Both the position numbers and the translations under genes were made by a program. From Candidatus Omnitrophota bacterium (GTDB lineage: Bacteria; Omnitrophota; Gorgyraeia; 2-01-FULL-45-10), in the NCBI GenBank assembly GCA_041661345.1, contig JBAZUO010000007.1:1-64000 (forward strand): DNA of 64,000 nucleotides, written 5' to 3'. Every line of letters starts with the position of its first letter. Positions within the stretch are counted from its first letter, which is position 1. A model generated the notes under the pieces. It was not told where the DNA came from. It searched no databases and saw only the letters and a list, made by a program, of their open reading frames with translations. Positions 1 through 64,000 of this stretch are shown here, one piece after another.

Positions 1-725
1 AAAAAGCGCAGGGTAATTACGTGCTCATATTGAACAGTGATACTATGCTGCTGGGCCCCCTAAAGCCGCTATTGGATCTTATGGATAGCGATCAGGCTAT
101 AGGATTGATGGGATGCGCGATATATGACGATGACATGAATTTGTATCCTTATAAACACCATTTCCCCAACATCTTCTCCGAGTTATATAAATTGACAATC
201 ATGAGTGTCAAGGATGTGAGCTCGTTGTTTACATCCCATAAAAGAAATGAACCTGTAAACGTAGCCTGTGTTGATTGGGTCGAAGGATGCTTTATGCTTA
301 CCAGGCGCGATATTTTGAATAGGGCCGGTTGCATGGATGAGGGATATTTCTTATATTATGAAGATATCGATCTATGTTATTCAATTGAAAAACGATTAGG
401 AATGAAAGTAGTATATTACCCATATACTAAAGTGGTACATTCCGGGAGCAAGAGCACGAATTTTTCAGACGCATTGCATCTCCAGCAATACTATGCAAGC
501 TGCGTGAGATATTTTTCAAAACATAGGGGTACGATCTATGCGGCCGTTTTTTCTATGGTTTGCATATCTTGCTGGATAATTTTATTCACTGTCGTGGGAT
601 TGTCAAGATTGGTATTTCCTAAGGCAGGACGATTAAGAAGAAAACATGATATGCTTATCACGGCTTTAAAAAAAGCGATAGGGGATGCCTTTAAGGTAAA
701 ATCCGGTGCGAAGGCGCTTTTATGA
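1..725 (+). CDS. Glycosyltransferase family 2 (5' end cut by window edge)
   Basis: The reading frame is already open at nt 3 (KAQGNY-VLILNSDT...), so the GTG at 21 is probably internal. It has GT-A type motifs LNSDT and YYEDIDLC and a C-terminal TM helix. Its stop overlaps the next start. Confidence 0.8.
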   Translation, partial: KAQGNYVLILNSDTMLLGPLKPLLDLMDSDQAIGLMGCAIYDDDMNLYPYKHHFPNIFSELYKLTIMSVKDVSSLFTSHKRNEPVNVACVDWVEGCFMLTRRDILNRAGCMDEGYFLYYEDIDLCYSIEKRLGMKVVYYPYTKVVHSGSKSTNFSDALHLQQYYASCVRYFSKHRGTIYAAVFSMVCISCWIILFTVVGLSRLVFPKAGRLRRKHDMLITALKKAIGDAFKVKSGAKALL

Positions 726-1648
726 ATACCAACTGTCCTATTTGTCATTATTCTGTGTGCGATCTTGTATATAATGCCATGGGCTCCGGTAAACAAATGT
801 TCAAAATAGTTAAATGTAAAAAATGCAGCCATATCTTTACATTAGTTCCCGGTGATGTTATTACATCTTCTTTGTATACAGGCGGCGACTACAAAGTTAT
901 TGACAGGAGACGCTCTATTTTTGAGACGATCTTAAAATCAGAGTATAAAAAAATTATAAGACGATGTGAGGCTCATTTTTCGGAAAAAGGCAGCCTTCTC
1001 GATTTTGGATGCGGTAAAGGATTATTCCTGTACGTGGCAAAAAAGCGTGGATGGAAAGTGGCAGGAGTGGAGACATCTTCCTCTAGAGCAAAATATGGCA
1101 TGGAAACATATGGTTTGGATATCAGCACAAACGAATATAGGCATGAAGAAGGCAGTATTGGCCACGGCCTATTCAATGTCATAACCTTTTTTCATGTTAT
1201 AGAGCATATTGTAAACCCGGGAGAATTACTTTCCGCGCTTCTTGATAAGAATCTTTTAAAAAACGGTTTGGTTATAATAGAAGTTCCAAACATTAATAGC
1301 CTTCAGTCGAAGATGTCTAAAGGTAATTGGATGCACTTAGATGTGCCCAGGCATATCTCCCATTTCAGCGAAAAGAGCGTAGACGATTTATTGACTTATT
1401 TAGGCTTAAGAGCTGTCAGGCGTGAATATTTCTCTTTTCATTTAGGTGTATTGGGCATGCTGCAAAGCTTATTTACCGTGTTCGGATATAATAGGCGGCT
1501 TTTATTTGAGCTCAAGGAAAAGCCGTCGCCATTTCTATTGGGCATGGTGGTTTTGTTCCTGCCCTTAGCTTTTGTTTTAGAAGCGGCAGCTTCCATCTTT
1601 AAACAAGGCGGCATTTTACGAATATATGCTATAAAAAATAAAGGATAG
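722..1648 (+). CDS. Class I SAM-dependent methyltransferase with N-terminal zinc ribbon
   Basis: 308-aa ORF with CPICHYS...CKKCSH Cys pairs and the SAM-binding motif LLDFGCGKGLF. It has an ATGA overlap with the upstream gene and a C-terminal hydrophobic segment. Confidence 0.8.
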   Translation: MNTNCPICHYSVCDLVYNAMGSGKQMFKIVKCKKCSHIFTLVPGDVITSSLYTGGDYKVIDRRRSIFETILKSEYKKIIRRCEAHFSEKGSLLDFGCGKGLFLYVAKKRGWKVAGVETSSSRAKYGMETYGLDISTNEYRHEEGSIGHGLFNVITFFHVIEHIVNPGELLSALLDKNLLKNGLVIIEVPNINSLQSKMSKGNWMHLDVPRHISHFSEKSVDDLLTYLGLRAVRREYFSFHLGVLGMLQSLFTVFGYNRRLLFELKEKPSPFLLGMVVLFLPLAFVLEAAASIFKQGGILRIYAIKNKG

Positions 1649-1651
1649 CGA

Positions 1652-2821
1652 ATGAAGGTTCTTTTTATAACCAGCGAATTCCCAAACATCAGAGGCGGGA
1701 TATCCGATTACGCGTACAAGCTGATGGAATCAATGAGAGATTCCGGGAATGAACTCCATGTTTTGACCACAGATGATAAGGCCATAATCGATAGAAGCGA
1801 TTTTTGCAGAATTTATAAAGCTATAAAGTTATGGACTGCGAATGAATATCCTGTAATAAAAAAAATAATTGATGATATCAATCCGGATATAGTCCACGTT
1901 CACCATGACACGGCCTATTTTAAGACTAAGAAAGTATTATTGAATCTGATACCATTTTTCGTGAAAGTTAATTTTCGGAAAATCAAAGTTATTACAACGA
2001 TCCACGAATTCAGGGGCCATAGGCTCAGGTGGAAATTAAGGGTATTGGCCGACGTATTGTTTAGCGATAAGTCTATCTTTGTTGATTTTTGGGATTTGAT
2101 GGTATTGAAGCGGCAATTTGGATTGATACCGTCAGGTAGATTGGAAAATATCCCGATAGCCTCAAATATCATTCCTGAGAAAATGTATCTAAGTATATCA
2201 AAACCGGAATTAAGAAAAAGCCTCGGACTAGAAAAGGATGGCGTGCTGATATTTTATTTTGGCGAGGTTGTCCCGCCCAAAGGACTGGAGTTTTTGATCT
2301 CGACTTTTGAAAAAATAGCACAAAGTAATAAAACTGCGAAATTGCTTCTTGTATTGAATATATTCAGGGAGGGCTATAAAAAGAATCTTTATCAGGCCGG
2401 TATCTTAAAAAGGATAGAAGAAAGTATTTTTAAAGAAAGAATAATAACCGTTGCCGACCAAAACGCCGATAAACTAAGCCAGTATATGCTAGCATCCGAT
2501 ATAGCCGTTTATCCTTTTACGATGGGCGCTTCTTATCAGAGAGGTACCTTTCTGGCAAGCCTGGCGCATGGTATGCCAACGTTAACTACCTATCACCCCG
2601 ACTTTTATCCGCCTATGATAATCAATGGAAGCGATGCGGTTCTCATAAAAGTTGGCGACATAGACTTATTCTATGAAAAGCTCGAAGAGCTTATTAATAA
2701 TGAAAGCATGCGTGAAAAAATCAGTGTTAATGCCAGAAGATTCTATGAAGAAAATTTTTCATGGGAGTCTATAGGAATAAAAACGGCCGGGTTGTATAGT
2801 AGATTAGCGTCAGGGATTTGA
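1652..2821 (+). CDS. Glycosyltransferase, GT-B fold (GT4-like)
   Basis: 389-aa ORF with the N-terminus MKVLFITSEFPNIRGGISDY typical of GT4 enzymes. It is tightly packed in the glycan operon. Confidence 0.7.
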   Translation: MKVLFITSEFPNIRGGISDYAYKLMESMRDSGNELHVLTTDDKAIIDRSDFCRIYKAIKLWTANEYPVIKKIIDDINPDIVHVHHDTAYFKTKKVLLNLIPFFVKVNFRKIKVITTIHEFRGHRLRWKLRVLADVLFSDKSIFVDFWDLMVLKRQFGLIPSGRLENIPIASNIIPEKMYLSISKPELRKSLGLEKDGVLIFYFGEVVPPKGLEFLISTFEKIAQSNKTAKLLLVLNIFREGYKKNLYQAGILKRIEESIFKERIITVADQNADKLSQYMLASDIAVYPFTMGASYQRGTFLASLAHGMPTLTTYHPDFYPPMIINGSDAVLIKVGDIDLFYEKLEELINNESMREKISVNARRFYEENFSWESIGIKTAGLYSRLASGI

Positions 2822-3966
2822 GCATGAAAAAAATATTATTTTTGCACGGGTCATCGGAACTTTACGGCGCAAGCAAGGTATTGCTCTCGATTCTGGCAAG
2901 CCTTGACAGGAAAACAATAAAGCCTATCGTCGTGTTACCATATCGGGGTATACTTTATGATAATATAAAATCTTTGGGGGTATCAGTAGAAATTGGGCCT
3001 ATCGCCATACTCCGAAGGCAGAATTTTAATCCTGTAGGATCAATAGGCCTTATCTCGGATTTGATTAAAAGTATTCGATTTATCAGAAAACTCGATAAGG
3101 CCTATTCCATAGATATGGTATATTCCAATACGAGCGCGGTGTTGTCGGGCGCGATATATACCAGACTTTTTAGGAAAAAACATATCTGGCATGTTCATGA
3201 AATAACCGTAACGCCGGCTTTATTTAGATGGCTGATGCCCAGATTGATTAACACGTTTTCTGATGCATGCATAGCTGTTTCTAACGCAGTAAAGAGCTAT
3301 CTTGTGTCCTCCGGTATCGGAAAAACGAATATAACAGTAGTTTATAATGGTACAGATGGATTAAGAAAAGCCGCTTCACGTGTAGATTCAAAGCCTTATG
3401 AAGGGAAGAAGGTTGTTGGGATGGTTGGCAGGTTGAATCGATGGAAGGGCCAGGAGGTTTTTGTAGGTGCGGCCTCCAAGGTTATTGAAAGCGGATTGGA
3501 TGTACAGTTTCTGATAGCGGGAAGTTGCTTTAAAAACGAAGAGATATATGACGACAGACTGAAGAAATTGATCTCGACGTTAAAACTTGAAGGCAAGGTC
3601 AGGATAGTCGGCTTTGTTGATGATATAGCCGGCTTCTATGAAGATATCGACATCCTGGTAGTCCCGTCGATATTACCTGAACCTTTTGGTCTTGTGGCTA
3701 TCGAAGCCATGTCCTGTAAGAAGCCGATTATCGCGTCGAATATAGGCGCGCTGCCGGAAATAGTAGTTGATGGAAAGACCGGGGTTCTGTTTGAGCCCGG
3801 CGACGCTGAGCAGCTTAAGAACGCCATAATACAATTGATTAAAGATGATGCCCTGTGTTTAGCGATGGGTCAGGCGGGTTTCGAAAGACAGGCCGTTTGC
3901 TTTAATGGGGAAAAGTTTCGAAAGGGGATCAATGAGGTTATATGGACTTCTTTAGAAGAAGAATAA
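2818..3966 (+). CDS. Glycosyltransferase family 4/1
   Basis: 382 aa with the GT-B C-terminal signature VVPSILPEPFGLVAIEAMSCKKPIIASNIGALPEIVVDGKTGVLFEPGD (EX7E type). Confidence 0.85.
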   Translation: MSMKKILFLHGSSELYGASKVLLSILASLDRKTIKPIVVLPYRGILYDNIKSLGVSVEIGPIAILRRQNFNPVGSIGLISDLIKSIRFIRKLDKAYSIDMVYSNTSAVLSGAIYTRLFRKKHIWHVHEITVTPALFRWLMPRLINTFSDACIAVSNAVKSYLVSSGIGKTNITVVYNGTDGLRKAASRVDSKPYEGKKVVGMVGRLNRWKGQEVFVGAASKVIESGLDVQFLIAGSCFKNEEIYDDRLKKLISTLKLEGKVRIVGFVDDIAGFYEDIDILVVPSILPEPFGLVAIEAMSCKKPIIASNIGALPEIVVDGKTGVLFEPGDAEQLKNAIIQLIKDDALCLAMGQAGFERQAVCFNGEKFRKGINEVIWTSLEEE

Positions 3967-4775
3967 TACTGCTTATCGAATACCTTATAGGTTATAAAGC
4001 GTATTCATCTTATGTGAAACCGGAAGAGATCCTCAGGATGTTGACGGAACCTTCGCTAAAAAATAGAGCATTTAGATATATAGAAAATATCACCGGTGAT
4101 CTTAACAGCCCTTATCTTATTGTGAAATTGAAAACATGTGAAAATCCTTTGTATTGGCCTAAAAAATTCGATATACGGGAGTTATATCAAGTCATATCGG
4201 AGGTTTTTAACGAGAGGGATTGGCACTATTATGAGGCAGGCCAGACCATTGTTTGTGATAAGGATATCGTTGTAGACTGCGGGGCCAGCGAGGGCGCCTT
4301 CTCTATTAAAAATTATACGAAATCGAAGTTTACATATATTGTGGAACCGATAAAAACATTTGCGGATTCCTTGAATAAAACGTTTGAAAATGCCGGCAAC
4401 GTCGAGATAATCAATTGCGCGCTGGGAGACGGGAGCCTTAAAGAAGTCGGCATAGATGAAAACACTATATTTTCATCGGTCTCTTCCAATTCACTGGAAA
4501 GGGTTAGATCATGCACGATAGACGAGTTGTTTTTTGATAAGCATATAACCTATATAAAAGCGGATGTAGAAGGTAGCGAAATGATGCTTTTGAACGGCGC
4601 GGCAAAAACCATAGCTAAAGAAAGGCCAAAAATGGCCATAGCAACATATCATGATGCCAATGACTGGCGGCAAATGTTAAACTTTGTAAAAAATATTTGT
4701 CCGGACTATAAATACCGTATAAACGGAATATATCACATGAATAGAAAACCGGTTTTGTTGCATATGTGGGTTTAA
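3942..4775 (+). CDS. FkbM-family methyltransferase
   Basis: 277 aa with the motifs VVDCGASEGAFS and IKADVEGSE, characteristic of FkbM-type SAM methyltransferases. Confidence 0.75.
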   Translation: MDFFRRRIILLIEYLIGYKAYSSYVKPEEILRMLTEPSLKNRAFRYIENITGDLNSPYLIVKLKTCENPLYWPKKFDIRELYQVISEVFNERDWHYYEAGQTIVCDKDIVVDCGASEGAFSIKNYTKSKFTYIVEPIKTFADSLNKTFENAGNVEIINCALGDGSLKEVGIDENTIFSSVSSNSLERVRSCTIDELFFDKHITYIKADVEGSEMMLLNGAAKTIAKERPKMAIATYHDANDWRQMLNFVKNICPDYKYRINGIYHMNRKPVLLHMWV

Positions 4776-4779
4776 AAAT

Positions 4780-5877
4780 ATGAAAATAGCCATAATAGGA
4801 ACTCGCGGAATACCGTCAAACTACGGCGGCTTTGAAACCTTTGCGGAAGAGCTTGGCGTAAGGCTTGCACACAGGGGGAATAAAGTCACCGTATATTGCC
4901 GCTCGCATTACATGACGATCAAGGACCGCGTTTACAAAGGTGTTAATTTAACAGTGTTGCCTACTATCAGGCATAAATATTTTGATACGATATTTCACAC
5001 CCTTCTTTCCACATTGCATGTCATATTCACTGATACAGAGGTTGTGTACTTCTGCAATCCTATTAACAGCGTTTTTACTATTATTCCCAGGATATTTGGT
5101 AAGAGAACTCTAATAAATGTAGACGGCCTTGAATGGAAACGAAGGAAATGGAACCGCCCGGCCAGGGCAGCGTATAAGCTGTCGGAACGGATCGCGGCGA
5201 TATTCCCTAATGCCGTTGTAACAGACTCGAAAGCTATACAATTCTATTACAAAAAAACCTATGGTAAGGATACCGAGTATATATCGTACGGCGCTGATAT
5301 GCGGGCGCGTGTTCCCGCGGGGCCCGTTATGAAAAAATATGAACTGCAGGAACGCAATTTTATTTTATATATCAGCAGGCTTGAACCTGAGAATAATGCC
5401 CATATTCTCGTTAAGGCATATGAGAAAACCAAAGGACAGATGCCGCTCATTATCGTCGGAGACGCCCCTTATAACAAAAAATACATCAGTGAGCTTAGGG
5501 CAACGAAAGATAGCCGCATAAAATTTGTAGGCAGCATATACGGCGACGGGTATTTCGAATTATTAAGCAATGCGTTTATCTATATACACGGAAATGAAGT
5601 AGGCGGAACAAACCCGGCGCTTTTACAGGCGATGGCTTCAGGAAATTGCGTGGTAGTGAACGGGATCGATTTTAATAAGGAGGTTATCGGCGATAGCGGT
5701 ATTTGGACGAGACCGAATGATACCGATGACCTAAAAAATAAAATAGAATATCTGTTGGGCCACCCTGAGGAAGCAGAGAAGTACCGTCGTTTGGCCGTAG
5801 AAAGGATCGAGAAATATTACAGATGGGATGAGGTTGTGGACAAGACAGAAAAGCTAATGAAAGCGCTTTTACGATGA
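4780..5877 (+). CDS. Glycosyltransferase family 1 with DUF1972-type N-terminal domain
   Basis: 365 aa. The N-terminus MKIAIIGTRGIPSNYGGFETFAEEL is followed by a GT1 C-domain (GGTNPALLQAMASGNCVV). Confidence 0.8.
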   Translation: MKIAIIGTRGIPSNYGGFETFAEELGVRLAHRGNKVTVYCRSHYMTIKDRVYKGVNLTVLPTIRHKYFDTIFHTLLSTLHVIFTDTEVVYFCNPINSVFTIIPRIFGKRTLINVDGLEWKRRKWNRPARAAYKLSERIAAIFPNAVVTDSKAIQFYYKKTYGKDTEYISYGADMRARVPAGPVMKKYELQERNFILYISRLEPENNAHILVKAYEKTKGQMPLIIVGDAPYNKKYISELRATKDSRIKFVGSIYGDGYFELLSNAFIYIHGNEVGGTNPALLQAMASGNCVVVNGIDFNKEVIGDSGIWTRPNDTDDLKNKIEYLLGHPEEAEKYRRLAVERIEKYYRWDEVVDKTEKLMKALLR

Positions 5878-6914
5878 AAAATAAAATACGCTGTGCCGTC
5901 ATCAATATAATTTTAATAGCGTTTATCGTCTTATCGGGCTTTATCATCACAAGACCTCTTCTGGCGGAGATATACTTTAACAGAGCCGGGTTTAGCGATG
6001 CCATAAGGACGGATCCATTTAGCTCACGGTATCCTGCGGGCTTCGGAGAAGCCATATTAAAGGAAAAACGTTATCATGATGATGCGGCGTATCTTGATCG
6101 GGCCACGCGGTTCTATGAGCGGGCACTGCAGCTTAATCCGGGATGCGCGGACTATTCATTAAAATTGGGACAGATCGAGATAGCCTTATTTTTAAAAGAT
6201 GAAACGAAAACGGGACTTATTAAAAGTGCGTTTAATAACTTTAGACGCGCTATAAAAAATGACCCGAACGGGTTTAACATTTCTTATTCCGCGGGATACG
6301 CCGGAATATCTGTTTGGAAATTCCTCGATCACGACGAGAAAGAATTCATTTTGGATAGGCTTAAATACAGTCTTAGGGTGAGACCGCTGTATTCAAGATA
6401 CATCTATCCTGAATTATGGAACGAGACGATGGACCTGAATCTCCTGCGCAGGTTAGAACCGCCCGGCCGTGAACCGGATGGGTATATTTCCAGGCTCGAA
6501 AGGATGGAGCGGATCAGGAGCACGGCAAGGCGCACGCTTAACGTGGCGAAGGTTGTCATAGAAAGCGACTGGCATGGCATCTCCTATGATAAAAAGAATG
6601 TTTATGTGGATGGAAACATGTTTTGGGCAGGGACGATTGACGCGGCTATAATTATGCCGCGCGGAAAGTCGACGATTAAAATTCAGGCAAAGGGCTCGCC
6701 GGCGGACGGCATCTTTCCGTATATGATGGTGGAGCTCGACGGTAGGATCGTAGGCAAGGCGTATATTCGGAATACTGATTGGGTAGATTATAAATTTACG
6801 GTTAACACGGACGGCGGTATAAAGGTTTTAGGTGTTACTTACGTAAATGACAGCACGGATCCGGTGAAGGCCGAGGATAGGAACCTTTATATAGGCCGCG
6901 CCGAGGCTATATAA
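5874..6914 (+). CDS. Membrane-anchored TPR-like protein with C-terminal carbohydrate-binding-like beta domain
   Basis: 346 aa with an N-terminal TM helix and TPR-like helices (ATRFYERALQLNPGCADY). The C-terminal roughly 120 aa are beta-rich and end NDSTDPVKAEDRNLYIGRAEAI, resembling CBM-like modules. The function is inferred only. Confidence 0.45.
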   Translation: MKNKIRCAVINIILIAFIVLSGFIITRPLLAEIYFNRAGFSDAIRTDPFSSRYPAGFGEAILKEKRYHDDAAYLDRATRFYERALQLNPGCADYSLKLGQIEIALFLKDETKTGLIKSAFNNFRRAIKNDPNGFNISYSAGYAGISVWKFLDHDEKEFILDRLKYSLRVRPLYSRYIYPELWNETMDLNLLRRLEPPGREPDGYISRLERMERIRSTARRTLNVAKVVIESDWHGISYDKKNVYVDGNMFWAGTIDAAIIMPRGKSTIKIQAKGSPADGIFPYMMVELDGRIVGKAYIRNTDWVDYKFTVNTDGGIKVLGVTYVNDSTDPVKAEDRNLYIGRAEAI

Positions 6915-6922
6915 ATAACCAT

Positions 6923-8152
6923 ATGAGAAATATCCTTTTATTCGGGCTTGCCTTTTTACTGATATTCGCGCCGGTTGCGCGAGGAGCGGTGAGAATTTGG
7001 TCTATAAGTATAGTTTTACTCGTAGAGACGTTTCTTGTTTTCTTATGGTTATGGCGCGCCAATAATGCCGACACCTATTCTTTCAAACGGACAAAGCTAG
7101 ATTACCCTATTCTCCTTTTCGCTATTATTGCGGTGATATCTTTTATATTCTCGGTCTATCGACATGATAGCTTTTATGCCCTTGTCAGGCTCTTCGGATA
7201 TATAGGCATATACTACCTTGTCGTGAATGAATTCGATCATGATTTGAGAAAGAAATTGGTGTGGTTTATCATATTTACAGGAACAGCGATATCGGCATAC
7301 GGGATTTTGCAATACTTTGGAACGTTAAACCGCGAATGGTGGTTCCCCCAGGGGTTTTTAGCCTCCACCTATGTTAATCATAACCATTTTGCCGGGTATC
7401 TTGAATTGATCATACCGTTTACGATAGGATTTATTTTAAAAATAAACTGGCGCAATACTGATGCCGGAAAAAAAGGTGCAGGATTGTGGAATATTGCTCT
7501 TCTCCCCGCGCTGGTTATCATGATGATGGCTTTTGTTTTAACCCAGTCTCGCGGTGCATGGTTAGCCCTGTTCGCGTCCTTTTTTGTGATAAGCGTCGTT
7601 TACATAAATACGATACGCACCAATAAGAAGGCCGTTATTGTGCTGATCCTCATCGTGATCATCGCCGTGTCTTTTTTCTATTTTGGTAAAGAGGTAGTAT
7701 CGGAACGGATGGATTTGATTACGGGGGCTAGGGCGCCAAATACCTCGACCCAAACAAGACTGTTAATATGGCGCGGCACTATCGATTTGATCACGAACAG
7801 TCCATTGATAGGCTGCGGGATAGGAGATTATATCTGGGCATTTACGCGTTTCAGGCCTGAAGGCCTTGATGTAACGGCGAATTCCGCGCATAATGATTAT
7901 CTCGAAATGGCGGCGGAGATGGGAATTGCGGCACCGGTAATTTTTATCTTGATGATCGCGATAATAATTACAAGCGTGATAAAGAATAGCAGGGTCGATC
8001 CGTTAAGGGTCGGCTGTGTTGCCGGGATCTTAAGCCTTTCCCTGCACGGCCTGGTCGATTTCAATTTTCATATACCCGCGAATATGTTATTATTTACCGT
8101 GTACGCCGCGATTATAATGAGCACTTCCCGCGAACATAAAGAGGAGCGATAA
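6923..8152 (+). CDS. O-antigen ligase / Wzy-like polymerase family membrane protein
   Basis: 409 aa with about 10 TM helices and a periplasmic-loop motif SAHNDYLEMAAEMGI typical of the Wzy_C/O-antigen ligase family. Confidence 0.75.
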   Translation: MRNILLFGLAFLLIFAPVARGAVRIWSISIVLLVETFLVFLWLWRANNADTYSFKRTKLDYPILLFAIIAVISFIFSVYRHDSFYALVRLFGYIGIYYLVVNEFDHDLRKKLVWFIIFTGTAISAYGILQYFGTLNREWWFPQGFLASTYVNHNHFAGYLELIIPFTIGFILKINWRNTDAGKKGAGLWNIALLPALVIMMMAFVLTQSRGAWLALFASFFVISVVYINTIRTNKKAVIVLILIVIIAVSFFYFGKEVVSERMDLITGARAPNTSTQTRLLIWRGTIDLITNSPLIGCGIGDYIWAFTRFRPEGLDVTANSAHNDYLEMAAEMGIAAPVIFILMIAIIITSVIKNSRVDPLRVGCVAGILSLSLHGLVDFNFHIPANMLLFTVYAAIIMSTSREHKEER

Positions 8153-9606
8153 TGCTGCGCGAAAAAGACAAAGTTTTCAGGAACGCGATGGTGTTATTTG
8201 ACGCCTTTATTATATCCCTGGTATTTCTGTTTTCGTTCTTCCTGAGGCTTCACATTCATGATTTTTACAAGCTGGACTTATTTCCCGGCACGAGCTTAAT
8301 AGTTGATACATCCTCGCTATCGATTAGCGATTATTTGATAGTTCTATTCTTCGTAGTCCCGATATGGAGTGCCGCGCTCTATCTTAACGGCATGTATAAG
8401 AGCCTGCGAACGAAGACCAGTTCCGGCGTGTTATGGATAATATTGAAGGCCGCTTTTTTCACCGCGATAACTTTTGGGGCCGCGGCATTTGTATTCAAAC
8501 TGAAATTTGTAAGCAGGGCCTTTTTTGTAATTTTTATGGCTATAAGCGTATTTGCCTTGATGGCCGAGAAGATCGCTATATTTACCGTAGCCCACTATAT
8601 GCGCAAACAGGGTTACAATTACAGGAGGCTTATTGTCGTAGGTACTGGAAGACGTGCCAGCCAATTCATAAGTAATGTCAGGAACCATCTGGAGTGGGGC
8701 TTAAGGATCGTTGGTTTGATAGATTACGATGAAGGCTTGAAGGGGAAGGAGTTCGAGGGCTCAAAGGTCATAGGTACGCTCGACGATCTGCCGGGGATCC
8801 TGCATGGCCGTTCGATAGATGAGGTTGTTTTTATCGTTCCGAGGGCCAAGCTGGATTCGATACAAAAATCCATTTATGTTTGTGAGACCGAAGGAGTGAA
8901 GGCTACTATCGCCGCCGACCTATTTGAATTAAAAATAGCCAGGGCCAAACTGACGGAGCTTGAGGGAATGCCGCTCGTGACATTCGAGACGACGGTTGCC
9001 GAAGAGTGGGAACTTTTTATCAAGAGAGGCTTCGATATCGTCGCGTCCGGATTAGGAATAATTATATTAAGTCCGGTATTTTTATTGACAGCGATTTTGG
9101 TTAAGCTGACGTCTCCCGGCCCGGTATTTTACATTAACAAGAGGGTGGGCCTGAATGGCAGAAAATTTGTTTTTTACAAATTCCGGTCCATGTATAGAGG
9201 GGCCCATGTAAAATTGTCTGAACTCATGGAAAAAAATGAAATGAACGGGCCGATATTCAAGATAAAGAACGATCCCAGGATAACCCCGTTAGGCAGGTTT
9301 ATGAGAAAGTTCAGCATAGATGAGCTTCCCCAGCTTTTCAATGTGCTGATCGGCGAGATGAGCCTCGTGGGGCCCAGGCCGCCGATCCCGCAGGAAGTGG
9401 CCCGTTATGAGCCATGGCAGAGAAGAAGGCTGTCGATGCGGCCGGGCATTACATGTATATGGCAGGTAAGCGGCAGGTCCAAGATAGGTTTTGATGAATG
9501 GATGAGGATGGATCTTGAATATATAGATAACTGGTCATTGTGGCTGGATGTTAAAATTTTATTAAAGACTATCCCCGCGGTCTTATTCGGCATCGGGGCT
9601 TACTAA
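8152..9606 (+). CDS. Polyprenyl glycosylphosphotransferase (WbaP-like priming sugar transferase)
   Basis: 484 aa. It has N-terminal TM helices, a central Rossmann-like segment (RRLIVVGTGRRASQF) and a C-terminal bacterial sugar-transferase domain (KRVGLNGRKFVFYKFRSM...DELPQLFNVLIGEMSLVGPRPP). Confidence 0.9.
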   Translation: MLREKDKVFRNAMVLFDAFIISLVFLFSFFLRLHIHDFYKLDLFPGTSLIVDTSSLSISDYLIVLFFVVPIWSAALYLNGMYKSLRTKTSSGVLWIILKAAFFTAITFGAAAFVFKLKFVSRAFFVIFMAISVFALMAEKIAIFTVAHYMRKQGYNYRRLIVVGTGRRASQFISNVRNHLEWGLRIVGLIDYDEGLKGKEFEGSKVIGTLDDLPGILHGRSIDEVVFIVPRAKLDSIQKSIYVCETEGVKATIAADLFELKIARAKLTELEGMPLVTFETTVAEEWELFIKRGFDIVASGLGIIILSPVFLLTAILVKLTSPGPVFYINKRVGLNGRKFVFYKFRSMYRGAHVKLSELMEKNEMNGPIFKIKNDPRITPLGRFMRKFSIDELPQLFNVLIGEMSLVGPRPPIPQEVARYEPWQRRRLSMRPGITCIWQVSGRSKIGFDEWMRMDLEYIDNWSLWLDVKILLKTIPAVLFGIGAY

Positions 9607-9629
9607 AATGATTCCGGAGGGTTTTAGTC

Positions 9630-10220
9630 ATGAGAAATAAGAGCGGTCTATTATTGATTTCGGTGTTATTGCTCGTCATGCTGCCGATATCGGGATGCGG
9701 TAAGAAGCCCGAGGTGAGCATGCTGAAGGTTGTGGCAAAGATAAATAATTACGAGCTTACTACAGAGGATTTCAGGGAAGAGGCCCGTCTCGCGCTTGCG
9801 CGTCAATATCCGATAGGCGAGTCGGATAAGGCCAAGGAAGATCTCCTGGATGAAATGATAGTAAAGAAGTTATTGATACAGGAGGCCCAGGCGCACAACT
9901 TCGACAAAGACAGGGCGTTCATGAAAGAAATAGAGAGGTACTGGGAGCAGGCGTTATTGAAGCTTCTTATAAAAAATAAGATCCAGGAGTTTGCGCAGCA
10001 TATCACCGTAGACGAAGATGAAGTGAAGAAAGAATATGACAGGATAATAAGCCAGGAAGGCTCGGGCGCTGGATCGTTTGAGAAACTTTCCACCGGCATA
10101 AGGAGCGACTTAAGGCGAAAAAAAATAAATGACGCGTTTAATAATTGGATATCGGGTTTAAAAAGTAAATCGAATGTGAAAGTGTACAAAGAAAATTTAA
10201 AGTACATTGTTGTTAAATAA
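9630..10220 (+). CDS. Lipoprotein with SurA-N-terminal-like chaperone domain
   Basis: 196 aa with a lipobox (LPISGCG). The helical region (EDLLDEMIVKKLLIQEAQ) resembles the SurA/PpiD N-domain, but no PPIase domain is present. Confidence 0.5.
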   Translation: MRNKSGLLLISVLLLVMLPISGCGKKPEVSMLKVVAKINNYELTTEDFREEARLALARQYPIGESDKAKEDLLDEMIVKKLLIQEAQAHNFDKDRAFMKEIERYWEQALLKLLIKNKIQEFAQHITVDEDEVKKEYDRIISQEGSGAGSFEKLSTGIRSDLRRKKINDAFNNWISGLKSKSNVKVYKENLKYIVVK

Positions 10221-10231
10221 GAGAGGTTCCC

Positions 10232-10765
10232 ATGGATAAACCGGTCTTGGAGAGAAGAAGGCATTATTACATCAATAAACAATTTCAGAGAAACTTCATA
10301 CTGAAATTCTGCGCGCTGGCGCTTGTCGGTTCGATAGTTTCCGGCTGTATCATTTACATGATGTCTCAGGCGACTGTAACGACGACATTTGAGAACTCGA
10401 GGCTCACGATGAAGAGCACGGCAGACTATATTTTACCGGCCGTATTTCTCGCGACAGCGATAGTTATTATTCTGGTGGGGGCCGCGACTGTATTTATCAC
10501 GCTGTTCACATCACATAAAATAGCGGGGCCGCTGTATAGAATAGAAAAGGATATCGATGAGGTGACAAGCGGAAACCTCAAAGTCCTTTTCCATTTAAGA
10601 AATGGCGATGAGATAAAGCCGATAGTAGCCCGCCTTAATGCCATGGTTGAATCTTTAAGGCATCGTGTCGCGGATATTAAGGAGGCAGTAAACGACCTTG
10701 ACGCGGGTTCCAATAAAGAGAAGATCAAACGGATTAAAGATGCGGTGGATAAATTAAAAACCTGA
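10232..10765 (+). CDS. Two-TM HAMP-domain protein without output domain
   Basis: 177 aa with two TM helices followed by a HAMP-like segment (SHKIAGPLYRIEKDIDEVTSGNL...IVARLNAMVESL) and a short coiled coil. Confidence 0.6.
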   Translation: MDKPVLERRRHYYINKQFQRNFILKFCALALVGSIVSGCIIYMMSQATVTTTFENSRLTMKSTADYILPAVFLATAIVIILVGAATVFITLFTSHKIAGPLYRIEKDIDEVTSGNLKVLFHLRNGDEIKPIVARLNAMVESLRHRVADIKEAVNDLDAGSNKEKIKRIKDAVDKLKT

Positions 10766-10776
10766 CCTCTATCGAT

Positions 10777-11355
10777 ATGAGATTATTTTTAAAGTCTACG
10801 CTTTTCTTTATTGCAGCGGTTTTTGTGTTGTCCGCGAATGCGAACGCTGAGGAAAACGCGGTCAAAAGCCCGGAGGAGCTGTGGTTTACCATAAAGAGCG
10901 CGTATATGAAAATTTACTGTGAAAATACGGTGGACTTGAAAACGATAGGGTACAAAATTTCCAACAGGGGGTTGTTTGTCAACAGAGTCTACGACCCTAA
11001 CCCCGTCGGTGCGCCTGCCGAGAAGATAGCCTATATGCTGGATAGGCTGCTGAAAAGGACAAAAGATATATTGGGTATGTGGCCCGAGAATTTCAATCTC
11101 GAGATCAAAATATTTAAAGACAGGGATCAATTGAACGGAGAATACTCCAGGATATTTGGTACGAAGCCCGACTATAAAGCATTTTACATATACAAATATA
11201 ACACCATCTACACATCCGAAGAGGACATATCTGGCTCTATTGTAGCCCATGAGATGGGCCATGCGGTAGTAGATCATTATTTCTCGGCAATTCCTCCGGC
11301 GCAGGTTAGGGAGGTTCTGGCTCAGTATGTTGATTTGCATCTGGAGGGCGAATAA
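10777..11355 (+). CDS. Secreted HExxH protein (putative MA-clan metallopeptidase-like)
   Basis: 192 aa with a signal peptide (FVLSANANA/EE) and the motif VAHEMGHAVVDH. The 183-aa antisense ORF lacks any such features. Confidence 0.5.
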   Translation: MRLFLKSTLFFIAAVFVLSANANAEENAVKSPEELWFTIKSAYMKIYCENTVDLKTIGYKISNRGLFVNRVYDPNPVGAPAEKIAYMLDRLLKRTKDILGMWPENFNLEIKIFKDRDQLNGEYSRIFGTKPDYKAFYIYKYNTIYTSEEDISGSIVAHEMGHAVVDHYFSAIPPAQVREVLAQYVDLHLEGE

Positions 11356-11398
11356 TTAAATATGTTTGTTAAGTGATAAAAAAGTTTGTTTTATGTGA

Positions 11399-11427
11399 TT
11401 GACGTTATGCGGTTTTCATGGTACACT
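11399..11427 (+). promoter_or_regulatory. Sigma-70-like promoter (TTGACG-17-TACACT)
   Basis: TTGACG lies at 11399-11404 and TACACT at 11422-11427 with a 17-nt spacer. It sits upstream of the GGAGGA RBS and the ATG at 11454. Confidence 0.45.
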
Positions 11428-11453
11428 TGTCATATAATCTGGAGGATTTGATA

Positions 11454-11849
11454 ATGAGAAAAAGCTTAATAATTGCGATTGCGCTATTTGCTGTTACGGC
11501 GTTCCTTGTGGGGGGTGTTTTTGCAGAGGATTTAGGTTTTAAAATTACCTCTCTTAAAGGCAAGGTTCTTGTGAAAAAGGCCGGTTCCGAGGAGTGGATT
11601 GCCGCTCAGATAGGACAGATATTGAACAAGAACGATGCGGTGAAAACACTTGAAGACGGAATGGCATATATCGAATTTTCGCCAAACACGGGTTTCACGT
11701 TAAAGCCGAATTCACTACTAGTACTTACAGATGATATCAATCCGCCGATTGCAGAACCATACACCGAAGCGGGGCGGGAGAGCAGGGAGACCATAGATAA
11801 TGTCATGGCACCGGCGGTAAATCAGGATAACCAGGCAAGCCAAACATAA
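11454..11849 (+). CDS. Secreted FecR-like domain protein
   Basis: The start is taken at ATG 11454 (RBS GGAGGA at 11441-11446) rather than 11418. It has a signal/TM segment, and LKGKVLVKKAGSEEWIAAQIGQILNKNDAVKTLEDGMAYIEF resembles a FecR-type beta domain. Confidence 0.45.
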   Translation: MRKSLIIAIALFAVTAFLVGGVFAEDLGFKITSLKGKVLVKKAGSEEWIAAQIGQILNKNDAVKTLEDGMAYIEFSPNTGFTLKPNSLLVLTDDINPPIAEPYTEAGRESRETIDNVMAPAVNQDNQASQT

Positions 11850-11873
11850 AGTTGCATTGATAGCAGGATATCG

Positions 11874-11906
11874 AGTAGGGGCTTTCTAAAAGGCCCCTAC
11901 TTTTTT
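11874..11906 (+). terminator. Rho-independent terminator
   Basis: The stem GTAGGGGC (11875-11882) pairs with GCCCCTAC (11893-11900) and is followed by TTTTTT (11901-11906). Confidence 0.75.
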
Positions 11907-11919
11907 CATGTTTAGCCTA

Positions 11920-11947
11920 TTGACAATAACCCGTCACATGATATAAT
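11920..11947 (+). promoter_or_regulatory. Sigma-70-like promoter (TTGACA-16-TATAAT)
   Basis: Consensus hexamers lie at 11920-11925 and 11942-11947, upstream of the OM-barrel/wza/wzc operon. Confidence 0.6.
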
Positions 11948-11973
11948 CCTATGTAATTATGGTACAGGAGATT

Positions 11974-13212
11974 ATGAAAAAAGCCAAAATACAGGTTGTC
12001 GCGGGGTTGGTGGCACTGACAGCGGTTTTATGCCTTTGGGGTACGGCGAATGCCGGGCTTGATAATCCGGACTTGCCGGATCGCGAAGGTATCAAGGTGA
12101 TCAATAACATAAAGATCCACGGTGCATTCAGGACGTCCGAAGAACTCGATACGAACATATACTTAAGTGACGCCAAGGCTAAGTTTGATGCGATCACCGT
12201 GCTTGTCCCGTCCGGTGGAATAGAGATACCTATGGGGGATAGTAAGATCAGCGCGGATTACGAAGCCGACATAAATCTATACGGCAAATATACTACTGAA
12301 AACCATATAAACCAGCGCGCGAGAGCTCTCGCCGAGATAAACCTTACGGATTACAAGATAACAGTAGATGAAGTGCTTAAGGACTACACCGATCGTGCTT
12401 CGGATGAAAATTCAAGGCGCATCGAAAGGTTTAATAATAACATGAGGGTGGGAGTGGAGGCCCAATTTAACAAGTTCGGCTTCGACGCAGGCTACACGAA
12501 TATATTCGATACATATGGCTCGAAAGATGATCTTATTTACCAGTCGATCACATATGGCGATAGAGACAGGGTTTACAATATAGTCGATGGTTCGATAAGC
12601 TACAGGTTTATGCCTAAGACATCCATCTTCCTTGAATCGGATCTTGGCTTCATTAACTATTACAACAGCTCTATCCCGCCCAATTCGTGGTATATTCAGA
12701 CCTTCGTTGGTCTAAAAGGCAGGCCCACCAATAAGATCCTTGCCAATATTAAAGGCGGTTTCAAATATCAGGGCTATTCCAGTTCAAATATATATAATGA
12801 TAAGCCTTTCGCCGGCCTTGTGGCATCAGGAGGAATCGATTATTCTGTGACGAACGATGACACTCTGGGTTTTGGCATAGAGAAGAATACGTACGAATCG
12901 ACGTACCAGAACATGAACTACTATGACGCCTGTATCGTAAGCCTTGATTATAAACACAGGTTTAATAAAAAACTGTTGTTTAAATCCTTCGGGTCTTACC
13001 AGATCAATCTCTATCCTGGTCAAACCGTAGAGGGCGGTCTTTACGACAAGAGATATGATAATTTTTACTCAGGGGGTTTGAGCTTTAGGTATGATATCCA
13101 GAAGTGGGCATCTCTGGAGTTCAAATATGAATATAGCCAGAAGAGTTCCAGATTCCATATTTACGACTACGTGGACAATCGGATCATTTTTAGCGGCACC
13201 GGTGGTTTTTAA
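11974..13212 (+). CDS. Outer-membrane beta-barrel protein of the polysaccharide export operon
   Basis: The start is taken at ATG 11974 (RBS AGGAG). It has a signal peptide (LWGTANA), alternating Tyr/Gly-rich beta-strand pattern, and a C-terminus ...IFSGTGGF with the terminal Phe typical of OMPs. Confidence 0.6.
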   Translation: MKKAKIQVVAGLVALTAVLCLWGTANAGLDNPDLPDREGIKVINNIKIHGAFRTSEELDTNIYLSDAKAKFDAITVLVPSGGIEIPMGDSKISADYEADINLYGKYTTENHINQRARALAEINLTDYKITVDEVLKDYTDRASDENSRRIERFNNNMRVGVEAQFNKFGFDAGYTNIFDTYGSKDDLIYQSITYGDRDRVYNIVDGSISYRFMPKTSIFLESDLGFINYYNSSIPPNSWYIQTFVGLKGRPTNKILANIKGGFKYQGYSSSNIYNDKPFAGLVASGGIDYSVTNDDTLGFGIEKNTYESTYQNMNYYDACIVSLDYKHRFNKKLLFKSFGSYQINLYPGQTVEGGLYDKRYDNFYSGGLSFRYDIQKWASLEFKYEYSQKSSRFHIYDYVDNRIIFSGTGGF

Positions 13213-13213
13213 T

Positions 13214-14053
13214 ATGAAAATTGCTATTTCATTATTTGCGCTCGCGCTTATCACTGCTGTCCTGCCGTTGAGCGCGCATGCCGAAAAATCACAATACAAA
13301 CTGCAGCCTCTCGATGTCATAAGCATCACCGTTCATCAGCAGCCGGACCTGAGCACTAAAACCAGAGTTGCCGCCGATGGATCTATTTCATTTCCTCTCA
13401 TAGGCAAAATAGCCTCTGCCGGCCTGACGGTCCAGGAGCTGGAGCAGAAGATCAAGGGGCTTCTTGAGAAAGATTACCTCGTGAAAGCGGAGGTGCTTGT
13501 ATTTATCGAGGAATATCGCGCAAGGCAAGTCTCTGTGACGGGCGAAGTGAATAATGCCGGTAAGTTCAATATCCCAATCGAGAGAGAGATAACGCTACTT
13601 GAGGCTGTGGCAATGGCCGGAGGATTTACGAAGGACGCCGATATAAACAGGACCAAGGTACTCCGCGAGGAAAACGGCGAGAAGAAGGCGATAACCATAA
13701 GAGTTAAGGATATAACCGATAAAGACCAGAAGGACGAGAACATAGTGCTCCGGCCTGACGATATAATAGTGGTTCCCAAGAGGTTTTTCTTCTCCGTCAT
13801 GGGGGAAGTGAAAAGCCCCGGCAAGTTCGATATGCCGACGGAGCGAAGTGTGACGCTGTTGGAGTCTATCGCGATGGCTGGCGGTTTCACTAAAGACGCG
13901 GATCTCGGCAAAGTCAAAGTGATGCGGGTCGAGGACAATGAGAAGAAGACGATATTTATCAATATCAAGGATATAACCGAAAAAGACCAGAAGGATAAAG
14001 ATATACCTCTGGAAGCCGATGATATAGTGTTTGTTCCGGAGAGCTTTTTTTAG
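13214..14053 (+). CDS. Polysaccharide export protein (Wza/GumB-like, Poly_export + 2 SLBB domains)
   Basis: The start is taken at ATG 13214 (signal peptide MKIAISLFALALITAVLPLSAHA). The ORF-track start at 13091 overlaps the upstream gene. It carries a PES-type motif (LQPLDVISITV...DGSISFPLIG) and two SLBB-like repeats. Confidence 0.85.
   Translation: MKIAISLFALALITAVLPLSAHAEKSQYKLQPLDVISITVHQQPDLSTKTRVAADGSISFPLIGKIASAGLTVQELEQKIKGLLEKDYLVKAEVLVFIEEYRARQVSVTGEVNNAGKFNIPIEREITLLEAVAMAGGFTKDADINRTKVLREENGEKKAITIRVKDITDKDQKDENIVLRPDDIIVVPKRFFFSVMGEVKSPGKFDMPTERSVTLLESIAMAGGFTKDADLGKVKVMRVEDNEKKTIFINIKDITEKDQKDKDIPLEADDIVFVPESFF
13532..14053 (+). repeat. Tandem 261-bp (87-aa) intragenic duplication (two SLBB modules)
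   Basis: Copy 1 is 13532-13792 and copy 2 is 13793-14053. About 53 of 86 aa are identical by hand count, including LLE..AMAGGFTKDAD and KDIT.KDQKD. Confidence 0.8.
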
Positions 14054-14064
14054 GGGACCGCCGA

Positions 14065-15732
14065 ATGACAGATTTTACCGTAAATAATGAACTTCATATA
14101 AAAGATTATCTGAACATCCTATACCGTCGACGGGGTGTAATTGCGCTATTTTTTATCACGATAGTGCTGACCGTTGTTCTTGGTAGTTTCATGATGAAAC
14201 CCGTTTATCGTGCCAAGGTGGAGCTATTCATTGACCTGGAGAATCCTAACGTTTTGACGGCATCCGGAATAGTGGAGCTTCAATCTCAGAATTACTATTC
14301 ATACAAAGAATATTATCAGAGCCAGAAAGAGATATTGACGTCACTGCCCATAATGCAGAAAGTTTTTGACGAGTCCGGCCTGGCGAATAGTAAGGAGTAT
14401 GCGAGAGCGAAGGAACCGATTAAAAAATTTTTGAAGACCATAAAAGTTGAACCTGTCCGCGATACCAGGCTCCTGGAATTATATGTTGATAATAAAGACC
14501 CCGAACTTGCCGCTAAAATAGCAAACCGTATAGCCGAGATATATGTAAAACGCAACTTATACTATGTAAGCAAAACAGAGCTGTTAAATCTCCTTAAAAA
14601 CGAATATCTGAAATTGGATTCGAAATTATCGGAATACAGCAAGATATATAAAGAAGGCCACCCCGAGATGATGAGGCTCAAAAAAGAGATCGAGGAACTC
14701 GTCAATAAAATAGAGGCTGAAAAGAAGCTGGCTGTCCAGGATGATTACCTTAAGCAGGAAGAGCTGCTTGATTATAAGTACACCCTGGAAGGGCTTAAAG
14801 CTAATAACGTAAGCATTCTTGCTGCTGCGGAGATTCCGAAAGCGCCCGTAATGCCGAAAAAGCTTTTGAACCTTGTTTTATCCATAGTCATAGGGTTATT
14901 TGGCGGCATCGGATTCGCGTTTTTCTACGAATACATGGACGACACGATCAAGGAAGCGGCCGACCTTAGCAGCATAACTAATTTGTCTTTTCTCGGGAGT
15001 ATACCGAAAATTAATTCAGGGCGGGGTATGTCCGAATTCGAAAAGGACATATTTGTTCACGTCAAACCGAAAGACCCGATAGCGGAAGCCTACAGATCGA
15101 TAAGGACAAGTATCCTATTTTCCTCCGGCGCGGAAAATCCGATCAGGAGTGTTATATTCACAAGTCCAGCTCCACAGGAAGGCAAAACCACCACTTTGTG
15201 CAATATCGGCATAGCCATGGCCCAGAATCAGAAGAAGGTGCTTCTGGTCGACGCGGATATGCGTAATCCCCGGCTTAACGAGGTTTTTAAGAAGGATAAC
15301 AAGGAGGGTTTAAGCACATTTCTATCCAGGCCGCGCGTGAGCTTATCGAGCCTGATACAGAAGACCAATATAGAGAATCTTTCGTTGATCACGAGCGGCA
15401 TTAACCCACCGAATCCATCGGAGTTACTGGCAAGCCCGAAGCTCATTGATCTGATTGATCAGGCTAAAAAGGAATTTGACTTTATACTTTTTGATACTCC
15501 GCCGATAGCGATACTTACCGATGCCGCTATACTCTCAGGATACGCGGACGGCGTTGTTCTGGTTGTTGAAAGCGGCAAGACTCCCAAAAAGATTCTTAAT
15601 AGGATCTCAAAAATTTTGAGCGAAGCCAAAGCCAGGGTAATAGGCATAGTGCTGAACAAGCTGGTAGCCAGTAGCAGTGATTACTACTATTACTCCTATT
15701 ATTACTCCAGATCGTCTAAAAAGGCAAAATAA
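14065..15732 (+). CDS. Polysaccharide co-polymerase / tyrosine autokinase (Wzc-like)
   Basis: 555 aa with a Wzz-like N-domain carrying two TM helices. The kinase motifs are Walker A SPAPQEGKTT, A' VLLVDADMRNP and B FILFDTPP. The C-terminal Tyr cluster is SSSDYYYYSYYYS. Confidence 0.9.
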   Translation: MTDFTVNNELHIKDYLNILYRRRGVIALFFITIVLTVVLGSFMMKPVYRAKVELFIDLENPNVLTASGIVELQSQNYYSYKEYYQSQKEILTSLPIMQKVFDESGLANSKEYARAKEPIKKFLKTIKVEPVRDTRLLELYVDNKDPELAAKIANRIAEIYVKRNLYYVSKTELLNLLKNEYLKLDSKLSEYSKIYKEGHPEMMRLKKEIEELVNKIEAEKKLAVQDDYLKQEELLDYKYTLEGLKANNVSILAAAEIPKAPVMPKKLLNLVLSIVIGLFGGIGFAFFYEYMDDTIKEAADLSSITNLSFLGSIPKINSGRGMSEFEKDIFVHVKPKDPIAEAYRSIRTSILFSSGAENPIRSVIFTSPAPQEGKTTTLCNIGIAMAQNQKKVLLVDADMRNPRLNEVFKKDNKEGLSTFLSRPRVSLSSLIQKTNIENLSLITSGINPPNPSELLASPKLIDLIDQAKKEFDFILFDTPPIAILTDAAILSGYADGVVLVVESGKTPKKILNRISKILSEAKARVIGIVLNKLVASSSDYYYYSYYYSRSSKKAK

Positions 15733-15738
15733 ATTTCA

Positions 15739-15812
15739 GGGGCTGTGGTGAAGAGGGATCACATCACAATGGCATTGTGAGGTCACGAGTTCGATTCTCG
15801 TCAGCTCCACCA
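15739..15812 (+). tRNA. tRNA-Ala (anticodon GGC), CCA encoded
   Basis: Hand-folded cloverleaf. The acceptor GGGGCUG/CAGCUCC has G3:U70, the D arm is GUGA-AGAGGGA-UCAC, the anticodon arm is UCACA-AUGGCAU-UGUGA, the T arm is ACGAG-UUCGAUU-CUCGU, and the 3' end is ACCA. Confidence 0.9.
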
Positions 15813-15816
15813 ATGT

Positions 15817-15975
15817 AAATTTGCCTTCGCCAAAAACTATCGTCTTGGTTTTTGGCTCCGGCCGCCGCAAGTAAAGCGACGGCGGGCTAATCGCCCAAAT
15901 TTTTTAAGGAGAAATAAAAGTTTCTATTTAATGTGTTTTTTCCCTTTAAAATATCCCTTCCTCTTAGAAAGTGTT
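15817..15975 (+). repeat. tRNA-trailer structured repeat, copy R1
   Basis: R1 is homologous to 18161-18313 (about 75% identity by eye over the first ~95 nt). It contains the hairpin GCCAAAAAC (15829-15837) / GTTTTTGGC (15848-15856), the GC hairpin CCGCCG/CGGCGG (15862-15885), and an AT-rich hairpin followed by TGTGTTTTTT. It ends at the ATG at 15976. Confidence 0.7.
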
Positions 15976-17913
15976 ATGATAACCAGGATCTTTAATCAAA
16001 AGTATAAGTTATCAGTCATAAGTACGTTGCTCTTGCTGGGCGTACTAATCTACTCGACCACCTTTTACAATCCCTTCCATTTTGACGACTATCCTACAAT
16101 TGTAAATAATGCCGCCATAAGACATATCTTGAATTTACAGATTATATGGAATTCATGGCCCACCCGTTTTATAATTTTTGTATCATTGGCTTTCAATTAC
16201 TATTTGAGCGGATTAAATGTATTCAGTTATCACCTCTTTAACTTTTTAACCCATCTATGCGCTGCCGTCATGGTTTGGTGGTTTATATTTCTTACATTTT
16301 CCACACCTGCAATGTTCGGGAAAAAGATTACCAAACACGCTAATCTTATCGCTTTTTTCGGGGGGTTGGTGTTTATGGTGCACCCCGTGCAAACTCAAGC
16401 GGTAACTTATATTTCTCAGCGGGCAGCTTCTCTGGCAACCTTGTTTTATCTGGTTTGTTTAAGCCTGTATGTTAAATCAAGACTCTTGCAGCAACAAGGT
16501 GAAGCTCCGGCGGCTTCAAGTATATTCTATTACTGGTCACTGATGATCTCAGTCATGGCCATGTTTACCAAAGAGATTGCCATGACCTTGCCGTTGATGG
16601 TATTATTGTATGAGTATTGTTTTCTGAGAACAAAAGAAAAGTTTAATTGGAAATATCCAGCTCCTTTCCTTGCCACTATATTGATCATCCCGCTCACGAT
16701 GTTCCTAACTAAATTTGTAGATTTCGCGGGAATGCGGAATGCCCTGGAACCCCTTCCCGATGTTTCTCCCTGGCAGTATCTTCTTACCCAGTTCAGGGTC
16801 GTAGTTACATACATTAGGCTGCTTTTTATACCAATAAACCAGAATTTAGATTATGATTATCCCATTGCGAAACACCTGCTGGATTTGCCTACTTTGGCAA
16901 GCCTTATTCTTTTAGTTTTAATCTTAATTATTGCGATCAGGGCATTCTCTAAATATAGATTGATCTCATTTGGTATTTTCTGGTTTTTCTTAACGCTTTT
17001 ACCCGAGTCTAGCATTATCCCGATTAGAGATGTGATTTTTGAGCATAGGCTTTATTTACCGATGGTTGGGTTCAGCTTCTTCCTGGTAAGTGTCATATAT
17101 TACATTTTTGAAAATAGATCTTTTAAATTAATGGTCATGGCGTTAATTATTATAACTTCTTGTTATACGGTTCTCGCCTACGAAAGAAACCTTATCTGGA
17201 AGGATGATCTTACCTTATGGAATGATACGATGCATAAATCACCCAATAAAGTAAGACCCATCGGTAATCGCGGGCTTGCATATTTTCAGCAAGGTAATTT
17301 CACTCAAGCTATTTCCGACTTTACCAAGGCAATTGAAATAGATCCTAACTATGCAAAAACCTATAATAATCGCGGAGCTGTCTACGGCCGGCAGGGCAAA
17401 TTACCACAAGCCATTTCCGATTATACCAAGGCAATTGAAATAGATCCTAACTATGCAGATGCTTATAATAATCGTGGGGCTATCTACAGTCAACAAGGCA
17501 GCTTACCTCAAGCCATTTCCGATTATACCAAGGCAATTGAGATAGATCCTGACTATGCAGACGCCTATAATAATCGCGGGAATGCTTACTGTGACAAAGG
17601 CAGCCTACCCCAAGCTATTTTAGACTTTACCAAAGCTATTGAGATAGATCCTGACTATGCAGACGCCTATAATAATCGCGGGGCTATATACGGTCAACAA
17701 GGTAATTTACCTCAAGCCATCGCAGACTTTACTAAGGCCATCGGGGTAGATCCTGGTTATGCGGCAGCCTATAATAATCGTAGTTTTAGCTATTATACGG
17801 CAAAGGAATATGACAAGGCCTGGGCAGATCTGCATAAAGCAGGAGAATTGGGATACTCTGTCGATCTTAAGTTTCTTGATGCACTTAAGAAAGCATCTGG
17901 AAGAGAAAAGTAG
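15976..17913 (+). CDS. GT-C-like polytopic membrane protein fused to TPR repeats (TMTC/PMT-like architecture)
   Basis: The start is taken at ATG 15976 (MITRIF...), because the 15931 start lies inside the repeat. It has about 11 TM helices with FHFDDYPTIVNN in the first loop, followed by 7 or more TPR units with the consensus QAISDYTKAIEIDPNYADAYNNRG. Confidence 0.7.
   Translation: MITRIFNQKYKLSVISTLLLLGVLIYSTTFYNPFHFDDYPTIVNNAAIRHILNLQIIWNSWPTRFIIFVSLAFNYYLSGLNVFSYHLFNFLTHLCAAVMVWWFIFLTFSTPAMFGKKITKHANLIAFFGGLVFMVHPVQTQAVTYISQRAASLATLFYLVCLSLYVKSRLLQQQGEAPAASSIFYYWSLMISVMAMFTKEIAMTLPLMVLLYEYCFLRTKEKFNWKYPAPFLATILIIPLTMFLTKFVDFAGMRNALEPLPDVSPWQYLLTQFRVVVTYIRLLFIPINQNLDYDYPIAKHLLDLPTLASLILLVLILIIAIRAFSKYRLISFGIFWFFLTLLPESSIIPIRDVIFEHRLYLPMVGFSFFLVSVIYYIFENRSFKLMVMALIIITSCYTVLAYERNLIWKDDLTLWNDTMHKSPNKVRPIGNRGLAYFQQGNFTQAISDFTKAIEIDPNYAKTYNNRGAVYGRQGKLPQAISDYTKAIEIDPNYADAYNNRGAIYSQQGSLPQAISDYTKAIEIDPDYADAYNNRGNAYCDKGSLPQAILDFTKAIEIDPDYADAYNNRGAIYGQQGNLPQAIADFTKAIGVDPGYAAAYNNRSFSYYTAKEYDKAWADLHKAGELGYSVDLKFLDALKKASGREK
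17305..17814 (+). repeat. Five tandem 102-bp repeats (34-aa TPR units) with high nucleotide identity
   Basis: Unit starts (caagcYatttc...) fall at 17305, 17407, 17509, 17611 and 17713. Long stretches are identical at the DNA level (e.g. accaaggcaattga[a/g]atagatcct[a/g]actatgcaga). Confidence 0.85.
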
Positions 17914-18005
17914 ATGTGCGAGTCCTTATTGTATCTATATGTTAATAAAAGAGTTGTGTCAATTATCATCTCCCTGAAATTTGTTCCTTTCGATTTAGAA
18001 AAATC

Positions 18006-18034
18006 TTGCTACTTCTAACCAATAATTATATAAT
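18006..18034 (+). promoter_or_regulatory. Sigma-70-like promoter for tRNA-Leu (TTGCTA-17-TATAAT)
   Basis: TTGCTA lies at 18006-18011 and TATAAT at 18029-18034, about 37 nt upstream of the tRNA 5' end. Confidence 0.5.
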
Positions 18035-18071
18035 AACGCTACTGAATTAGAGAGAGAAGATTTATTGTAGT

Positions 18072-18158
18072 GCCGAGGTGGCGGAACTGGCATACGCGTC
18101 GGTCTCAAAAACCGATTTCCTCACGGATATGAGGGTTCAACTCCCTCCCTCGGCACCA
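18072..18158 (+). tRNA. tRNA-Leu (anticodon CAA), type II, CCA encoded
   Basis: The acceptor is GCCGAGG/CCUCGGC and the anticodon arm is UCGGU-CUCAAAA-ACCGA. It has a long variable arm (UUUCCUCACGGAUAUGAG), a T arm GAGGG-UUCAACU-CCCUC, and ACCA at the 3' end. Confidence 0.9.
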
Positions 18159-18160
18159 TA

Positions 18161-18313
18161 CAACTTTTGGCCTCCGCCAAAAACTGTTGTCTGGTTTTTG
18201 GCTCTGGCCTGCCAATAAGCAAACGACGGCATAGGCTCGCGCCCAAAAGTTTTTAAAGGGAAACGTAGTTTCCCTTTAACGTATCCTTTTCTTAAGGGAA
18301 AGCGTTTGGAGTT
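18161..18313 (+). repeat. tRNA-trailer structured repeat, copy R2
   Basis: R2 contains the hairpin GCCAAAAAC (18176-18184) / GTTTTTGGC (18194-18202) and a second GC-rich imperfect hairpin. It also has the perfect palindrome TTAAAGGGAAAC-gta-GTTTCCCTTTAA (18253-18279). It ends at the nfo ATG (18314). Confidence 0.7.
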
Positions 18314-19159
18314 ATGCGCATAGGATTGCATGTTTCGATAGCAGGAAAGATATATGAGTCGCTTGAGCGCGCCAGGGCGCTTGGCTGTAATACCATGCAG
18401 ATCTTTAGCCGGAATCCCAGGGGCTGGGAGGCAGCGAAGCTCGACAAGAATGATGTGGAAGAATTCAGGCGGCTTAAACTTAAGTATGACATAAAGCCGG
18501 TTGTCGTGCATATACCGTATATAATCAATCTTGCTACGCCCGACGACAAATTGTATAATAGATCTATCGAAACATACATAAAAGATATAGAGAGGGCAGA
18601 CCTTTTAGGAGCAGAATATTTTGTTACGCATCTTGGAAGCCACACCGGCAGCGGCGAAGATAACGGCATAAATCGTTTTGCGTCGGCGCTTAAGACTATT
18701 ATAAAACGCGTTAATCCCAAAGCGATGATACTTTTAGAGAATACAGCCGGTTCGGGTGACGGTATAGGTTATCGCTTCGAGCACATTAAGAAGATAATAG
18801 AGAAGCAGGCAGTGCCTTCGAGGGTAGGTGTATGTCTTGATACCGCGCATACTTTCGCGGCAGGCTATGATATAGAAAGTTTATCGGGGCTTAATAGCAT
18901 ACTGAAAAAGTTCGATAAGTTATTGGGACTGGATACAATAAAGGTTGTGCATTTTAATGACAGCCTTGCGCCTTTCGACTCTCATGTTGACAGGCATCAG
19001 CACATAGGAAAGGGCAGCATTGGACTTGAGGCGATGGGCCGGATAATAAATTATCCTAAGCTAAAGAATGCGGCGTTTATTATGGAGACTCCAAAAGAAT
19101 CGGATAGGGATGACAAAAGAAACATGGCGACAGCGAAAAAACTGTATAAAGGAAAATAA
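18314..19159 (+). CDS. nfo: Deoxyribonuclease IV (endonuclease IV)
   Basis: 281 aa. The N-terminus MRIGLHVSIAG...LGCNTMQIFSRNPRGW and the H/D/E metal-ligand pattern (VVHIPY, THLGSH, ENTAG, CLDTAH, HFNDS) are typical of Nfo. Confidence 0.9.
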   Translation: MRIGLHVSIAGKIYESLERARALGCNTMQIFSRNPRGWEAAKLDKNDVEEFRRLKLKYDIKPVVVHIPYIINLATPDDKLYNRSIETYIKDIERADLLGAEYFVTHLGSHTGSGEDNGINRFASALKTIIKRVNPKAMILLENTAGSGDGIGYRFEHIKKIIEKQAVPSRVGVCLDTAHTFAAGYDIESLSGLNSILKKFDKLLGLDTIKVVHFNDSLAPFDSHVDRHQHIGKGSIGLEAMGRIINYPKLKNAAFIMETPKESDRDDKRNMATAKKLYKGK

Positions 19160-21645
19160 TGATAGAGATGGACGAAAAATTATACCCATTCGATAAAATA
19201 GAACCGAAGTGGCAGAAATTCTGGCGTGATAAAAAACTATTTAACGTCGATACAAAGAATTACACCGATAAATATTATTGTCTCATGATGTTCCCGTATC
19301 CCTCCGCGGCGCTCCATGTAGGCCACGGCAGGAATTATATCATCGGCGATGTCGTAGCGCGCTACAAGATGATGAGAGGTTTCAATGTGCTTACGCCCAT
19401 GGGTTTCGATGCGTTTGGACTTCCGGCGGAGAATGCCGCTATAAAAGGCGGGATACATCCGAAGACGTCCACGTTGAATAATATCAACACGATGAAACGC
19501 CAGCTGAACCAGTGGGGTGTGGAATACGATTGGGACAGGGTGGTCATATCATGCCTTCCGGAATACTATAAGTGGACTCAGTGGATATTCGTTAAATTAT
19601 ACGAAAAAGGCCTCGCCTACAAGAAGAAGGCCTTTGTTAACTGGTGCCCTTCGTGCAAGACGGTGCTCGCGAACGAGCAGGTTGTGAACGGCAAGTGCGA
19701 ACGATGCGACTCGGTCGTTACGCAGAAAGATCTTGAACAGTGGTTCTTCAAGATAACCCATTATGCCGATAGGTTATTACAAGACCTAGGCAAACTTACG
19801 GAATGGCCTGAACGGGTTAAGACGATGCAGGCTAACTGGATAGGGAAGAGTGAAGGTGTTGAGATCGATTTTAAAATAGAAAACTTCTCCGAAGTCCTAA
19901 GGTGTTTTACTACGAGAGTTGACACCATCTACGGGGCAACGTTCATAGCGCTGGCGCCGGAACATCCGCTTGTCGACAAACTGATAAAGGGTGTCAAAGA
20001 TGAAGCGGCAGTATCGAAGGCCGTCGGAAAGATGCGCGATGAATCGAAGATCGACCGCTCGCAGGCCAATGTCGAAAAAGAAGGCGTCTTTACAGGCAGA
20101 TTTGTTATAAATCCGGTTAATTCGAAAAAGATACCGATCTGGGTATCGAATTACATCCTGATGGAATACGGGACGGGCGCCATCATGGCTGTTCCGGCCC
20201 ACGATGAAAGGGATTTTGAATTTGCAAAGAAGTATAAACTGCCGATAGAAGTCGTGATAGATGACCCGAAGAATCATTTGAATGCCGTGACGATGAAAGA
20301 GGCGTATGTGGGCGAAGGGGTAATGGTCAACTCCGATAAATTTAGCGGGTTAAAGTCCGTAGATGCCGTTAAGAAAATAGCGGATTACTTCGAAGACAAG
20401 AAATTCGGCAAAAGGAGCGTGCAGTATAAGCTAAGGGACTGGCTCATCTCCCGGCAGAGGTACTGGGGAGCGCCTATACCCATTATCTATTGTCCGAAAT
20501 GCGGTACGGTAGCTGTGCCGGATAAAGATCTCCCGGTCCTATTGCCGGAGAACGTTGAATTCAGGCCTACGGGCGAGTCTCCGTTAAAAGCGGCGAAAAA
20601 TTTTGTCAGTACGAAATGCCCGAAGTGCAATGGCCCGGCGGCGAGGGATACCGATACGATGGATACCTTTGTCGACTCGAGCTGGTATTTTTTGAGATAT
20701 ATAACGCCGCATCTTAACGATAAGCCTTTTGACACGGACCTGGTCAATAAATGGCTTCCGGTCGACCAATATATCGGCGGCATAGAGCATGCGATACTGC
20801 ATCTATTATATTCCCGTTTCATTACGAAGTTTCTCCACGATATAAAGATGACGGCTTTCGACGAACCATTCAAGAATCTCTTTACCCAGGGTATGATAAT
20901 AAAAGACGGCGCGAAGATGTCGAAATCGAAAGGCAACGTAGTAAGCCCTGATAAGCTGATCGCGGATTACGGCGCAGATACAGTGAGGCTGTACACCCTG
21001 TTTATCGGGCCGCCGGAGAAAGACGCGGAATGGTCGGATAGGGGCGCGGAGGGCGCGTACCGGTTCCTTGGGAGAGTGTGGAGACTGGTCGAAAAGGTCC
21101 ATAGCTTGCAGCCCGCCGGCAATAATAACAAAGAGGCAACAAAAGAAGCGGAGAGCTTAAGGCGAAAGCTGCATCAGACTATAAAGAAGGTCACAGAAGA
21201 TCTCGACGGAGGATTTCATTTCAATACTGCGATAAGTGCGATCATGGAACTGGTGAACGAGGCCTATGATTATATGGCTAAGTCAAAGAATGGTTCAGGC
21301 AGCGAAATCTTTAAAGAGGCGGTTAAAAGCCTGATAATGCTGCTTTCACCGTTCGTGCCGCACATAGCGGAAGAGATGTGGCAGGCCACGGGCGGGAGCG
21401 GCAGTATATTTAAATGCAAGTGGCCGCAATATAACGAGGCCTTCATTACCGAAAAGGTGATAACCATTCCCATTCAGATAAACGGTAAGCTTAGGTCCAG
21501 GATCGAGGTGGACACCGATATCAGTGAAGAAGCTTTAAAGATGGCTGTCCTGTCCGAAGATAAAACTAAAAATTGGATCGGTGGTAAAGAAGTAAAGAAG
21601 ATCATAATCATTCCAAAAAAACTGGTCAACGTAATTATTCCTTAG
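19159..21645 (+). CDS. leuS: Leucine--tRNA ligase
   Basis: 828 aa with the HIGH motif (PSAALHVGHGRNY) and the KMSKS motif (GAKMSKSKGN). The CP1 editing domain region is present. Confidence 0.97.
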   Translation: MIEMDEKLYPFDKIEPKWQKFWRDKKLFNVDTKNYTDKYYCLMMFPYPSAALHVGHGRNYIIGDVVARYKMMRGFNVLTPMGFDAFGLPAENAAIKGGIHPKTSTLNNINTMKRQLNQWGVEYDWDRVVISCLPEYYKWTQWIFVKLYEKGLAYKKKAFVNWCPSCKTVLANEQVVNGKCERCDSVVTQKDLEQWFFKITHYADRLLQDLGKLTEWPERVKTMQANWIGKSEGVEIDFKIENFSEVLRCFTTRVDTIYGATFIALAPEHPLVDKLIKGVKDEAAVSKAVGKMRDESKIDRSQANVEKEGVFTGRFVINPVNSKKIPIWVSNYILMEYGTGAIMAVPAHDERDFEFAKKYKLPIEVVIDDPKNHLNAVTMKEAYVGEGVMVNSDKFSGLKSVDAVKKIADYFEDKKFGKRSVQYKLRDWLISRQRYWGAPIPIIYCPKCGTVAVPDKDLPVLLPENVEFRPTGESPLKAAKNFVSTKCPKCNGPAARDTDTMDTFVDSSWYFLRYITPHLNDKPFDTDLVNKWLPVDQYIGGIEHAILHLLYSRFITKFLHDIKMTAFDEPFKNLFTQGMIIKDGAKMSKSKGNVVSPDKLIADYGADTVRLYTLFIGPPEKDAEWSDRGAEGAYRFLGRVWRLVEKVHSLQPAGNNNKEATKEAESLRRKLHQTIKKVTEDLDGGFHFNTAISAIMELVNEAYDYMAKSKNGSGSEIFKEAVKSLIMLLSPFVPHIAEEMWQATGGSGSIFKCKWPQYNEAFITEKVITIPIQINGKLRSRIEVDTDISEEALKMAVLSEDKTKNWIGGKEVKKIIIIPKKLVNVIIP

Positions 21646-21656
21646 AGATTATTGTC

Positions 21657-22001
21657 ATGTTCAACCTCACCAGAACGGAAAAATTCATAATAATATTTTT
21701 GTCGGTTTCTTTATTGATAGCTATTGCCGTCAAGACGTACATCGCCTCAAGGCCGCATGGCGATATCAGAATAGAAAAATTCGATGCGGATTCCACGCGC
21801 AGTCCGGAGAAGATAAATATAAATGCGGCCGGAGCGGAAGAGCTCGAATCCATAAAGGGCGTCGGTAAGGCTTTGGCCGAAAGGATAGTGGAATACCGGA
21901 ATTCTAAAGGCGCATTCGTCATGATAGAAGATATTAAAAATGTAAAAGGCATAGGACGAGCGCTTTTTGAAAAGATCAAAGATAGAATTTCCGTAGAATG
22001 A
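21657..22001 (+). CDS. comEA: ComEA-family helix-hairpin-helix DNA-binding protein
   Basis: 114 aa with an N-terminal TM anchor and tandem HhH motifs (INAAGAEELESIKGVGKALAERIVEYR...IKNVKGIGRALFEKI). Confidence 0.85.
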   Translation: MFNLTRTEKFIIIFLSVSLLIAIAVKTYIASRPHGDIRIEKFDADSTRSPEKININAAGAEELESIKGVGKALAERIVEYRNSKGAFVMIEDIKNVKGIGRALFEKIKDRISVE

Positions 22002-24397
22002 AGCGTCCGATCCTTTATCTACTGATACCATTCTCCATAGGTATCGCGATCTCCCGTCTGTTAAATCTGCCCATCCTATTGTTATTATCGGGCTTTCTAT
22101 TCTTTGCCGTATTGGCACTGGTGATCTCAAAGAACAGCCGGGCCTCTTTCATCGGTTTATATCTTGCGATATTCTTTTTGGGTATGACATTTTATCAGCA
22201 GTCGCTGATCCTACCTTCTTCGCATATATCCAATATCACCACAAACGAGCCTAACTCTGTATTTTTAAGAGGTGTGATTGCCGACGATCCCGTTATTTCC
22301 GATACGCCTTATGGAACCAAAAAGGCAAGATTTACGCTGAATGCCATTTCGGTCAAACTCAATGGTGCCTGGAGAGATGCAACGGGCCCTGTAATGGTCA
22401 GCGTTAATTCAAAATACGAAAGACGGTATAGATATGGCGATGAGCTGTTGCTCGAAGGTGTTCTTCTAAGGCCCGGGAGCCTTAAGAATCCCGGGCTTTT
22501 TGATTATGAGAAATATCTGGGGATGAAAGGTATCTATTCATGTTTAAGAGTCAAAGATGATAACCTGGCAAAAGTTATAGGATATCGGGCAAACTGGATC
22601 ACGGCGGCATCATACAATGTTAGAGATCGTCTGGATAGGGCGCTGGATGAACGGCTCGAAGGTTCTTACGCCGGTTTTCTTAAATCGATAATCACGGGCG
22701 ATAGGACAGGGCTCGGCGATGATGTCCAGGATGATTTCATCAAGACCGGTACCGTCCATGTGATTGCGATCAGCGGACTGCAGGTTGGATTGATAGCCGG
22801 CATGTTCCTGGCCCTATTCGGCGTATTGAGAATTCCGAAGAGAATAAACCTTGTGCTTACACTCGTAATATTGGTCTTCTACTCTTTCATGACCGGCGCA
22901 AACCCTCCGATATTAAGAGCGGTTATAATGTTCTTCGTATTTGTTATCGGATACCTTATAAATAGAAAGTCGGATATCCTGAACTCCCTTTCTCTTGCGG
23001 CGCTTGCTATTCTTTTGTGGAACCCGAAGGAATTGTTCGATCCCAGCTTTCAACTTTCCTTCATATCCGTCGCGGGAACCATCATTCTCTGTCCTGCAAT
23101 TGATAAATTATTCGGCCTGGCGGATCCACATGGGATGTCTGTATTAATAAAGATAAAAAGGTATTTACTGAAGGGTGTATCCGTCTCGATCGCCGCATGG
23201 CTTGCCAGCTGGCCTTTTGTAGCATCCTATTTTAATATCGCTTCTCCGATATCGGTAATTGCGAATCTAATAGTTGTGCCTATGCTGTTTGTCCTAACGG
23301 TTGTTTCGTTTATATTTTTTGCGGTAAATCCTTTGGCATCGTCTTTGGCCGCAGCTCTTTCCGTTATGTTATTGAAACTGGAGCAGTTTCTATTTTTAAT
23401 AAATCATATTCTGGCAGGGGTACCTCTTGCGTACATAAGAATGAAATCACCCGGCGCGGTGTTCACCGTGATCTATTATTGCCTGCTGTCGTTACTTATC
23501 ATACCCAGGTACAGAAAACAGATTGTCATAGCGTCTCTCATCGCGATGAATCTTCTCATTTATTCGGAAATATCCGGTTGCATCAGGAGAGACCTAAAAA
23601 TGACATTTCTGGATGTGGGGCAGGGGGACTGTGCGCTTCTGGAAATGCCGGATGGTAAGAATGTATTGATCGACGGCGGAAGCGCCGGCGATGACGGAAG
23701 ATTCGATACAGGTAAATCAGTCATAGCTCCGTATTTATGGAATAAAGACATATATATGATCGATGCCGTTATAGCTACTCATTTTCACGAGGATCATATC
23801 GGCGGGATAATATATATACTTGAGAATTTCAAAGTCGGATGTGTCATAGATAACGGCGCCCACGCTGCCGACAACGCGGTCCATGATAAATATATCAGGC
23901 TCATAAAAGAAAAAGGAATCCGCCGTATAACGGTGGGAGAAGGGGATGTGATAAATTTGTCGTCGGATGCCAGGATATTTATTCTGAATCCGCCGCGAAC
24001 AGAAGAGCTTTTCGACTCAAATGAAAATTCTTTGTTGATGAAATTGATATATAAAAATTTCAGCTGTTTATTTTGTGGCGACGTGATCAATGATCCGATT
24101 TCGCGCCTGGCCGGTTATGGAAAATTTCTGAAATCCGATGTCATGAAAATTCCTCATCATGGAGGTAATCTCGGAGATGCAGTAATTTCAAATAATTTTT
24201 TTGAAATGGTATCGCCCGATGTCAGCATAATCAGCGTAGGTAAAATTAACACATACAATATGCCTTCGCCAAAAACATTAAATGCCTTAAAGTATTTAAA
24301 ATCAACAAGTTATGTCACTAAAGACTCCGGTGCGATAGAGATTATTATTGATGGTGATAGGCATCATATCCCGATCTATAATGTATCAAAAAACTAA
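21998..24397 (+). CDS. comEC: DNA internalization-related competence protein ComEC/Rec2
   Basis: 799 aa with a polytopic competence domain (GTVHVIAISGLQVG) and a C-terminal metallo-beta-lactamase domain (ATHFHEDHIGG). Confidence 0.9.
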   Translation: MKRPILYLLIPFSIGIAISRLLNLPILLLLSGFLFFAVLALVISKNSRASFIGLYLAIFFLGMTFYQQSLILPSSHISNITTNEPNSVFLRGVIADDPVISDTPYGTKKARFTLNAISVKLNGAWRDATGPVMVSVNSKYERRYRYGDELLLEGVLLRPGSLKNPGLFDYEKYLGMKGIYSCLRVKDDNLAKVIGYRANWITAASYNVRDRLDRALDERLEGSYAGFLKSIITGDRTGLGDDVQDDFIKTGTVHVIAISGLQVGLIAGMFLALFGVLRIPKRINLVLTLVILVFYSFMTGANPPILRAVIMFFVFVIGYLINRKSDILNSLSLAALAILLWNPKELFDPSFQLSFISVAGTIILCPAIDKLFGLADPHGMSVLIKIKRYLLKGVSVSIAAWLASWPFVASYFNIASPISVIANLIVVPMLFVLTVVSFIFFAVNPLASSLAAALSVMLLKLEQFLFLINHILAGVPLAYIRMKSPGAVFTVIYYCLLSLLIIPRYRKQIVIASLIAMNLLIYSEISGCIRRDLKMTFLDVGQGDCALLEMPDGKNVLIDGGSAGDDGRFDTGKSVIAPYLWNKDIYMIDAVIATHFHEDHIGGIIYILENFKVGCVIDNGAHAADNAVHDKYIRLIKEKGIRRITVGEGDVINLSSDARIFILNPPRTEELFDSNENSLLMKLIYKNFSCLFCGDVINDPISRLAGYGKFLKSDVMKIPHHGGNLGDAVISNNFFEMVSPDVSIISVGKINTYNMPSPKTLNALKYLKSTSYVTKDSGAIEIIIDGDRHHIPIYNVSKN

Positions 24398-24414
24398 CTT
24401 TTTTATATCTTACC

Positions 24415-24443
24415 TTGACAAACTATTACTTGTATGATATAGT
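24415..24443 (+). promoter_or_regulatory. Sigma-70-like promoter (TTGACA-17-TATAGT)
   Basis: Hexamers lie at 24415-24420 and 24438-24443, upstream of the PilZ gene. Confidence 0.55.
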
Positions 24444-24500
24444 TCTTGCAAAATTGATATAATACTACTTTAGCAACACAGAAGGAGTGGTGTATCTTAG

Positions 24501-24881
24501 GTGGAAGACCTGAACGTAGTTAGTGATAAGAGAAGATACAAAAGGGTAGATTCTAAACTCCCTATAGAATATAGAGACCTTAGGAGAAGCGCTGTTCTTC
24601 CTAAAGGTTCTCTTACCAGAAATATCAGTGAGGGCGGAATTTGTTTTCAGTCGAGTGAATTCATGTCGTTGGCGTGTCGTCTGGTAGTCGAGATAAGACT
24701 GCCGAATGTGCCTAAGCCTATAAAAGCGATATCCAAAATAGCATGGGTCAAGCGCCTGCCGACAAGTGATCAATATGAGCTTGGTAATCAATTCCTCGAG
24801 ATAGCGAAAGAAGATAAAACCCACATCCTGAACTTTATAAATAGAGTAGTAGAAAACAGGCCTTTAGAAATTCCGAAATAA
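24501..24881 (+). CDS. PilZ-domain protein (c-di-GMP receptor)
   Basis: 126 aa with a GTG start directly after an in-frame TAG. It carries the PilZ motifs RRYKR (RxxxR) and NISEGG (NxSxxG). Confidence 0.8.
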   Translation: MEDLNVVSDKRRYKRVDSKLPIEYRDLRRSAVLPKGSLTRNISEGGICFQSSEFMSLACRLVVEIRLPNVPKPIKAISKIAWVKRLPTSDQYELGNQFLEIAKEDKTHILNFINRVVENRPLEIPK

Positions 24882-24918
24882 ATCTCGAAGCAAATCCCAA
24901 AATAAATCCCCAAAGTCT

Positions 24919-24948
24919 TTGACTAGCCTCTTTGCCGCATGGTATAAT
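24919..24948 (+). promoter_or_regulatory. Sigma-70-like promoter with extended -10 (TTGACT-18-TGgTATAAT)
   Basis: TTGACT lies at 24919-24924 and TATAAT at 24943-24948, preceded by TGg. Confidence 0.5.
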
Positions 24949-24982
24949 CTCTCATAATTTTACAATAAGGAAAAGGGGTATC

Positions 24983-26812
24983 ATGAAAAACAACCGCTTT
25001 GTCGGTCGTGTAATATCAATGAGTGTGGTCATGCTGTTACTTATGGCGAGCGCGGCTTCAGCGTACTGGATATGGACGCCGGAAACGAAGAAGTTTGTGA
25101 ATCCAAAGCATGCCGTAAAGGATAGCCCCAAAGAGCAATTCGATTATGCCATGAAATTTTACCAGGCTAAGGACTATCAAAAAGCCGCCGCTGAATTCGA
25201 GAAGCTTACCAAGCAGTACGAATACTCCGAATATGCCTCAAAAGCCCAGTACTACGTTGGGTTAAGTTACGAGAACATGAATAAGCTGTATATAGCCTTT
25301 CAGAATTATCAGAAAGCTATAGATAATTTTCCTCACATTGAAAATATCGATGAGATTATAGCCAGGGAATTCAACATAGCCAACATATTTGCGACGAAAG
25401 CCAGTCCCAAGGTTCTCGGGACAGACATATTGACTTCGACCGATAGGGCCGTAGAAATATATAAGAAGGTAGCCGAGAATGCGCCTTTCGGAAAGCTTGC
25501 GGAGGAGTCTCAATTCAGAACCGGTTCCGCACTGAAAAAGGCTGACAGGTTCGATGAGGCGGTCGAGGCCTTCCAGAAGATATTGGACGATTATCCCAAT
25601 TCACAATTCTATGAAAAGGCGAAATTCGAGGTGGCGGATTGCGCTTATAAAGCTTCGCTTAAGCCTGCCTATGATATTGAGTCTACGGACAAGGCTATAA
25701 AGGCGTTCGAGGAATTCGCCCAGGGTAATAGAGATAAAGTACTCACGGAAGAAGCCAGCAAGACGATACAACGGCTCAGGGACAAATCAGCCGAAAAATC
25801 ACTTATGACCGCCAAGTTCTATGAAGACCAGAGGCATTATGAAAGCGCCATAATCTACTACAAGGATGTCATTACGAGGTTCCCGGACAGCTCTTTCGTG
25901 AAAACATCTAAAGCGAAGATAGAGGAACTGGAAAAAAAGATCAATAAGAGCTCTCAGAAGGCAGCCATGGGTGAAGCCGGAAAGAAGAGCTGGATGCCAT
26001 TTAACCTTCCTAAAAAGGCAAAGCCGGTTAAGACGGTTGTGATAAAAGAAAAGGCAAAGAGCCAGGGAAGAGACTGGTTATCTTTTATGAAGCCTAAAAA
26101 GAAAGAGGCTTCGCTTAAGGTGGAAGAGCCTGTGGTAAAGGTAGGAGAGTCCACGGCGAAGATGGAAGAGCCTGCGAAACAAGAACCCATTAAGGAATCT
26201 CCGGCTCAAACCGCACCTGTAGTTACCGGGCAAGAAGGGGTTGCTGCGGTTACTGAGGCAAAGGTTGAAGAACCAACTACAAAAGAGGCCATACAGGAAG
26301 AACCGAAGCCGGCGGCGCAAGCCCCTAAAACTGAAAAATCCAAAGGTTGGTGGAACCCCATTAGTTTTACAAGTAAACCTAAAGCGAAGATGGAAGAGCA
26401 GAAGAAGGAGAAGCCTACTGCCGCGAAGAAGGGTTGGTCGCCTTTAAGCTTTTCAAAATCGGCAGAGAAAAAAGAGCCAAAGGCGAAAGCGGTTGAAAGC
26501 GCTCAAGTATTGAAAACTGAAAAATCCAAAGGTTGGTGGAACCCTCTTAACTTTACAAATAAACCGACGGCGAAGAAAGCAGAAACCCCAATCGTTAAAA
26601 AGAAAGGTTGGTCACCTCTAAGTTTCACAAAGACGGTGAAGAAGGAAGATCCGGCCAAAGTTGAAGAACCTGTAAAGGCCGAGGAGCCCGTGGTAAAGGA
26701 AGCCCAAACTGAGGCGCCGGCTCAGGCTACGCAGGCGGCAGAAGTTTCAAGCGAAACGAAGACTGAGAAGCCGGCTGAAGAAGAATATATACCGGCATAC
26801 AAGGAATATTAA
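24983..26812 (+). CDS. BamD-like TPR protein with about 290-aa Lys/Glu/Pro-rich C-terminal extension
   Basis: The start is taken at ATG 24983 (RBS AAGGAAAAGGGG). It has a signal peptide (ASAASA/YW, no lipobox) and a YfiO/BamD-like TPR region (FDYAMKFYQAKDYQKAAAEFEKL...YSEYASKAQYYVGLSY). The tail is low-complexity with repeated GWWNP..F / GWSPLSF motifs. The gene is adjacent to lptE. Confidence 0.5.
   Translation: MKNNRFVGRVISMSVVMLLLMASAASAYWIWTPETKKFVNPKHAVKDSPKEQFDYAMKFYQAKDYQKAAAEFEKLTKQYEYSEYASKAQYYVGLSYENMNKLYIAFQNYQKAIDNFPHIENIDEIIAREFNIANIFATKASPKVLGTDILTSTDRAVEIYKKVAENAPFGKLAEESQFRTGSALKKADRFDEAVEAFQKILDDYPNSQFYEKAKFEVADCAYKASLKPAYDIESTDKAIKAFEEFAQGNRDKVLTEEASKTIQRLRDKSAEKSLMTAKFYEDQRHYESAIIYYKDVITRFPDSSFVKTSKAKIEELEKKINKSSQKAAMGEAGKKSWMPFNLPKKAKPVKTVVIKEKAKSQGRDWLSFMKPKKKEASLKVEEPVVKVGESTAKMEEPAKQEPIKESPAQTAPVVTGQEGVAAVTEAKVEEPTTKEAIQEEPKPAAQAPKTEKSKGWWNPISFTSKPKAKMEEQKKEKPTAAKKGWSPLSFSKSAEKKEPKAKAVESAQVLKTEKSKGWWNPLNFTNKPTAKKAETPIVKKKGWSPLSFTKTVKKEDPAKVEEPVKAEEPVVKEAQTEAPAQATQAAEVSSETKTEKPAEEEYIPAYKEY
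26327..26698 (+). repeat. Tandem 186-bp (62-aa) duplication inside the BamD-like tail
   Basis: Unit 1 is 26327-26512 and unit 2 is 26513-26698. Both start aaaactgaaaaatccaaaggttggtggaaccc (KTEKSKGWWNP) and contain KKGWSPLSF. Confidence 0.8.
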
Positions 26813-26828
26813 AAAGAAAGGGCAGGCA

Positions 26829-27368
26829 ATGAGAAGGCCTTTCGCATTGTTTTTTATATGCAGCTTGTTGTTCATTTCCGGGTGCGGGTATACGACACGC
26901 TCACTTCTTCCAACCGAATTCAAACAGATCTATGTAGAAAATTTTAAGAATGAGATAAGGATTACGGATGAGCAGAACAATCTCAGGATGTATGTAGGCT
27001 ATAGGCCCGGCATGGAAATAGATTTGACGAACGAAGTCATAAACCAGTATTTATTGGATGGAAATCTTAAGATATCGACAGAGGTAAATTCCGATCTTAT
27101 GCTCAAGTCCAGCCTTATCGATTTCAGCAGGGGCGCGCTGAGATATGACGCCAACAATAACGTCGAGGAATACAGGATCAAGCTTATAGTGAACATGCAG
27201 CTTATAAATACCAAAACGGGTAATGTCGTATGGACGGAAAATGGGTTTGCCGGTGAGACGACGTACAGAACCAGCGGAAGCCTTGCAAAGAGCGAGAACT
27301 CGGCCATACAGGATGCGATATCGGATCTGGCCAGGCGCATAGTGGAAAGAACTGTCGAGGCATGGTAA
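26829..27368 (+). CDS. lptE: LptE-like LPS-assembly lipoprotein
   Basis: 179 aa with the lipobox LFISGCGYTTRS, similar to the LptE N-terminus. It lies directly upstream of and overlapping holA, as in the E. coli leuS-lptE-holA order. Confidence 0.6.
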   Translation: MRRPFALFFICSLLFISGCGYTTRSLLPTEFKQIYVENFKNEIRITDEQNNLRMYVGYRPGMEIDLTNEVINQYLLDGNLKISTEVNSDLMLKSSLIDFSRGALRYDANNNVEEYRIKLIVNMQLINTKTGNVVWTENGFAGETTYRTSGSLAKSENSAIQDAISDLARRIVERTVEAW

Positions 27369-28330
27369 ATTCGAAGCCTTCGGTATATCTATTTACCGGC
27401 AGTAATGATTATTTGAAGAAGCGGGAAATAGATGATCTTAAATCGTCACTGCTCAAAAACTCCCCAGGCGATACGGATTACAAAATGTTCCGTATCGGCG
27501 AAGATGAACTTAGTGAAATCCTAGATTACGTCAATACGATCCCATTTCTTTCCTCCCGTAAACTCGTCGTAGTAAAAAATGCAGAAGATATGAAAGACGC
27601 CGAAGTTTCACGCCTGGCGGAGTACATTAAAAGGCCGTCAAAATTTACATACCTTGTGCTGGATTTAAGGGATAATAACTTCGCTGAAAACCATCCGGAG
27701 GTTGCTGATCATTCGGTCGTAAAGAGATTTAATGATTTGGCGCCTGCGCAGTTCCGGGTATGGGTTCAGCAATTCGTCTCATCCAGGACGTTAGGAAAGA
27801 TAAAGATAGAAGATGCTGCTGTTTCAGAGCTCGCAGGGCTTCACGGGGGCAATCTGACGCTATTGGCCGGAGAGCTTGAAAAACTTATAGCGTTTGTCGG
27901 AAACGGGCCTGAGATAAAACTTAGCGATATCGAAGAAGTCGCGGGCAGAAGCCTGGCCGCGTCCGCATTTGACCTTACCTGGGCGATAGAAAACAGCAAA
28001 GTGGATGAGGCATTGTCTATAATATCGGATCTGGTCCGGACAGGCAAAAAGCATTATGAGATAATAGGCCTGTTGTGCTGGCATTTAAGGAGGATCCTGA
28101 GGGCAAAAATGATGGAGGCGAAAGGTAAAACCGCCCCTTACATAGCAAATATATTAAGGATAGGAAGGCGTTACCAGGAAGAATTTTTCAAGCAGGCCGG
28201 AACCCTCAAAACCGCAGATGTGAATAATAAGCTCGCAATTTTACTGGAAGCAGACATGGACATCAAGAGGACGAAATTCGACCCTACGTTGGTCCTGGAA
28301 TTTGTCGTGATAAAACTATGTCTTGGATGA
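27362..28330 (+). CDS. holA: DNA polymerase III subunit delta
   Basis: 322 aa. The N-terminus VYLFTGSNDYLKKREID and overall helical organisation are typical of HolA, and it sits in the lptE-holA/rpsT context. Confidence 0.8.
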   Translation: MVNSKPSVYLFTGSNDYLKKREIDDLKSSLLKNSPGDTDYKMFRIGEDELSEILDYVNTIPFLSSRKLVVVKNAEDMKDAEVSRLAEYIKRPSKFTYLVLDLRDNNFAENHPEVADHSVVKRFNDLAPAQFRVWVQQFVSSRTLGKIKIEDAAVSELAGLHGGNLTLLAGELEKLIAFVGNGPEIKLSDIEEVAGRSLAASAFDLTWAIENSKVDEALSIISDLVRTGKKHYEIIGLLCWHLRRILRAKMMEAKGKTAPYIANILRIGRRYQEEFFKQAGTLKTADVNNKLAILLEADMDIKRTKFDPTLVLEFVVIKLCLG

Positions 28331-28585
28331 CGACGAGAGCTTCTTCATAAGCCGGGATATCTTCCTTGATGCGCTATTTTTTTTGATCATCCCCTTTGAA
28401 GCGGCTCTATCTATTTTTGACACCAGTGCCGTAAGCGCCTTTTTGGCTTCGTCGGTCTTTTTACCTGCGGCAAGGCTTTCGAAGTTCTTGCTCAGTGTCT
28501 TTAATTCAGTTTTGATGTTGATGTTTGCAAAATGCCGTTTTTTGGCTTTTCTGAGTTCTTTATACGCAGTTCTTTCTCTTGGCAA
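28316..28585 (-). CDS. rpsT: 30S ribosomal protein S20
   Basis: The basic 89-aa product (PRERTAYKELRKAKKRHFANINIKTELKT...DRAASKGMIKKNSASRK) matches the S20 pattern. The start is assigned to TTG at 28585, preceded by AAGGGGG-TTTAAA, and the longer ATG ORF (28669) would translate the RBS. Its 3' end overlaps holA convergently by 15 nt. Confidence 0.85.
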   Translation of the reverse strand: MPRERTAYKELRKAKKRHFANINIKTELKTLSKNFESLAAGKKTDEAKKALTALVSKIDRAASKGMIKKNSASRKISRLMKKLSSSSKT

Positions 28586-28616
28586 TTTAAACCCCCTTAA
28601 TTTTTTGAACGGGGTG

Positions 28617-28645
28617 ATTATAGCAGATAACAGATTGATGGTCAA
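28617..28645 (-). promoter_or_regulatory. Sigma-70-like promoter for rpsT (TTGACC-17-TATAAT on minus strand)
   Basis: The reverse complement of 28640-28645 is TTGACC and that of 28617-28622 is TATAAT, with a 17-nt spacer. Confidence 0.6.
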
Positions 28646-28654
28646 GGATTTTAT

Positions 28655-30187
28655 ATGGATAAGACTCATTTAATAAAGTCTACAGGAGTTATAGGCATAG
28701 CTACCGCCATAAGCCGTATCCTTGGGTTTATCAGGGATATAGTGATTGCCGGTTTTTTTGGCACTGCCGTATATGCCCAGGCCTTCGTGGTTGCCTTTAG
28801 GATACCCAACCTTCTCAGGGATCTGATCGGCGAAGGCGCTGTGAATGCAGCGTTCGTGCCCGTTCTTACGGAAGAACTGACCAAAAACGGGAAACGCGAT
28901 TTTTTCAAGCTGGCGCAAGTTTTATTAAACATACTTCTTATAGTTCTTATAGTGCTTACGGTCATCGGTGTATTGGCGGCTCCCGTCATAGTTAAGCTGA
29001 TAGCCCCCGGGTTTTCCGAAGATTTAGAAAAGTTCGAAGTGACCGTAAAGTTGACCAGGCTCCTCTTTCCGTTCCTGCTGCTTGTAGGCCTTTGGGCATA
29101 CGCGATGGGAGTCCTTAATTCTTTAGGCAAATTTGCCGCGCCTGCGTTCGGTCCGTGCCTCTTAAATCTTTCAATGATATTTTGCGCGATGTGGTTCGGC
29201 GAGAACGTATTCGGTCTTGCCGGCGGAGTATTAATTGGAGGGCTATTACAGCTTCTTATACAGATGCCCTCGCTTTATTCCAGCGGATGGCGGGCTGCTG
29301 TCACCAGGGAGTATGTGCACCCAAAAGCAAAAAGAGTGGGAAAGCTTTTGATCCCACGCGCGCTCGGAGCGTGCGTCTATCAGGTAAACGTATTTGTAAG
29401 CACGATCTTGGCTTCATTATCCGGTATAGTGGGAGACGGCGCAGTAGCGGCGCTCTATTATGCCAACAGGATCTGGCAGATGCCATTAGCGATATTCGGG
29501 ATCGCATTGGCCCAGGCTGCGCTCCCGACAATGTCGAGGCATGTGGCACTGAATGATACCGGCAAACTTAAGGAGACCCTATCCTTTTCGCTTAAGATAT
29601 TATTTTTCATTCTTATCCCTTCAAGCATAGGCCTTATGGTCATGAGCGCGCCGATAACGAAGATCCTTTTTCAGCGCGGGGCATTTACCGCTTATTCGAC
29701 CCAGATAACATCGGATGCCTTATTCTATTATGCGATTGGCCTTGTCGCGTGCGGCGGCATAAAAATCCTGGTCAGCGCATTCTATTCGATGCATGATACG
29801 ATGACCCCGGTCAAGATCGCGGCCGCTTCGCTCGTTTTAAATTTAATTTTTAATCTGGTTTTGATGCGGCCTCTCAAGGTTGGAGGACTGGCTTTAGCCA
29901 CCTCGATTTCCGCGGTCTTTAATTTTCTTGCGCTGTATGTTTTGCTGAGGAAACGGCTCGGCGATTTCGGAACGGGCGTTATCCTGAGTTCTTTCCTGAA
30001 AGTAACCTTAGCCTCGCTTGTAATGGCCTGTGTTCTTATGGCATCGTTATCGTATTTTCCAAAATTAAATATAGCGATGCTTCTTATCGATATAATAGCG
30101 GGGATCGCCGCGTTCATAGCGGCTTGCTATTTATTCAATGTAAAAGAGCTGAAGGATTTTCTGGCATGGATATTAAGAAAAAAGTAA
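28655..30187 (+). CDS. murJ: Lipid II flippase MurJ
   Basis: 510 aa with about 14 TM helices. The MviN/MurJ N-terminus is SRILGFIRDIVIAGFFGT...AFRIPNLLRDLIGEGAVNAAFVPV. Confidence 0.92.
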   Translation: MDKTHLIKSTGVIGIATAISRILGFIRDIVIAGFFGTAVYAQAFVVAFRIPNLLRDLIGEGAVNAAFVPVLTEELTKNGKRDFFKLAQVLLNILLIVLIVLTVIGVLAAPVIVKLIAPGFSEDLEKFEVTVKLTRLLFPFLLLVGLWAYAMGVLNSLGKFAAPAFGPCLLNLSMIFCAMWFGENVFGLAGGVLIGGLLQLLIQMPSLYSSGWRAAVTREYVHPKAKRVGKLLIPRALGACVYQVNVFVSTILASLSGIVGDGAVAALYYANRIWQMPLAIFGIALAQAALPTMSRHVALNDTGKLKETLSFSLKILFFILIPSSIGLMVMSAPITKILFQRGAFTAYSTQITSDALFYYAIGLVACGGIKILVSAFYSMHDTMTPVKIAAASLVLNLIFNLVLMRPLKVGGLALATSISAVFNFLALYVLLRKRLGDFGTGVILSSFLKVTLASLVMACVLMASLSYFPKLNIAMLLIDIIAGIAAFIAACYLFNVKELKDFLAWILRKK

Positions 30188-31407
30188 AGGCCCTTCCCGC
30201 CACTCCCGGTGTATATATAATGAAGAGCGAGGGCGGCGAAGTGCTTTATGTGGGCAAGGCCGGCAATCTAAAGAAGAGGGTATCAAGTTACTTTCAACGC
30301 CGCGGTATGATGCACGATAGGATCGGGATAATGTCGCGGCAGGTAAGGGATATAGAATATATATCTACGAAGACGGAAGCCGAGGCGCTGATATATGAGA
30401 ATGGCCTTATAAAACAGCTCCTTCCTAAATATAACGTCGCCTTAAAGGATGGTAAAGGCTATCCGATGCTCAAGCTTACGGTTGGAGAAAAGTTCCCGCG
30501 CTTGTTCATAACACGGCAGAGGAAGGACGATGGCTCCATACACTATGGGCCTTATACGGACGCGAAGCTTCTTAAAAAGGCATTGATCAGCTTACGCCAG
30601 GTATTTCCGTTAAGAAGCTGCGGCAAGATGAAGAAAAACGTATGCCTGAATTATCATATAAAGCAATGCCTGGGGCCGTGCGCCGGAAATATCAGTGAAT
30701 CAGATTATGGGCAAATCGTTTCGGAGCTGAAACTATATCTTGAAGGGAAGAGGACGGAGCTGTTAAAAGTCCTATCAGAGAAGATGATCTCATCCTCTGT
30801 TCGGGAAAAGTTCGAGGATGCCGCAAAGTACAAGGCCAGGATAGAGGCGCTCTCTGTTATAGGGAATCAGGCTGTGTCGTACAAACCTTCCGGCGAGCTT
30901 GATGAGCTGGCGTCGATACTGGGAATAAAAGGTAAGCTCGATGCTATAGAGGCTTTCGATGTGTCAAATATAATGGGCGAGCTTGCCGTAGGCTCAATGG
31001 TATATTTTCGCAAGGGCCGCCCGGGGAAGGATGAGTACAGAAAATTTAAAATAAAGACGGTATCGGGTATCGACGATTACGCGATGATGCGCGAGATCGT
31101 TAAGAGGAGGTACTCCAGATTAATGGAGGAGAAGAGGCCCTTACCCGATCTCGTACTGATAGACGGCGGCAAGGGACATCTTGCCGCGGCCATGGGCGAG
31201 CTTGAAAGGCTTGGGTTATCCAAAATACCCGTTATAGGTATAGCAAAGGAATTTGAGCATATATATGTAAAGAATAGAAAAGACCCGATAATACTGCCAA
31301 AGGAATCGAAGGCATTGCATCTACTGGAAAGGATAAGGGATGAGGCGCATAGATTTGCCATATCTTATCACAGGAAACTGATGTCTAAAAGGATCCGGGA
31401 AAGATAA
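30166..31407 (+). CDS. uvrC: Excinuclease ABC subunit C, compact form lacking C-terminal (HhH)2
   Basis: The start is taken at ATG 30166 (MDIKKKVKALPATPGVYIMK...). It has a GIY-YIG domain, the CLNYHIKQCLGPCAG segment, a UVR motif (FEDAAKYKARIEAL) and an RNase-H-like endonuclease domain ending RDEAHRFAISYHRK. The stop follows immediately, giving only 413 aa. Confidence 0.85.
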   Translation: MDIKKKVKALPATPGVYIMKSEGGEVLYVGKAGNLKKRVSSYFQRRGMMHDRIGIMSRQVRDIEYISTKTEAEALIYENGLIKQLLPKYNVALKDGKGYPMLKLTVGEKFPRLFITRQRKDDGSIHYGPYTDAKLLKKALISLRQVFPLRSCGKMKKNVCLNYHIKQCLGPCAGNISESDYGQIVSELKLYLEGKRTELLKVLSEKMISSSVREKFEDAAKYKARIEALSVIGNQAVSYKPSGELDELASILGIKGKLDAIEAFDVSNIMGELAVGSMVYFRKGRPGKDEYRKFKIKTVSGIDDYAMMREIVKRRYSRLMEEKRPLPDLVLIDGGKGHLAAAMGELERLGLSKIPVIGIAKEFEHIYVKNRKDPIILPKESKALHLLERIRDEAHRFAISYHRKLMSKRIRER

Positions 31408-31422
31408 TGTCGAAGTAGGCGA

Positions 31423-31451
31423 TTGACTACAGATAGTATCGCTGTTATAAT
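31423..31451 (+). promoter_or_regulatory. Sigma-70-like promoter (TTGACT-17-TATAAT)
   Basis: Hexamers lie at 31423-31428 and 31446-31451, upstream of the prfB RBS AGGAGGA. Confidence 0.6.
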
Positions 31452-31477
31452 CATCTAACCGTTTTTACAGGAGGAAT

Positions 31478-32579
31478 ATGCTCGAAGAACTTAAGGAAGA
31501 ATTGAAGGCGATCGATGGGAAGCTCAAAAATCTAAGAGGTTATCTTTGACGTCGACAACAGAAAGAATAAGATAGAGGTCCTTGAGGCCGAGACCTCGAA
31601 AGAGGGGTTTTGGAATGATGACGTCAGATCAAAAGAAGTTTTCAGGGAACTGAAAGACCTTAAGCTTATGGTCGACCCGTTCCTGAAACTGGAAATGGAA
31701 TTTAAAGATACCCGGGATATTTTGGATATAGCCGGCCCTGAAGACGCGGCTTCGCTTGAGCATTTTAAAAAAGATATCGCCAATATAAAACACAAGCTCG
31801 ATGGGCTTGAATTCAGGACCCTCCTGGGCGAAGAAGCGGATAAGTTTAATGCTATCTTGAGCATCAATGCGGGCGCTGGCGGAACCGAATCATGTGACTG
31901 GGTGGCGATGCTGCTCCGGATGTATGTGAAATGGGCTGAGCCAAATGGGTTTCAGATCACAGTACTCGATCAGCTTTCGGGGGAAGAAGCCGGAATAAAG
32001 AACGTTACGGTCCTGATAAAAGGTGACTACGCGTACGGTTACCTGAAATCTGAATCCGGGGTCCATCGCCTTGTCAGGATATCGCCATTTGATTCCAACA
32101 AAAGGCGTCACACCTCGTTTGCCTCTGTTGATGTGATACCGGAAGTTTCAGACGATGTCAAGATCGATATTAAAGAGACAGATCTGAAGATAGATACATA
32201 CCGCTCCGGCGGCGCGGGCGGCCAACATGTAAATAAGACCGATTCCGCGGTAAGAATTACCCATATGCCGACAGGGATCATCGTGCAATGCCAGAACGAA
32301 CGTTCTCAGTTCAAGAACAAGCAGATGGCACTCAAGGTCCTTAAAGGCAAGCTTTACGAATTGGAAAGAATGAAGAAAGTAAAGAATGTCGCGGATGCGT
32401 ATGAGTCGAAGAAAGAGATAGCGTGGGGAAGCCAGATAAGGTCCTATGTGCTTCATCCGTATACTATGGTTAAAGATCACAGGACGGATCACGAAACAGG
32501 GAAGGCCCTGTACGTATTGGATGGCGAGATAGACGAATTTATAGAAGCGTACCTTAAGTGGAGTAAGGAAAATGGTTAA
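31478..32579 (+). CDS. prfB: Peptide chain release factor 2 (requires programmed +1 frameshift)
   Basis: Frame 0 runs 31478-31546 ([23 protein letters not shown]) and ends at in-frame TGA 31547-31549. The +1 frame from 31548 ([24 protein letters not shown]...) runs into the 31668-32579 ORF. The product has the SPF motif (RISPFD) and GGQ ([10 protein letters not shown]). Confidence 0.95.
31535..31550 (+). promoter_or_regulatory. prfB +1 frameshift site (SD-like AGAGGT, TAT CTT TGA C)
   Basis: The sequence aagaggttatCTTTGAC matches the canonical RF2 autoregulatory slippery site CUU UGA C. It has an upstream Shine-Dalgarno-like element. Confidence 0.9.
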
Positions 32580-35322
32580 TTTTATTTTGAAAAGGATCCT
32601 TGGCACACAGAACGAAAGGGTCGTGAAGCAATTGAGGCCGATCGTTGACGCTGTAAATTCGTTCGAGCCGGCCATATCGAAACTTTCCGATTCCGAGCTG
32701 AAAGCAAAGACCGGCGAATTCAGGGATAAGATAGGAAAAAAATACGGCGAATATAAAGAAGAGCTATCGGCATTAGAGGAGACATTTAAAAGCTCCACAT
32801 CGCCCCAGGAGAAGGAAAAGATAAAGCATAAAAGCCGGGACCTGAAAAACAAGGTGTTTGAGGATATTCTGCCCGAGGCCTTCGCGGTGGTAAGAGAGGC
32901 CGCGAAGAGAACCGTTAAGATGAGGCACTTTGATGTCCAGCTGATGGGCGGCCTTGTCCTTCATCGCGGCATGATAGCGGAAATGGCTACAGGTGAGGGA
33001 AAGACGCTCGTGGCCACGCTTCCTGCATATCTGAACGCCCTTACGGGAGAGGGTGTTCATGTCGTCACGGTAAATGATTATCTGGCAAATAGAGACAGGT
33101 GCTGGATGGGGCCGATTTACGAGTTTCTCGGGCTTACGGTCGGCGCTATTCAGCATGACATGGACCAGAGATTAAGAAAAGAGGCCTATGCCTGTGACGT
33201 TACTTACGGAACTAATAATGAATTCGGGTTTGATTACCTTCGCGATAACATGGTTGTCCGGCCGGAAGACATGGTCCAGCGCGGCCAGAATTTTGCCATC
33301 GTCGATGAAGTGGATTCCATACTGATAGATGAATCGAGAACACCTCTCATAATATCGGGCCCTGCCGAAGAATCGACGGATAAATATTACACGATAAATA
33401 AGATCATTCCGCGCCTCAAAGGAAAGATCATTACGGATAAAGAAGAGATCGACGCGAAATATAAGGGTGTGGATATCGAAAAGGGCATCGATTATGTTGT
33501 CAATGAGAAGAACCACACCGTTAACCTGACGGACGAAGGTGTGGTCAAGTGCCAGGAGCTTCTCAGTGTAAAAAATCTATACGAAGATATACAATCCGAA
33601 TGGGAACATCATATAAGGCAAGCGATAAGGGCGCATGCTTTGTACAAAAAGGACGTGGATTATGTTGTGAAGGACGGCGAGGTGATGATCGTCGATGAGT
33701 TTACAGGCCGTCTCATGCCGGGAAGGCGCTGGTCGGACGGGCTTCATCAGGCCGTGGAGGCGAAGGAGGCCGTTAAGATAGAAAGAGAAAATCAAACTCT
33801 CGCCACGATCACATTCCAGAATTACTTCAGGATGTATAAGAAACTTGCCGGTATGACCGGCACGGCCGAGACGGAGGCCGTCGAATTCGGCAAGATATAT
33901 GGACTTGACGTAGTTGTGATGCCAACCAATAAACCGATGTCGAGGACCAACTACCCGGATGTCATATATAAAACGGAAAGAGAAAAGTTTAACGCGGTAT
34001 GTAAAGAGATAGCTGAGCTTTATAAGGCCGGCAGGCCCGTCCTGGTCGGAACGATCTCAATAGAAAAGTCGGAACATCTGAGCGGTCTTTTAAACAGGAT
34101 GGTGATCCCGCATCACGTATTAAATGCCAAATACCACGAGCAGGAGGCGCAGATAATAGCGAATGCGGGACAGCGGTCCACTGTTACGATAGCGACGAAT
34201 ATGGCGGGCCGCGGCACAGACATAGTGTTGGGCGACGGTATTGCGAAACTCGGAGGATTGCACGTTCTCGGCACCGAACGACATGAGGCCCGGCGCATAG
34301 ACAATCAGCTCCGCGGGCGTTCCGGCAGACAGGGTGATCCGGGATCGAGCAGGTTTTATTTGTCGCTGGAAGACGATCTTATGAGGATATTCGGATCCGA
34401 CAGGATAAAATCGATAATGGAAAAACTCGGTATGGAAGAGGGGCAGGATATTCAACATCCTTTCATAACCAGGGCCATAGAGACGGCGCAGAAAAGGGTG
34501 GAACAGCACAACTTTGAGATCAGAAAACATCTTCTCGAATACGATAATATCATGAACAGACAGAGAGAGGTCATATACGATGAAAGGCGCAAGATCCTTT
34601 TAGGCCAGAACTTACGGGATTATATTTATGAGGTCATGGAAGAAGTGTTGGATTTTGCCTTCGATACTTATCTTAACGAAAAGGCCAGCGAGGATCAGTG
34701 GGATTATGATGGTTTGAGGCAATACCTGGAATCAAGGCTTATCGTAAGGACTAAAGATATCAAGCTTGAGGAATTAAGAAGGGTCGAGGCCAGGGAAACA
34801 ATACTCGACATGATGAAGAAGACATACGAAGACAAAGAGGCCGCATTTGGCAATGATATGGCCAGGTATTTGGAAAAGATGATACTTCTGCAGGTGGTGG
34901 ATTCGAGGTGGAAAGATCATCTTTATGCTATGGACAATCTTAAAGAAGGTATAGGCCTAAGGGCTTATGGCCAGCGTGACCCGTTAGTCGAATATCAGCA
35001 TGAGGCGTACGCGATGTTCATGGACATGATAGACAGGATCAAAGAGGAGACGCTCGAATACCTATTCAAGATAAAGGCGGTGGAGGAGAAGAAGGAGACG
35101 AGCGTATTTAATGTGTCAAGACAACAGCTTCTGCACGAAGAAAAGACCCAATTCCAGGATGTGCCGTCGGCGGACAGCCGGGACGCGTCCAGCCATAACT
35201 ACGATGGGCAGCTGCCCGAGGAGCATGTTCCCACATATAAGAGAGAGGCGCCAAAGGTCGGGCGTAATGATCCATGCCCGTGTGGAAGCGGCAAGAAATA
35301 TAAGAAGTGCTGCGGCAAATGA
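32572..35322 (+). CDS. secA: Preprotein translocase ATPase SecA
   Basis: 916 aa with the DEAD-like motor motifs ([43 protein letters not shown]) and a C-terminal zinc finger [13 protein letters not shown]. Confidence 0.97.
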
Positions 35323-36842
35323 AGCGTATTGCGCTGATAGCACTATCCGCTTTTTTATTGATCCTTTCCTTTCCTAATTTCAATCTCGAATTTCTTGCAT
35401 GGTTCGCGCTCATCCCGTTATTCTTCGCGGTCGATAATCAAAAGCCTTTAAGGGCGTTTGCCTTATCATATATCTGCGGCTCCCTGTTTTTTTTAGGTAC
35501 TGTCTACTGGCTTATACATGTTACCCTCCCGGGAATGGTTGCGGTTGCGCTATACCTGGCATTGTATTTCGGGCTTTTCGGGCTTATCGCATCCTATAGC
35601 CTGCGTCTTAAGCCTCACCATTCACTTATTTTTGTTCCTGCCGCATGGGTAGCATTGGAACTTGCCAGGTCTCACTTCCTGACCGGCTTCGGATGGAATC
35701 TTCTGGCCCATTCTCAGAGCTATACACCTGTCGCGATACAGATCGCGGACATATTTGGCGCTTACGGTGTGAGTTTTCTTATAATCCTGGTGAATATCGG
35801 CATATTCATCGCTATAAAACAGTCCCAGAAAAAAGAAAATGCGCTTACTTATTTTATGATAGTGCTATTTGTAATCTATCTTGCTTTTGCCTACGGAACT
35901 TTCAGGCTTAAAAATATTTTTACGGGGGAGAACTTGCGCGTAGCCATTGTACAGGGCAATATTCCCCAGACAAAAAAATGGGATGCGGCATTCCGGGAAG
36001 AGATACTTTCCAAATATGAACGGCTTACCAGGGAGGCGGCAGCTCAAAAACCGGATATCATAGTATGGCCCGAGACGTCAGTGCCCGGCTTCCTTGAGAG
36101 CGAAGAAGATTTGTTAGGCAGAATAACAAATCTATCAAGAGATATCGCTATACCATTATTGGTAGGTACTCCGAGAGAGGATGCTGTTTCAAGGGAGGCA
36201 TATTATAATAGCGCCGTCCTTTTATATAAGGACGGTAAGATCGCAAAACGTTATGATAAGCTTCACTTGGTCCCGTTCGGTGAATATGTCCCCTTCAGAA
36301 AAGTGTTTTCCTTCGTTGAGAATTTTGCGCCTTCACCGATCGGTGATTTTAAGGCAGGCTCCGACTATACAGTATTCAACTTTTTCATTGAGCGAAAGAG
36401 CGGAGGCGACAAAACGCGGCTTAAATTTATCAAAAATGTAAAATTTTCCTGCCTGATATGCTTTGAGGATATATTTCCGGATATGACAAGGCGGTTCGTT
36501 AATAACGGAGCGCTCTTTCTGGTGAATATGACCAATGACGCGTGGTTTGGCAGGACGAACGCGCCGTATCAGCATGCGCAGAATTCCATCTTTCGCGCGG
36601 TCGAAAATAGGGTCAACGTTGTAAGAGCCGCCAACACAGGGTACTCCTGTTTTATAGACCAAAAGGGCAGGGTAATCGCGCAAGTGGGAGAACCGGGTAG
36701 AAGGATCTTTACGGATGGATATAAAATTTGCGATATTGTACTGACGAAGACGCGGACTTTCTATACGGTATATGGCGATCTCTTTGCGTATCTTTGTGTT
36801 ATAATATCCCTGCTTTATATTGTAAAATTGAGGCGTAGATAG
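35319..36842 (+). CDS. lnt: Apolipoprotein N-acyltransferase
   Basis: The start is taken at ATG 35319 (ATGA overlap with the secA stop); GTG 35307 is an alternative. It has N-terminal TM helices and a CN-hydrolase domain (IVWPETS..., [13 protein letters not shown]). Confidence 0.88.
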
Positions 36843-36859
36843 AAAGGGCCTTTTTAGGC

Positions 36860-38281
36860 ATGGAAGATTATACAATAAAAGACACCAGGAAGCAGGCATT
36901 GGTGGCGGTGATCGCGGCCGTTTCCGTATTTATGAACACGCTTGATTACAGCATGCTCAATATATCGCTTCCGGCAGTTTCCAAATATTTTCATGTTAAT
37001 CTGGCCGCCATAGCATGGCTCCCGCTCACATACCTCTTGATAGTCACAAGTTCATTATTGGGTTTCGGTAAACTGGGGGATATAAGAGGATATAGGAGGA
37101 TATTTGTTTTAGGTATGGGCGTATTCACAGCCGGCACTTTGATGTGCGGGTTTGCTCCTACGATGCGTTCGCTTCTTGCCTTTCGTGCGTTTCAGTCCGT
37201 CGGAGAAGCGATATCGAGCCCTATCGCCATTGCGATGGTCACTTCATTCCTGCCGGCCAATGTAAGGGGCAGGGCCCTCGGGGTTGTTGCGCTGGCCCAG
37301 GGGTTAGGCATGGCGGCCGGTGCCGCGGCCGGAGGCTATATAAATAGCCACTTTATGTGGCGCGCGATATTTTTCATAAATATTCCTATAGGGATAGCAG
37401 TGATCCTGGCCTCATTAAAGGTGTTGCCGAAAAAGCAAAGGGAGGTAGCTGATAAAAGATTCGATATCCCGGGCGCGGTGACAATATTCGTGGCGCTCGC
37501 AAGCCTCCTGTTTTTCATGAATTCGATCACAAGGCTTGGTTTTAAAAATCCCGTGATGATCGGGTGCCTTGCGATATCGATGATCTCATTTCTCATATTT
37601 ATTATACAGGAAAAAATGGTCCCGTATCCTCTATTGGACCTTGGCCTGTTCAGGAATATGAATTTTACATTGGCTGTTACATCTTCTTTTCTGGCTACTT
37701 TTGTTGTCCTGGGCTTCAGTTTTCTCGCCCCGTTTTACATAGAGTTCATCCGGGGTTCTTCTGTGTCGACTGCCGGGGTGATGCTCATGATACCGTCGCT
37801 TGTGATGATGGCCCTTGCGCCGTTTGCCGGCAGGATATCGGATCAGATAGGCTCGCGCGTATTATGCTCTATCGGCGCGGCGATATTCTGTTTCGTATTT
37901 GCAGCGTTGGCTGTTTTTGGCGCCAATACGAATATCGCTCTGATAGTGATATCGTTTTTCGCTCTCGGTGTCGCGGCAGGCATATTTATGGCACCTAACA
38001 ATAAACTCGTTATGCTTCAGGCCCCGGAGGACAAGCAGGGCGTGGCGTCCGGCGTCTATAAGATGTTCCTTAATACCGGGAGCGTCATGGGCATAGCGCT
38101 CTTTCCGATGATCATAATGGGGAAGATCCATTCCCTTATGATGACAGATAATATCGACATGGCGCAGGTAAAGCAATCGCCGGAGATCATGTGCGCCGGA
38201 TTCCGCAGTGCTTTCTTATTCGCGATAGCCGCATGTTTGTTGATGTTTATCTTTTCCTTCTTCGCGCGCGATAAGAAGTAA
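36860..38281 (+). CDS. MFS transporter, 14-TM DHA2 (EmrB/QacA-like) family
   Basis: 473 aa with about 14 TM helices and the MFS motif GKLGDIRGYRRIF. Confidence 0.8.
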   Translation: MEDYTIKDTRKQALVAVIAAVSVFMNTLDYSMLNISLPAVSKYFHVNLAAIAWLPLTYLLIVTSSLLGFGKLGDIRGYRRIFVLGMGVFTAGTLMCGFAPTMRSLLAFRAFQSVGEAISSPIAIAMVTSFLPANVRGRALGVVALAQGLGMAAGAAAGGYINSHFMWRAIFFINIPIGIAVILASLKVLPKKQREVADKRFDIPGAVTIFVALASLLFFMNSITRLGFKNPVMIGCLAISMISFLIFIIQEKMVPYPLLDLGLFRNMNFTLAVTSSFLATFVVLGFSFLAPFYIEFIRGSSVSTAGVMLMIPSLVMMALAPFAGRISDQIGSRVLCSIGAAIFCFVFAALAVFGANTNIALIVISFFALGVAAGIFMAPNNKLVMLQAPEDKQGVASGVYKMFLNTGSVMGIALFPMIIMGKIHSLMMTDNIDMAQVKQSPEIMCAGFRSAFLFAIAACLLMFIFSFFARDKK

Positions 38282-38295
38282 GGTTACATCATAGG

Positions 38296-39828
38296 TTATC
38301 CCCACAAATTCCTGTCCAGGCTCCTGTATGATATCGCCTCCGAAATATGATGCGACTCGATGATATCTTTACCATCCAGATCGGCGATGGTTCTGGCGAC
38401 TTTTAATATCTTGTCATAAGCCCTTGCCGATATCCCGAGCTCCAATATGGCGAGCTTGAGCAGTTCCTCACCCTCTTTGTCCAAGATGCAGTACTTTTCC
38501 AATTCCTTTGATTCAAGATGCGCATTGAAATGCATGGTATCATTTTTATAGCGCTTCGCTTGTATGCTTCTCGTCTTATCTACTCGTTTTCTTATCTCTT
38601 CAGATGGTTCGCCGCGCCGTTTATCCGTAAGGTGCTCAAATTTTAACCTTGGCACCTCCAGGTGAATGTCGATCCTGTCAAGTAGCGGCCCGGAGATCTT
38701 CGAAAGATAGTTCTGGATCTGAAAAGGGGAACAGTGACATTCATGTTTGGAATCCGTGAAGTATCCGCATGGGCAGGGGTTCATTGCGGCCACCAGCATG
38801 AATTTAGAAGGGTAGGTGAGGCGGTTTGCGACTCTCGCTATAGTTACTGAGCCTTCCTCGAGCGGTAGGCGCAGGACCTCGAGGACATTGCGCTTGAACT
38901 CCGGCAGCTCATCGAGGAATAGTACGCCATTATGGGCGAGGCTTATCTCGCCCGGAATAGGATTCGTGCCTCCTCCGACCAGCGCGGAATCCGATATCGT
39001 ATGGTGAGGCGAGCGGAAAGGCCTGGTTGCCGTGAGCCCTCTATTCGGAGACAGTAGCCCTGCTACGCTGTGGATCTTCGATGTCTCGAGGCTTTCATCT
39101 ATGGTCATCTCCGAGAGTATCGTCGGCAGGCGCTTGGCGAGCATGCTCTTTCCCGATCCGGGCGGGCCTATGAGAAGGACATTATGTAGCCCGCTGGCGG
39201 CGATCTCAAGGCCGCGCTTGACATGCTCCTGCCCTTTGACATCGCTGAAATCTACCCTGTATTTGGAATTTCTTTTTATTGTGAGCTCTATATCCGACTC
39301 GTGCGGTTTTATGGTGATTTTTTTGTTTATGAAATTTACGACATCTTTCAATGTCACTACAGGATATATTTCCACCCCTTTTACCACAGAGGCCTCTTTG
39401 GCATTCTCCAGCGGCAGAACGAATTTATTTTTCCCGAGTTTTTTAAGGGCCATTGCTATTGGAAGGGCGCCTTTAATGGGTTTAAGCCTTCCGTCGAGGG
39501 ACAGTTCCGCGCAGAATATATAGTCATTTAAACTTTCACGTTCGATCGACCCCTCCGACAGCAAAACCGACAACGCTATCGGAAGATCGAAAGACGCGCC
39601 CTCTTTTTTTATATCAGCCGGTGCCAGGTTTATCGTTATCTTTCTTGTTGGAAAAGGAAAACCGGAATTTTTTATAGCGGCTTTGATCCGGTCGCGCGAT
39701 TCTCTTATCGCCGTATCGGGCAGGCCTATTATATTGATCCCGGGCAGGCCTCCCGCAGTATCCATCTCCACAGTGACTTCGCATGCGTCGATCCCGATAA
39801 CGCATGCGGAATAAATTTTCGCAACCAC
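38296..39828 (-). CDS. comM: YifB/ComM-family Mg-chelatase-like AAA+ ATPase
   Basis: It has a Lon-protease-like N-domain, Walker A LLIGPPGSGKSM and the Mg-chelatase ChlI-like core. The start is assigned to GTG 39828 (RBS GGAGGA 7 nt upstream); the alternative ATG 39870 would overlap yraN by 29 nt. Confidence 0.88.
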   Translation of the reverse strand: MVAKIYSACVIGIDACEVTVEMDTAGGLPGINIIGLPDTAIRESRDRIKAAIKNSGFPFPTRKITINLAPADIKKEGASFDLPIALSVLLSEGSIERESLNDYIFCAELSLDGRLKPIKGALPIAMALKKLGKNKFVLPLENAKEASVVKGVEIYPVVTLKDVVNFINKKITIKPHESDIELTIKRNSKYRVDFSDVKGQEHVKRGLEIAASGLHNVLLIGPPGSGKSMLAKRLPTILSEMTIDESLETSKIHSVAGLLSPNRGLTATRPFRSPHHTISDSALVGGGTNPIPGEISLAHNGVLFLDELPEFKRNVLEVLRLPLEEGSVTIARVANRLTYPSKFMLVAAMNPCPCGYFTDSKHECHCSPFQIQNYLSKISGPLLDRIDIHLEVPRLKFEHLTDKRRGEPSEEIRKRVDKTRSIQAKRYKNDTMHFNAHLESKELEKYCILDKEGEELLKLAILELGISARAYDKILKVARTIADLDGKDIIESHHISEAISYRSLDRNLWG

Positions 39829-39841
39829 GATAGTTCCTCCT

Positions 39842-40216
39842 CTAATTATTGTCTTCAACAGCATTTTCAAAAAGCTCTATATACTCTACTTGATAGTTAT
39901 AATCTAACTTCACTGAGACTATGTCGATACGCCAGGGCGATTCGATTGCCTTGTGTTTTTTCAGATAACATAAAGCGTTCCTCGTGATATGCCTTTCCTT
40001 GTTTTTAGTTATCGACAGGTACGGCGGGCCGAGGGAAGAGGTGGTGCGGCTTTTGACCTCAACGAATATCGTAAAGTCATCCTTTTTAGCGACTATATCG
40101 ATTTCGCCGAATATCGTGCGCGCGTTCGTTGCAAGGATCCTGTAGCCTTTACCTTTAAGAAACTTAAGCGCTGCCATTTCACCGGCCGTTCCGGCCGCCC
40201 TATTCCCTCGACCCAT
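39842..40216 (-). CDS. yraN: YraN-family (UPF0102) endonuclease-like protein
   Basis: 124 aa with GEMAALKFLKGKGYRILATNARTIFGEIDIVAKK...VEVK, typical of YraN. The conserved yraN-comM pairing is present. Confidence 0.85.
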   Translation of the reverse strand: MGRGNRAAGTAGEMAALKFLKGKGYRILATNARTIFGEIDIVAKKDDFTIFVEVKSRTTSSLGPPYLSITKNKERHITRNALCYLKKHKAIESPWRIDIVSVKLDYNYQVEYIELFENAVEDNN

Positions 40217-40220
40217 TAAG

Positions 40221-40493
40221 TTACCCTCCGTATGCTTCTAAGACGATTTTTTCGATCTCGTCTTTTATCTCCCGATTCAGAGGTATGACGGTAGAGTACC
40301 ACTTTCCGTCTTTTCCTGCCTCCTGCGGCATGCTTACAAACAGCCCCTTCTCGCCCTCAACCACCCGCAAGCCCTTTATTACAAAGCTGTCGAGTATCGA
40401 TAGGTCGCAGAAGGCCTTTGTCGCTCCCGTCCCGTCCAGCTTGTGCAGGCGGGATACCGCTATCTTAAGATCTTCAGCTACCATATTCTTCAC
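40221..40493 (-). CDS. spoVG: SpoVG-family protein
   Basis: 90 aa. ...KLDGTGATKAFCDLSILDSFVIKGLRVVEGEKGLFVSMPQ...GKWYSTVIPLNREIKDEI matches the SpoVG fold pattern. The RBS is AAGGGGGGTG. Confidence 0.85.
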   Translation of the reverse strand: MKNMVAEDLKIAVSRLHKLDGTGATKAFCDLSILDSFVIKGLRVVEGEKGLFVSMPQEAGKDGKWYSTVIPLNREIKDEIEKIVLEAYGG

Positions 40494-40499
40494 CCCCCT

Positions 40500-40570
40500 T
40501 CAAAAATTAGTTTTGTCCCCCATATATAAAGATGCTAAAACAGGCGATTTTGTTGCAAACTATTTTAAAA
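40500..40570 (-). repeat. Direct repeat copy A (upstream of spoVG)
   Basis: It contains the 20-nt core cccccatatataaagatgct (40517-40536), which is identical to 41312-41331, and TTGCAA (40553-40558) at the same 42-nt offset as in copy B. Confidence 0.8.
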
Positions 40571-40609
40571 AAGTTTGGGTTAGCAATGAAAAAGTGGGGT
40601 TCCGGGATA

Positions 40610-40637
40610 TTGAAAATATAACAGGGTGTGGTATACT
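40610..40637 (+). promoter_or_regulatory. Orphan strong promoter (TTGAAA-16-TGgTATACT, extended -10)
   Basis: TTGAAA lies at 40610-40615 and TATACT at 40632-40637, preceded by TGg. No + strand protein gene follows until 42096. Confidence 0.55.
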
Positions 40638-40643
40638 AACATG

Positions 40644-40866
40644 TAGAAGAGAGCGGACTTAGCCTTACGGGGAAAAGAGGCCGGGTATTTGGTAAAATGG
40701 ACGGCCGGGGCAGCCAAAGAACGGAATGGCAGCCCATCGAGGGCGGTCAGGTAAAACCCCTGAAAAGGGAGGCGGATAGAGATACTGATCGGCCGCGAGA
40801 GTTTTCTTCCGGAAAGGTTAAGGGGCCTCTTCGAGAATAGACCCAGGTTAAAGCTTGGGCCTTTTT
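40644..40866 (+). ncRNA. Candidate structured non-coding RNA of unknown class (about 190-220 nt)
   Basis: It is bracketed by the promoter above and a hairpin plus CCTTTTTCTT at 40842-40869. It is GC-rich relative to its flanks. Long-range pairing by hand: GAAGAG 40646-51 with CTCTTC 40827-32, CTTAGCCTTAC 40658-68 with GAAAGGTTAAG 40812-22, GGGGAAAA 40669-76 with TTTTCTTCC 40802-10, and GGCCGG 40679-84 with TCGGCC 40889-minus-100, i.e. 40789-94. No Rfam-type signature was recognised by eye. Confidence 0.4.
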
Positions 40867-40869
40867 CTT
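40842..40869 (+). terminator. Weak rho-independent terminator (overlaps stop codon of the convergent anti-sigma gene)
   Basis: The stem CCCAGG (40842-40847) pairs with CTTGGG (40854-40859) and is followed by CCTTTTTCTT. Confidence 0.4.
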
Positions 40870-41306
40870 ATTGCGGATTGGTCCAGCCTTTTAAATATTC
40901 GCGAAGCTTCTTTTTCACCGCCGGTCTTCCATGCGTCGTAGATCGTGACCAGCATCTTCGTAGTTTTGGCGTCAACTATCCACTTTATACCCAAAAGTAG
41001 AGTAGCTACTAGAAGTTGTATAAAATATCTCGCAAAGACGAAGGATAGCGTAAATGAGATAATTGCCAGCACCAGGTACCAATTTATTTTCTTCATAAAA
41101 TTCGCCTTTCCGGATCTTGACCCGCCTTGCCTTTTGAAAAGATCTACCGATTCATGCGCGGATATTATCTTTCCAAGACATTCATCGCATGAGGCGATGT
41201 GCTCTTCGATCTTGTGTCTTTCGTTCCGCGAAAGCGCATCGTCCAGGAAGTCCGCCAATTCAGTATCCGCAGGATGAGTTTTCACATTCAATTTTGTATT
41301 TGTCAT
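40848..41306 (-). CDS. Zinc-finger (zf-HC2) anti-sigma factor, membrane-anchored
   Basis: It carries the HxxxCxxC motif (HIASCDEC) near the N-terminus and two TM helices. It lies immediately downstream of an ECF sigma gene. The start is taken at ATG 41306 (MTNTKL, RBS GGGGGGA); ATG 41318 is an alternative. Confidence 0.7.
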   Translation of the reverse strand: MTNTKLNVKTHPADTELADFLDDALSRNERHKIEEHIASCDECLGKIISAHESVDLFKRQGGSRSGKANFMKKINWYLVLAIISFTLSFVFARYFIQLLVATLLLGIKWIVDAKTTKMLVTIYDAWKTGGEKEASRIFKRLDQSAIRKRPKL

Positions 41307-41363
41307 AAATCCCCCCATATATAAAGATGCTTAAAATGCCTAAATTATTGCAAGTTTTTTAAA
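41291..41363 (-). repeat. Direct repeat copy B (ECF sigma 3' end / anti-sigma 5' end junction)
   Basis: The core lies at 41312-41331. TTGCAA (41348-41353) here encodes the last two sigma codons (L-Q), followed by the stop. Copy B is 795 bp from copy A. Confidence 0.8.
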
Positions 41364-41965
41364 TATTCTTTCAATTTCTCTCTGGCCCTTTTTACATGAC
41401 TGGAAACCGTGCCGATCGGCATTTTGAGAATGCCGGCTATCTCTTCATACTTTTTGTTGTGAATCAGGTTTAATTTAATCACGAGTCTTTCCCCGGCAGG
41501 AAGCGCTTCCAGCGCGCAATCTATTCTCTCCGATAGCTCATTCGAGGATAGCTCTTCCGAAGGGGAGGGATAACCCGATTCTATCAGGTCCTGTAATTCT
41601 CCCTGGCCTATCCTCTCAAATATCGACACTTTGAACGGCGGTTCCTTGATGCGCATCCTGCGCACGTAAGCCAGGCCCGCATTTCCGGCAGAGATGGCAA
41701 GCCAGACGGCTATATTTCGGCGATTGGCTACGCCTTCCAGCTTTCCGTCCCTCCATAAAGCCGTCAGAAAGCCTTGCTTGATATCCTCTATGTCCTGATC
41801 GTTCAAGGTGAAACCGTACTTCTTAAGCCTATTTTTGATGGCGATATGGATAAGGCCGGCATATTTTTCTACAAGGGCCGTCCAGCATGACAAATCCCTG
41901 TTTATACAGCCCTCAACCAGCCTTGAATCATCCCCGTATGCGCTATATGACATGCGTAAGAGCAT
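41345..41965 (-). CDS. ECF-type RNA polymerase sigma factor (sigma-70 family)
   Basis: 206 aa with a region-2-like segment (LVEKYAGLIHIAIKNRL...) and a region-4 HTH (YEEIAGILKMPIGTVSSHVKRAREKL). No obvious SD precedes either candidate ATG. Confidence 0.8.
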   Translation of the reverse strand: MLLRMSYSAYGDDSRLVEGCINRDLSCWTALVEKYAGLIHIAIKNRLKKYGFTLNDQDIEDIKQGFLTALWRDGKLEGVANRRNIAVWLAISAGNAGLAYVRRMRIKEPPFKVSIFERIGQGELQDLIESGYPSPSEELSSNELSERIDCALEALPAGERLVIKLNLIHNKKYEEIAGILKMPIGTVSSHVKRAREKLKEYLKNLQ

Positions 41966-42034
41966 ATCATTATATATGTTAAAAAGTCAAATGTAATTTT
42001 ATTTTTCATCAAATCAGCCTCTGCTTGAACTGAT

Positions 42035-42063
42035 TTGACATATGGCAGATGTGATAGTATACT
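42035..42063 (+). promoter_or_regulatory. Sigma-70 consensus-like promoter (TTGACA-17-TATACT)
   Basis: Hexamers lie at 42035-42040 and 42058-42063, upstream of the RBS AGGGGAAAG and the ATG at 42096. Confidence 0.6.
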
Positions 42064-42095
42064 TAATCTGCTATAGATATTAGGGGAAAGAATAC

Positions 42096-44789
42096 ATGGA
42101 AGATAAAGACAGGAAGGTCGAGGATCTTATTGCGGAGCTGAATATGCTGCGCCAGGTCGTGGCTGAATTTAGATCGCGTCAGGCCGAGGAATCCCTCGGC
42201 ATACATGGCATAGAGGCTTATAAGGCGATATATGATTCGGCCAATGACGCGATATTTGTGCATGATATAGAGACAGGCCGAATATTAGATGTCAACACAA
42301 AAGCCTGCGAGATGTATTGTTACCCTAGGGAAGAATTTCTGAAACTTGATATCCAGGCGATAAGCTTAGGCGAACATTCGTATACCCAGGAGGAGGGCCT
42401 TCGTCGTATTAGAAAAGCCGCCAAAGATGAACCACAGATCTTTGAATGGCTGTGCAAGGATAAGGCCGACAGGCTGTTCTGGGCAGAAGTCAATCTTAAG
42501 CGCGCAATAATCGCAGGCAAGTACCGGATGCTTGCCATATTAAGAGACATAGACGAACGAAAGCGGACCGAAGAGCGTCTTGGCAAGATAAATAAAACCA
42601 TGCTCGGTTTTACTGCTGATCCCGCTAAGAATATCACAAGCCTTACAGCGCTATTGGGCAAACTTCTTGGCGCGGATTGCGCTCTCTACAACCACCTGGA
42701 AGGGGAGATGCTATCAACGTGCGGGATGTGGAATGTCCCGAAAGATTTTACGCCGATAGACAAGGCCGCCGGGCACATATGTTACGATGTGATAAAGTCC
42801 AATAAGAATGAGGTTACCGTTATGCAGGATCTTCCCAATACAGCCTACGCCGATACCGATCCGAACATAAAAAAATACAATCTGAAAACGTATATAGGCC
42901 ATCCGGTCGGATTTGAGGGTGTGGTAGTAGGCTCGATATGCGCGGCCTATCAGTACGATTACACACCCAGCGAAGAGGATAAGAAGATAATAGGCATAAT
43001 AGCATCCGCGATCGGAGTAGAGGAAGAGCGGAAGAGGTCGTTCGATGAGACGATGGAACGCGACTACCAGTTAGAGATCCTTTCCCGCACCAGCCAGCAC
43101 ATTAATGCCACCCTGGAGATACCGGTAATACTGCGTACTCTTATCGCTGCAGCCATGGAGCTTGTGGATGCAACAGGCGGAGCCGCCGGCCTGGTCGAAA
43201 ATCAAAAAATGGTTTTTAGAGAATATAATCGTGAAGGCACTGTTAAACCGGTACAATATTCTTTTGAGCGGGGCCATGGCGTATATGATTTGATCATCGA
43301 ATCCAAAAAACCGTATATTTCGAACGATGCCGGAAGCGATCCAAAAATCCTGCCGGAGAAGAAGAAGGCGTTTGACATTTACAATATTATAAATGTCCCA
43401 ATCCTCGATCCAAAACAAGAATTGATCGGATGTCTTGAGGTTTATAACAGAAAAGGCCTCAAACCTTTCGATACTGGCGATGTCTACGTTTTGCAGGGGC
43501 TGGCGGCCAGCGCCGCCACTGCTTTAGGAAACGCCAGGATGATTGCCGAACTTAAATGCGCCGAGGAGGAGAAAAGCCGGCTGAACAAGGAACTATTGAG
43601 TATGAATAAAAGATTGAAACAGCTGGCCATGAAGGACGTCGAGACGGGGCTTTATAATCATCATTATCTTGCCGAGATCATAGAGGCCGAATTTTACAGG
43701 GCCAGGCGCTACGGCCATCCGTTATCGGTTGTAATGATCGACATCGACTATTTTAAATCGGTAAATGATGTTTATGGGGTAGAATTCGGAGACCTGGTAT
43801 TAAGGCAGTTCGCCGATTATCTTAAGAAGATGGTCAGAAAATACGATACGGTAATACGGTTTGGCGGCGAGGAATTTGTAATTGTCTCTCCAGGGGTGGA
43901 TAAACCGAAGGCAGTCATACTGGCTCAGAGGCTTTTGGATGCAATCGGCCTGTACAATTTCGGCAATAAAAAACATGCGATTAAGATCAAGGTAAGCATA
44001 TCAGTAGCATCCTATCCGAACGGTAATATCATGAAAGGCATGGATCTGATAAATTCCTGCGAGAAGATTCTCGACAAGGTTAAGGAGGGCGGCGGGAATA
44101 AAGTGTATTCGCCGATAGACCTGAATAAGGACAAGGCCAGCGCGATGGAAGAGGCGATTGAGCCTACGGATGTAAGGTTTCTGAAAGAAAAGATAGAGAA
44201 GCTTACCCGGCGCAGCAAGCAGAATCTGATAGAGTCTATATTTGCTTTTGCGAAGACGCTTGAGATGAAGGACCACTACACGGGCGAGCATGTGGAAAAT
44301 ACTGTTAAGTATTCGACTCAGATCGCGGAGGCGCTGGATCTGGCTGCGGAAGATGTCGACAACATAAGGCAGGCATCGATCCTGCACGATTTAGGGAAGG
44401 TCGGAATAAGCGATAAGATACTGCATAAGAAGAGTAAGCTTACGAAGAAAGAATTCGAGAATATCAAGAAGCATCCGCAAATAGCGGCCGATATTATAAG
44501 GCCGATACAATTTATGCATGATATAATACCGCTCGTCCTTTATCATCATGAGAGATGGGACGGTAAAGGTTATCCTGCCGGACTTAAGGGCGAAGAGATA
44601 CCGGTAGGGGCAAGGATAATCGCGGTCGCCGATGTTTATCAGGCGCTGACATCGAACAGGCCTTACCGTAAAGCGTTTTCTAAAAAGAAGGCACTGGGCC
44701 TTATCAAAGATGGTTCGGGTACACAATTCGACCCTCTGATAGTGAAGATATTTCTGAAGGTGCTTGTTAAAGAGAAAAAGGGGAAATAG
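42096..44789 (+). CDS. PAS-GAF-GAF-GGDEF-HD-GYP multidomain c-di-GMP signalling protein
   Basis: 897 aa with a PAS segment (YDSANDAIFVHD...), two GAF-like regions and a GGDEF domain. The GGDEF active site is GGEEF and an RxxD I-site (RKYD) sits 5 residues upstream. The HD-GYP domain carries HDLGKVGI...HHERWDGKGYPAGL. Confidence 0.9.
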   Translation: MEDKDRKVEDLIAELNMLRQVVAEFRSRQAEESLGIHGIEAYKAIYDSANDAIFVHDIETGRILDVNTKACEMYCYPREEFLKLDIQAISLGEHSYTQEEGLRRIRKAAKDEPQIFEWLCKDKADRLFWAEVNLKRAIIAGKYRMLAILRDIDERKRTEERLGKINKTMLGFTADPAKNITSLTALLGKLLGADCALYNHLEGEMLSTCGMWNVPKDFTPIDKAAGHICYDVIKSNKNEVTVMQDLPNTAYADTDPNIKKYNLKTYIGHPVGFEGVVVGSICAAYQYDYTPSEEDKKIIGIIASAIGVEEERKRSFDETMERDYQLEILSRTSQHINATLEIPVILRTLIAAAMELVDATGGAAGLVENQKMVFREYNREGTVKPVQYSFERGHGVYDLIIESKKPYISNDAGSDPKILPEKKKAFDIYNIINVPILDPKQELIGCLEVYNRKGLKPFDTGDVYVLQGLAASAATALGNARMIAELKCAEEEKSRLNKELLSMNKRLKQLAMKDVETGLYNHHYLAEIIEAEFYRARRYGHPLSVVMIDIDYFKSVNDVYGVEFGDLVLRQFADYLKKMVRKYDTVIRFGGEEFVIVSPGVDKPKAVILAQRLLDAIGLYNFGNKKHAIKIKVSISVASYPNGNIMKGMDLINSCEKILDKVKEGGGNKVYSPIDLNKDKASAMEEAIEPTDVRFLKEKIEKLTRRSKQNLIESIFAFAKTLEMKDHYTGEHVENTVKYSTQIAEALDLAAEDVDNIRQASILHDLGKVGISDKILHKKSKLTKKEFENIKKHPQIAADIIRPIQFMHDIIPLVLYHHERWDGKGYPAGLKGEEIPVGARIIAVADVYQALTSNRPYRKAFSKKKALGLIKDGSGTQFDPLIVKIFLKVLVKEKKGK

Positions 44790-46238
44790 ATGGCGGAGTC
44801 TTTAGAAGAGAACGATTTTATAAAGCAGAGAAAACTGAAGCTGGATAATATAATAAAATCCGGCATATATCCCTACGGCGGAAAATTCGAAACGACCTCC
44901 TCTATAAAAGTGTTGAAGGATGATTTTACCGAGGGTAAGAGCGTGGTGCTTGCAGGCCGGGTGATGGCTGCCAGAGTTCACGGGAAGAGTTCCTTCTACG
45001 ATATCAAAGATTCCACTGCGAAAATTCAGGCCTATTTTAAAGAGGATATAGTGGGTACGGAAAATGCTAAGTTATTGGGTAACGTCGACATCGGCGATTT
45101 TATCGGTATAAAGGGTGAAACATTCAAAACGAGGACGGGTGAGCCGACCGTAATAGTTAAAGACCTGAAGATGCTGGCAAAAGGCCTAAGGCCGCTTCCT
45201 GAAAAATGGCACGGTTTAAAAGACGTCGAGACGAGGTACCGTCAACGATATGTAGACTTGATAGTGAATGACGAAGTTAAAGAAGTATTCGTAAAGCGTT
45301 CGAAGATAGTGACCGAGATACGTAAATTCCTCGACGAAAAGAACTTCATAGAGGTCGAAACGCCGATGATGCAGTCGATCCCCGGCGGCGCCGCGGGCAA
45401 GCCTTTCAAAACGCACCACGAGGCGCTCGGCATAGACCTGTACTTAAGGATAGCGCCGGAGCTTTTCCTTAAAAGGTTGCTGGTCGGCGGGCTTGACAGG
45501 GTCTACGAGATCAACAGGAATTTCAGGAACGAAGGTATCTCCATAAGGCATAACCCCGAGTTTACGATGCTGGAGGTCTACGAGGCCTACTCGGACTGCG
45601 GCGGTATGATGAAATTGACGGAAGATCTTATCACGAATCTTGCCGATAAAGTTCTTGGTAAAAGGCTCCTGGAATATCAGGGCAGGACGATAGACCTTTC
45701 GAAATGGGAGCGCGTATCTTTCGCTGAGCTTATGAAAGAGCAGTTTGGCATAATACCCGGAGATAAACAGGAAGATTGGGTGAAGAAATTGAGCAAGAAG
45801 GGCATCGAGATAGACGGTAAAAACGTGTCGAGGACCCAGCTTATAAACATAGTCGGTGAGCTTGTCGAGCCAAAGGCGGGCAACCATCCGGTCTTTGTCG
45901 TAGATATGTTCAAGGAGATGTGCCCATTGGCCAAGACGAAGGCCGAGGATCCAAATCTCACCGATAGATTTGAGCTTTATATGGGCGGGATGGAGATCGC
46001 CAACGCCTATTCTGAGTTGAACGATCCAATAGAACAAAAGACGAGATTCGAGGAAGAGCTAAAGCACGCTAAAGCCGAAAACAAAAATATCGATGAAGAC
46101 TTTGTTACCGCGCTCGAATACGGCATGCCGCCGGCCGGCGGGCTTGGCATAGGCATAGACAGGCTCGTTATGATATTGACAAATTCCGCATCCATCAGAG
46201 ATGTAATATTGTTCCCCCAACTGAAGCCGCAGTCATAA
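44790..46238 (+). CDS. lysS: Lysine--tRNA ligase (class II)
   Basis: 482 aa with an OB anticodon-binding N-domain and class II motifs (FIEVETPMMQ, NRNFRNEG, GGLGIGIDRLVM). Confidence 0.96.
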   Translation: MAESLEENDFIKQRKLKLDNIIKSGIYPYGGKFETTSSIKVLKDDFTEGKSVVLAGRVMAARVHGKSSFYDIKDSTAKIQAYFKEDIVGTENAKLLGNVDIGDFIGIKGETFKTRTGEPTVIVKDLKMLAKGLRPLPEKWHGLKDVETRYRQRYVDLIVNDEVKEVFVKRSKIVTEIRKFLDEKNFIEVETPMMQSIPGGAAGKPFKTHHEALGIDLYLRIAPELFLKRLLVGGLDRVYEINRNFRNEGISIRHNPEFTMLEVYEAYSDCGGMMKLTEDLITNLADKVLGKRLLEYQGRTIDLSKWERVSFAELMKEQFGIIPGDKQEDWVKKLSKKGIEIDGKNVSRTQLINIVGELVEPKAGNHPVFVVDMFKEMCPLAKTKAEDPNLTDRFELYMGGMEIANAYSELNDPIEQKTRFEEELKHAKAENKNIDEDFVTALEYGMPPAGGLGIGIDRLVMILTNSASIRDVILFPQLKPQS

Positions 46239-46257
46239 ATAATATCATAAAGGATAT

Positions 46258-47454
46258 ATGGACTGGCGATTATTTGTATCTTTAAGATATCTTACCGCAA
46301 GACGCAAGGAAAGATTTATCTCTATCGTAAGCCTCATCTCGATACTCGGTGTCGCGGTGGGCGTTGCGGCGCTTATTATAGTTATATCGGTGATGAGCGG
46401 TTTCGACGACGACCTTAAAGAGAAGATAATCGGAACGTATTCCCATATCGAAGTGACCTCTGATTACGGCATTAAACCCTCAGAAGAATTTACAAACAAA
46501 ATTTTGTCCAGGAAACATACCGTTGCTATGGCGTATTTCCTGAACGGCCAGGCATTGGTGCAGAAGGATGAAAAGGTGACGGGCGTTGTAGTGAAAGGGG
46601 TGACGCCGAAAGACGAGGTAAGCGTAAATAAGCTCGGCGAGTATTTAAGAAAAGGCAATCTTGAAGGTTTAACGGACGGCGGCGTGGTGATAGGCAGCGA
46701 GCTTGCGAAAAAACTTGCTGTTGGCGTCGGAGATACCGTTTCGATCATGGTGCCTTCCCGGAGCGCGGCGCGCAAGGCCGGGAAAGATTTTACGGTTTGC
46801 GGGATATTCACATCCGGGATGTATGAATACGATTCGAACCTTGTTTACGTCAGCCTTCCGAAAGCGCAGGAACTATTATCGATCGGCGATCTTGCTACAG
46901 GCGTCTCTGTCAAGGTGGACGACGCCTTTAATGTCGACGATGTTAAAAGATCGCTGCAGGCCGAACTCGGTTTTCCCAATACGGTGCGGACGTGGGTGGA
47001 TCTGAACAGGAATTTACTGGAAGCTATAAAACTGGAAAAGACGGTGATGTTCATAATACTCACCCTGATAGTCATGGTCGCGTGTTTTAATATCGCCAGC
47101 GCCCTTATCATGACAGTCCTGGAGAAGACGAAAGAGATAGGAATATTGAAATCGGTAGGCGCCGCCAATTCCGACATAATGGCAATATTCGCGATGCAGG
47201 GCAGTATCATAGGCATTGTGGGGACTTTATTGGGCAGCGTATTGGGTACCGCATCCTGTCTGTGCCTCAAGAGATATAAATTCATAAATTTGCCCAGCGA
47301 GATATATTACATAGATAAGCTGCCGGTCAAAATGGAACCGCAGGATATAGCGATAATAGTGGTTTCAAGCATATTGATAAGCCTGATCGCGGCGGTCTAT
47401 CCGGCGTATAAGGCGTCAAGGCTTGATCCTGTCGAGGCGTTGAGATATGAGTGA
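46258..47454 (+). CDS. Lipoprotein-releasing ABC transporter permease (LolC/LolE family)
   Basis: 398 aa with a MacB-like periplasmic domain between TM1 and TM2 and a FtsX-type C-terminal TM bundle. It is followed by lolD. Confidence 0.85.
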   Translation: MDWRLFVSLRYLTARRKERFISIVSLISILGVAVGVAALIIVISVMSGFDDDLKEKIIGTYSHIEVTSDYGIKPSEEFTNKILSRKHTVAMAYFLNGQALVQKDEKVTGVVVKGVTPKDEVSVNKLGEYLRKGNLEGLTDGGVVIGSELAKKLAVGVGDTVSIMVPSRSAARKAGKDFTVCGIFTSGMYEYDSNLVYVSLPKAQELLSIGDLATGVSVKVDDAFNVDDVKRSLQAELGFPNTVRTWVDLNRNLLEAIKLEKTVMFIILTLIVMVACFNIASALIMTVLEKTKEIGILKSVGAANSDIMAIFAMQGSIIGIVGTLLGSVLGTASCLCLKRYKFINLPSEIYYIDKLPVKMEPQDIAIIVVSSILISLIAAVYPAYKASRLDPVEALRYE

Positions 47455-48121
47455 TAAGACGGATTTAACCATATCCGCGGAAAATTTACATAAGGCTTAT
47501 AGAAGCGGCGTTAAGAATGTGTATGCCGTAAACGGTATAAGCATTGGAATAAGGCGGGCCGAGACGACGGCGATAATCGGCCCTTCAGGCGCCGGCAAGT
47601 CAACCGTGCTGCATCTTTTAGGGGGGCTCGACAAACCTGCTTCGGGCAGGGTGTTAATTGACGGGGTGGACATTTACAAGCTTTCCGACAGGCGTCGGGC
47701 TATTATAAGAAATAGTAAAATAGGATTCGTCTTCCAATTTTATTATCTGTTACCCGAATTTACCGCCCTGGAGAACGTGATGATGCCGGGGTTGATCAAA
47801 GGGCAATATTTAAAAGAAAGAGCCATAGATTTGTTAAAATCGGTGGGATTGAAAGACAGGATAAGCCACAAGCCCCGAGAGCTTTCCGGAGGCGAGTCAC
47901 AAAGAGTCGCGATAGCCCGCGCGCTAATAAACGAGCCCAAGATATTGCTTTGCGACGAGCCAACAGGCAACCTCGACTCGAAGAACAGCGAATCTATATA
48001 CGATCTATTGTTTCAGGTCAAGGCCAAATCGGGCACGGCATTGGTTATCGTTACCCACGATGACACCATCTCCAAAAAGTCCGACCGCATAATTCACATA
48101 AAAGACGGTAAAGTGGTATAA
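47447..48121 (+). CDS. lolD: Lipoprotein-releasing system ATP-binding protein LolD
   Basis: 224 aa with Walker A GPSGAGKST, signature LSGGESQRVAIARAL and Walker B ILLCDEPTGNLD. Confidence 0.88.
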   Translation: MSDKTDLTISAENLHKAYRSGVKNVYAVNGISIGIRRAETTAIIGPSGAGKSTVLHLLGGLDKPASGRVLIDGVDIYKLSDRRRAIIRNSKIGFVFQFYYLLPEFTALENVMMPGLIKGQYLKERAIDLLKSVGLKDRISHKPRELSGGESQRVAIARALINEPKILLCDEPTGNLDSKNSESIYDLLFQVKAKSGTALVIVTHDDTISKKSDRIIHIKDGKVV

Positions 48122-48131
48122 CAAAATCGCC

Positions 48132-49715
48132 ATGAGCAGATTAAAAAATATATGTTTCAGCGCTATAGTCATAATACTTTTCTTTGCTTTGTTGGAAGGG
48201 ATAACCAGGCTCTTCGTATTCCCGGGCTCGAGCGACTATATCGAACGGCGCATTATTGAGAATGGGTTGAAGCAAAAAAAGACTGCCGGAGAATTCCGCA
48301 TACTATTATATGGCGAATCCACGATGCACGGAAGCCATATGTTTCCGCATTCCACTATCGATAAATGGATAAAACTCTACCTGGCGGATCTTTTGCCTAA
48401 GGACGTATCGAATCGTGTTACGGCGACGAACCTGGGCAGGATGGGAGCGAACAGCCGGTTTATAAGCAAGGCATTTATCGAAACGATTCCGTACAAACCC
48501 GATCTGGCCATCTTCTACATGGCGCATAATGATTTTTGCATTGCCGAGAACAGGTGCTATATTCCAAGGCCGTTCATGAAAAAGTTTTATAGTATTACGG
48601 CGGAGTTTCCGAAGCACAGTTCTTTATTGAATTTTTTGAACAGGTTTGCGATACGGTCAAAAATAATGAGGGGCCGTAAAAAGGATGTCAGGCTGAAAGA
48701 TGTTAACAGTTGGTATGTCGAAGGGAACAACCTGCCCGATATCACCGAAGCGTACTACATGTATCGCCCCTCGCCGCAGTTTGATAGAGTGAAGAGTGTC
48801 TTCGAAAACAATGTGAAGAACGTGATTGATGTTGCTCGCAGGCGATCCATACCCGTTATATTTTTTGAAAGAATAGCCAGGTGGAAGGGGTACGAACCGA
48901 TCAGGCCGGTGCATGATCCTGCGATCACAAAAGACAGCCTGTCCCTTTATAACAAGCTCTTTGCCGAAGCGGAAGAAGAATTTACCAAAAAGAGATTTGC
49001 CGAAGCCCTGGCCTTATATGATAGATGCGCTGGAATCGATCCTCTTTACGCCCTGGCGTATCACAGGATGGCGGAATGCCGCGAAGGCCTCGGTGAATTC
49101 GGCAAGGCCAATGAATTATATTCTTTTGCCAATGACCTTGACCGTTTTCCGATCCGCGCTCCGTCGGATGTAAACAGGTTTTATGAGAGCCTGCGCGCGC
49201 AAAATCTGAATAAGACCTACATAATCCAAACCCAGGAATTATTCGAAAGCAACTCTTCCAACGGGATCGTGGGCGACGAGCTTATAGGCGATCAGATACA
49301 TCCCACAGTAGATGGACAGGCGCTGATGGCGCTGGAGATCGTAAAGATCATATATAATAAAGATCTACTGGTCCCGAAAGCCGAGTGGCGGTGGGACCGC
49401 TTAAGGGATGTTAAAGAGATGAAGAAGAGCTTAAATCTCGACAGAGACGCCGAATTCGAGATACAGCTCGGGCTTGCGGGCTATGTCGGCCGTCATTATG
49501 TAAAGGCTCGCGAGTACCTGGAGAAGGCCCTGGCTATAAAGCCGGACTCCGTCTTTGTTAAGAGTTGGCTTGCCTGGGCATGTTGGAAGAGCGGTGAAAA
49601 GAAAAAGGCGATCGAGCTGTACAGGCAGCTGTATCGGAAAGTTCCGTCACTTGCCTCCGAAAACCTGAAAAAATACCCAGACATAGAAGCCGAACTGGCT
49701 AAGCCGGCGCAATAA
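48132..49715 (+). CDS. Membrane-anchored SGNH/GDSL-like hydrolase with TPR repeats
   Basis: 527 aa with an N-terminal TM helix and an SGNH block I-like ILLYGESTM. A block V-like DQIHPT is also present, along with TPR-like segments (FAEALALYDRCAGIDPLYALAYHRMAEC; YVKAREYLEKALAIKPDS). Confidence 0.5.
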   Translation: MSRLKNICFSAIVIILFFALLEGITRLFVFPGSSDYIERRIIENGLKQKKTAGEFRILLYGESTMHGSHMFPHSTIDKWIKLYLADLLPKDVSNRVTATNLGRMGANSRFISKAFIETIPYKPDLAIFYMAHNDFCIAENRCYIPRPFMKKFYSITAEFPKHSSLLNFLNRFAIRSKIMRGRKKDVRLKDVNSWYVEGNNLPDITEAYYMYRPSPQFDRVKSVFENNVKNVIDVARRRSIPVIFFERIARWKGYEPIRPVHDPAITKDSLSLYNKLFAEAEEEFTKKRFAEALALYDRCAGIDPLYALAYHRMAECREGLGEFGKANELYSFANDLDRFPIRAPSDVNRFYESLRAQNLNKTYIIQTQELFESNSSNGIVGDELIGDQIHPTVDGQALMALEIVKIIYNKDLLVPKAEWRWDRLRDVKEMKKSLNLDRDAEFEIQLGLAGYVGRHYVKAREYLEKALAIKPDSVFVKSWLAWACWKSGEKKKAIELYRQLYRKVPSLASENLKKYPDIEAELAKPAQ

Positions 49716-49743
49716 TACCCGATCCTAAAATTCATCTATCTAT

Positions 49744-49772
49744 TTGACACAATATTACTCATGGTATATACT
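49744..49772 (+). promoter_or_regulatory. Sigma-70-like promoter (TTGACA-17-TATACT) only 9 nt from ilvE ATG
   Basis: Hexamers lie at 49744-49749 and 49767-49772, and the ATG is at 49782 with no SD. Confidence 0.45.
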
Positions 49773-49781
49773 TATTAAAAT

Positions 49782-50648
49782 ATGAAGATATATCTTAATG
49801 GACGACTGGTGGGTGAAGAAAAGGCCAGGATCTCGGTATTTGACCATGGCCTTTTATACGGGGATGGTGTCTTTGAAGGCATCCGCAGCTACGATGGCCT
49901 TGTATTCAGACTGAAGGAACACATCGATAGGCTCTATAAGTCTGCCGATGCGATAGAGCTCAAGATCCCTATGACGAAACTGGATGCCATAGATGCGACA
50001 ATAAAGACCCTGAAGGCAAATAAGCTGAAAGATGCGTATGTAAGATTTGTTGTGACGAGGGGTGTCGGTGACTTAGGGCTTGATCCGAGAAAATGCAGTA
50101 CTCCGACCATCTTCATCATTGCTAATAAGATAAAACTATATCCGGAGAAGTACTACAAGTATGGCCTTGAGATAGTCACGGCAACTACCAGGCGTAATTA
50201 TCCGCAGGCGCTTGATCCCAGGATCAAATCGCTAAATTACCTTAACAATATCCTTGCGAAACTCGATGCTATCAAATCCGGCACAGAGGAGGCCATCATG
50301 CTTACGCATGACGGCAACGTTGCCGAATGCACCGGCGATAACATCTTTATCGTGAAGGGCTGTGAGTTGATGACGTCGCCTTCGGATATCGGTGCGCTCG
50401 AAGGAATCACGAGAGATGCCGTTATCGGCCTTGCGAAAAAAATGGATATTACATTTCACGAGAAAATTTTGCGGATGGAGGATGTCTATTCCGCTGACGA
50501 GGTCTTTTTGACAGGGACGGCAGCCGAGATAGTTCCCGTCATCAAAGTCGATGACCGCAAGATCGGCAATGGCAAGCCCGGAAAAGTTATGCTGCGCCTT
50601 ATGCAGGAATTTAAAAAGCTGACCAAGATCGACGGGGTTAGGTACTGA
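49782..50648 (+). CDS. ilvE: Branched-chain amino acid aminotransferase (class IV PLP enzyme)
   Basis: 288 aa with VFDHGLLYGDGVFEGIRSY...HIDRLYKSA and a class IV fold pattern. A D-amino-acid aminotransferase cannot be excluded from sequence alone. Confidence 0.8.
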   Translation: MKIYLNGRLVGEEKARISVFDHGLLYGDGVFEGIRSYDGLVFRLKEHIDRLYKSADAIELKIPMTKLDAIDATIKTLKANKLKDAYVRFVVTRGVGDLGLDPRKCSTPTIFIIANKIKLYPEKYYKYGLEIVTATTRRNYPQALDPRIKSLNYLNNILAKLDAIKSGTEEAIMLTHDGNVAECTGDNIFIVKGCELMTSPSDIGALEGITRDAVIGLAKKMDITFHEKILRMEDVYSADEVFLTGTAAEIVPVIKVDDRKIGNGKPGKVMLRLMQEFKKLTKIDGVRY

Positions 50649-50649
50649 T

Positions 50650-51159
50650 ATGTTATGCGATATATGCGGAAAAAATGAAGCGACGGTCCACCTTACCGAG
50701 ATAGTGAATGAAAAGGTCACCAAGCTTCATCTCTGCGAGAATTGCGCGAAGGAGAAGGGTTCCGAAATGGAGGAGCATTTTGGCCTAAGCGATCTACTGG
50801 CGGGCCTCGCGGACTTGGGCAACATGGAACCGGAGATAGGCGATAAGATAAAATGCCCCGAATGCGGTTTCACTTATTATGATTTCAAAAAGATCGGGCG
50901 TCTCGGTTGCGGCGGATGCTATGAGGCCTTCAAGAAACAGCTTGCGCCGCTTCTGAAAAGGATCCACGGTGCTGACCGGAACATCGGCAAGGTTCCGATC
51001 ACGATAGGCAAGACAGTTAAAGACGTCAAGACCATCCAGGAACTTAAGGTCCGGATGGAAAAGGCAATACAGTTCGAGGAATTCGAGGAAGCCGCGCGCC
51101 TTCGGGACCAGATAAGACAAATGGAGAAAAAGGCTATTAACGGCACCACTAAGTTATGA
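50650..51159 (+). CDS. mcsA: UvrB/UvrC-motif protein McsA (activator of protein arginine kinase)
   Basis: 169 aa with N-terminal CxxC zinc-binding pairs (CDICG...CENC, CPECG...CGGC) and a C-terminal UVR motif (FEEAARLRDQIRQME). It is followed by mcsB. Confidence 0.8.
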   Translation: MLCDICGKNEATVHLTEIVNEKVTKLHLCENCAKEKGSEMEEHFGLSDLLAGLADLGNMEPEIGDKIKCPECGFTYYDFKKIGRLGCGGCYEAFKKQLAPLLKRIHGADRNIGKVPITIGKTVKDVKTIQELKVRMEKAIQFEEFEEAARLRDQIRQMEKKAINGTTKL

Positions 51160-52202
51160 TGATAAATGATTTTTTAAAACAGGATACGGAATGGCTTAAA
51201 GGCACAGGGCCGAGTTCTAACATAGTGATGTCTTCGAGGACGCGGCTTGCGAGAAATATTGACAAGATGCCCTTTTCAAACTGGGCGAACAAAAAACAGC
51301 TGGACGACGCGCTCAATATCATAAAGGACGCGGTCCTAAATTCCAGTTTTCTTAAGAATGCCATTTTCGTCAGGCTAAGAGATTTAAGTGAAGTCGACAG
51401 GCTTTTTCTCGTAGAGCGCCATCTTATGAGTCCCGAGCATGCCAAAGACGTTGAGTATAAGGCGCTCGTTGTGGATCCCAAGGAGATGATAAGCATAATG
51501 GTCAACGAAGAGGACCATCTGCGGATCCAGGTGATACAATCGGGCCTGAATCTTCGTGAGTGCTGGCGCATCATTGATGAGATAGATACAGATCTAAGCA
51601 AAAGAATAGCTTATGCCTATTCCGCCAGATGGGGATACCTTACAGCGTGCCCGACCAATACGGGAACGGGATTGCGCGGTTCCGCGATGCTTCATTTGCC
51701 GGCGCTTGTATTTACCGGGCAGGTCGGAAAGATCTTGCAGGCGATAGCGAAGCTGGGGCTCAATATAAGGGGGCTGTACGGCGAGGGCACCGAAGCAATG
51801 GGGAACGTATTCCAGATCTCGAACCAGATTTCGATGGGCATGAGCGAGGAAGACGTCATAGACAATATCGACCGCATGACGAATCAGATAATATCGCGTG
51901 AGGATGCGGCGCGAAATAACATAACCGCGAAAAATAAGGACGCGCTGGTCGACCGCATCTCAAGGGCTTATGGAACGCTTAAGAGCGCGCATATAATTAC
52001 GAGCAATGAGACCGTCACGCTTTTGTCCGCGATACGGCTTGGTGTGGATATGGGTATAGTAAAAAATATGGACAGGCGCATGGTGAATGAGCTCTTCATA
52101 TTGACACAGCCTGCGCATCTTCAGAAACTGGAAGGCAAGGCATTAAATTCGAATGAACGCGATATCAAACGAGCGGATCTTATTCGAGAGAAACTAAAAT
52201 AG
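51156..52202 (+). CDS. mcsB: Protein arginine kinase McsB
   Basis: 348 aa with phosphagen-kinase-like core motifs (NEEDHLRIQ, CPTNTGTGLRGS, GEGTEA). Confidence 0.88.
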   Translation: MMINDFLKQDTEWLKGTGPSSNIVMSSRTRLARNIDKMPFSNWANKKQLDDALNIIKDAVLNSSFLKNAIFVRLRDLSEVDRLFLVERHLMSPEHAKDVEYKALVVDPKEMISIMVNEEDHLRIQVIQSGLNLRECWRIIDEIDTDLSKRIAYAYSARWGYLTACPTNTGTGLRGSAMLHLPALVFTGQVGKILQAIAKLGLNIRGLYGEGTEAMGNVFQISNQISMGMSEEDVIDNIDRMTNQIISREDAARNNITAKNKDALVDRISRAYGTLKSAHIITSNETVTLLSAIRLGVDMGIVKNMDRRMVNELFILTQPAHLQKLEGKALNSNERDIKRADLIREKLK

Positions 52203-52220
52203 ACTTAAGGAGAGTTACAG

Positions 52221-54652
52221 ATGCCGATGTTTAACAGATTTACGGAAAGAGCGAGGAAGGTGATTCTTCTCGCGAAGGAAGAGGCAAAGAGGTTCAATCA
52301 TGACTATATCGGTACGGAGCATATACTGCTGGGCCTTGTGCGCGAAGGCGAGGGCGTAGCGGCGGCCGTATTGGCCAGTTTCGGTTTAAGCCCCGACAAG
52401 ATAAGGCTTGAGGTCGAAAAGCTGGTACAGCCTGGGCCTGCCACTGTGGTCTCGGGTGATCTTCCTTTCACTCCAAAAGCGAAGAAGGTAATTGAGCTCG
52501 CGATGACGAGGCCAGGAGCCTCGGCCATAACTATATAGGTACCGAGCATCTTCTCCTGGGGCTCATTAAAGAGGGTGAAGGTGTTGCGTCACAGGTCCTG
52601 ATGAACCTTGGGCTTGAGCTCGATAAGGTCAGGGAAGAGGTGATGAATCTTTTGGGGTCGGAGATTCCCGGATATGAGATGGGGCAAAAAGTAACTCAGG
52701 CAAAGACACCGGCACTGGACGCATTCGGAAGAAATCTCACAAAATTAGCTAAGGACAATAAACTCGATCCGGTCATAGGAAGAAAAAACGAGATGGAGCG
52801 TGTGATACAGATATTGTCCAGAAGAACAAAAAATAATCCGGTTCTCCTGGGTGAGGCAGGCGTTGGAAAGACCGCCATAGTTGAGGGATTGGCCCAGAAG
52901 ATCATTGCCGGAGATGTCCCGGAAACTTTAAGAGATAAGCGGCTTATCATACTGGATCTTGCGCTGATGGTCGCCGGCACTAAATACAGGGGGCAGTTTG
53001 AGGAAAGAATAAAGGCTGTCATGGATGAGATCAAGCGTTCCGAGGACGTCATAGTATTCATAGACGAGCTACATACGCTTATAGGAGCGGGCGGGGCCGA
53101 GGGCGCGATAGACGCATCGAATATATTGAAACCGGCCCTTTCGAGGGGCGAGATACAGTGCATAGGTGCAACAACGCTGGATGAATACCGCAAGCATATA
53201 GAAAAAGACGCAGCGCTTGAGAGACGTTTCCAGACTATAATGGTCGAGCCGCCGAGCGTTGATGAGACGGTAGAGATATTGAAGGGTTTGCGCGACAGGT
53301 ATGAGGCTCACCACAGGGTGAAGTTCACCGATGATGCGCTAGCTGCCGCGGCGAAGCTTTCCGACCGGTATATAAGCGGACGGTATCTTCCGGATAAGGC
53401 CATAGATCTGATAGACGAGGCTGGTTCGCGCGCGAGGCTTTCGGTTATGACCGCGCCGCCGGATGTGAAAAATATAGAAGACAGGCTTGCCGTTGTGAAA
53501 CAGGAAAAGGAGCAGGCTGTTAAGAACCAGGACTTCGAGAAGGCCGCGAAGTTCAGGGACGAGGAAAGAAAGATAAAGGAAGAGCTGAGTAAGATAAAGA
53601 AGGAATGGAAAGACTCCAAGGGTAAATTCGAGCCTAAGGTCACCGATGACGACATCGCAGTGATAGTCTCCAAGTGGACGGGTATACCGATATTGAGGCT
53701 CGAAGAGAAAGAGCAAGACAAGTTCCTGAAGATGGAAGATGCGCTGCACAAGCGCGTCATAGGCCAGGACGAGGCGATAAGCGCTATTGCGCACGCGGTG
53801 AGGCGGTCGCGCGCAGGTATTAAGGATCCGCGCCGGCCGATAGGATCATTCGTGTTCCTCGGGCCTACCGGTGTGGGCAAGACGCTCGTGGGCAGAGCGT
53901 TAGCCGAGTTCATGTTCGGCGATGAGGACGCCATCATACAGATAGACATGTCGGAGTACATGGAGAAGTTCAATGTCTCGAGGTTGGTCGGTGCGCCTCC
54001 CGGATATGTGGGGTACGAAGAAGGCGGCCAGCTTACCGAAAGGGTGAGACGACGCCCTTACTCAGTGGTGTTGCTGGATGAGATCGAGAAGGCGCACCCC
54101 GATGTCTTTAATATTCTTCTGCAGATGCTGGAAGAAGGGCGGCTTACCGATTCGTTCGGAAGAAAAGTTGATTTCAAGAACACCATTATCATAATGACTT
54201 CCAATATCGGCGCCGAGATGCTTAAAAAACAGGGTTCGATAGGATTCAAATCTCAGACCGAGGAAGTCACTTATCAATCGATGAAGGAAAGGCTGCTCGA
54301 TGAGGTGAAGAAGGTGTTTAAACCTGAATTCCTGAACAGGGTCGATGATATAATAGTCTTCAGATCACTGACCAAGGAAGATCTGGAGCGGATAGTCGGG
54401 CTTGAAATAAAAGATGTTGAATCGAGGCTGAAAGAGCAGAATATAAAGATAGAGCTGGATAAGTCGGCGATCGATTTCCTGGTGGAGAAAGGTTTCGATA
54501 AGAACTTCGGCGCCCGTCCGCTCAAGCGTACGATCCAGAGATTTCTTGAGGACCCGTTGGCCGAAGACATCATCAAGGGCTCTTTCGGCAAAAAAGGCGG
54601 CAAGGTCAAGGCGAAGGCGGCAGTGGACCATCTGGAATTTAAAACGGTATAA
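52221..54652 (+). pseudogene. clpC: ATP-dependent Clp protease ATP-binding subunit ClpC, interrupted by a 1-nt deletion (frameshift) near 52505
   Basis: ORF 52221-52538 encodes the first Clp_N repeat up to ...AKKVIELAM, then goes out of frame. The -1 frame from 52505 reads [32 protein letters not shown] and continues into ORF 52601-54652, which has two AAA+ modules and a UVR linker. Restoring ATGGAC at 52503-52507 (observed ATGAC) gives one protein of about 811 aa. Confidence 0.9.
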
Positions 54653-54658
54653 AACAAT

Positions 54659-56110
54659 ATGAGACATTCGCGAACCAGGCGTCGATTCAAATTTGTATTG
54701 ATCTCGCTCCTTGCGGCATGTTTTATCTTTTTTGTAGAAGAAAAGATAGAGGCGTTCGTTCCGGAAGTAAGGTCCTTTGCTGAAGTCAAGATGGAAAATA
54801 TTCTCGACGGCAGAGTGAAGCTCTCCATAGGCAGTTTGGACGGAGGCATACTTCATCCGATAACAGCTAATGACATTAAGATAAGGAGCTCTGAGGCTGA
54901 CGCAATGCCGTATGTTACGATAAGTAACATAAAGACCAATTATAGAATATGGGATGTGGTCTTTCCCGGAAAACATTTTACCGCAATACCAAGCCTTCTA
55001 TCCGGACTGGACAGTGTAAATATGAACTTCTCGACCGCTAATAATGAGGCGTCCGGTTTTATAAGGCTTGAGAATAGTCCGCAAAACCTCAAGGTAACCG
55101 GGTCAGTTAATCTCTTATATGAGGACAGGGTGGATTTCACTGCCCTTGTTAAGAACGATACCTTTAGCCTGATGGTAAGACCCGGCAGAGGTATCATAAG
55201 GGCTGAAGGCAAAGTATCCGACGACGGCGAGTTGACGGTCAATTTTAAGGCCACACACCTTATCCTTGGCGGATTCGACATAGTTTGCGATGGTATTATC
55301 AGGAACAGGATACTATCCAAACCGGACGGCAGCGGTTTTTATATCAAGGGCGAATTAGAAACCAAAAACCTGATGGTTAATTATAAACCTTTTCTCGGAG
55401 TAAAAATGTCATACAAGATATGCGACGGCGTTCTTGAGGTGCCGAAACTCGAATTGGCCGATTCTTTCAGGGGAAACGGAAAATTTACGTTGTCGCGGCC
55501 GCACAATATAAATTTTTTACTGACTGCGAATAACGTGAATATCGGCTGGCTTCTGGCCAGCCTCGGTGTGAATAATGCCTCATCTATCCTGACCGGAACG
55601 ATGAATGCCAAGTTTGAGCTTAACGGGCCGCTGGCAAAGGCGCGGTCGAACGTGCAGCTCGATATACGTAAGGGGACTGTTGCTACCCTGGATTTCGATT
55701 ATCTAAGTGTGCACTTTAAGGGTGACGGGCCCATGATAAGGATAGAAGATTCGAGGATCACAAGGCCCAGCGGTTATTTCGTCCTGAAGGGGGAGATTGA
55801 CCTGAGTAAGATGGGTAAGGGTAATATATTTGGCGGGGTACTGATATCCAGCGACGATAATGCCATAACGTGGGATGGATGGAATATGACCAAAACCCAG
55901 GACGAGGAAGAAGTGAGGATGGAGAAGCGCCTTAATGATGATTTAAATATCGATTTTAAAAAGGTTTTAGCGAATGATAGGATAGACGAGAGCCTGCGTA
56001 ATACAGACGAAGTAGGGTTGGAGTACAAGCTGCATTCTAACGACAGCCTTAAGTTGTCCGTTGGTGCAGAAAAGGATTTTTTCGGATTTGAGCATAAGGA
56101 TAAATTCTAA
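54659..56110 (+). CDS. Membrane-anchored beta-rich hypothetical protein (possibly AsmA/TamB-like)
   Basis: 483 aa with an N-terminal TM anchor and repetitive beta-strand-like sequence. The C-terminus is ...GLEYKLHSNDSLKLSVGAEKDFFGFEHKDKF. It lies directly upstream of mlaEFD. The family assignment is inference only. Confidence 0.35.
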   Translation: MRHSRTRRRFKFVLISLLAACFIFFVEEKIEAFVPEVRSFAEVKMENILDGRVKLSIGSLDGGILHPITANDIKIRSSEADAMPYVTISNIKTNYRIWDVVFPGKHFTAIPSLLSGLDSVNMNFSTANNEASGFIRLENSPQNLKVTGSVNLLYEDRVDFTALVKNDTFSLMVRPGRGIIRAEGKVSDDGELTVNFKATHLILGGFDIVCDGIIRNRILSKPDGSGFYIKGELETKNLMVNYKPFLGVKMSYKICDGVLEVPKLELADSFRGNGKFTLSRPHNINFLLTANNVNIGWLLASLGVNNASSILTGTMNAKFELNGPLAKARSNVQLDIRKGTVATLDFDYLSVHFKGDGPMIRIEDSRITRPSGYFVLKGEIDLSKMGKGNIFGGVLISSDDNAITWDGWNMTKTQDEEEVRMEKRLNDDLNIDFKKVLANDRIDESLRNTDEVGLEYKLHSNDSLKLSVGAEKDFFGFEHKDKF

Positions 56111-56116
56111 CTCACT

Positions 56117-56908
56117 ATGAAAATGATACTGGATATGATAAGGATTTTAGGGGAGCGTTTCACGGGCTTCATAAGGTATACGGGAGGATTGGCGGTGCTT
56201 ACCGGGCAAACGCTTTTCTGGATACCGATGCCTCCGTTCAGGCGCCGGCAGATATTTGAGCAGATGTCAAGAATAGGTGTCGACTCACTTCCGATAGTAT
56301 CTTTAATAAGCCTCTTTACCGGTATGGTGCTCGCCCTGCAAAGCGCGTATCAGATGCAGAGATTCTCAGCCGAGATGTATATCGCATCCCTGGTCGCTTT
56401 CTCCATGTGCAGGGAGCTGGGCCCGGTCTTAACCGCGTTGATAGTTGCGGGCAGGGTGGGTGCGTCTATCACAGCCGAACTCGGAACAATGCAGGTCACA
56501 GAGCAGATCGATGCGCTTGAAACCCTTGCCACTAATCCCATAAAATACCTTGTCGTGCCGAGGTTCCTGGCGCTAATGATAATGCTTCCGTTGCTCACCC
56601 TATATGCGGATATCATCGGTATGGCCGGTGGATATATCATAGGCGTTTACAAGCTCGGTATATCACACGCGATGTATATGAAGAATACATGGCATCCGCT
56701 GAAATGTAAGGATCTCTTTACGGGGCTTATCAAGAGTTACTTCTTCGCGATAATAATATGTATAGTGGCATGTTATGAAGGTATGACGGCGGAGGGCGGC
56801 GCTGAAGGGGTCGGCCGCTCTACAACGTCGAGTGTGGTTGTAAGCTTCATTCTGATAATCGCGTGGGATTGCTTCTTCACGGCGTTGTTCTATTTTGTAA
56901 TGAGATGA
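56117..56908 (+). CDS. mlaE: MlaE-family ABC transporter permease
   Basis: 263 aa with the conserved MlaE segment RELGPVLTALIVAGRVGASITAELGTMQVTEQIDALE. Confidence 0.9.
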   Translation: MKMILDMIRILGERFTGFIRYTGGLAVLTGQTLFWIPMPPFRRRQIFEQMSRIGVDSLPIVSLISLFTGMVLALQSAYQMQRFSAEMYIASLVAFSMCRELGPVLTALIVAGRVGASITAELGTMQVTEQIDALETLATNPIKYLVVPRFLALMIMLPLLTLYADIIGMAGGYIIGVYKLGISHAMYMKNTWHPLKCKDLFTGLIKSYFFAIIICIVACYEGMTAEGGAEGVGRSTTSSVVVSFILIIAWDCFFTALFYFVMR

Positions 56909-56912
56909 CGAT

Positions 56913-57680
56913 ATGATAGAGATAATAAATCTGTGTAAATCATTTAATGGGCACGCGGTTCTGGATAACCTGAACCTGAACATAAATACCGGCGAGACGA
57001 CGGTCATAATCGGCCGGTCCGGCTGTGGTAAGAGCGTTCTTTTGAAACATATCATAGGAATTCTTAGGCCGGATTCCGGACAGGTGATCGTCGACGGCAA
57101 AGATGTTACGAAAATGGAAGAAAAGGAGCTTAACGCGCTAAGGCTTAGATTCGGTATGTTGTTTCAAGGCGCGGCTCTCTTCGATTCCCTAAACGTGCGC
57201 GGAAATGTCGCGTTCAATATGATCGAGCATATGAATTCAAAACCCTCTGAGATAGATAAGGCCGTAAAAGAGAGCCTGGCGCTCGTAGGATTAAAAGGTA
57301 TTGAGGACAAAAAGCCGGCGGAACTCTCCGGCGGGATGCGCAAGCGCGTGGGGTTGGCCAGGGCCATATGCATCCGCCCGCATATTATGCTGTATGATGA
57401 ACCCACTACCGGGGTCGACCCTATTATGGGGGACGCGGTGAATGACCTTATCATGGAACTGCACAATAAGCTTAAGATCACATCGATCGCGGTTACGCAT
57501 GACATGACAAGCGCCTACAAGATCGCGGACAGGATCGCGATGCTTTACAACGGGAAGATAATCGCCAATGGCACTCCCGACGAAATAAAGAATACGAAGG
57601 ACCCGATCGTTCGCCAGTTCGTAACCGGCGCCGGTAAGGGGCCCATAACCGAAGGCATCGATTTCGAACATTTAGTATAA
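56913..57680 (+). CDS. mlaF: MlaF-family ABC transporter ATP-binding protein
   Basis: 255 aa with Walker A GRSGCGKSV, signature LSGGMRKRVGLARA and Walker B IMLYDEPTTGVD. Confidence 0.9.
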   Translation: MIEIINLCKSFNGHAVLDNLNLNINTGETTVIIGRSGCGKSVLLKHIIGILRPDSGQVIVDGKDVTKMEEKELNALRLRFGMLFQGAALFDSLNVRGNVAFNMIEHMNSKPSEIDKAVKESLALVGLKGIEDKKPAELSGGMRKRVGLARAICIRPHIMLYDEPTTGVDPIMGDAVNDLIMELHNKLKITSIAVTHDMTSAYKIADRIAMLYNGKIIANGTPDEIKNTKDPIVRQFVTGAGKGPITEGIDFEHLV

Positions 57681-57695
57681 ACTAAAGGAGTATAA

Positions 57696-58304
57696 ATGGA
57701 CGGGACAAAAAATTTTGAACTGAAGGTCGGCATATTTATAATGATAGGTATTGCTATTTTATTTCTAATAGTCTTCTCCATAGGTGATGTCAATCTGTCC
57801 AAGACGGGCTACAGGATAAAGGTCTTGTTCGGATTTGCCGGTGGGATCGGGCCGTCGGCGCCTGTGAGATTGGCAGGTGTCGGCGTGGGGCAGGTACAGG
57901 GCATAAGGATAATTCGCGACGAACAGGCCAAGTCGACCAAAGCGGAGATCACGGTCTGGATCAACGACGGGGCGAAGGTCGAGGAGGATGCCGTTGTAAC
58001 GATCAATACGCTGGGCCTTCTGGGCGAGAAATATCTTGAGATATTTCCCGGCACCAGCGGTAAGCCGATACTTAAAAATAACGATGTTATAGCAGGTAAA
58101 GACCCTGTACCAATGGAAAAAATTACCGAGAATCTCGCGAATCTTTCGGAATCGATAAAATCGATAGTTGATAAAATTAAATCCGGCGAAGGAACTGTCG
58201 GAAAGCTTTTAATGGACGACAGCGTATATAAAAATCTCGAAGAGTTTACGGCGGACATAAAGCGACATCCTTGGAAATTACTGAATAAGCCCAGGGAAGA
58301 CTAG
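57696..58304 (+). CDS. mlaD: MlaD / MCE-domain protein
   Basis: 202 aa with an N-terminal TM anchor and an MCE domain (GYRIKVLFGFAGGIGPSAPVRLAGVGVGQV). Confidence 0.85.
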   Translation: MDGTKNFELKVGIFIMIGIAILFLIVFSIGDVNLSKTGYRIKVLFGFAGGIGPSAPVRLAGVGVGQVQGIRIIRDEQAKSTKAEITVWINDGAKVEEDAVVTINTLGLLGEKYLEIFPGTSGKPILKNNDVIAGKDPVPMEKITENLANLSESIKSIVDKIKSGEGTVGKLLMDDSVYKNLEEFTADIKRHPWKLLNKPRED

Positions 58305-58322
58305 GAAGGGGATGGCTATTAT

Positions 58323-59351
58323 ATGACAACTACATTCTTAAGGGTATTCTTTGTTTTTTTAAGCAGTGTTGCCGGATATTATATAGGATCGTTATTAGGA
58401 AATTTTACCATGCAGTGGGCGATAACCGGTTCGATAATAGGGGCCCTGGCGTCTATTACGATAATTCTTATGGAACTGGGCATGAGGAGATTTTCCATAA
58501 GGAATCTTTCGGCAGCGGTATTTGGGCTTATATTTGGATTTTTTATGGCCTGGATATTGACGAGTGTTATGCGCCTGATACCGATGACGATGCAAATGTT
58601 CTCGTCTCTGCAGATCATACTCATCCTCATATTCTGTTACCTGGGCATGATAATCGCCATGAGAGGAAAGGACGAATTCAATCTCATAATCCCGTATGTC
58701 AAATTTGTAAGGCAGGACAGGCATGACGATATAATACTGCTGGATACTTCAGTTATAATCGACGGAAGGATCGCTGATATATTCCAAACCAAGTTCATCG
58801 AGGGAAGGATAGTTATACCGCGGTTTGTACTTAAAGAATTGCAGCAGATCGCGGATTCGCAGGACTCCCTTAAGCGGAATCGCGGAAGGCGCGGGCTTGA
58901 CATATTAAACAAGATCCAGAAATCGACCTCGCTAGACGTGAGGATCCAGGAAGAAGATTTCCCCGAGACAAAAGAGGTGGACGCGAAACTCGTTAAACTC
59001 GCGAAGCTCCTCGGGGCGAAGATATTTACAAATGATTTCAATCTGAATAAGGTTGCCGAACTCCAGGGGATATCGGTCCTGAATATAAACGAGCTTGCCA
59101 ATTCGCTTCGGCCGGTGGTGCTGCCGGGTGAGACTATGGAGGCGAGGATCTCAAAGGAGGGCAAAGAATATAACCAGGGTATCGCGTACCTTGATGACGG
59201 TACCATGGTAGTGGTGGATAATTCGAGGCATCTCATAGGACAGGTTACCAAGGTTATTGTTACGAGTGTGCTGCAAACGTCAGCAGGCAGGATGATCTTC
59301 GCCAAGCTCGAAGACTCCGGCAGGACTACTACCGGTTGGAAGGGAAAATGA
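58323..59351 (+). CDS. PIN/TRAM domain membrane protein (YacL-like)
   Basis: 342 aa with four N-terminal TM helices, a PIN domain (IILLDTSVIIDGRI) and a C-terminal TRAM-like beta domain. It sits upstream of ispD-ispF, as B. subtilis yacL does. Confidence 0.8.
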   Translation: MTTTFLRVFFVFLSSVAGYYIGSLLGNFTMQWAITGSIIGALASITIILMELGMRRFSIRNLSAAVFGLIFGFFMAWILTSVMRLIPMTMQMFSSLQIILILIFCYLGMIIAMRGKDEFNLIIPYVKFVRQDRHDDIILLDTSVIIDGRIADIFQTKFIEGRIVIPRFVLKELQQIADSQDSLKRNRGRRGLDILNKIQKSTSLDVRIQEEDFPETKEVDAKLVKLAKLLGAKIFTNDFNLNKVAELQGISVLNINELANSLRPVVLPGETMEARISKEGKEYNQGIAYLDDGTMVVVDNSRHLIGQVTKVIVTSVLQTSAGRMIFAKLEDSGRTTTGWKGK

Positions 59352-60028
59352 GCCGTCCCCGCGTAATTGCGGTCGTACCGTCGGCGGGATATGGTAAGAG
59401 GTTGGGGCTAAAGAAGAAAAAGCCGTTTGTTCTTTTGGGTGGCAAACCGATCGCCAGTTACGCGCTTAAAACTCTCGGCGATTGTCCGGCTATCGATGGA
59501 ATAATAATAGCGGCGGAAGAGCCCTGTATAAAACATTTTAAGCGACTTATAGACAGATACGCGATACGCAAAGTCATCGATGTGGTAGTGGGCGGGCGGA
59601 CAAGAGCCGAGTCAGTAAGAAATTGCCTGGATGCCGTAGGGGCCTCTTTTGATATAGTGCTCATCCATGATGCGGCCAGGCCATTTGTGGATAGAGCGTT
59701 GATAGAAAAGTCGATAAAATTAGCCGCTCAATTCGGTGGCTGTATAGCGGCCCTCGAAGAGAGCGATACCGTTAAGCTCGCGGACGAAAATTTATTTATC
59801 AAAAAGACGCTCGATCGGAATTTTATCTTTCGGGCGCAGACACCGCAGGCTTTTCGCTATGGTATCATAAAAAGGGCATACGCCGCCTGTCGGGATTTTG
59901 ATAATTTTACGGACGACGCGAGCCTGGCAGAGGCCATGGGTATAAAAGTCAGGATCGTCAAGGGATCGTGTAGGAATATAAAGATAACGACTAAAGAGGA
60001 TTTAAAATTGGCGGAGGTATTATTATGA
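59348..60028 (+). CDS. ispD: 2-C-methyl-D-erythritol 4-phosphate cytidylyltransferase
   Basis: The start is taken at ATG 59348 (ATGA overlap with the upstream stop). It carries the motifs AVVPSAGYGKRLG and VLIHDAARPF. Confidence 0.92.
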   Translation: MSRPRVIAVVPSAGYGKRLGLKKKKPFVLLGGKPIASYALKTLGDCPAIDGIIIAAEEPCIKHFKRLIDRYAIRKVIDVVVGGRTRAESVRNCLDAVGASFDIVLIHDAARPFVDRALIEKSIKLAAQFGGCIAALEESDTVKLADENLFIKKTLDRNFIFRAQTPQAFRYGIIKRAYAACRDFDNFTDDASLAEAMGIKVRIVKGSCRNIKITTKEDLKLAEVLL

Positions 60029-60501
60029 CGAGGATCGGTATGGGGTATGACATTCACAGGCTAGTGGAGGATAGAAAATTGTTCCTGTGCGGGGTTGAGA
60101 TACCCTACATCAAAGGGTTATTGGGATATTCCGACGGCGATGTGGTCCTGCACGCGATCGCGGATGCTATATTAGGGGCTATGGCGCTCGGCGATATAGG
60201 CCAGCATTTTCCGAATACCGATCCTCAATATAAGGATATCGCAAGCGGCGAGATCGTGAAGAAGGTCCTCCAGATGGCCCAGGGGAAAAAATTTGTCGTG
60301 AGGAATGTGGATACCGTAATACTTGCAGAAGAGCCGAAGGTATTTCCGTTCAAGGATAAGATGCTCGAAAACCTGGAAGGCATATTGGGAATAAAGAGGG
60401 ACAGGATCAATATAAAAGCGACAACGAATGAAAGCGTCGGATCTATCGGGCGGGGTGACGCCATAGCCGCTTACGCGGTAGTGATGATGGAAGAGAAATA
60501 A
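60025..60501 (+). CDS. ispF: 2-C-methyl-D-erythritol 2,4-cyclodiphosphate synthase
   Basis: 158 aa with [11 protein letters not shown]...[27 protein letters not shown], typical of IspF. Confidence 0.95.
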
Positions 60502-61175
60502 TGATCTGCATGAGCATATTGTTAAATATACTGTTGATCTTCGTCGTATTCTGGATGGCGATAGCGATCCTATTCAGGCAGGAGATAAAGTCTGTCTTCG
60601 AGAAAGATCCGGCCGCTACAAACTATATCGAAGTCCTCCTCACATATTCCGGACTGCACGCGGTCATATTTTACAGGGTATCTCATGTTCTGTTGAAGAT
60701 GGGTGTGCCTTTCTTTCCGAGGTATATTTCACAGATGGGCCGTTTCTTTACCGGCATAGAGATACACCCAGGCGCTGTTATAGGAAAGCAGTTTTTTATC
60801 GATCATGGCATGGGCGTTGTGATAGGCGAAACGACCATAATAGGCGATGATGTTCTTCTTTATCAGGGTGTAACGCTCGGCGGTACCGGTAAAGAGCGCG
60901 GCAAACGCCATCCCACGATCGGCAACAACGTGGTTATAGGCGCGGGCGCTAAGGTGCTGGGTAATATAACGATCGGCGATAATTCGTACATAGGTTCGAA
61001 CGCTGTGGTGATCAAAGACGTCCCGCCCAATTCTACGGTCGTTGGAATTCCCGGTAGAATAACGAAGCAGGAAGGCAAAAAAATAGATGTAGGCCTCGAC
61101 CATATCCACGTTCTCGATCCGATACTGCAGGAGATGGAGGAGTTAAGGCGCCGATTAGATAAGCTGGAAAAGTGA
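60501..61175 (+). CDS. cysE: Serine O-acetyltransferase
   Basis: 224 aa with the hexapeptide-repeat LbH domain ([44 protein letters not shown]). It has an unusually hydrophobic N-terminus, and alternative starts at 60510 or 60555 are possible. Confidence 0.88.
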
Positions 61176-62553
61176 AGATATATAACTCCCTTACACGAAA
61201 AAAAGAAGAATTCACGCCCATAAACAAGTCCCGCGTAAGCATGTATGTCTGCGGCCCAACTGTTTATGACGAACCCCATATAGGGCACGCAAGAAGCGCA
61301 TACATATTCGATTTCGTAAGACGATATCTTGCATACCGGGGGCTAAAGGTTACATTCGTCAGGAATGTAACGGACGTGGACGATAAGATCATCGATAAAG
61401 CCAAAAAAGAGTCGGCCAGCGTTACAGATGTTTCGAAGAAATACCTTGATGCTTATCACCGCGATATGGGCATTCTGGGTATTGCCAGCCCTACAAAGAA
61501 CCTAAAGCTACCGAGTATATCCCAAAGATGGTCAAATTTATCGAGCTTCTCATAAAGAGAGATTGCGCGTATCCGGCCGGCGGTGATGTTTATTTTGATA
61601 TAAAGAAAGCGAAGAATTACGGAAAATTATCTAATCAGAACCTCGACAAGATGGAGTCCGGGGCCAGGATAACCTCCGGCGAGAATAAAAAAGATCCGCT
61701 CGATTTTGCCCTCTGGAAGAAAGCTAAGGAGGACGAGCCTTCGTGGGATAGCCCGTGGGGAAAAGGACGTCCGGGCTGGCACATCGAGTGCTCGGTGATG
61801 AGTTCTCATATCCTGGGCGACGAATTTGACATTCACGGCGGCGGCATTGACCTGATATTTCCGCACCACGAGAACGAGATTGCGCAATCCGAAGGCGCCG
61901 GCAAAAAATTCGCAAGATACTGGATCCACAACGGCCTTCTTACTATAAACAACGAAAAGATGGCGAAGTCTTTAGGAAATTTCATCTCGATAAAGGATTT
62001 CATCGCGAAATATAAAGATGCCGATTACCTGAAACTGCTGTTCCTGAATACTCACTACAGGCATCCGGTCGATTATACCGATGAGAAGATCATCGAGATG
62101 AAAGCGCAGAAGGAGAGATTCCTGATACTGCTTGATAAATTGAATAGGAATAAGGGGCAAGGGGCGAAGGGCAGGGGAAAATACAGTACGGAATTGGAAA
62201 GTTTCAGGAATAGGTTCGAAGAAGCGATGGACGATGATTTCAATACGCCGATTGCCCTGGCCGCGTTATTCGACCTGGTCACATACGCGAATAAGCATAT
62301 TAATGACGAAGATGCGAATGCGGCCAAAAATTTATTATTGGAATTAAGCGATGTATTCGCCCTGGATCTTTCGAAGAGCGTTGCCGTATCCGTAATGGAT
62401 GACGGTGTGATATCGAAATTGGTGAAAGAAAGAAACGATGCCAGGTCCAAAAAAGATTTCAAAAAATCGGATGATATCAGAAAAAGGCTTGATTCCGAAG
62501 GCGTGATCATCGAGGATACAAAAGACGGTACCGTATGGCGAAAAAAAATCTAA
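61172..62553 (+). pseudogene. cysS: Cysteine--tRNA ligase, interrupted by a 1-nt deletion (frameshift) near 61498
   Basis: ORF 61172-61555 has a GTG start and the HIGH motif (PHIGHARS) and reads ...GIASPTK, then goes out of frame. The -1 frame from 61501 reads PKATEYIPKMVKFIELLIKRDCAY and continues into ORF 61528-62553 (KMSKS-type KMAKSLGN). Restoring AAGGAACC at 61496-61502 (observed AAGAACC) gives one protein of about 460 aa. Confidence 0.9.
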
Positions 62554-63176
62554 GAAGAGGGCTCTTCATAACCTTTGAAGGGCCGGAAGGATGCGGGAAG
62601 AGCACCCATTCTAAACTTGTTTATGATTACCTTAAGAAACGTTTTAGCGGCTGTATTCATACGAGGGAGCCGGGAGGTACAAAGCTCGGCGAGAGGATCA
62701 GGGAAGTGCTGCTGCATTCCGACGGGATAAAGATATCCAACCTGACGGAACTGTTTCTATTTGAGTCAGCGCGCTCACAGATAGTCGATGAGATCATAAA
62801 GCCTAACCTCGCAAAGAAGAGAATAGTGATATGCGACCGGTTCAGTGACGCGACATTCAGTTATCAGGGTTATGGGGGCGGGCTTCCTATAGAGATGATA
62901 AGAGTCCTGGACGGGATTGCCGCGAGAGGATTGAAACCGGATCTGACCATACTTCTTGACATAGATACGATGACCGGGCTTGACCGGGCGAAGGCAAAGG
63001 GTAAGGACAGGATGGAGAGTAAAGCCGCCGCTTACCACGCCCGTGTACGACGGGGTTACCTGAAACTTGCGAAGAAAGAGCCGCTGAGGATAAAGGTTAT
63101 AAAGGTAGTGGGTACTATCGAAGAGACTCAGAGTCTTGTAAGGCGAGAGGTGGAAGGTGTCATTCAAAGATATTAA
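62535..63176 (+). CDS. tmk: Thymidylate kinase
   Basis: 213 aa with the P-loop FITFEGPEGCGKST, a DRF-type motif (CDRFSDATFSYQG) and a lid region. Confidence 0.93.
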   Translation: MAKKNLRRGLFITFEGPEGCGKSTHSKLVYDYLKKRFSGCIHTREPGGTKLGERIREVLLHSDGIKISNLTELFLFESARSQIVDEIIKPNLAKKRIVICDRFSDATFSYQGYGGGLPIEMIRVLDGIAARGLKPDLTILLDIDTMTGLDRAKAKGKDRMESKAAAYHARVRRGYLKLAKKEPLRIKVIKVVGTIEETQSLVRREVEGVIQRY

Positions 63177-64000
63177 GGGGCAGGATAACGCTATTTTGTT
63201 TTTGAAGAGGTCCAGCAAAAACGGCAGGACATCGCACGCATATATATTTTCAGGCCCATCGGGGGTCGGCAGGAAACTCACGGCATTGAATTTTGCGAAA
63301 TTTATCAATTGTCATGCCGCTGAAGACGACAGGCCTTGCGACAAATGCCCGTCCTGCAGGAAGGCGGATTCGCATAATCATCCTGATATATTTCTTGTTT
63401 CGCCCGAGAAGGCAGGTTCGAGCATTGGCATAGACAAGGTGAGAGCGGTAATAAAAAATATCGGTTTGAAACCGTACGAGGCTGGAACCAAAGTTTATAT
63501 CATAGATGATGCGATGAATATGACACAGGAAGCGCAGAATGCATTGCTTAAGACGCTCGAAGAGCCGCCGTCGGATTCGGTGCTTATATTCATAGTGGAT
63601 AACCAAAGAGGGCTTTTATCGACGATCGAGTCGCGGTGCCAGGTCGTTAAATTCTTTCCTATAGACGCTGCCTTAAGGTATAAGGATGAGAAACTCTCTA
63701 AGAAAAGATCGCAGATCCTGAACGGGATCGCGGATGGTTCGTTATTTGATTCCGATTTCGAGGGGCTTACGAAGCCGGAATTAAGGTTGTCCCTGGATAT
63801 AATGTTAACATGGTACAGGGATATACTTGTGGCGAAATCAGGAGGAGCGCTAAAATCTTTGTTGGTGAATGCGGATAGGGCACAGGCCATAGATGAAGAG
63901 GCGCGGCATATGGATTTTGCATTCCTCGACAAGGTCATAAAACAAATTATTCTAACCGGTCAATTTTTGGATCAGAACATAAATCCGAAACTGGCCATGA
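63157..64000 (+). CDS. holB: DNA polymerase III subunit delta' (3' end cut by window edge)
   Basis: Not in the ORF track. The frame is open from GTG 63157 (after TAA at 63139) to the window end. The translation reads SFKDIKGQDNAILFLKRSSKNGRTSHAYIFSGPSGVGRKLTALNFAKFINC...CDKCPSCRK...IIDDAMNMTQEAQNALLKTLEEPP. This gives the AAA+ clamp-loader motifs and a zinc module, in the tmk-holB context. Confidence 0.88.
   Translation, partial: MSFKDIKGQDNAILFLKRSSKNGRTSHAYIFSGPSGVGRKLTALNFAKFINCHAAEDDRPCDKCPSCRKADSHNHPDIFLVSPEKAGSSIGIDKVRAVIKNIGLKPYEAGTKVYIIDDAMNMTQEAQNALLKTLEEPPSDSVLIFIVDNQRGLLSTIESRCQVVKFFPIDAALRYKDEKLSKKRSQILNGIADGSLFDSDFEGLTKPELRLSLDIMLTWYRDILVAKSGGALKSLLVNADRAQAIDEEARHMDFAFLDKVIKQIILTGQFLDQNINPKLAM

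Follow-up and report, generated by a model that had tools for sequence, protein, structure and literature searches.

The RAYT-associated REP/BIME are imperfect palindromes of 20-40 nt with a conserved 5' GTAG-type tetranucleotide, often found in inverted pairs. Plant mitochondrial t-elements and the mascRNA of MALAT1 are structured punctuation for tRNA-processing enzymes near the end of a transcript. In the E. coli glyW-cysT-leuZ operon, the trailer 3'ETS-leuZ is said by Lalaouna et al. (in 2015) to be a small-RNA sponge working through Hfq, and Williams reportedly described in 2002 that integrase att sites lie in tRNA and tmRNA genes with a preference of sublocation. The Correia, ERIC and other repeats reviewed in PMC3184786 measure 100-170 nt, are multi-copy, intergenic and co-transcribed with their neighbours, have predicted RNA folds, and can give rise to nuclease sites or to hairpins resembling terminators and change the expression of flanking genes. 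For none of them is a link with the CCA of tRNA or tmRNA genes, or a fixed orientation to a stable-RNA gene, reported; terminal inverted repeats are a feature of Correia and ERIC, and a TA duplication is a further one of Correia (PMC3184786). The element analyzed here, which follows the CCA encoded by tRNA and tmRNA genes and is apparently undescribed, resembles Correia and ERIC in size, copy number, intergenic location, predicted RNA fold and probable co-transcription. It differs from them in being tied to CCA ends and keeping one orientation; no terminal inverted repeats or duplication of the Correia and ERIC kind were found for it, and it has no sequence or model match.

Two copies are present in the window, i.e. 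the whole stretch of 64,000 nt that was analyzed from a Candidatus Omnitrophota genome; the tRNAs, copies, promoter candidate and genes described between 15739 and 21645 are all on the plus strand. tRNA-Ala(GGC), with an encoded CCA (15739-15812; ARAGORN, and Rfam tRNA at 57.6 bits), starts 7 nt past the stop codon of a Wzc-like kinase gene (14065-15732, an ORF covered by the Pfam scan). The first copy, R1 (15813-15975; covariance-model match at 15810-15947, 110 bits, E = 9e-23), separates it from the gene of a protein with a GT-C-like membrane domain and TPR (15976-17913; 645 aa from ATG 15976). The Pfam matches of this protein are to TPR families only (about residues 414-576), and its putative GT-C label comes only from the source names of homologues ('protein O-mannosyl-transferase'); it belongs to a very large paralogous family, with best non-self matches 65-70% identical. 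Its start is uncertain: the ATG at 15931 is also in frame, and the gene call of one source gives 547 aa, not 645. A sigma-70-like promoter candidate (TTGCTA-17-TATAAT, 18006-18034; a consensus match only, at 10 of 12 positions of the consensus scan) lies 38 nt 5' of tRNA-Leu(CAA), whose CCA is also encoded (18072-18158; ARAGORN, and Rfam tRNA at 57.9 bits), and is the sole candidate ahead of tRNA-Leu, the second copy and nfo. This second copy, R2 (18159-18313; covariance-model match at 18156-18295, 122.5 bits, E = 1e-25), is followed by nfo (18314-19159; Pfam AP_endonuc_2) and leuS (19159-21645; Pfam leucyl-tRNA synthetase domains). The consensus scan detected no promoter-like site between tRNA-Leu/R2 and nfo-leuS.

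The initial annotation had placed the two tRNA ends at 15812 and 18158, and had estimated by eye about 75% identity between the following segments over the first ~95 nt. ARAGORN and Rfam return the same ends, and BLAST aligns R1 and R2 at 78% identity over 101 nt. Their local alignment (15813-15975 against 18159-18313) scores 82, versus 15.4 +/- 2.1 (maximum 24) for 500 shuffles and 16.1 +/- 2.3 (maximum 28) for random segments of the window. The likeness fades about 125-130 nt into the elements, and no alignment is possible over the final 10-30 nt. The statement that both copies end exactly at a start codon is correct only through the intergenic delimitation of the copies. The hairpin GCCAAAAAC-N9/10-GTTTTTGGC, described as common to both at 17-18 nt past the CCA, indeed begins at base 17 in R1 and 18 in R2, and it occurs exactly twice in the window (15829-15856 and 18176-18202), where chance predicts none. 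No third copy was found within the 64 kb by nhmmer, BLAST or the covariance model. The nearest relatives of R1 are L143a (88%, behind tRNA-Gln in another genome) and L091 (83%), those of R2 are L133 (90%, behind tRNA-Val in another genome) and L132 (83%), and R1 and R2 are 73% identical. Since each is nearer to copies of other genomes than to its partner, the pair is not a local duplication; R1 and R2 are two independent copies, of different subfamilies, of one dispersed element of ~150 nt.

The predicted fold of this CCA-trailing element ('A') comprises, in order, P1, P2, a P3 region, a mini-hairpin, P4 and P5. P1 is an A/U-rich closing helix of 7-9 bp, which shuts a junction of three or four helices after the CCA. 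In R1 it follows the spacer ATGT (15813-15816) and pairs 15817-15823 with 15896-15902; in R2 it follows TAC (18159-18161) and pairs 18162-18170 with 18243-18251. P2 is a long hairpin (GGCC, a pyrimidine 3x3 internal loop, then GCCAAAAAS...STTTTTGGC) of nearly invariant sequence, an invariance that owes something to ascertainment, P2 having been fixed in the search pattern. It occupies 15823-15862 in R1 (invariant inner stem 15829-15837 with 15848-15856; internal loop TTC/TCC); in R2 the outer GGCC stem pairs 18169-18172 with 18206-18209 and the inner stem 18176-18184 with 18194-18202 (internal loop TCC/TCT). The P3 region (15863-15884 in R1, 18210-18231 in R2) is variable but not free-form, and precedes a GGGC-N4/5-GCCC mini-hairpin (GGGC-TAATC-GCCC at 15884-15896 in R1, degenerate at 18232-18244 in R2). 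P4, a purine/pyrimidine hairpin directly 3' of P1, is found at 18252-18279 in R2 and in degenerate form at 15904-15931 in R1. The pyrimidine-rich tail in many cases forms P5 by pairing with a run of purines that resembles a Shine-Dalgarno sequence. In R1 this tail spans 15932-15975 and reaches the ATG at 15976; R2 has P5 at 18284-18302 and a Shine-Dalgarno GGAG at 18308-18311.

Both copies fold better than shuffled sequence (z = -3.7 each), and P1 and P4 of R2 are present in the unconstrained minimum-free-energy fold. Over the family, 97.7% of the pair cells are paired versus 87.6% in shuffles, 72 versus 24 are changed on both sides, and pairing falls to 64-68% once partners are slid by one column. 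Compensatory changes affect 4 of the 7 pairs of P1 and 8 of the 11 pairs of P4, two helices that both lie outside the search pattern. The strand test gave no preference (7 G-U versus 5 A-C pairs, the reverse complement folding slightly better), so that the argument for an RNA role comes only from the orientation to the tRNA.

Pattern scans and the covariance model identified more than 20 further copies behind the CCA of tRNAs or tmRNA, some of them in two Omnitrophota MAGs and others on metagenome contigs, which bears out the suggestion of a family of tRNA-linked elements. Every copy shares the strand of a preceding '...CCA' end and begins 0-6 nt past the encoded CCA; copies with no detectable upstream tRNA still have '...ACCA' on their 5' side. 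The hosts are tmRNA, one tRNA bearing a group I intron, and 12 tRNA anticodon types. There are 12-17 nt from the CCA to the start of the hairpin in the case of tRNA-Ala(GGC), Ala(CGC), Leu(CAA), Leu(TAA), Lys(CTT), Val(GAC), Val(TAC), Phe(GAA), Cys(GCA), Met(CAT) and Gln(CTG), of the group-I-intron tRNA and of tmRNA. One subfamily follows different tRNAs in different genomes. Tandem (L057, L136), truncated (L012, L128) and orphan (L137) copies exist, and in L012, L040, L130 and L131 the element lies between two tRNAs. MAG JAHJHP01 contains at least 4 copies and metagenome contig Ga0082335_1000255 contains 4-5; one metagenome contig with four to five copies belongs to the Omnitrophota by its ThrRS. 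Among the matches listed, the true matches in named genomes are the two Omnitrophota MAGs; copies per genome and taxonomic range are lower bounds, the metagenome scan having given 20 loci. The covariance model matched none of 95 loci of other phyla that have the same hairpin core.

The initial annotation did not recognise a described repeat class, and the collections searched yield none. In the window only the two tRNAs pass the Rfam 15 gathering thresholds, and at E <= 10 nothing credible covers R1 or R2 (best Spot_42, on the minus strand, 20.7 bits for a threshold of 80, then tmRNA_permuted, 14.8 bits for 47). The element is likewise unmatched by Rfam in the related loci, phage, plasmid and viral collections contain no match to it, and no similar element is described in the literature searched. 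REP/BIME were also considered and set aside: the element measures ~150 nt, has five helices, no GTAG head and a single orientation. That a family with this position and fold is real seems to us nearly certain. It would then be a new family of conserved RNA structure, from a phylum without cultivated members, with an unusually sharp placement rule (right after the tRNA/tmRNA CCA, in one orientation). This rule would reflect either an undescribed ending or processing of tRNA transcripts coupled to downstream genes, including the leuS and thrS operons, or an undescribed targeting by a small mobile element. For annotation, tRNA flanks here would carry lineage-specific structured repeats that break assemblies and could be taken for island boundaries.

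The gene order of related loci was then compared. In six of them (L002, L004, L006, L009, L012 and L013) the two tRNAs are neighbours with no GT-C/TPR gene between them, which makes this gene lineage-specific in the present genome. The order tRNA-Leu-nfo-leuS is kept, with 9-13 nt between tRNA and nfo in L012 and L004. The element is missing at the orthologous tRNA-Leu(CAA)|nfo and tRNA-Cys/Val/Leu(TAA)|thrS junctions of relatives whose proteins are 79-89% identical, and R2 was apparently gained separately at the tRNA-Leu|nfo junction. In relatives thrS is followed by infC-rpmI-rplT-pheST, and the same tRNAs are 9-46 nt from the genes that elsewhere follow the copies, distances that imply co-transcription. 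Some relatives bear other lineage-specific trailer families in that niche, the B-units, in which 20 nt of the tRNA 3' end are duplicated, and the L147 repeat. The relatives devoid of the element at the same junctions argue against an indispensable host signal and fit a selfish repeat.

The most likely interpretation, to which we give about an even chance, is a co-transcribed tRNA-trailer module spreading by copy-and-paste. The element would be transcribed as a tRNA 3' trailer; the window has no promoter room between tRNA-Leu and nfo. Once folded it might serve as cis-acting punctuation that sets the tRNA apart from the following gene, a function read from sequence and proposed with slightly less than even confidence. 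The A/U-rich stretch after the CCA could be an endonuclease entry site, and the element could weaken, without abolishing, read-through from the strong tRNA promoter. The downstream mRNA would have a 5' end that is structured and carries a Shine-Dalgarno sequence, provided by R1 for the GT-C/TPR gene and by R2 for nfo-leuS. Copies would move between tRNA loci by an unspecified copy-and-paste route, which would produce the patchy, multi-copy distribution; such movement is suggested by the closeness of R1 and R2 to copies behind other tRNAs and by the tandem, truncated and orphan copies.

The same distribution agrees with a purely selfish non-autonomous element (MITE-like or retro-copied) aimed at the 3' ends of tRNA-type genes, which we judge unlikely though a serious candidate. 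Its fold would serve its own propagation through an intermediate of single-stranded DNA or of RNA, and whatever it did to the host transcript would be incidental and tolerated. The empty orthologous junctions of close relatives, the subfamily found behind different tRNAs, the tandem, truncated and orphan copies, and the B-units and L147 repeat sharing the niche all favour it. However, copies of the same genome are diverged and yet keep their pairing through compensatory changes, which points to long residence under selection, and no transposase, integrase or reverse transcriptase was found among the genes scanned or listed near copies. A MITE in the strict sense was rejected: multiple copies with presence/absence at orthologous sites are a MITE trait that the element shows, but no terminal inverted repeats were found at its ends. 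The only long-range inverted repeat is P1, whose 3' arm lies inside the element, at about 90 nt, with P4, P5 and the tail beyond it. No target-site duplication appears when the filled site of the window is compared with the empty tRNA-Leu|nfo sites of L012 and L004, where the 9-13-nt spacer is replaced. It is decidedly doubtful that the element and the neighbouring B-units form a new class of bacterial element homing to CCA 3' ends. A reverse transcriptase could finish the element RNA and switch template to the mature tRNA or tmRNA 3' end, as Neurospora retroplasmids do when they capture tRNAs, after which recombination would place the copy in the gene; alternatively, a cis RNA (ribozyme or RNase P decoy) could generate the tRNA 3' end. 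Either route would explain the placement after any CCA-ending RNA gene whatever its sequence, the 0-6 nt variation of the junction and the 20-nt duplication of B-units.

Trailer RNAs freed by processing are known from 3'ETS-leuZ in E. coli and from plant tRNA-snoRNA genes. A trans-acting small RNA riding tRNA promoters and freed by tRNA-processing nucleases is nevertheless improbable here: genomes have several diverged copies (four to five on one contig alone), close relatives have none, and no conserved single-stranded seed is evident, P3 being variable within limits. In its favour, RNase P downstream and 3' processing upstream would free the element where it lies between two tRNAs, and the highly conserved P2 sequence would suit a protein- or RNA-binding surface. 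Like 3'ETS-leuZ, a functional RNA, the element directly trails a tRNA 3' end; 3'ETS-leuZ, in contrast, is a single locus of about 50 nt ending in the operon terminator, whereas the element is multi-copy, forms a multi-helix junction, is found behind a variety of tRNAs and in many cases leads directly into an ORF. A cis-acting RNA that makes the tRNA 3' end, by self-cleavage at its 5' edge or as a tRNA mimic recruiting RNase P (7-bp P1 plus three arms, as in t-elements or mascRNA), is very improbable. The position of P1 right after the CCA, an information content and covariation beyond the needs of a plain hairpin, and the RNase P protein subunit RnpA encoded in these genomes would accord with it, and the several arms on a 7-bp closing helix formally recall a cloverleaf. 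The arm sizes are wrong, however: P2 has 13 bp, and the mini-hairpin has 4 bp and a loop of 4-5 nt. Neither a CCA nor a discriminator base lies 3' of P1, and the variable CCA-P1 spacer (0-6 nt) means that a cut at P1 would give no mature end. No match was obtained with mascRNA models, nor at E <= 10 with tRNA, HDV-like, hatchet, twister, pistol and hammerhead models. The HDV ribozyme needs a strand paired with its 3' tail in a nested pseudoknot; P2 is a self-contained hairpin at that place, and an HDV-like or hatchet ribozyme was discarded.

The arrangement had also been read as an insertion or duplication cassette at a tRNA locus, R1 and R2 being direct repeats left by [GT-C/TPR gene + tRNA-Leu], or att-type scars. 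One part of this reading stands, as the GT-C/TPR gene is lineage-specific; R1 and R2 are not its direct repeats, each being closer to the copies behind tRNA-Gln and tRNA-Val, and the whole is scarcely credible. The conserved ancestral order tRNA-Leu-nfo-leuS indicates that tRNA-Leu is not cargo. The element shares with att sites a preference for the 3' region of tRNA/tmRNA genes of many identities, but att scars duplicate a tRNA 3' segment and flank an integrase-bearing island. R1 and R2 do neither: no second tRNA-Ala or tRNA-Leu 3' end exists in 15813-18313, nor any duplicated tRNA 3' end in the window, and they are not each other's closest relatives. The stated absence of an integrase or IS holds for the 18 ORFs scanned with Pfam, 8 around the locus at 11959-24397 and 10 upstream at 21-10220, none of which matched such a family. 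The lower G+C noted by eye for the GT-C/TPR gene is confirmed, and is modest: GC 0.397 and GC3 0.412, compared with 0.453 +/- 0.031 and 0.524 +/- 0.061 over 35 long ORFs, i.e. ~1.8 SD below the window mean in G+C. This would suit a cassette, but the glycan-synthesis genes upstream (722-4775) are equally low.

To return to the co-transcribed trailer module, its relation to termination can be specified. Intrinsic (Rho-independent) terminators consist of a G+C-rich stem-loop directly followed by a U-tract, at the end of a transcription unit. A simple terminator scan is passed by R2 P4 with CGTATCCTTT, whose T/C-rich tail scored terminator-like, and by the R1 mini-hairpin with CAAATTTTTT. The distance from the end of the element to the next gene is 18 nt for R2 and nfo-leuS, 28 nt for R1 and the GT-C/TPR ORF, and 13 nt for the L132 copy and thrS. 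As the element abuts nfo-leuS and the thrS operon with no promoter room, it is probably not a strong terminator. T-box leaders, which lie 5' of aminoacyl-tRNA-related genes and combine a stem I with specifier loop, a T-box sequence and a terminator/antiterminator, were considered for leuS and thrS and rejected: Rfam gives no T-box match at E <= 10, and other copies precede tRNAs, promoters or unrelated genes. In L132 the purine arm of P5 doubles as the Shine-Dalgarno sequence. A canonical terminator of the same genome is found at 11873-11902, and is unlike the element in appearance.

The segments following tRNA-Ala(GGC) (15739-15812, + strand) and tRNA-Leu(CAA) (18072-18158, + strand), the first and second of the two tRNA genes in the window, carry two copies (R1, 15813-15975, and R2, 18159-18313) of a folded, dispersed repeat of about 150 nt, hereafter the A element. 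Their likeness, first noticed by eye, is strong in local alignment (score 82, against 15.4 +/- 2.1 for shuffles and 16.1 +/- 2.3 for random window segments), and BLAST gives 78% identity across about 100 nt. As initially described, they share the hairpin GCCAAAAAC-N9/10-GTTTTTGGC, which occurs within the window at R1 and R2 only, no match being expected by chance, and each copy folds more stably than its shuffles (z = -3.7). Neither BLAST nor the covariance model presented below detected a third copy within the 64-kb window. At 24257-24276, 19 of 20 nt agree with a 5' portion of R1 (ATGCCTTCGCCAAAAAC); these positions fall within the comEC ORF and no second hairpin arm accompanies them, so the match was set aside as probably due to chance.

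The initial annotation had suggested that the repeats might belong to a tRNA-linked family, and scans and the covariance model indeed revealed further copies after the CCA of many tRNAs and of tmRNA. The hairpin core alone is an unspecific marker. When one genome per species was scanned with it, most of the matches listed were chance hairpins from other phyla, and 95 non-Omnitrophota loci (688 kb) with the same core gave no match to the full covariance model. This model was built on 21 copies and its E-values are rough; R2 scores 122 bits and R1 110 bits. The genome scan identified at least four copies in the marine Omnitrophota MAG JAHJHP01 and at least one in a second Omnitrophota MAG, JAQUSB01, and a stricter hairpin pattern retrieved at least 20 metagenome loci; two candidates of the metagenome scan (L126 and L141) were discarded as chance matches. 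Contig Ga0082335_1000255, which carries four to five copies, was assigned to Omnitrophota by ThrRS homologue search. A phage or plasmid origin was dropped, as viral contigs gave no match to the stricter pattern and neither phage genomes nor plasmid collections matched the A element.

In almost all true matches a tRNA of the same orientation precedes the hairpin, which starts 12-17 nt past its CCA. The identities represented upstream are Ala(GGC), Ala(CGC), Leu(CAA), Leu(TAA), Lys(CTT), Val(GAC), Val(TAC), Phe(GAA), Cys(GCA), Met(CAT) and Gln(CTG). At L128 a tmRNA (Rfam) is directly upstream, and copies with no detected tRNA upstream are still preceded by '...ACCA'. At L135 the copy follows an initiator-like tRNA(CAT) that contains a group I intron (6462-6683, minus strand; Rfam). 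The same kind of tRNA is present at L129 (1594-1709), with a 50-nt insert and a 7-nt repeat of GCTACCA, then an A copy. The window and the related loci gave no known RNA family for these repeats in Rfam at gathering score or E <= 10. No description of the family was found in Rfam 15 or in the literature searched, in agreement with the first impression, which recognised no described repeat class. A T-box identity, considered for the copies with leuS or thrS downstream, was rejected: no model matched, and a copy can also be followed by another tRNA or an unrelated gene.

The A element is composed, from its 5' end, of an A/U-rich spacer (0-6 nt after the CCA); P1, a helix of 7-9 bp (CAAATTTGG / CCAAATTTG and variants); P2, formed by GGCC, a 3x3 pyrimidine internal loop and GCCAAAAAS-loop-STTTTTGGC; a variable P3 region; a mini-hairpin GGGC-N4/5-GCCC followed by the 3' strand of P1; P4, a hairpin of 11-13 bp with a purine-rich 5' arm; and a pyrimidine-rich tail, which often pairs with the following purine run (P5). 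Standard pairs fill 97.7% of pair cells versus 87.6% in shuffles, and 64-68% when partners are slid by one column; 72 pair cells are changed on both sides, versus 24 in shuffles. Compensatory changes are concentrated in P1 (4/7 pairs) and P4 (8/11 pairs), both outside the search pattern; the invariance of P2 is partly a matter of ascertainment. The active strand cannot be told from folding: G-U pairs number 7 and A-C pairs 5, and folding is slightly better for the reverse complement. By eye, the P2 and P3 loops exhibit no complementarity consistent across copies that would form a pseudoknot, and no sigma-70 promoter was found inside the element by scan or by eye.

R1 and R2 had initially been interpreted as bracketing an inserted or duplicated cassette, a reading that is at most half right. 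The TPR protein gene with a GT-C-like membrane domain (15976-17913), located between R1 and tRNA-Leu, is lineage-specific in the window, because six related loci have no gene between the tRNAs. These loci are the surroundings of nfo homologues 78-86% identical (L002, L004, L006, L009, L012 and L013); in all six, tRNA-Ala(GGC) and tRNA-Leu(CAA) are neighbours immediately upstream of nfo-leuS, either in tandem (37 nt apart in L002, 70 nt in L012, 390 nt in L009) or divergent (L004, L006, L013). The repeats themselves do not form a direct-repeat pair. Over the first 88 nt R1 and R2 are 73% identical, whereas R1 reaches 88% with the copy after tRNA-Gln in L143a and 83% with L091, and R2 90% with L133, after tRNA-Val(GAC), and 83% with L132, after tRNA-Leu(TAA). 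The two copies thus come from different subfamilies, distinguished by their P1 sequence and, within P2, by the loop and the innermost pair, and are therefore not direct repeats of one insertion. Like the A element, scars of att sites in tRNA genes favour the 3' part of genes for tRNA and tmRNA, but they require a duplicate of the tRNA end, and no such duplicate is present at R1 and R2. The subfamily distances and the conserved tRNA-Leu-nfo-leuS order led to the rejection of the cassette or att model.

The spacer between tRNA-Leu(CAA) and nfo measures 9 nt in L012 (1783-1793) and 13 nt in L004 (9986-10001), with no visible Shine-Dalgarno sequence for nfo in either. Such short spacers mean that tRNA-Leu and nfo-leuS must share a transcript and that R2 was added at the tRNA-Leu/nfo junction. 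L012 also has the upstream Wzc gene in common with the window; its tRNA-Ala is followed by the 5' half only of an R-like element, in whose hairpin the innermost pair is G-C instead of C-G.

A complete-looking polysaccharide (glycan) synthesis and export cluster occupies 21-15732 of the window, with GT2, three GT4 genes, methyltransferases, Wzy-like, Bac_transf (initiating sugar transferase), porin, Wza and Wzc. It is followed in order by tRNA-Ala, R1, the GT-C/TPR gene, a sigma-70-like promoter (consensus scan, 18006-18034), tRNA-Leu, R2, nfo, leuS, comEA and comEC. The nfo product shows 100% identity to a protein bearing the name Candidatus Omnitrophota, in line with the origin of the contig from a MAG of this group. 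The low G+C suspected for the GT-C/TPR gene was measured at 0.397, about 1.8 SD under the window mean; the glycan genes at 722-4775 are equally low (0.38-0.39). The GT-C/TPR protein is a member of a very large paralogous family, in which homologue search found no close orthologue. Five tandem 102-nt units (17163-17792, 61-80% identical) code for its TPR repeats. Another repetition in the window, a 52-nt direct repeat starting CCCCCATATATAAAGATGCT (40517-40568 and 41312-41363, 795 nt apart, 77% identical), adjoins minus-strand ORFs and may be a shared regulatory region.

The distribution of the family is patchy. At loci reached through proteins and not through the element pattern, one of 24 tRNAs is followed by an A element (L012, truncated form). 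At the tRNA-Cys/tRNA-Val/tRNA-Leu(TAA)/thrS locus of one genome, copies are present after tRNA-Cys (L131) and tRNA-Leu (L132), and L132 begins with a partial copy whose preceding tRNA is probably tRNA-Val. No A element is found at the thrS locus of four relatives (ThrRS 79-89% identical); in its place are simple hairpins rich in A/U, another repeat or units of a second family (B-units). Two or more copies occur in tandem with a 223-nt period at L057 (4503-4970), where the contig ends within the array, and L136 (311-830); they are joined by a palindromic linker GTCATTGCGAG...CGACGAAGCAATCTCG, and the later copies have no P1 5' strand. Copies at L012 and L128 are truncated, and L137 is an orphan.

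With respect to function, the distance from the end of a copy to the next gene is 18 nt for R2 (nfo-leuS), 13 nt for the L132 copy (thrS) and 28 nt for R1 (GT-C/TPR ORF), and the scan found no promoter-like site in between. Because three copies end just before genes in this way, we infer that a role as strong terminator is unlikely. P4 and the T/C-rich tail are terminator-like in a simple scan. The ORF at 11418-11849 is followed by a canonical terminator of bidirectional appearance (11873-11902; GAGTAGGGGC-loop-GCCCCTACTT then TTTT), and ordinary G+C-rich terminators are therefore in use in this genome. In relatives thrS is followed by infC-rpmI-rplT-pheST, and tRNA-Leu(TAA) lies 20-46 nt before this operon (L146, 9954-10001; L148, 9980-10001; L149, 9974-10001). 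With tRNA-Leu 9-13 nt before nfo-leuS and 20-46 nt before thrS, aminoacyl-tRNA synthetase operons appear to be transcribed from tRNA promoters.

The arrangement is best read as that of a co-transcribed tRNA-trailer module. Such a module would keep the tRNA apart from downstream sequence, damp read-through coming from a strong promoter and provide the downstream message with structure at its 5' end and with a ribosome-binding site; at L132 the Shine-Dalgarno sequence of the following gene is formed by the purine arm of P5. It would propagate by copy-and-paste. The main rival explanation is a purely selfish element targeting CCA ends, which is favoured by the relatives that do without it, whereas the pairing that diverged copies have kept over the long term speaks for selection on the fold. 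The trailer-module and selfish readings are compatible, not exclusive.

Among known systems, 3'ETS-leuZ is a functional RNA made from a tRNA trailer, as the A element may be, but it is simple and confined to a single locus. The t-elements and mascRNA act as punctuation for tRNA-processing enzymes, a role proposed here for the A element, but their models do not match it. SPRITE, ERIC and Correia (PMC3184786) are dispersed structured repeats which resemble it in size, copy number, co-transcription and predicted RNA folding, but do not share its tie to CCA ends or its fixed orientation.

B-units, with a core of about 100 nt, are present in related loci: L143 (2920-3056, 3170-3312), L144 (5249-5405, 5560-5699, minus strand), L091 (150-286, minus strand), L134 (64-223), L130 (2128-2288, 3981-4118) and L146 (9698-9862). 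None is present in the window, and they have no Rfam match. Each is composed of a linker, an antisense copy of the T-loop and T-stem of its own tRNA (e.g. GGGGATTTGAA versus TTCAAATCCCC), a conserved two-armed core (GCGCCGA...GAGGAAAAG-hairpin-CGACAGC...GGCTGG-hairpin) and then the final 20 nt of the same tRNA repeated exactly, CCA included. What comes next can be an A element, a tRNA or a further B-unit. B-units could be att-type duplications, mimics of the tRNA 3' half or retro-copies. Further lineage-specific repeats take up this same position behind tRNAs: CCATTCTGCTACGCCCGT...ACTGAGGTAGGGC after both tRNA-Cys and tRNA-Leu in L147 (9260-9300, 9518-9560), and GTACC/GGTAC-rich hairpins after tRNA-Val in L147 and tRNA-Leu in L009 (1092-1249). 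The tRNA trailers of Omnitrophota seem to host structured repeats quite generally. In L143, an A copy and a truncated B-unit are followed, about 170 nt further on, by a c-di-AMP riboswitch (3627-3782, 83 bits).
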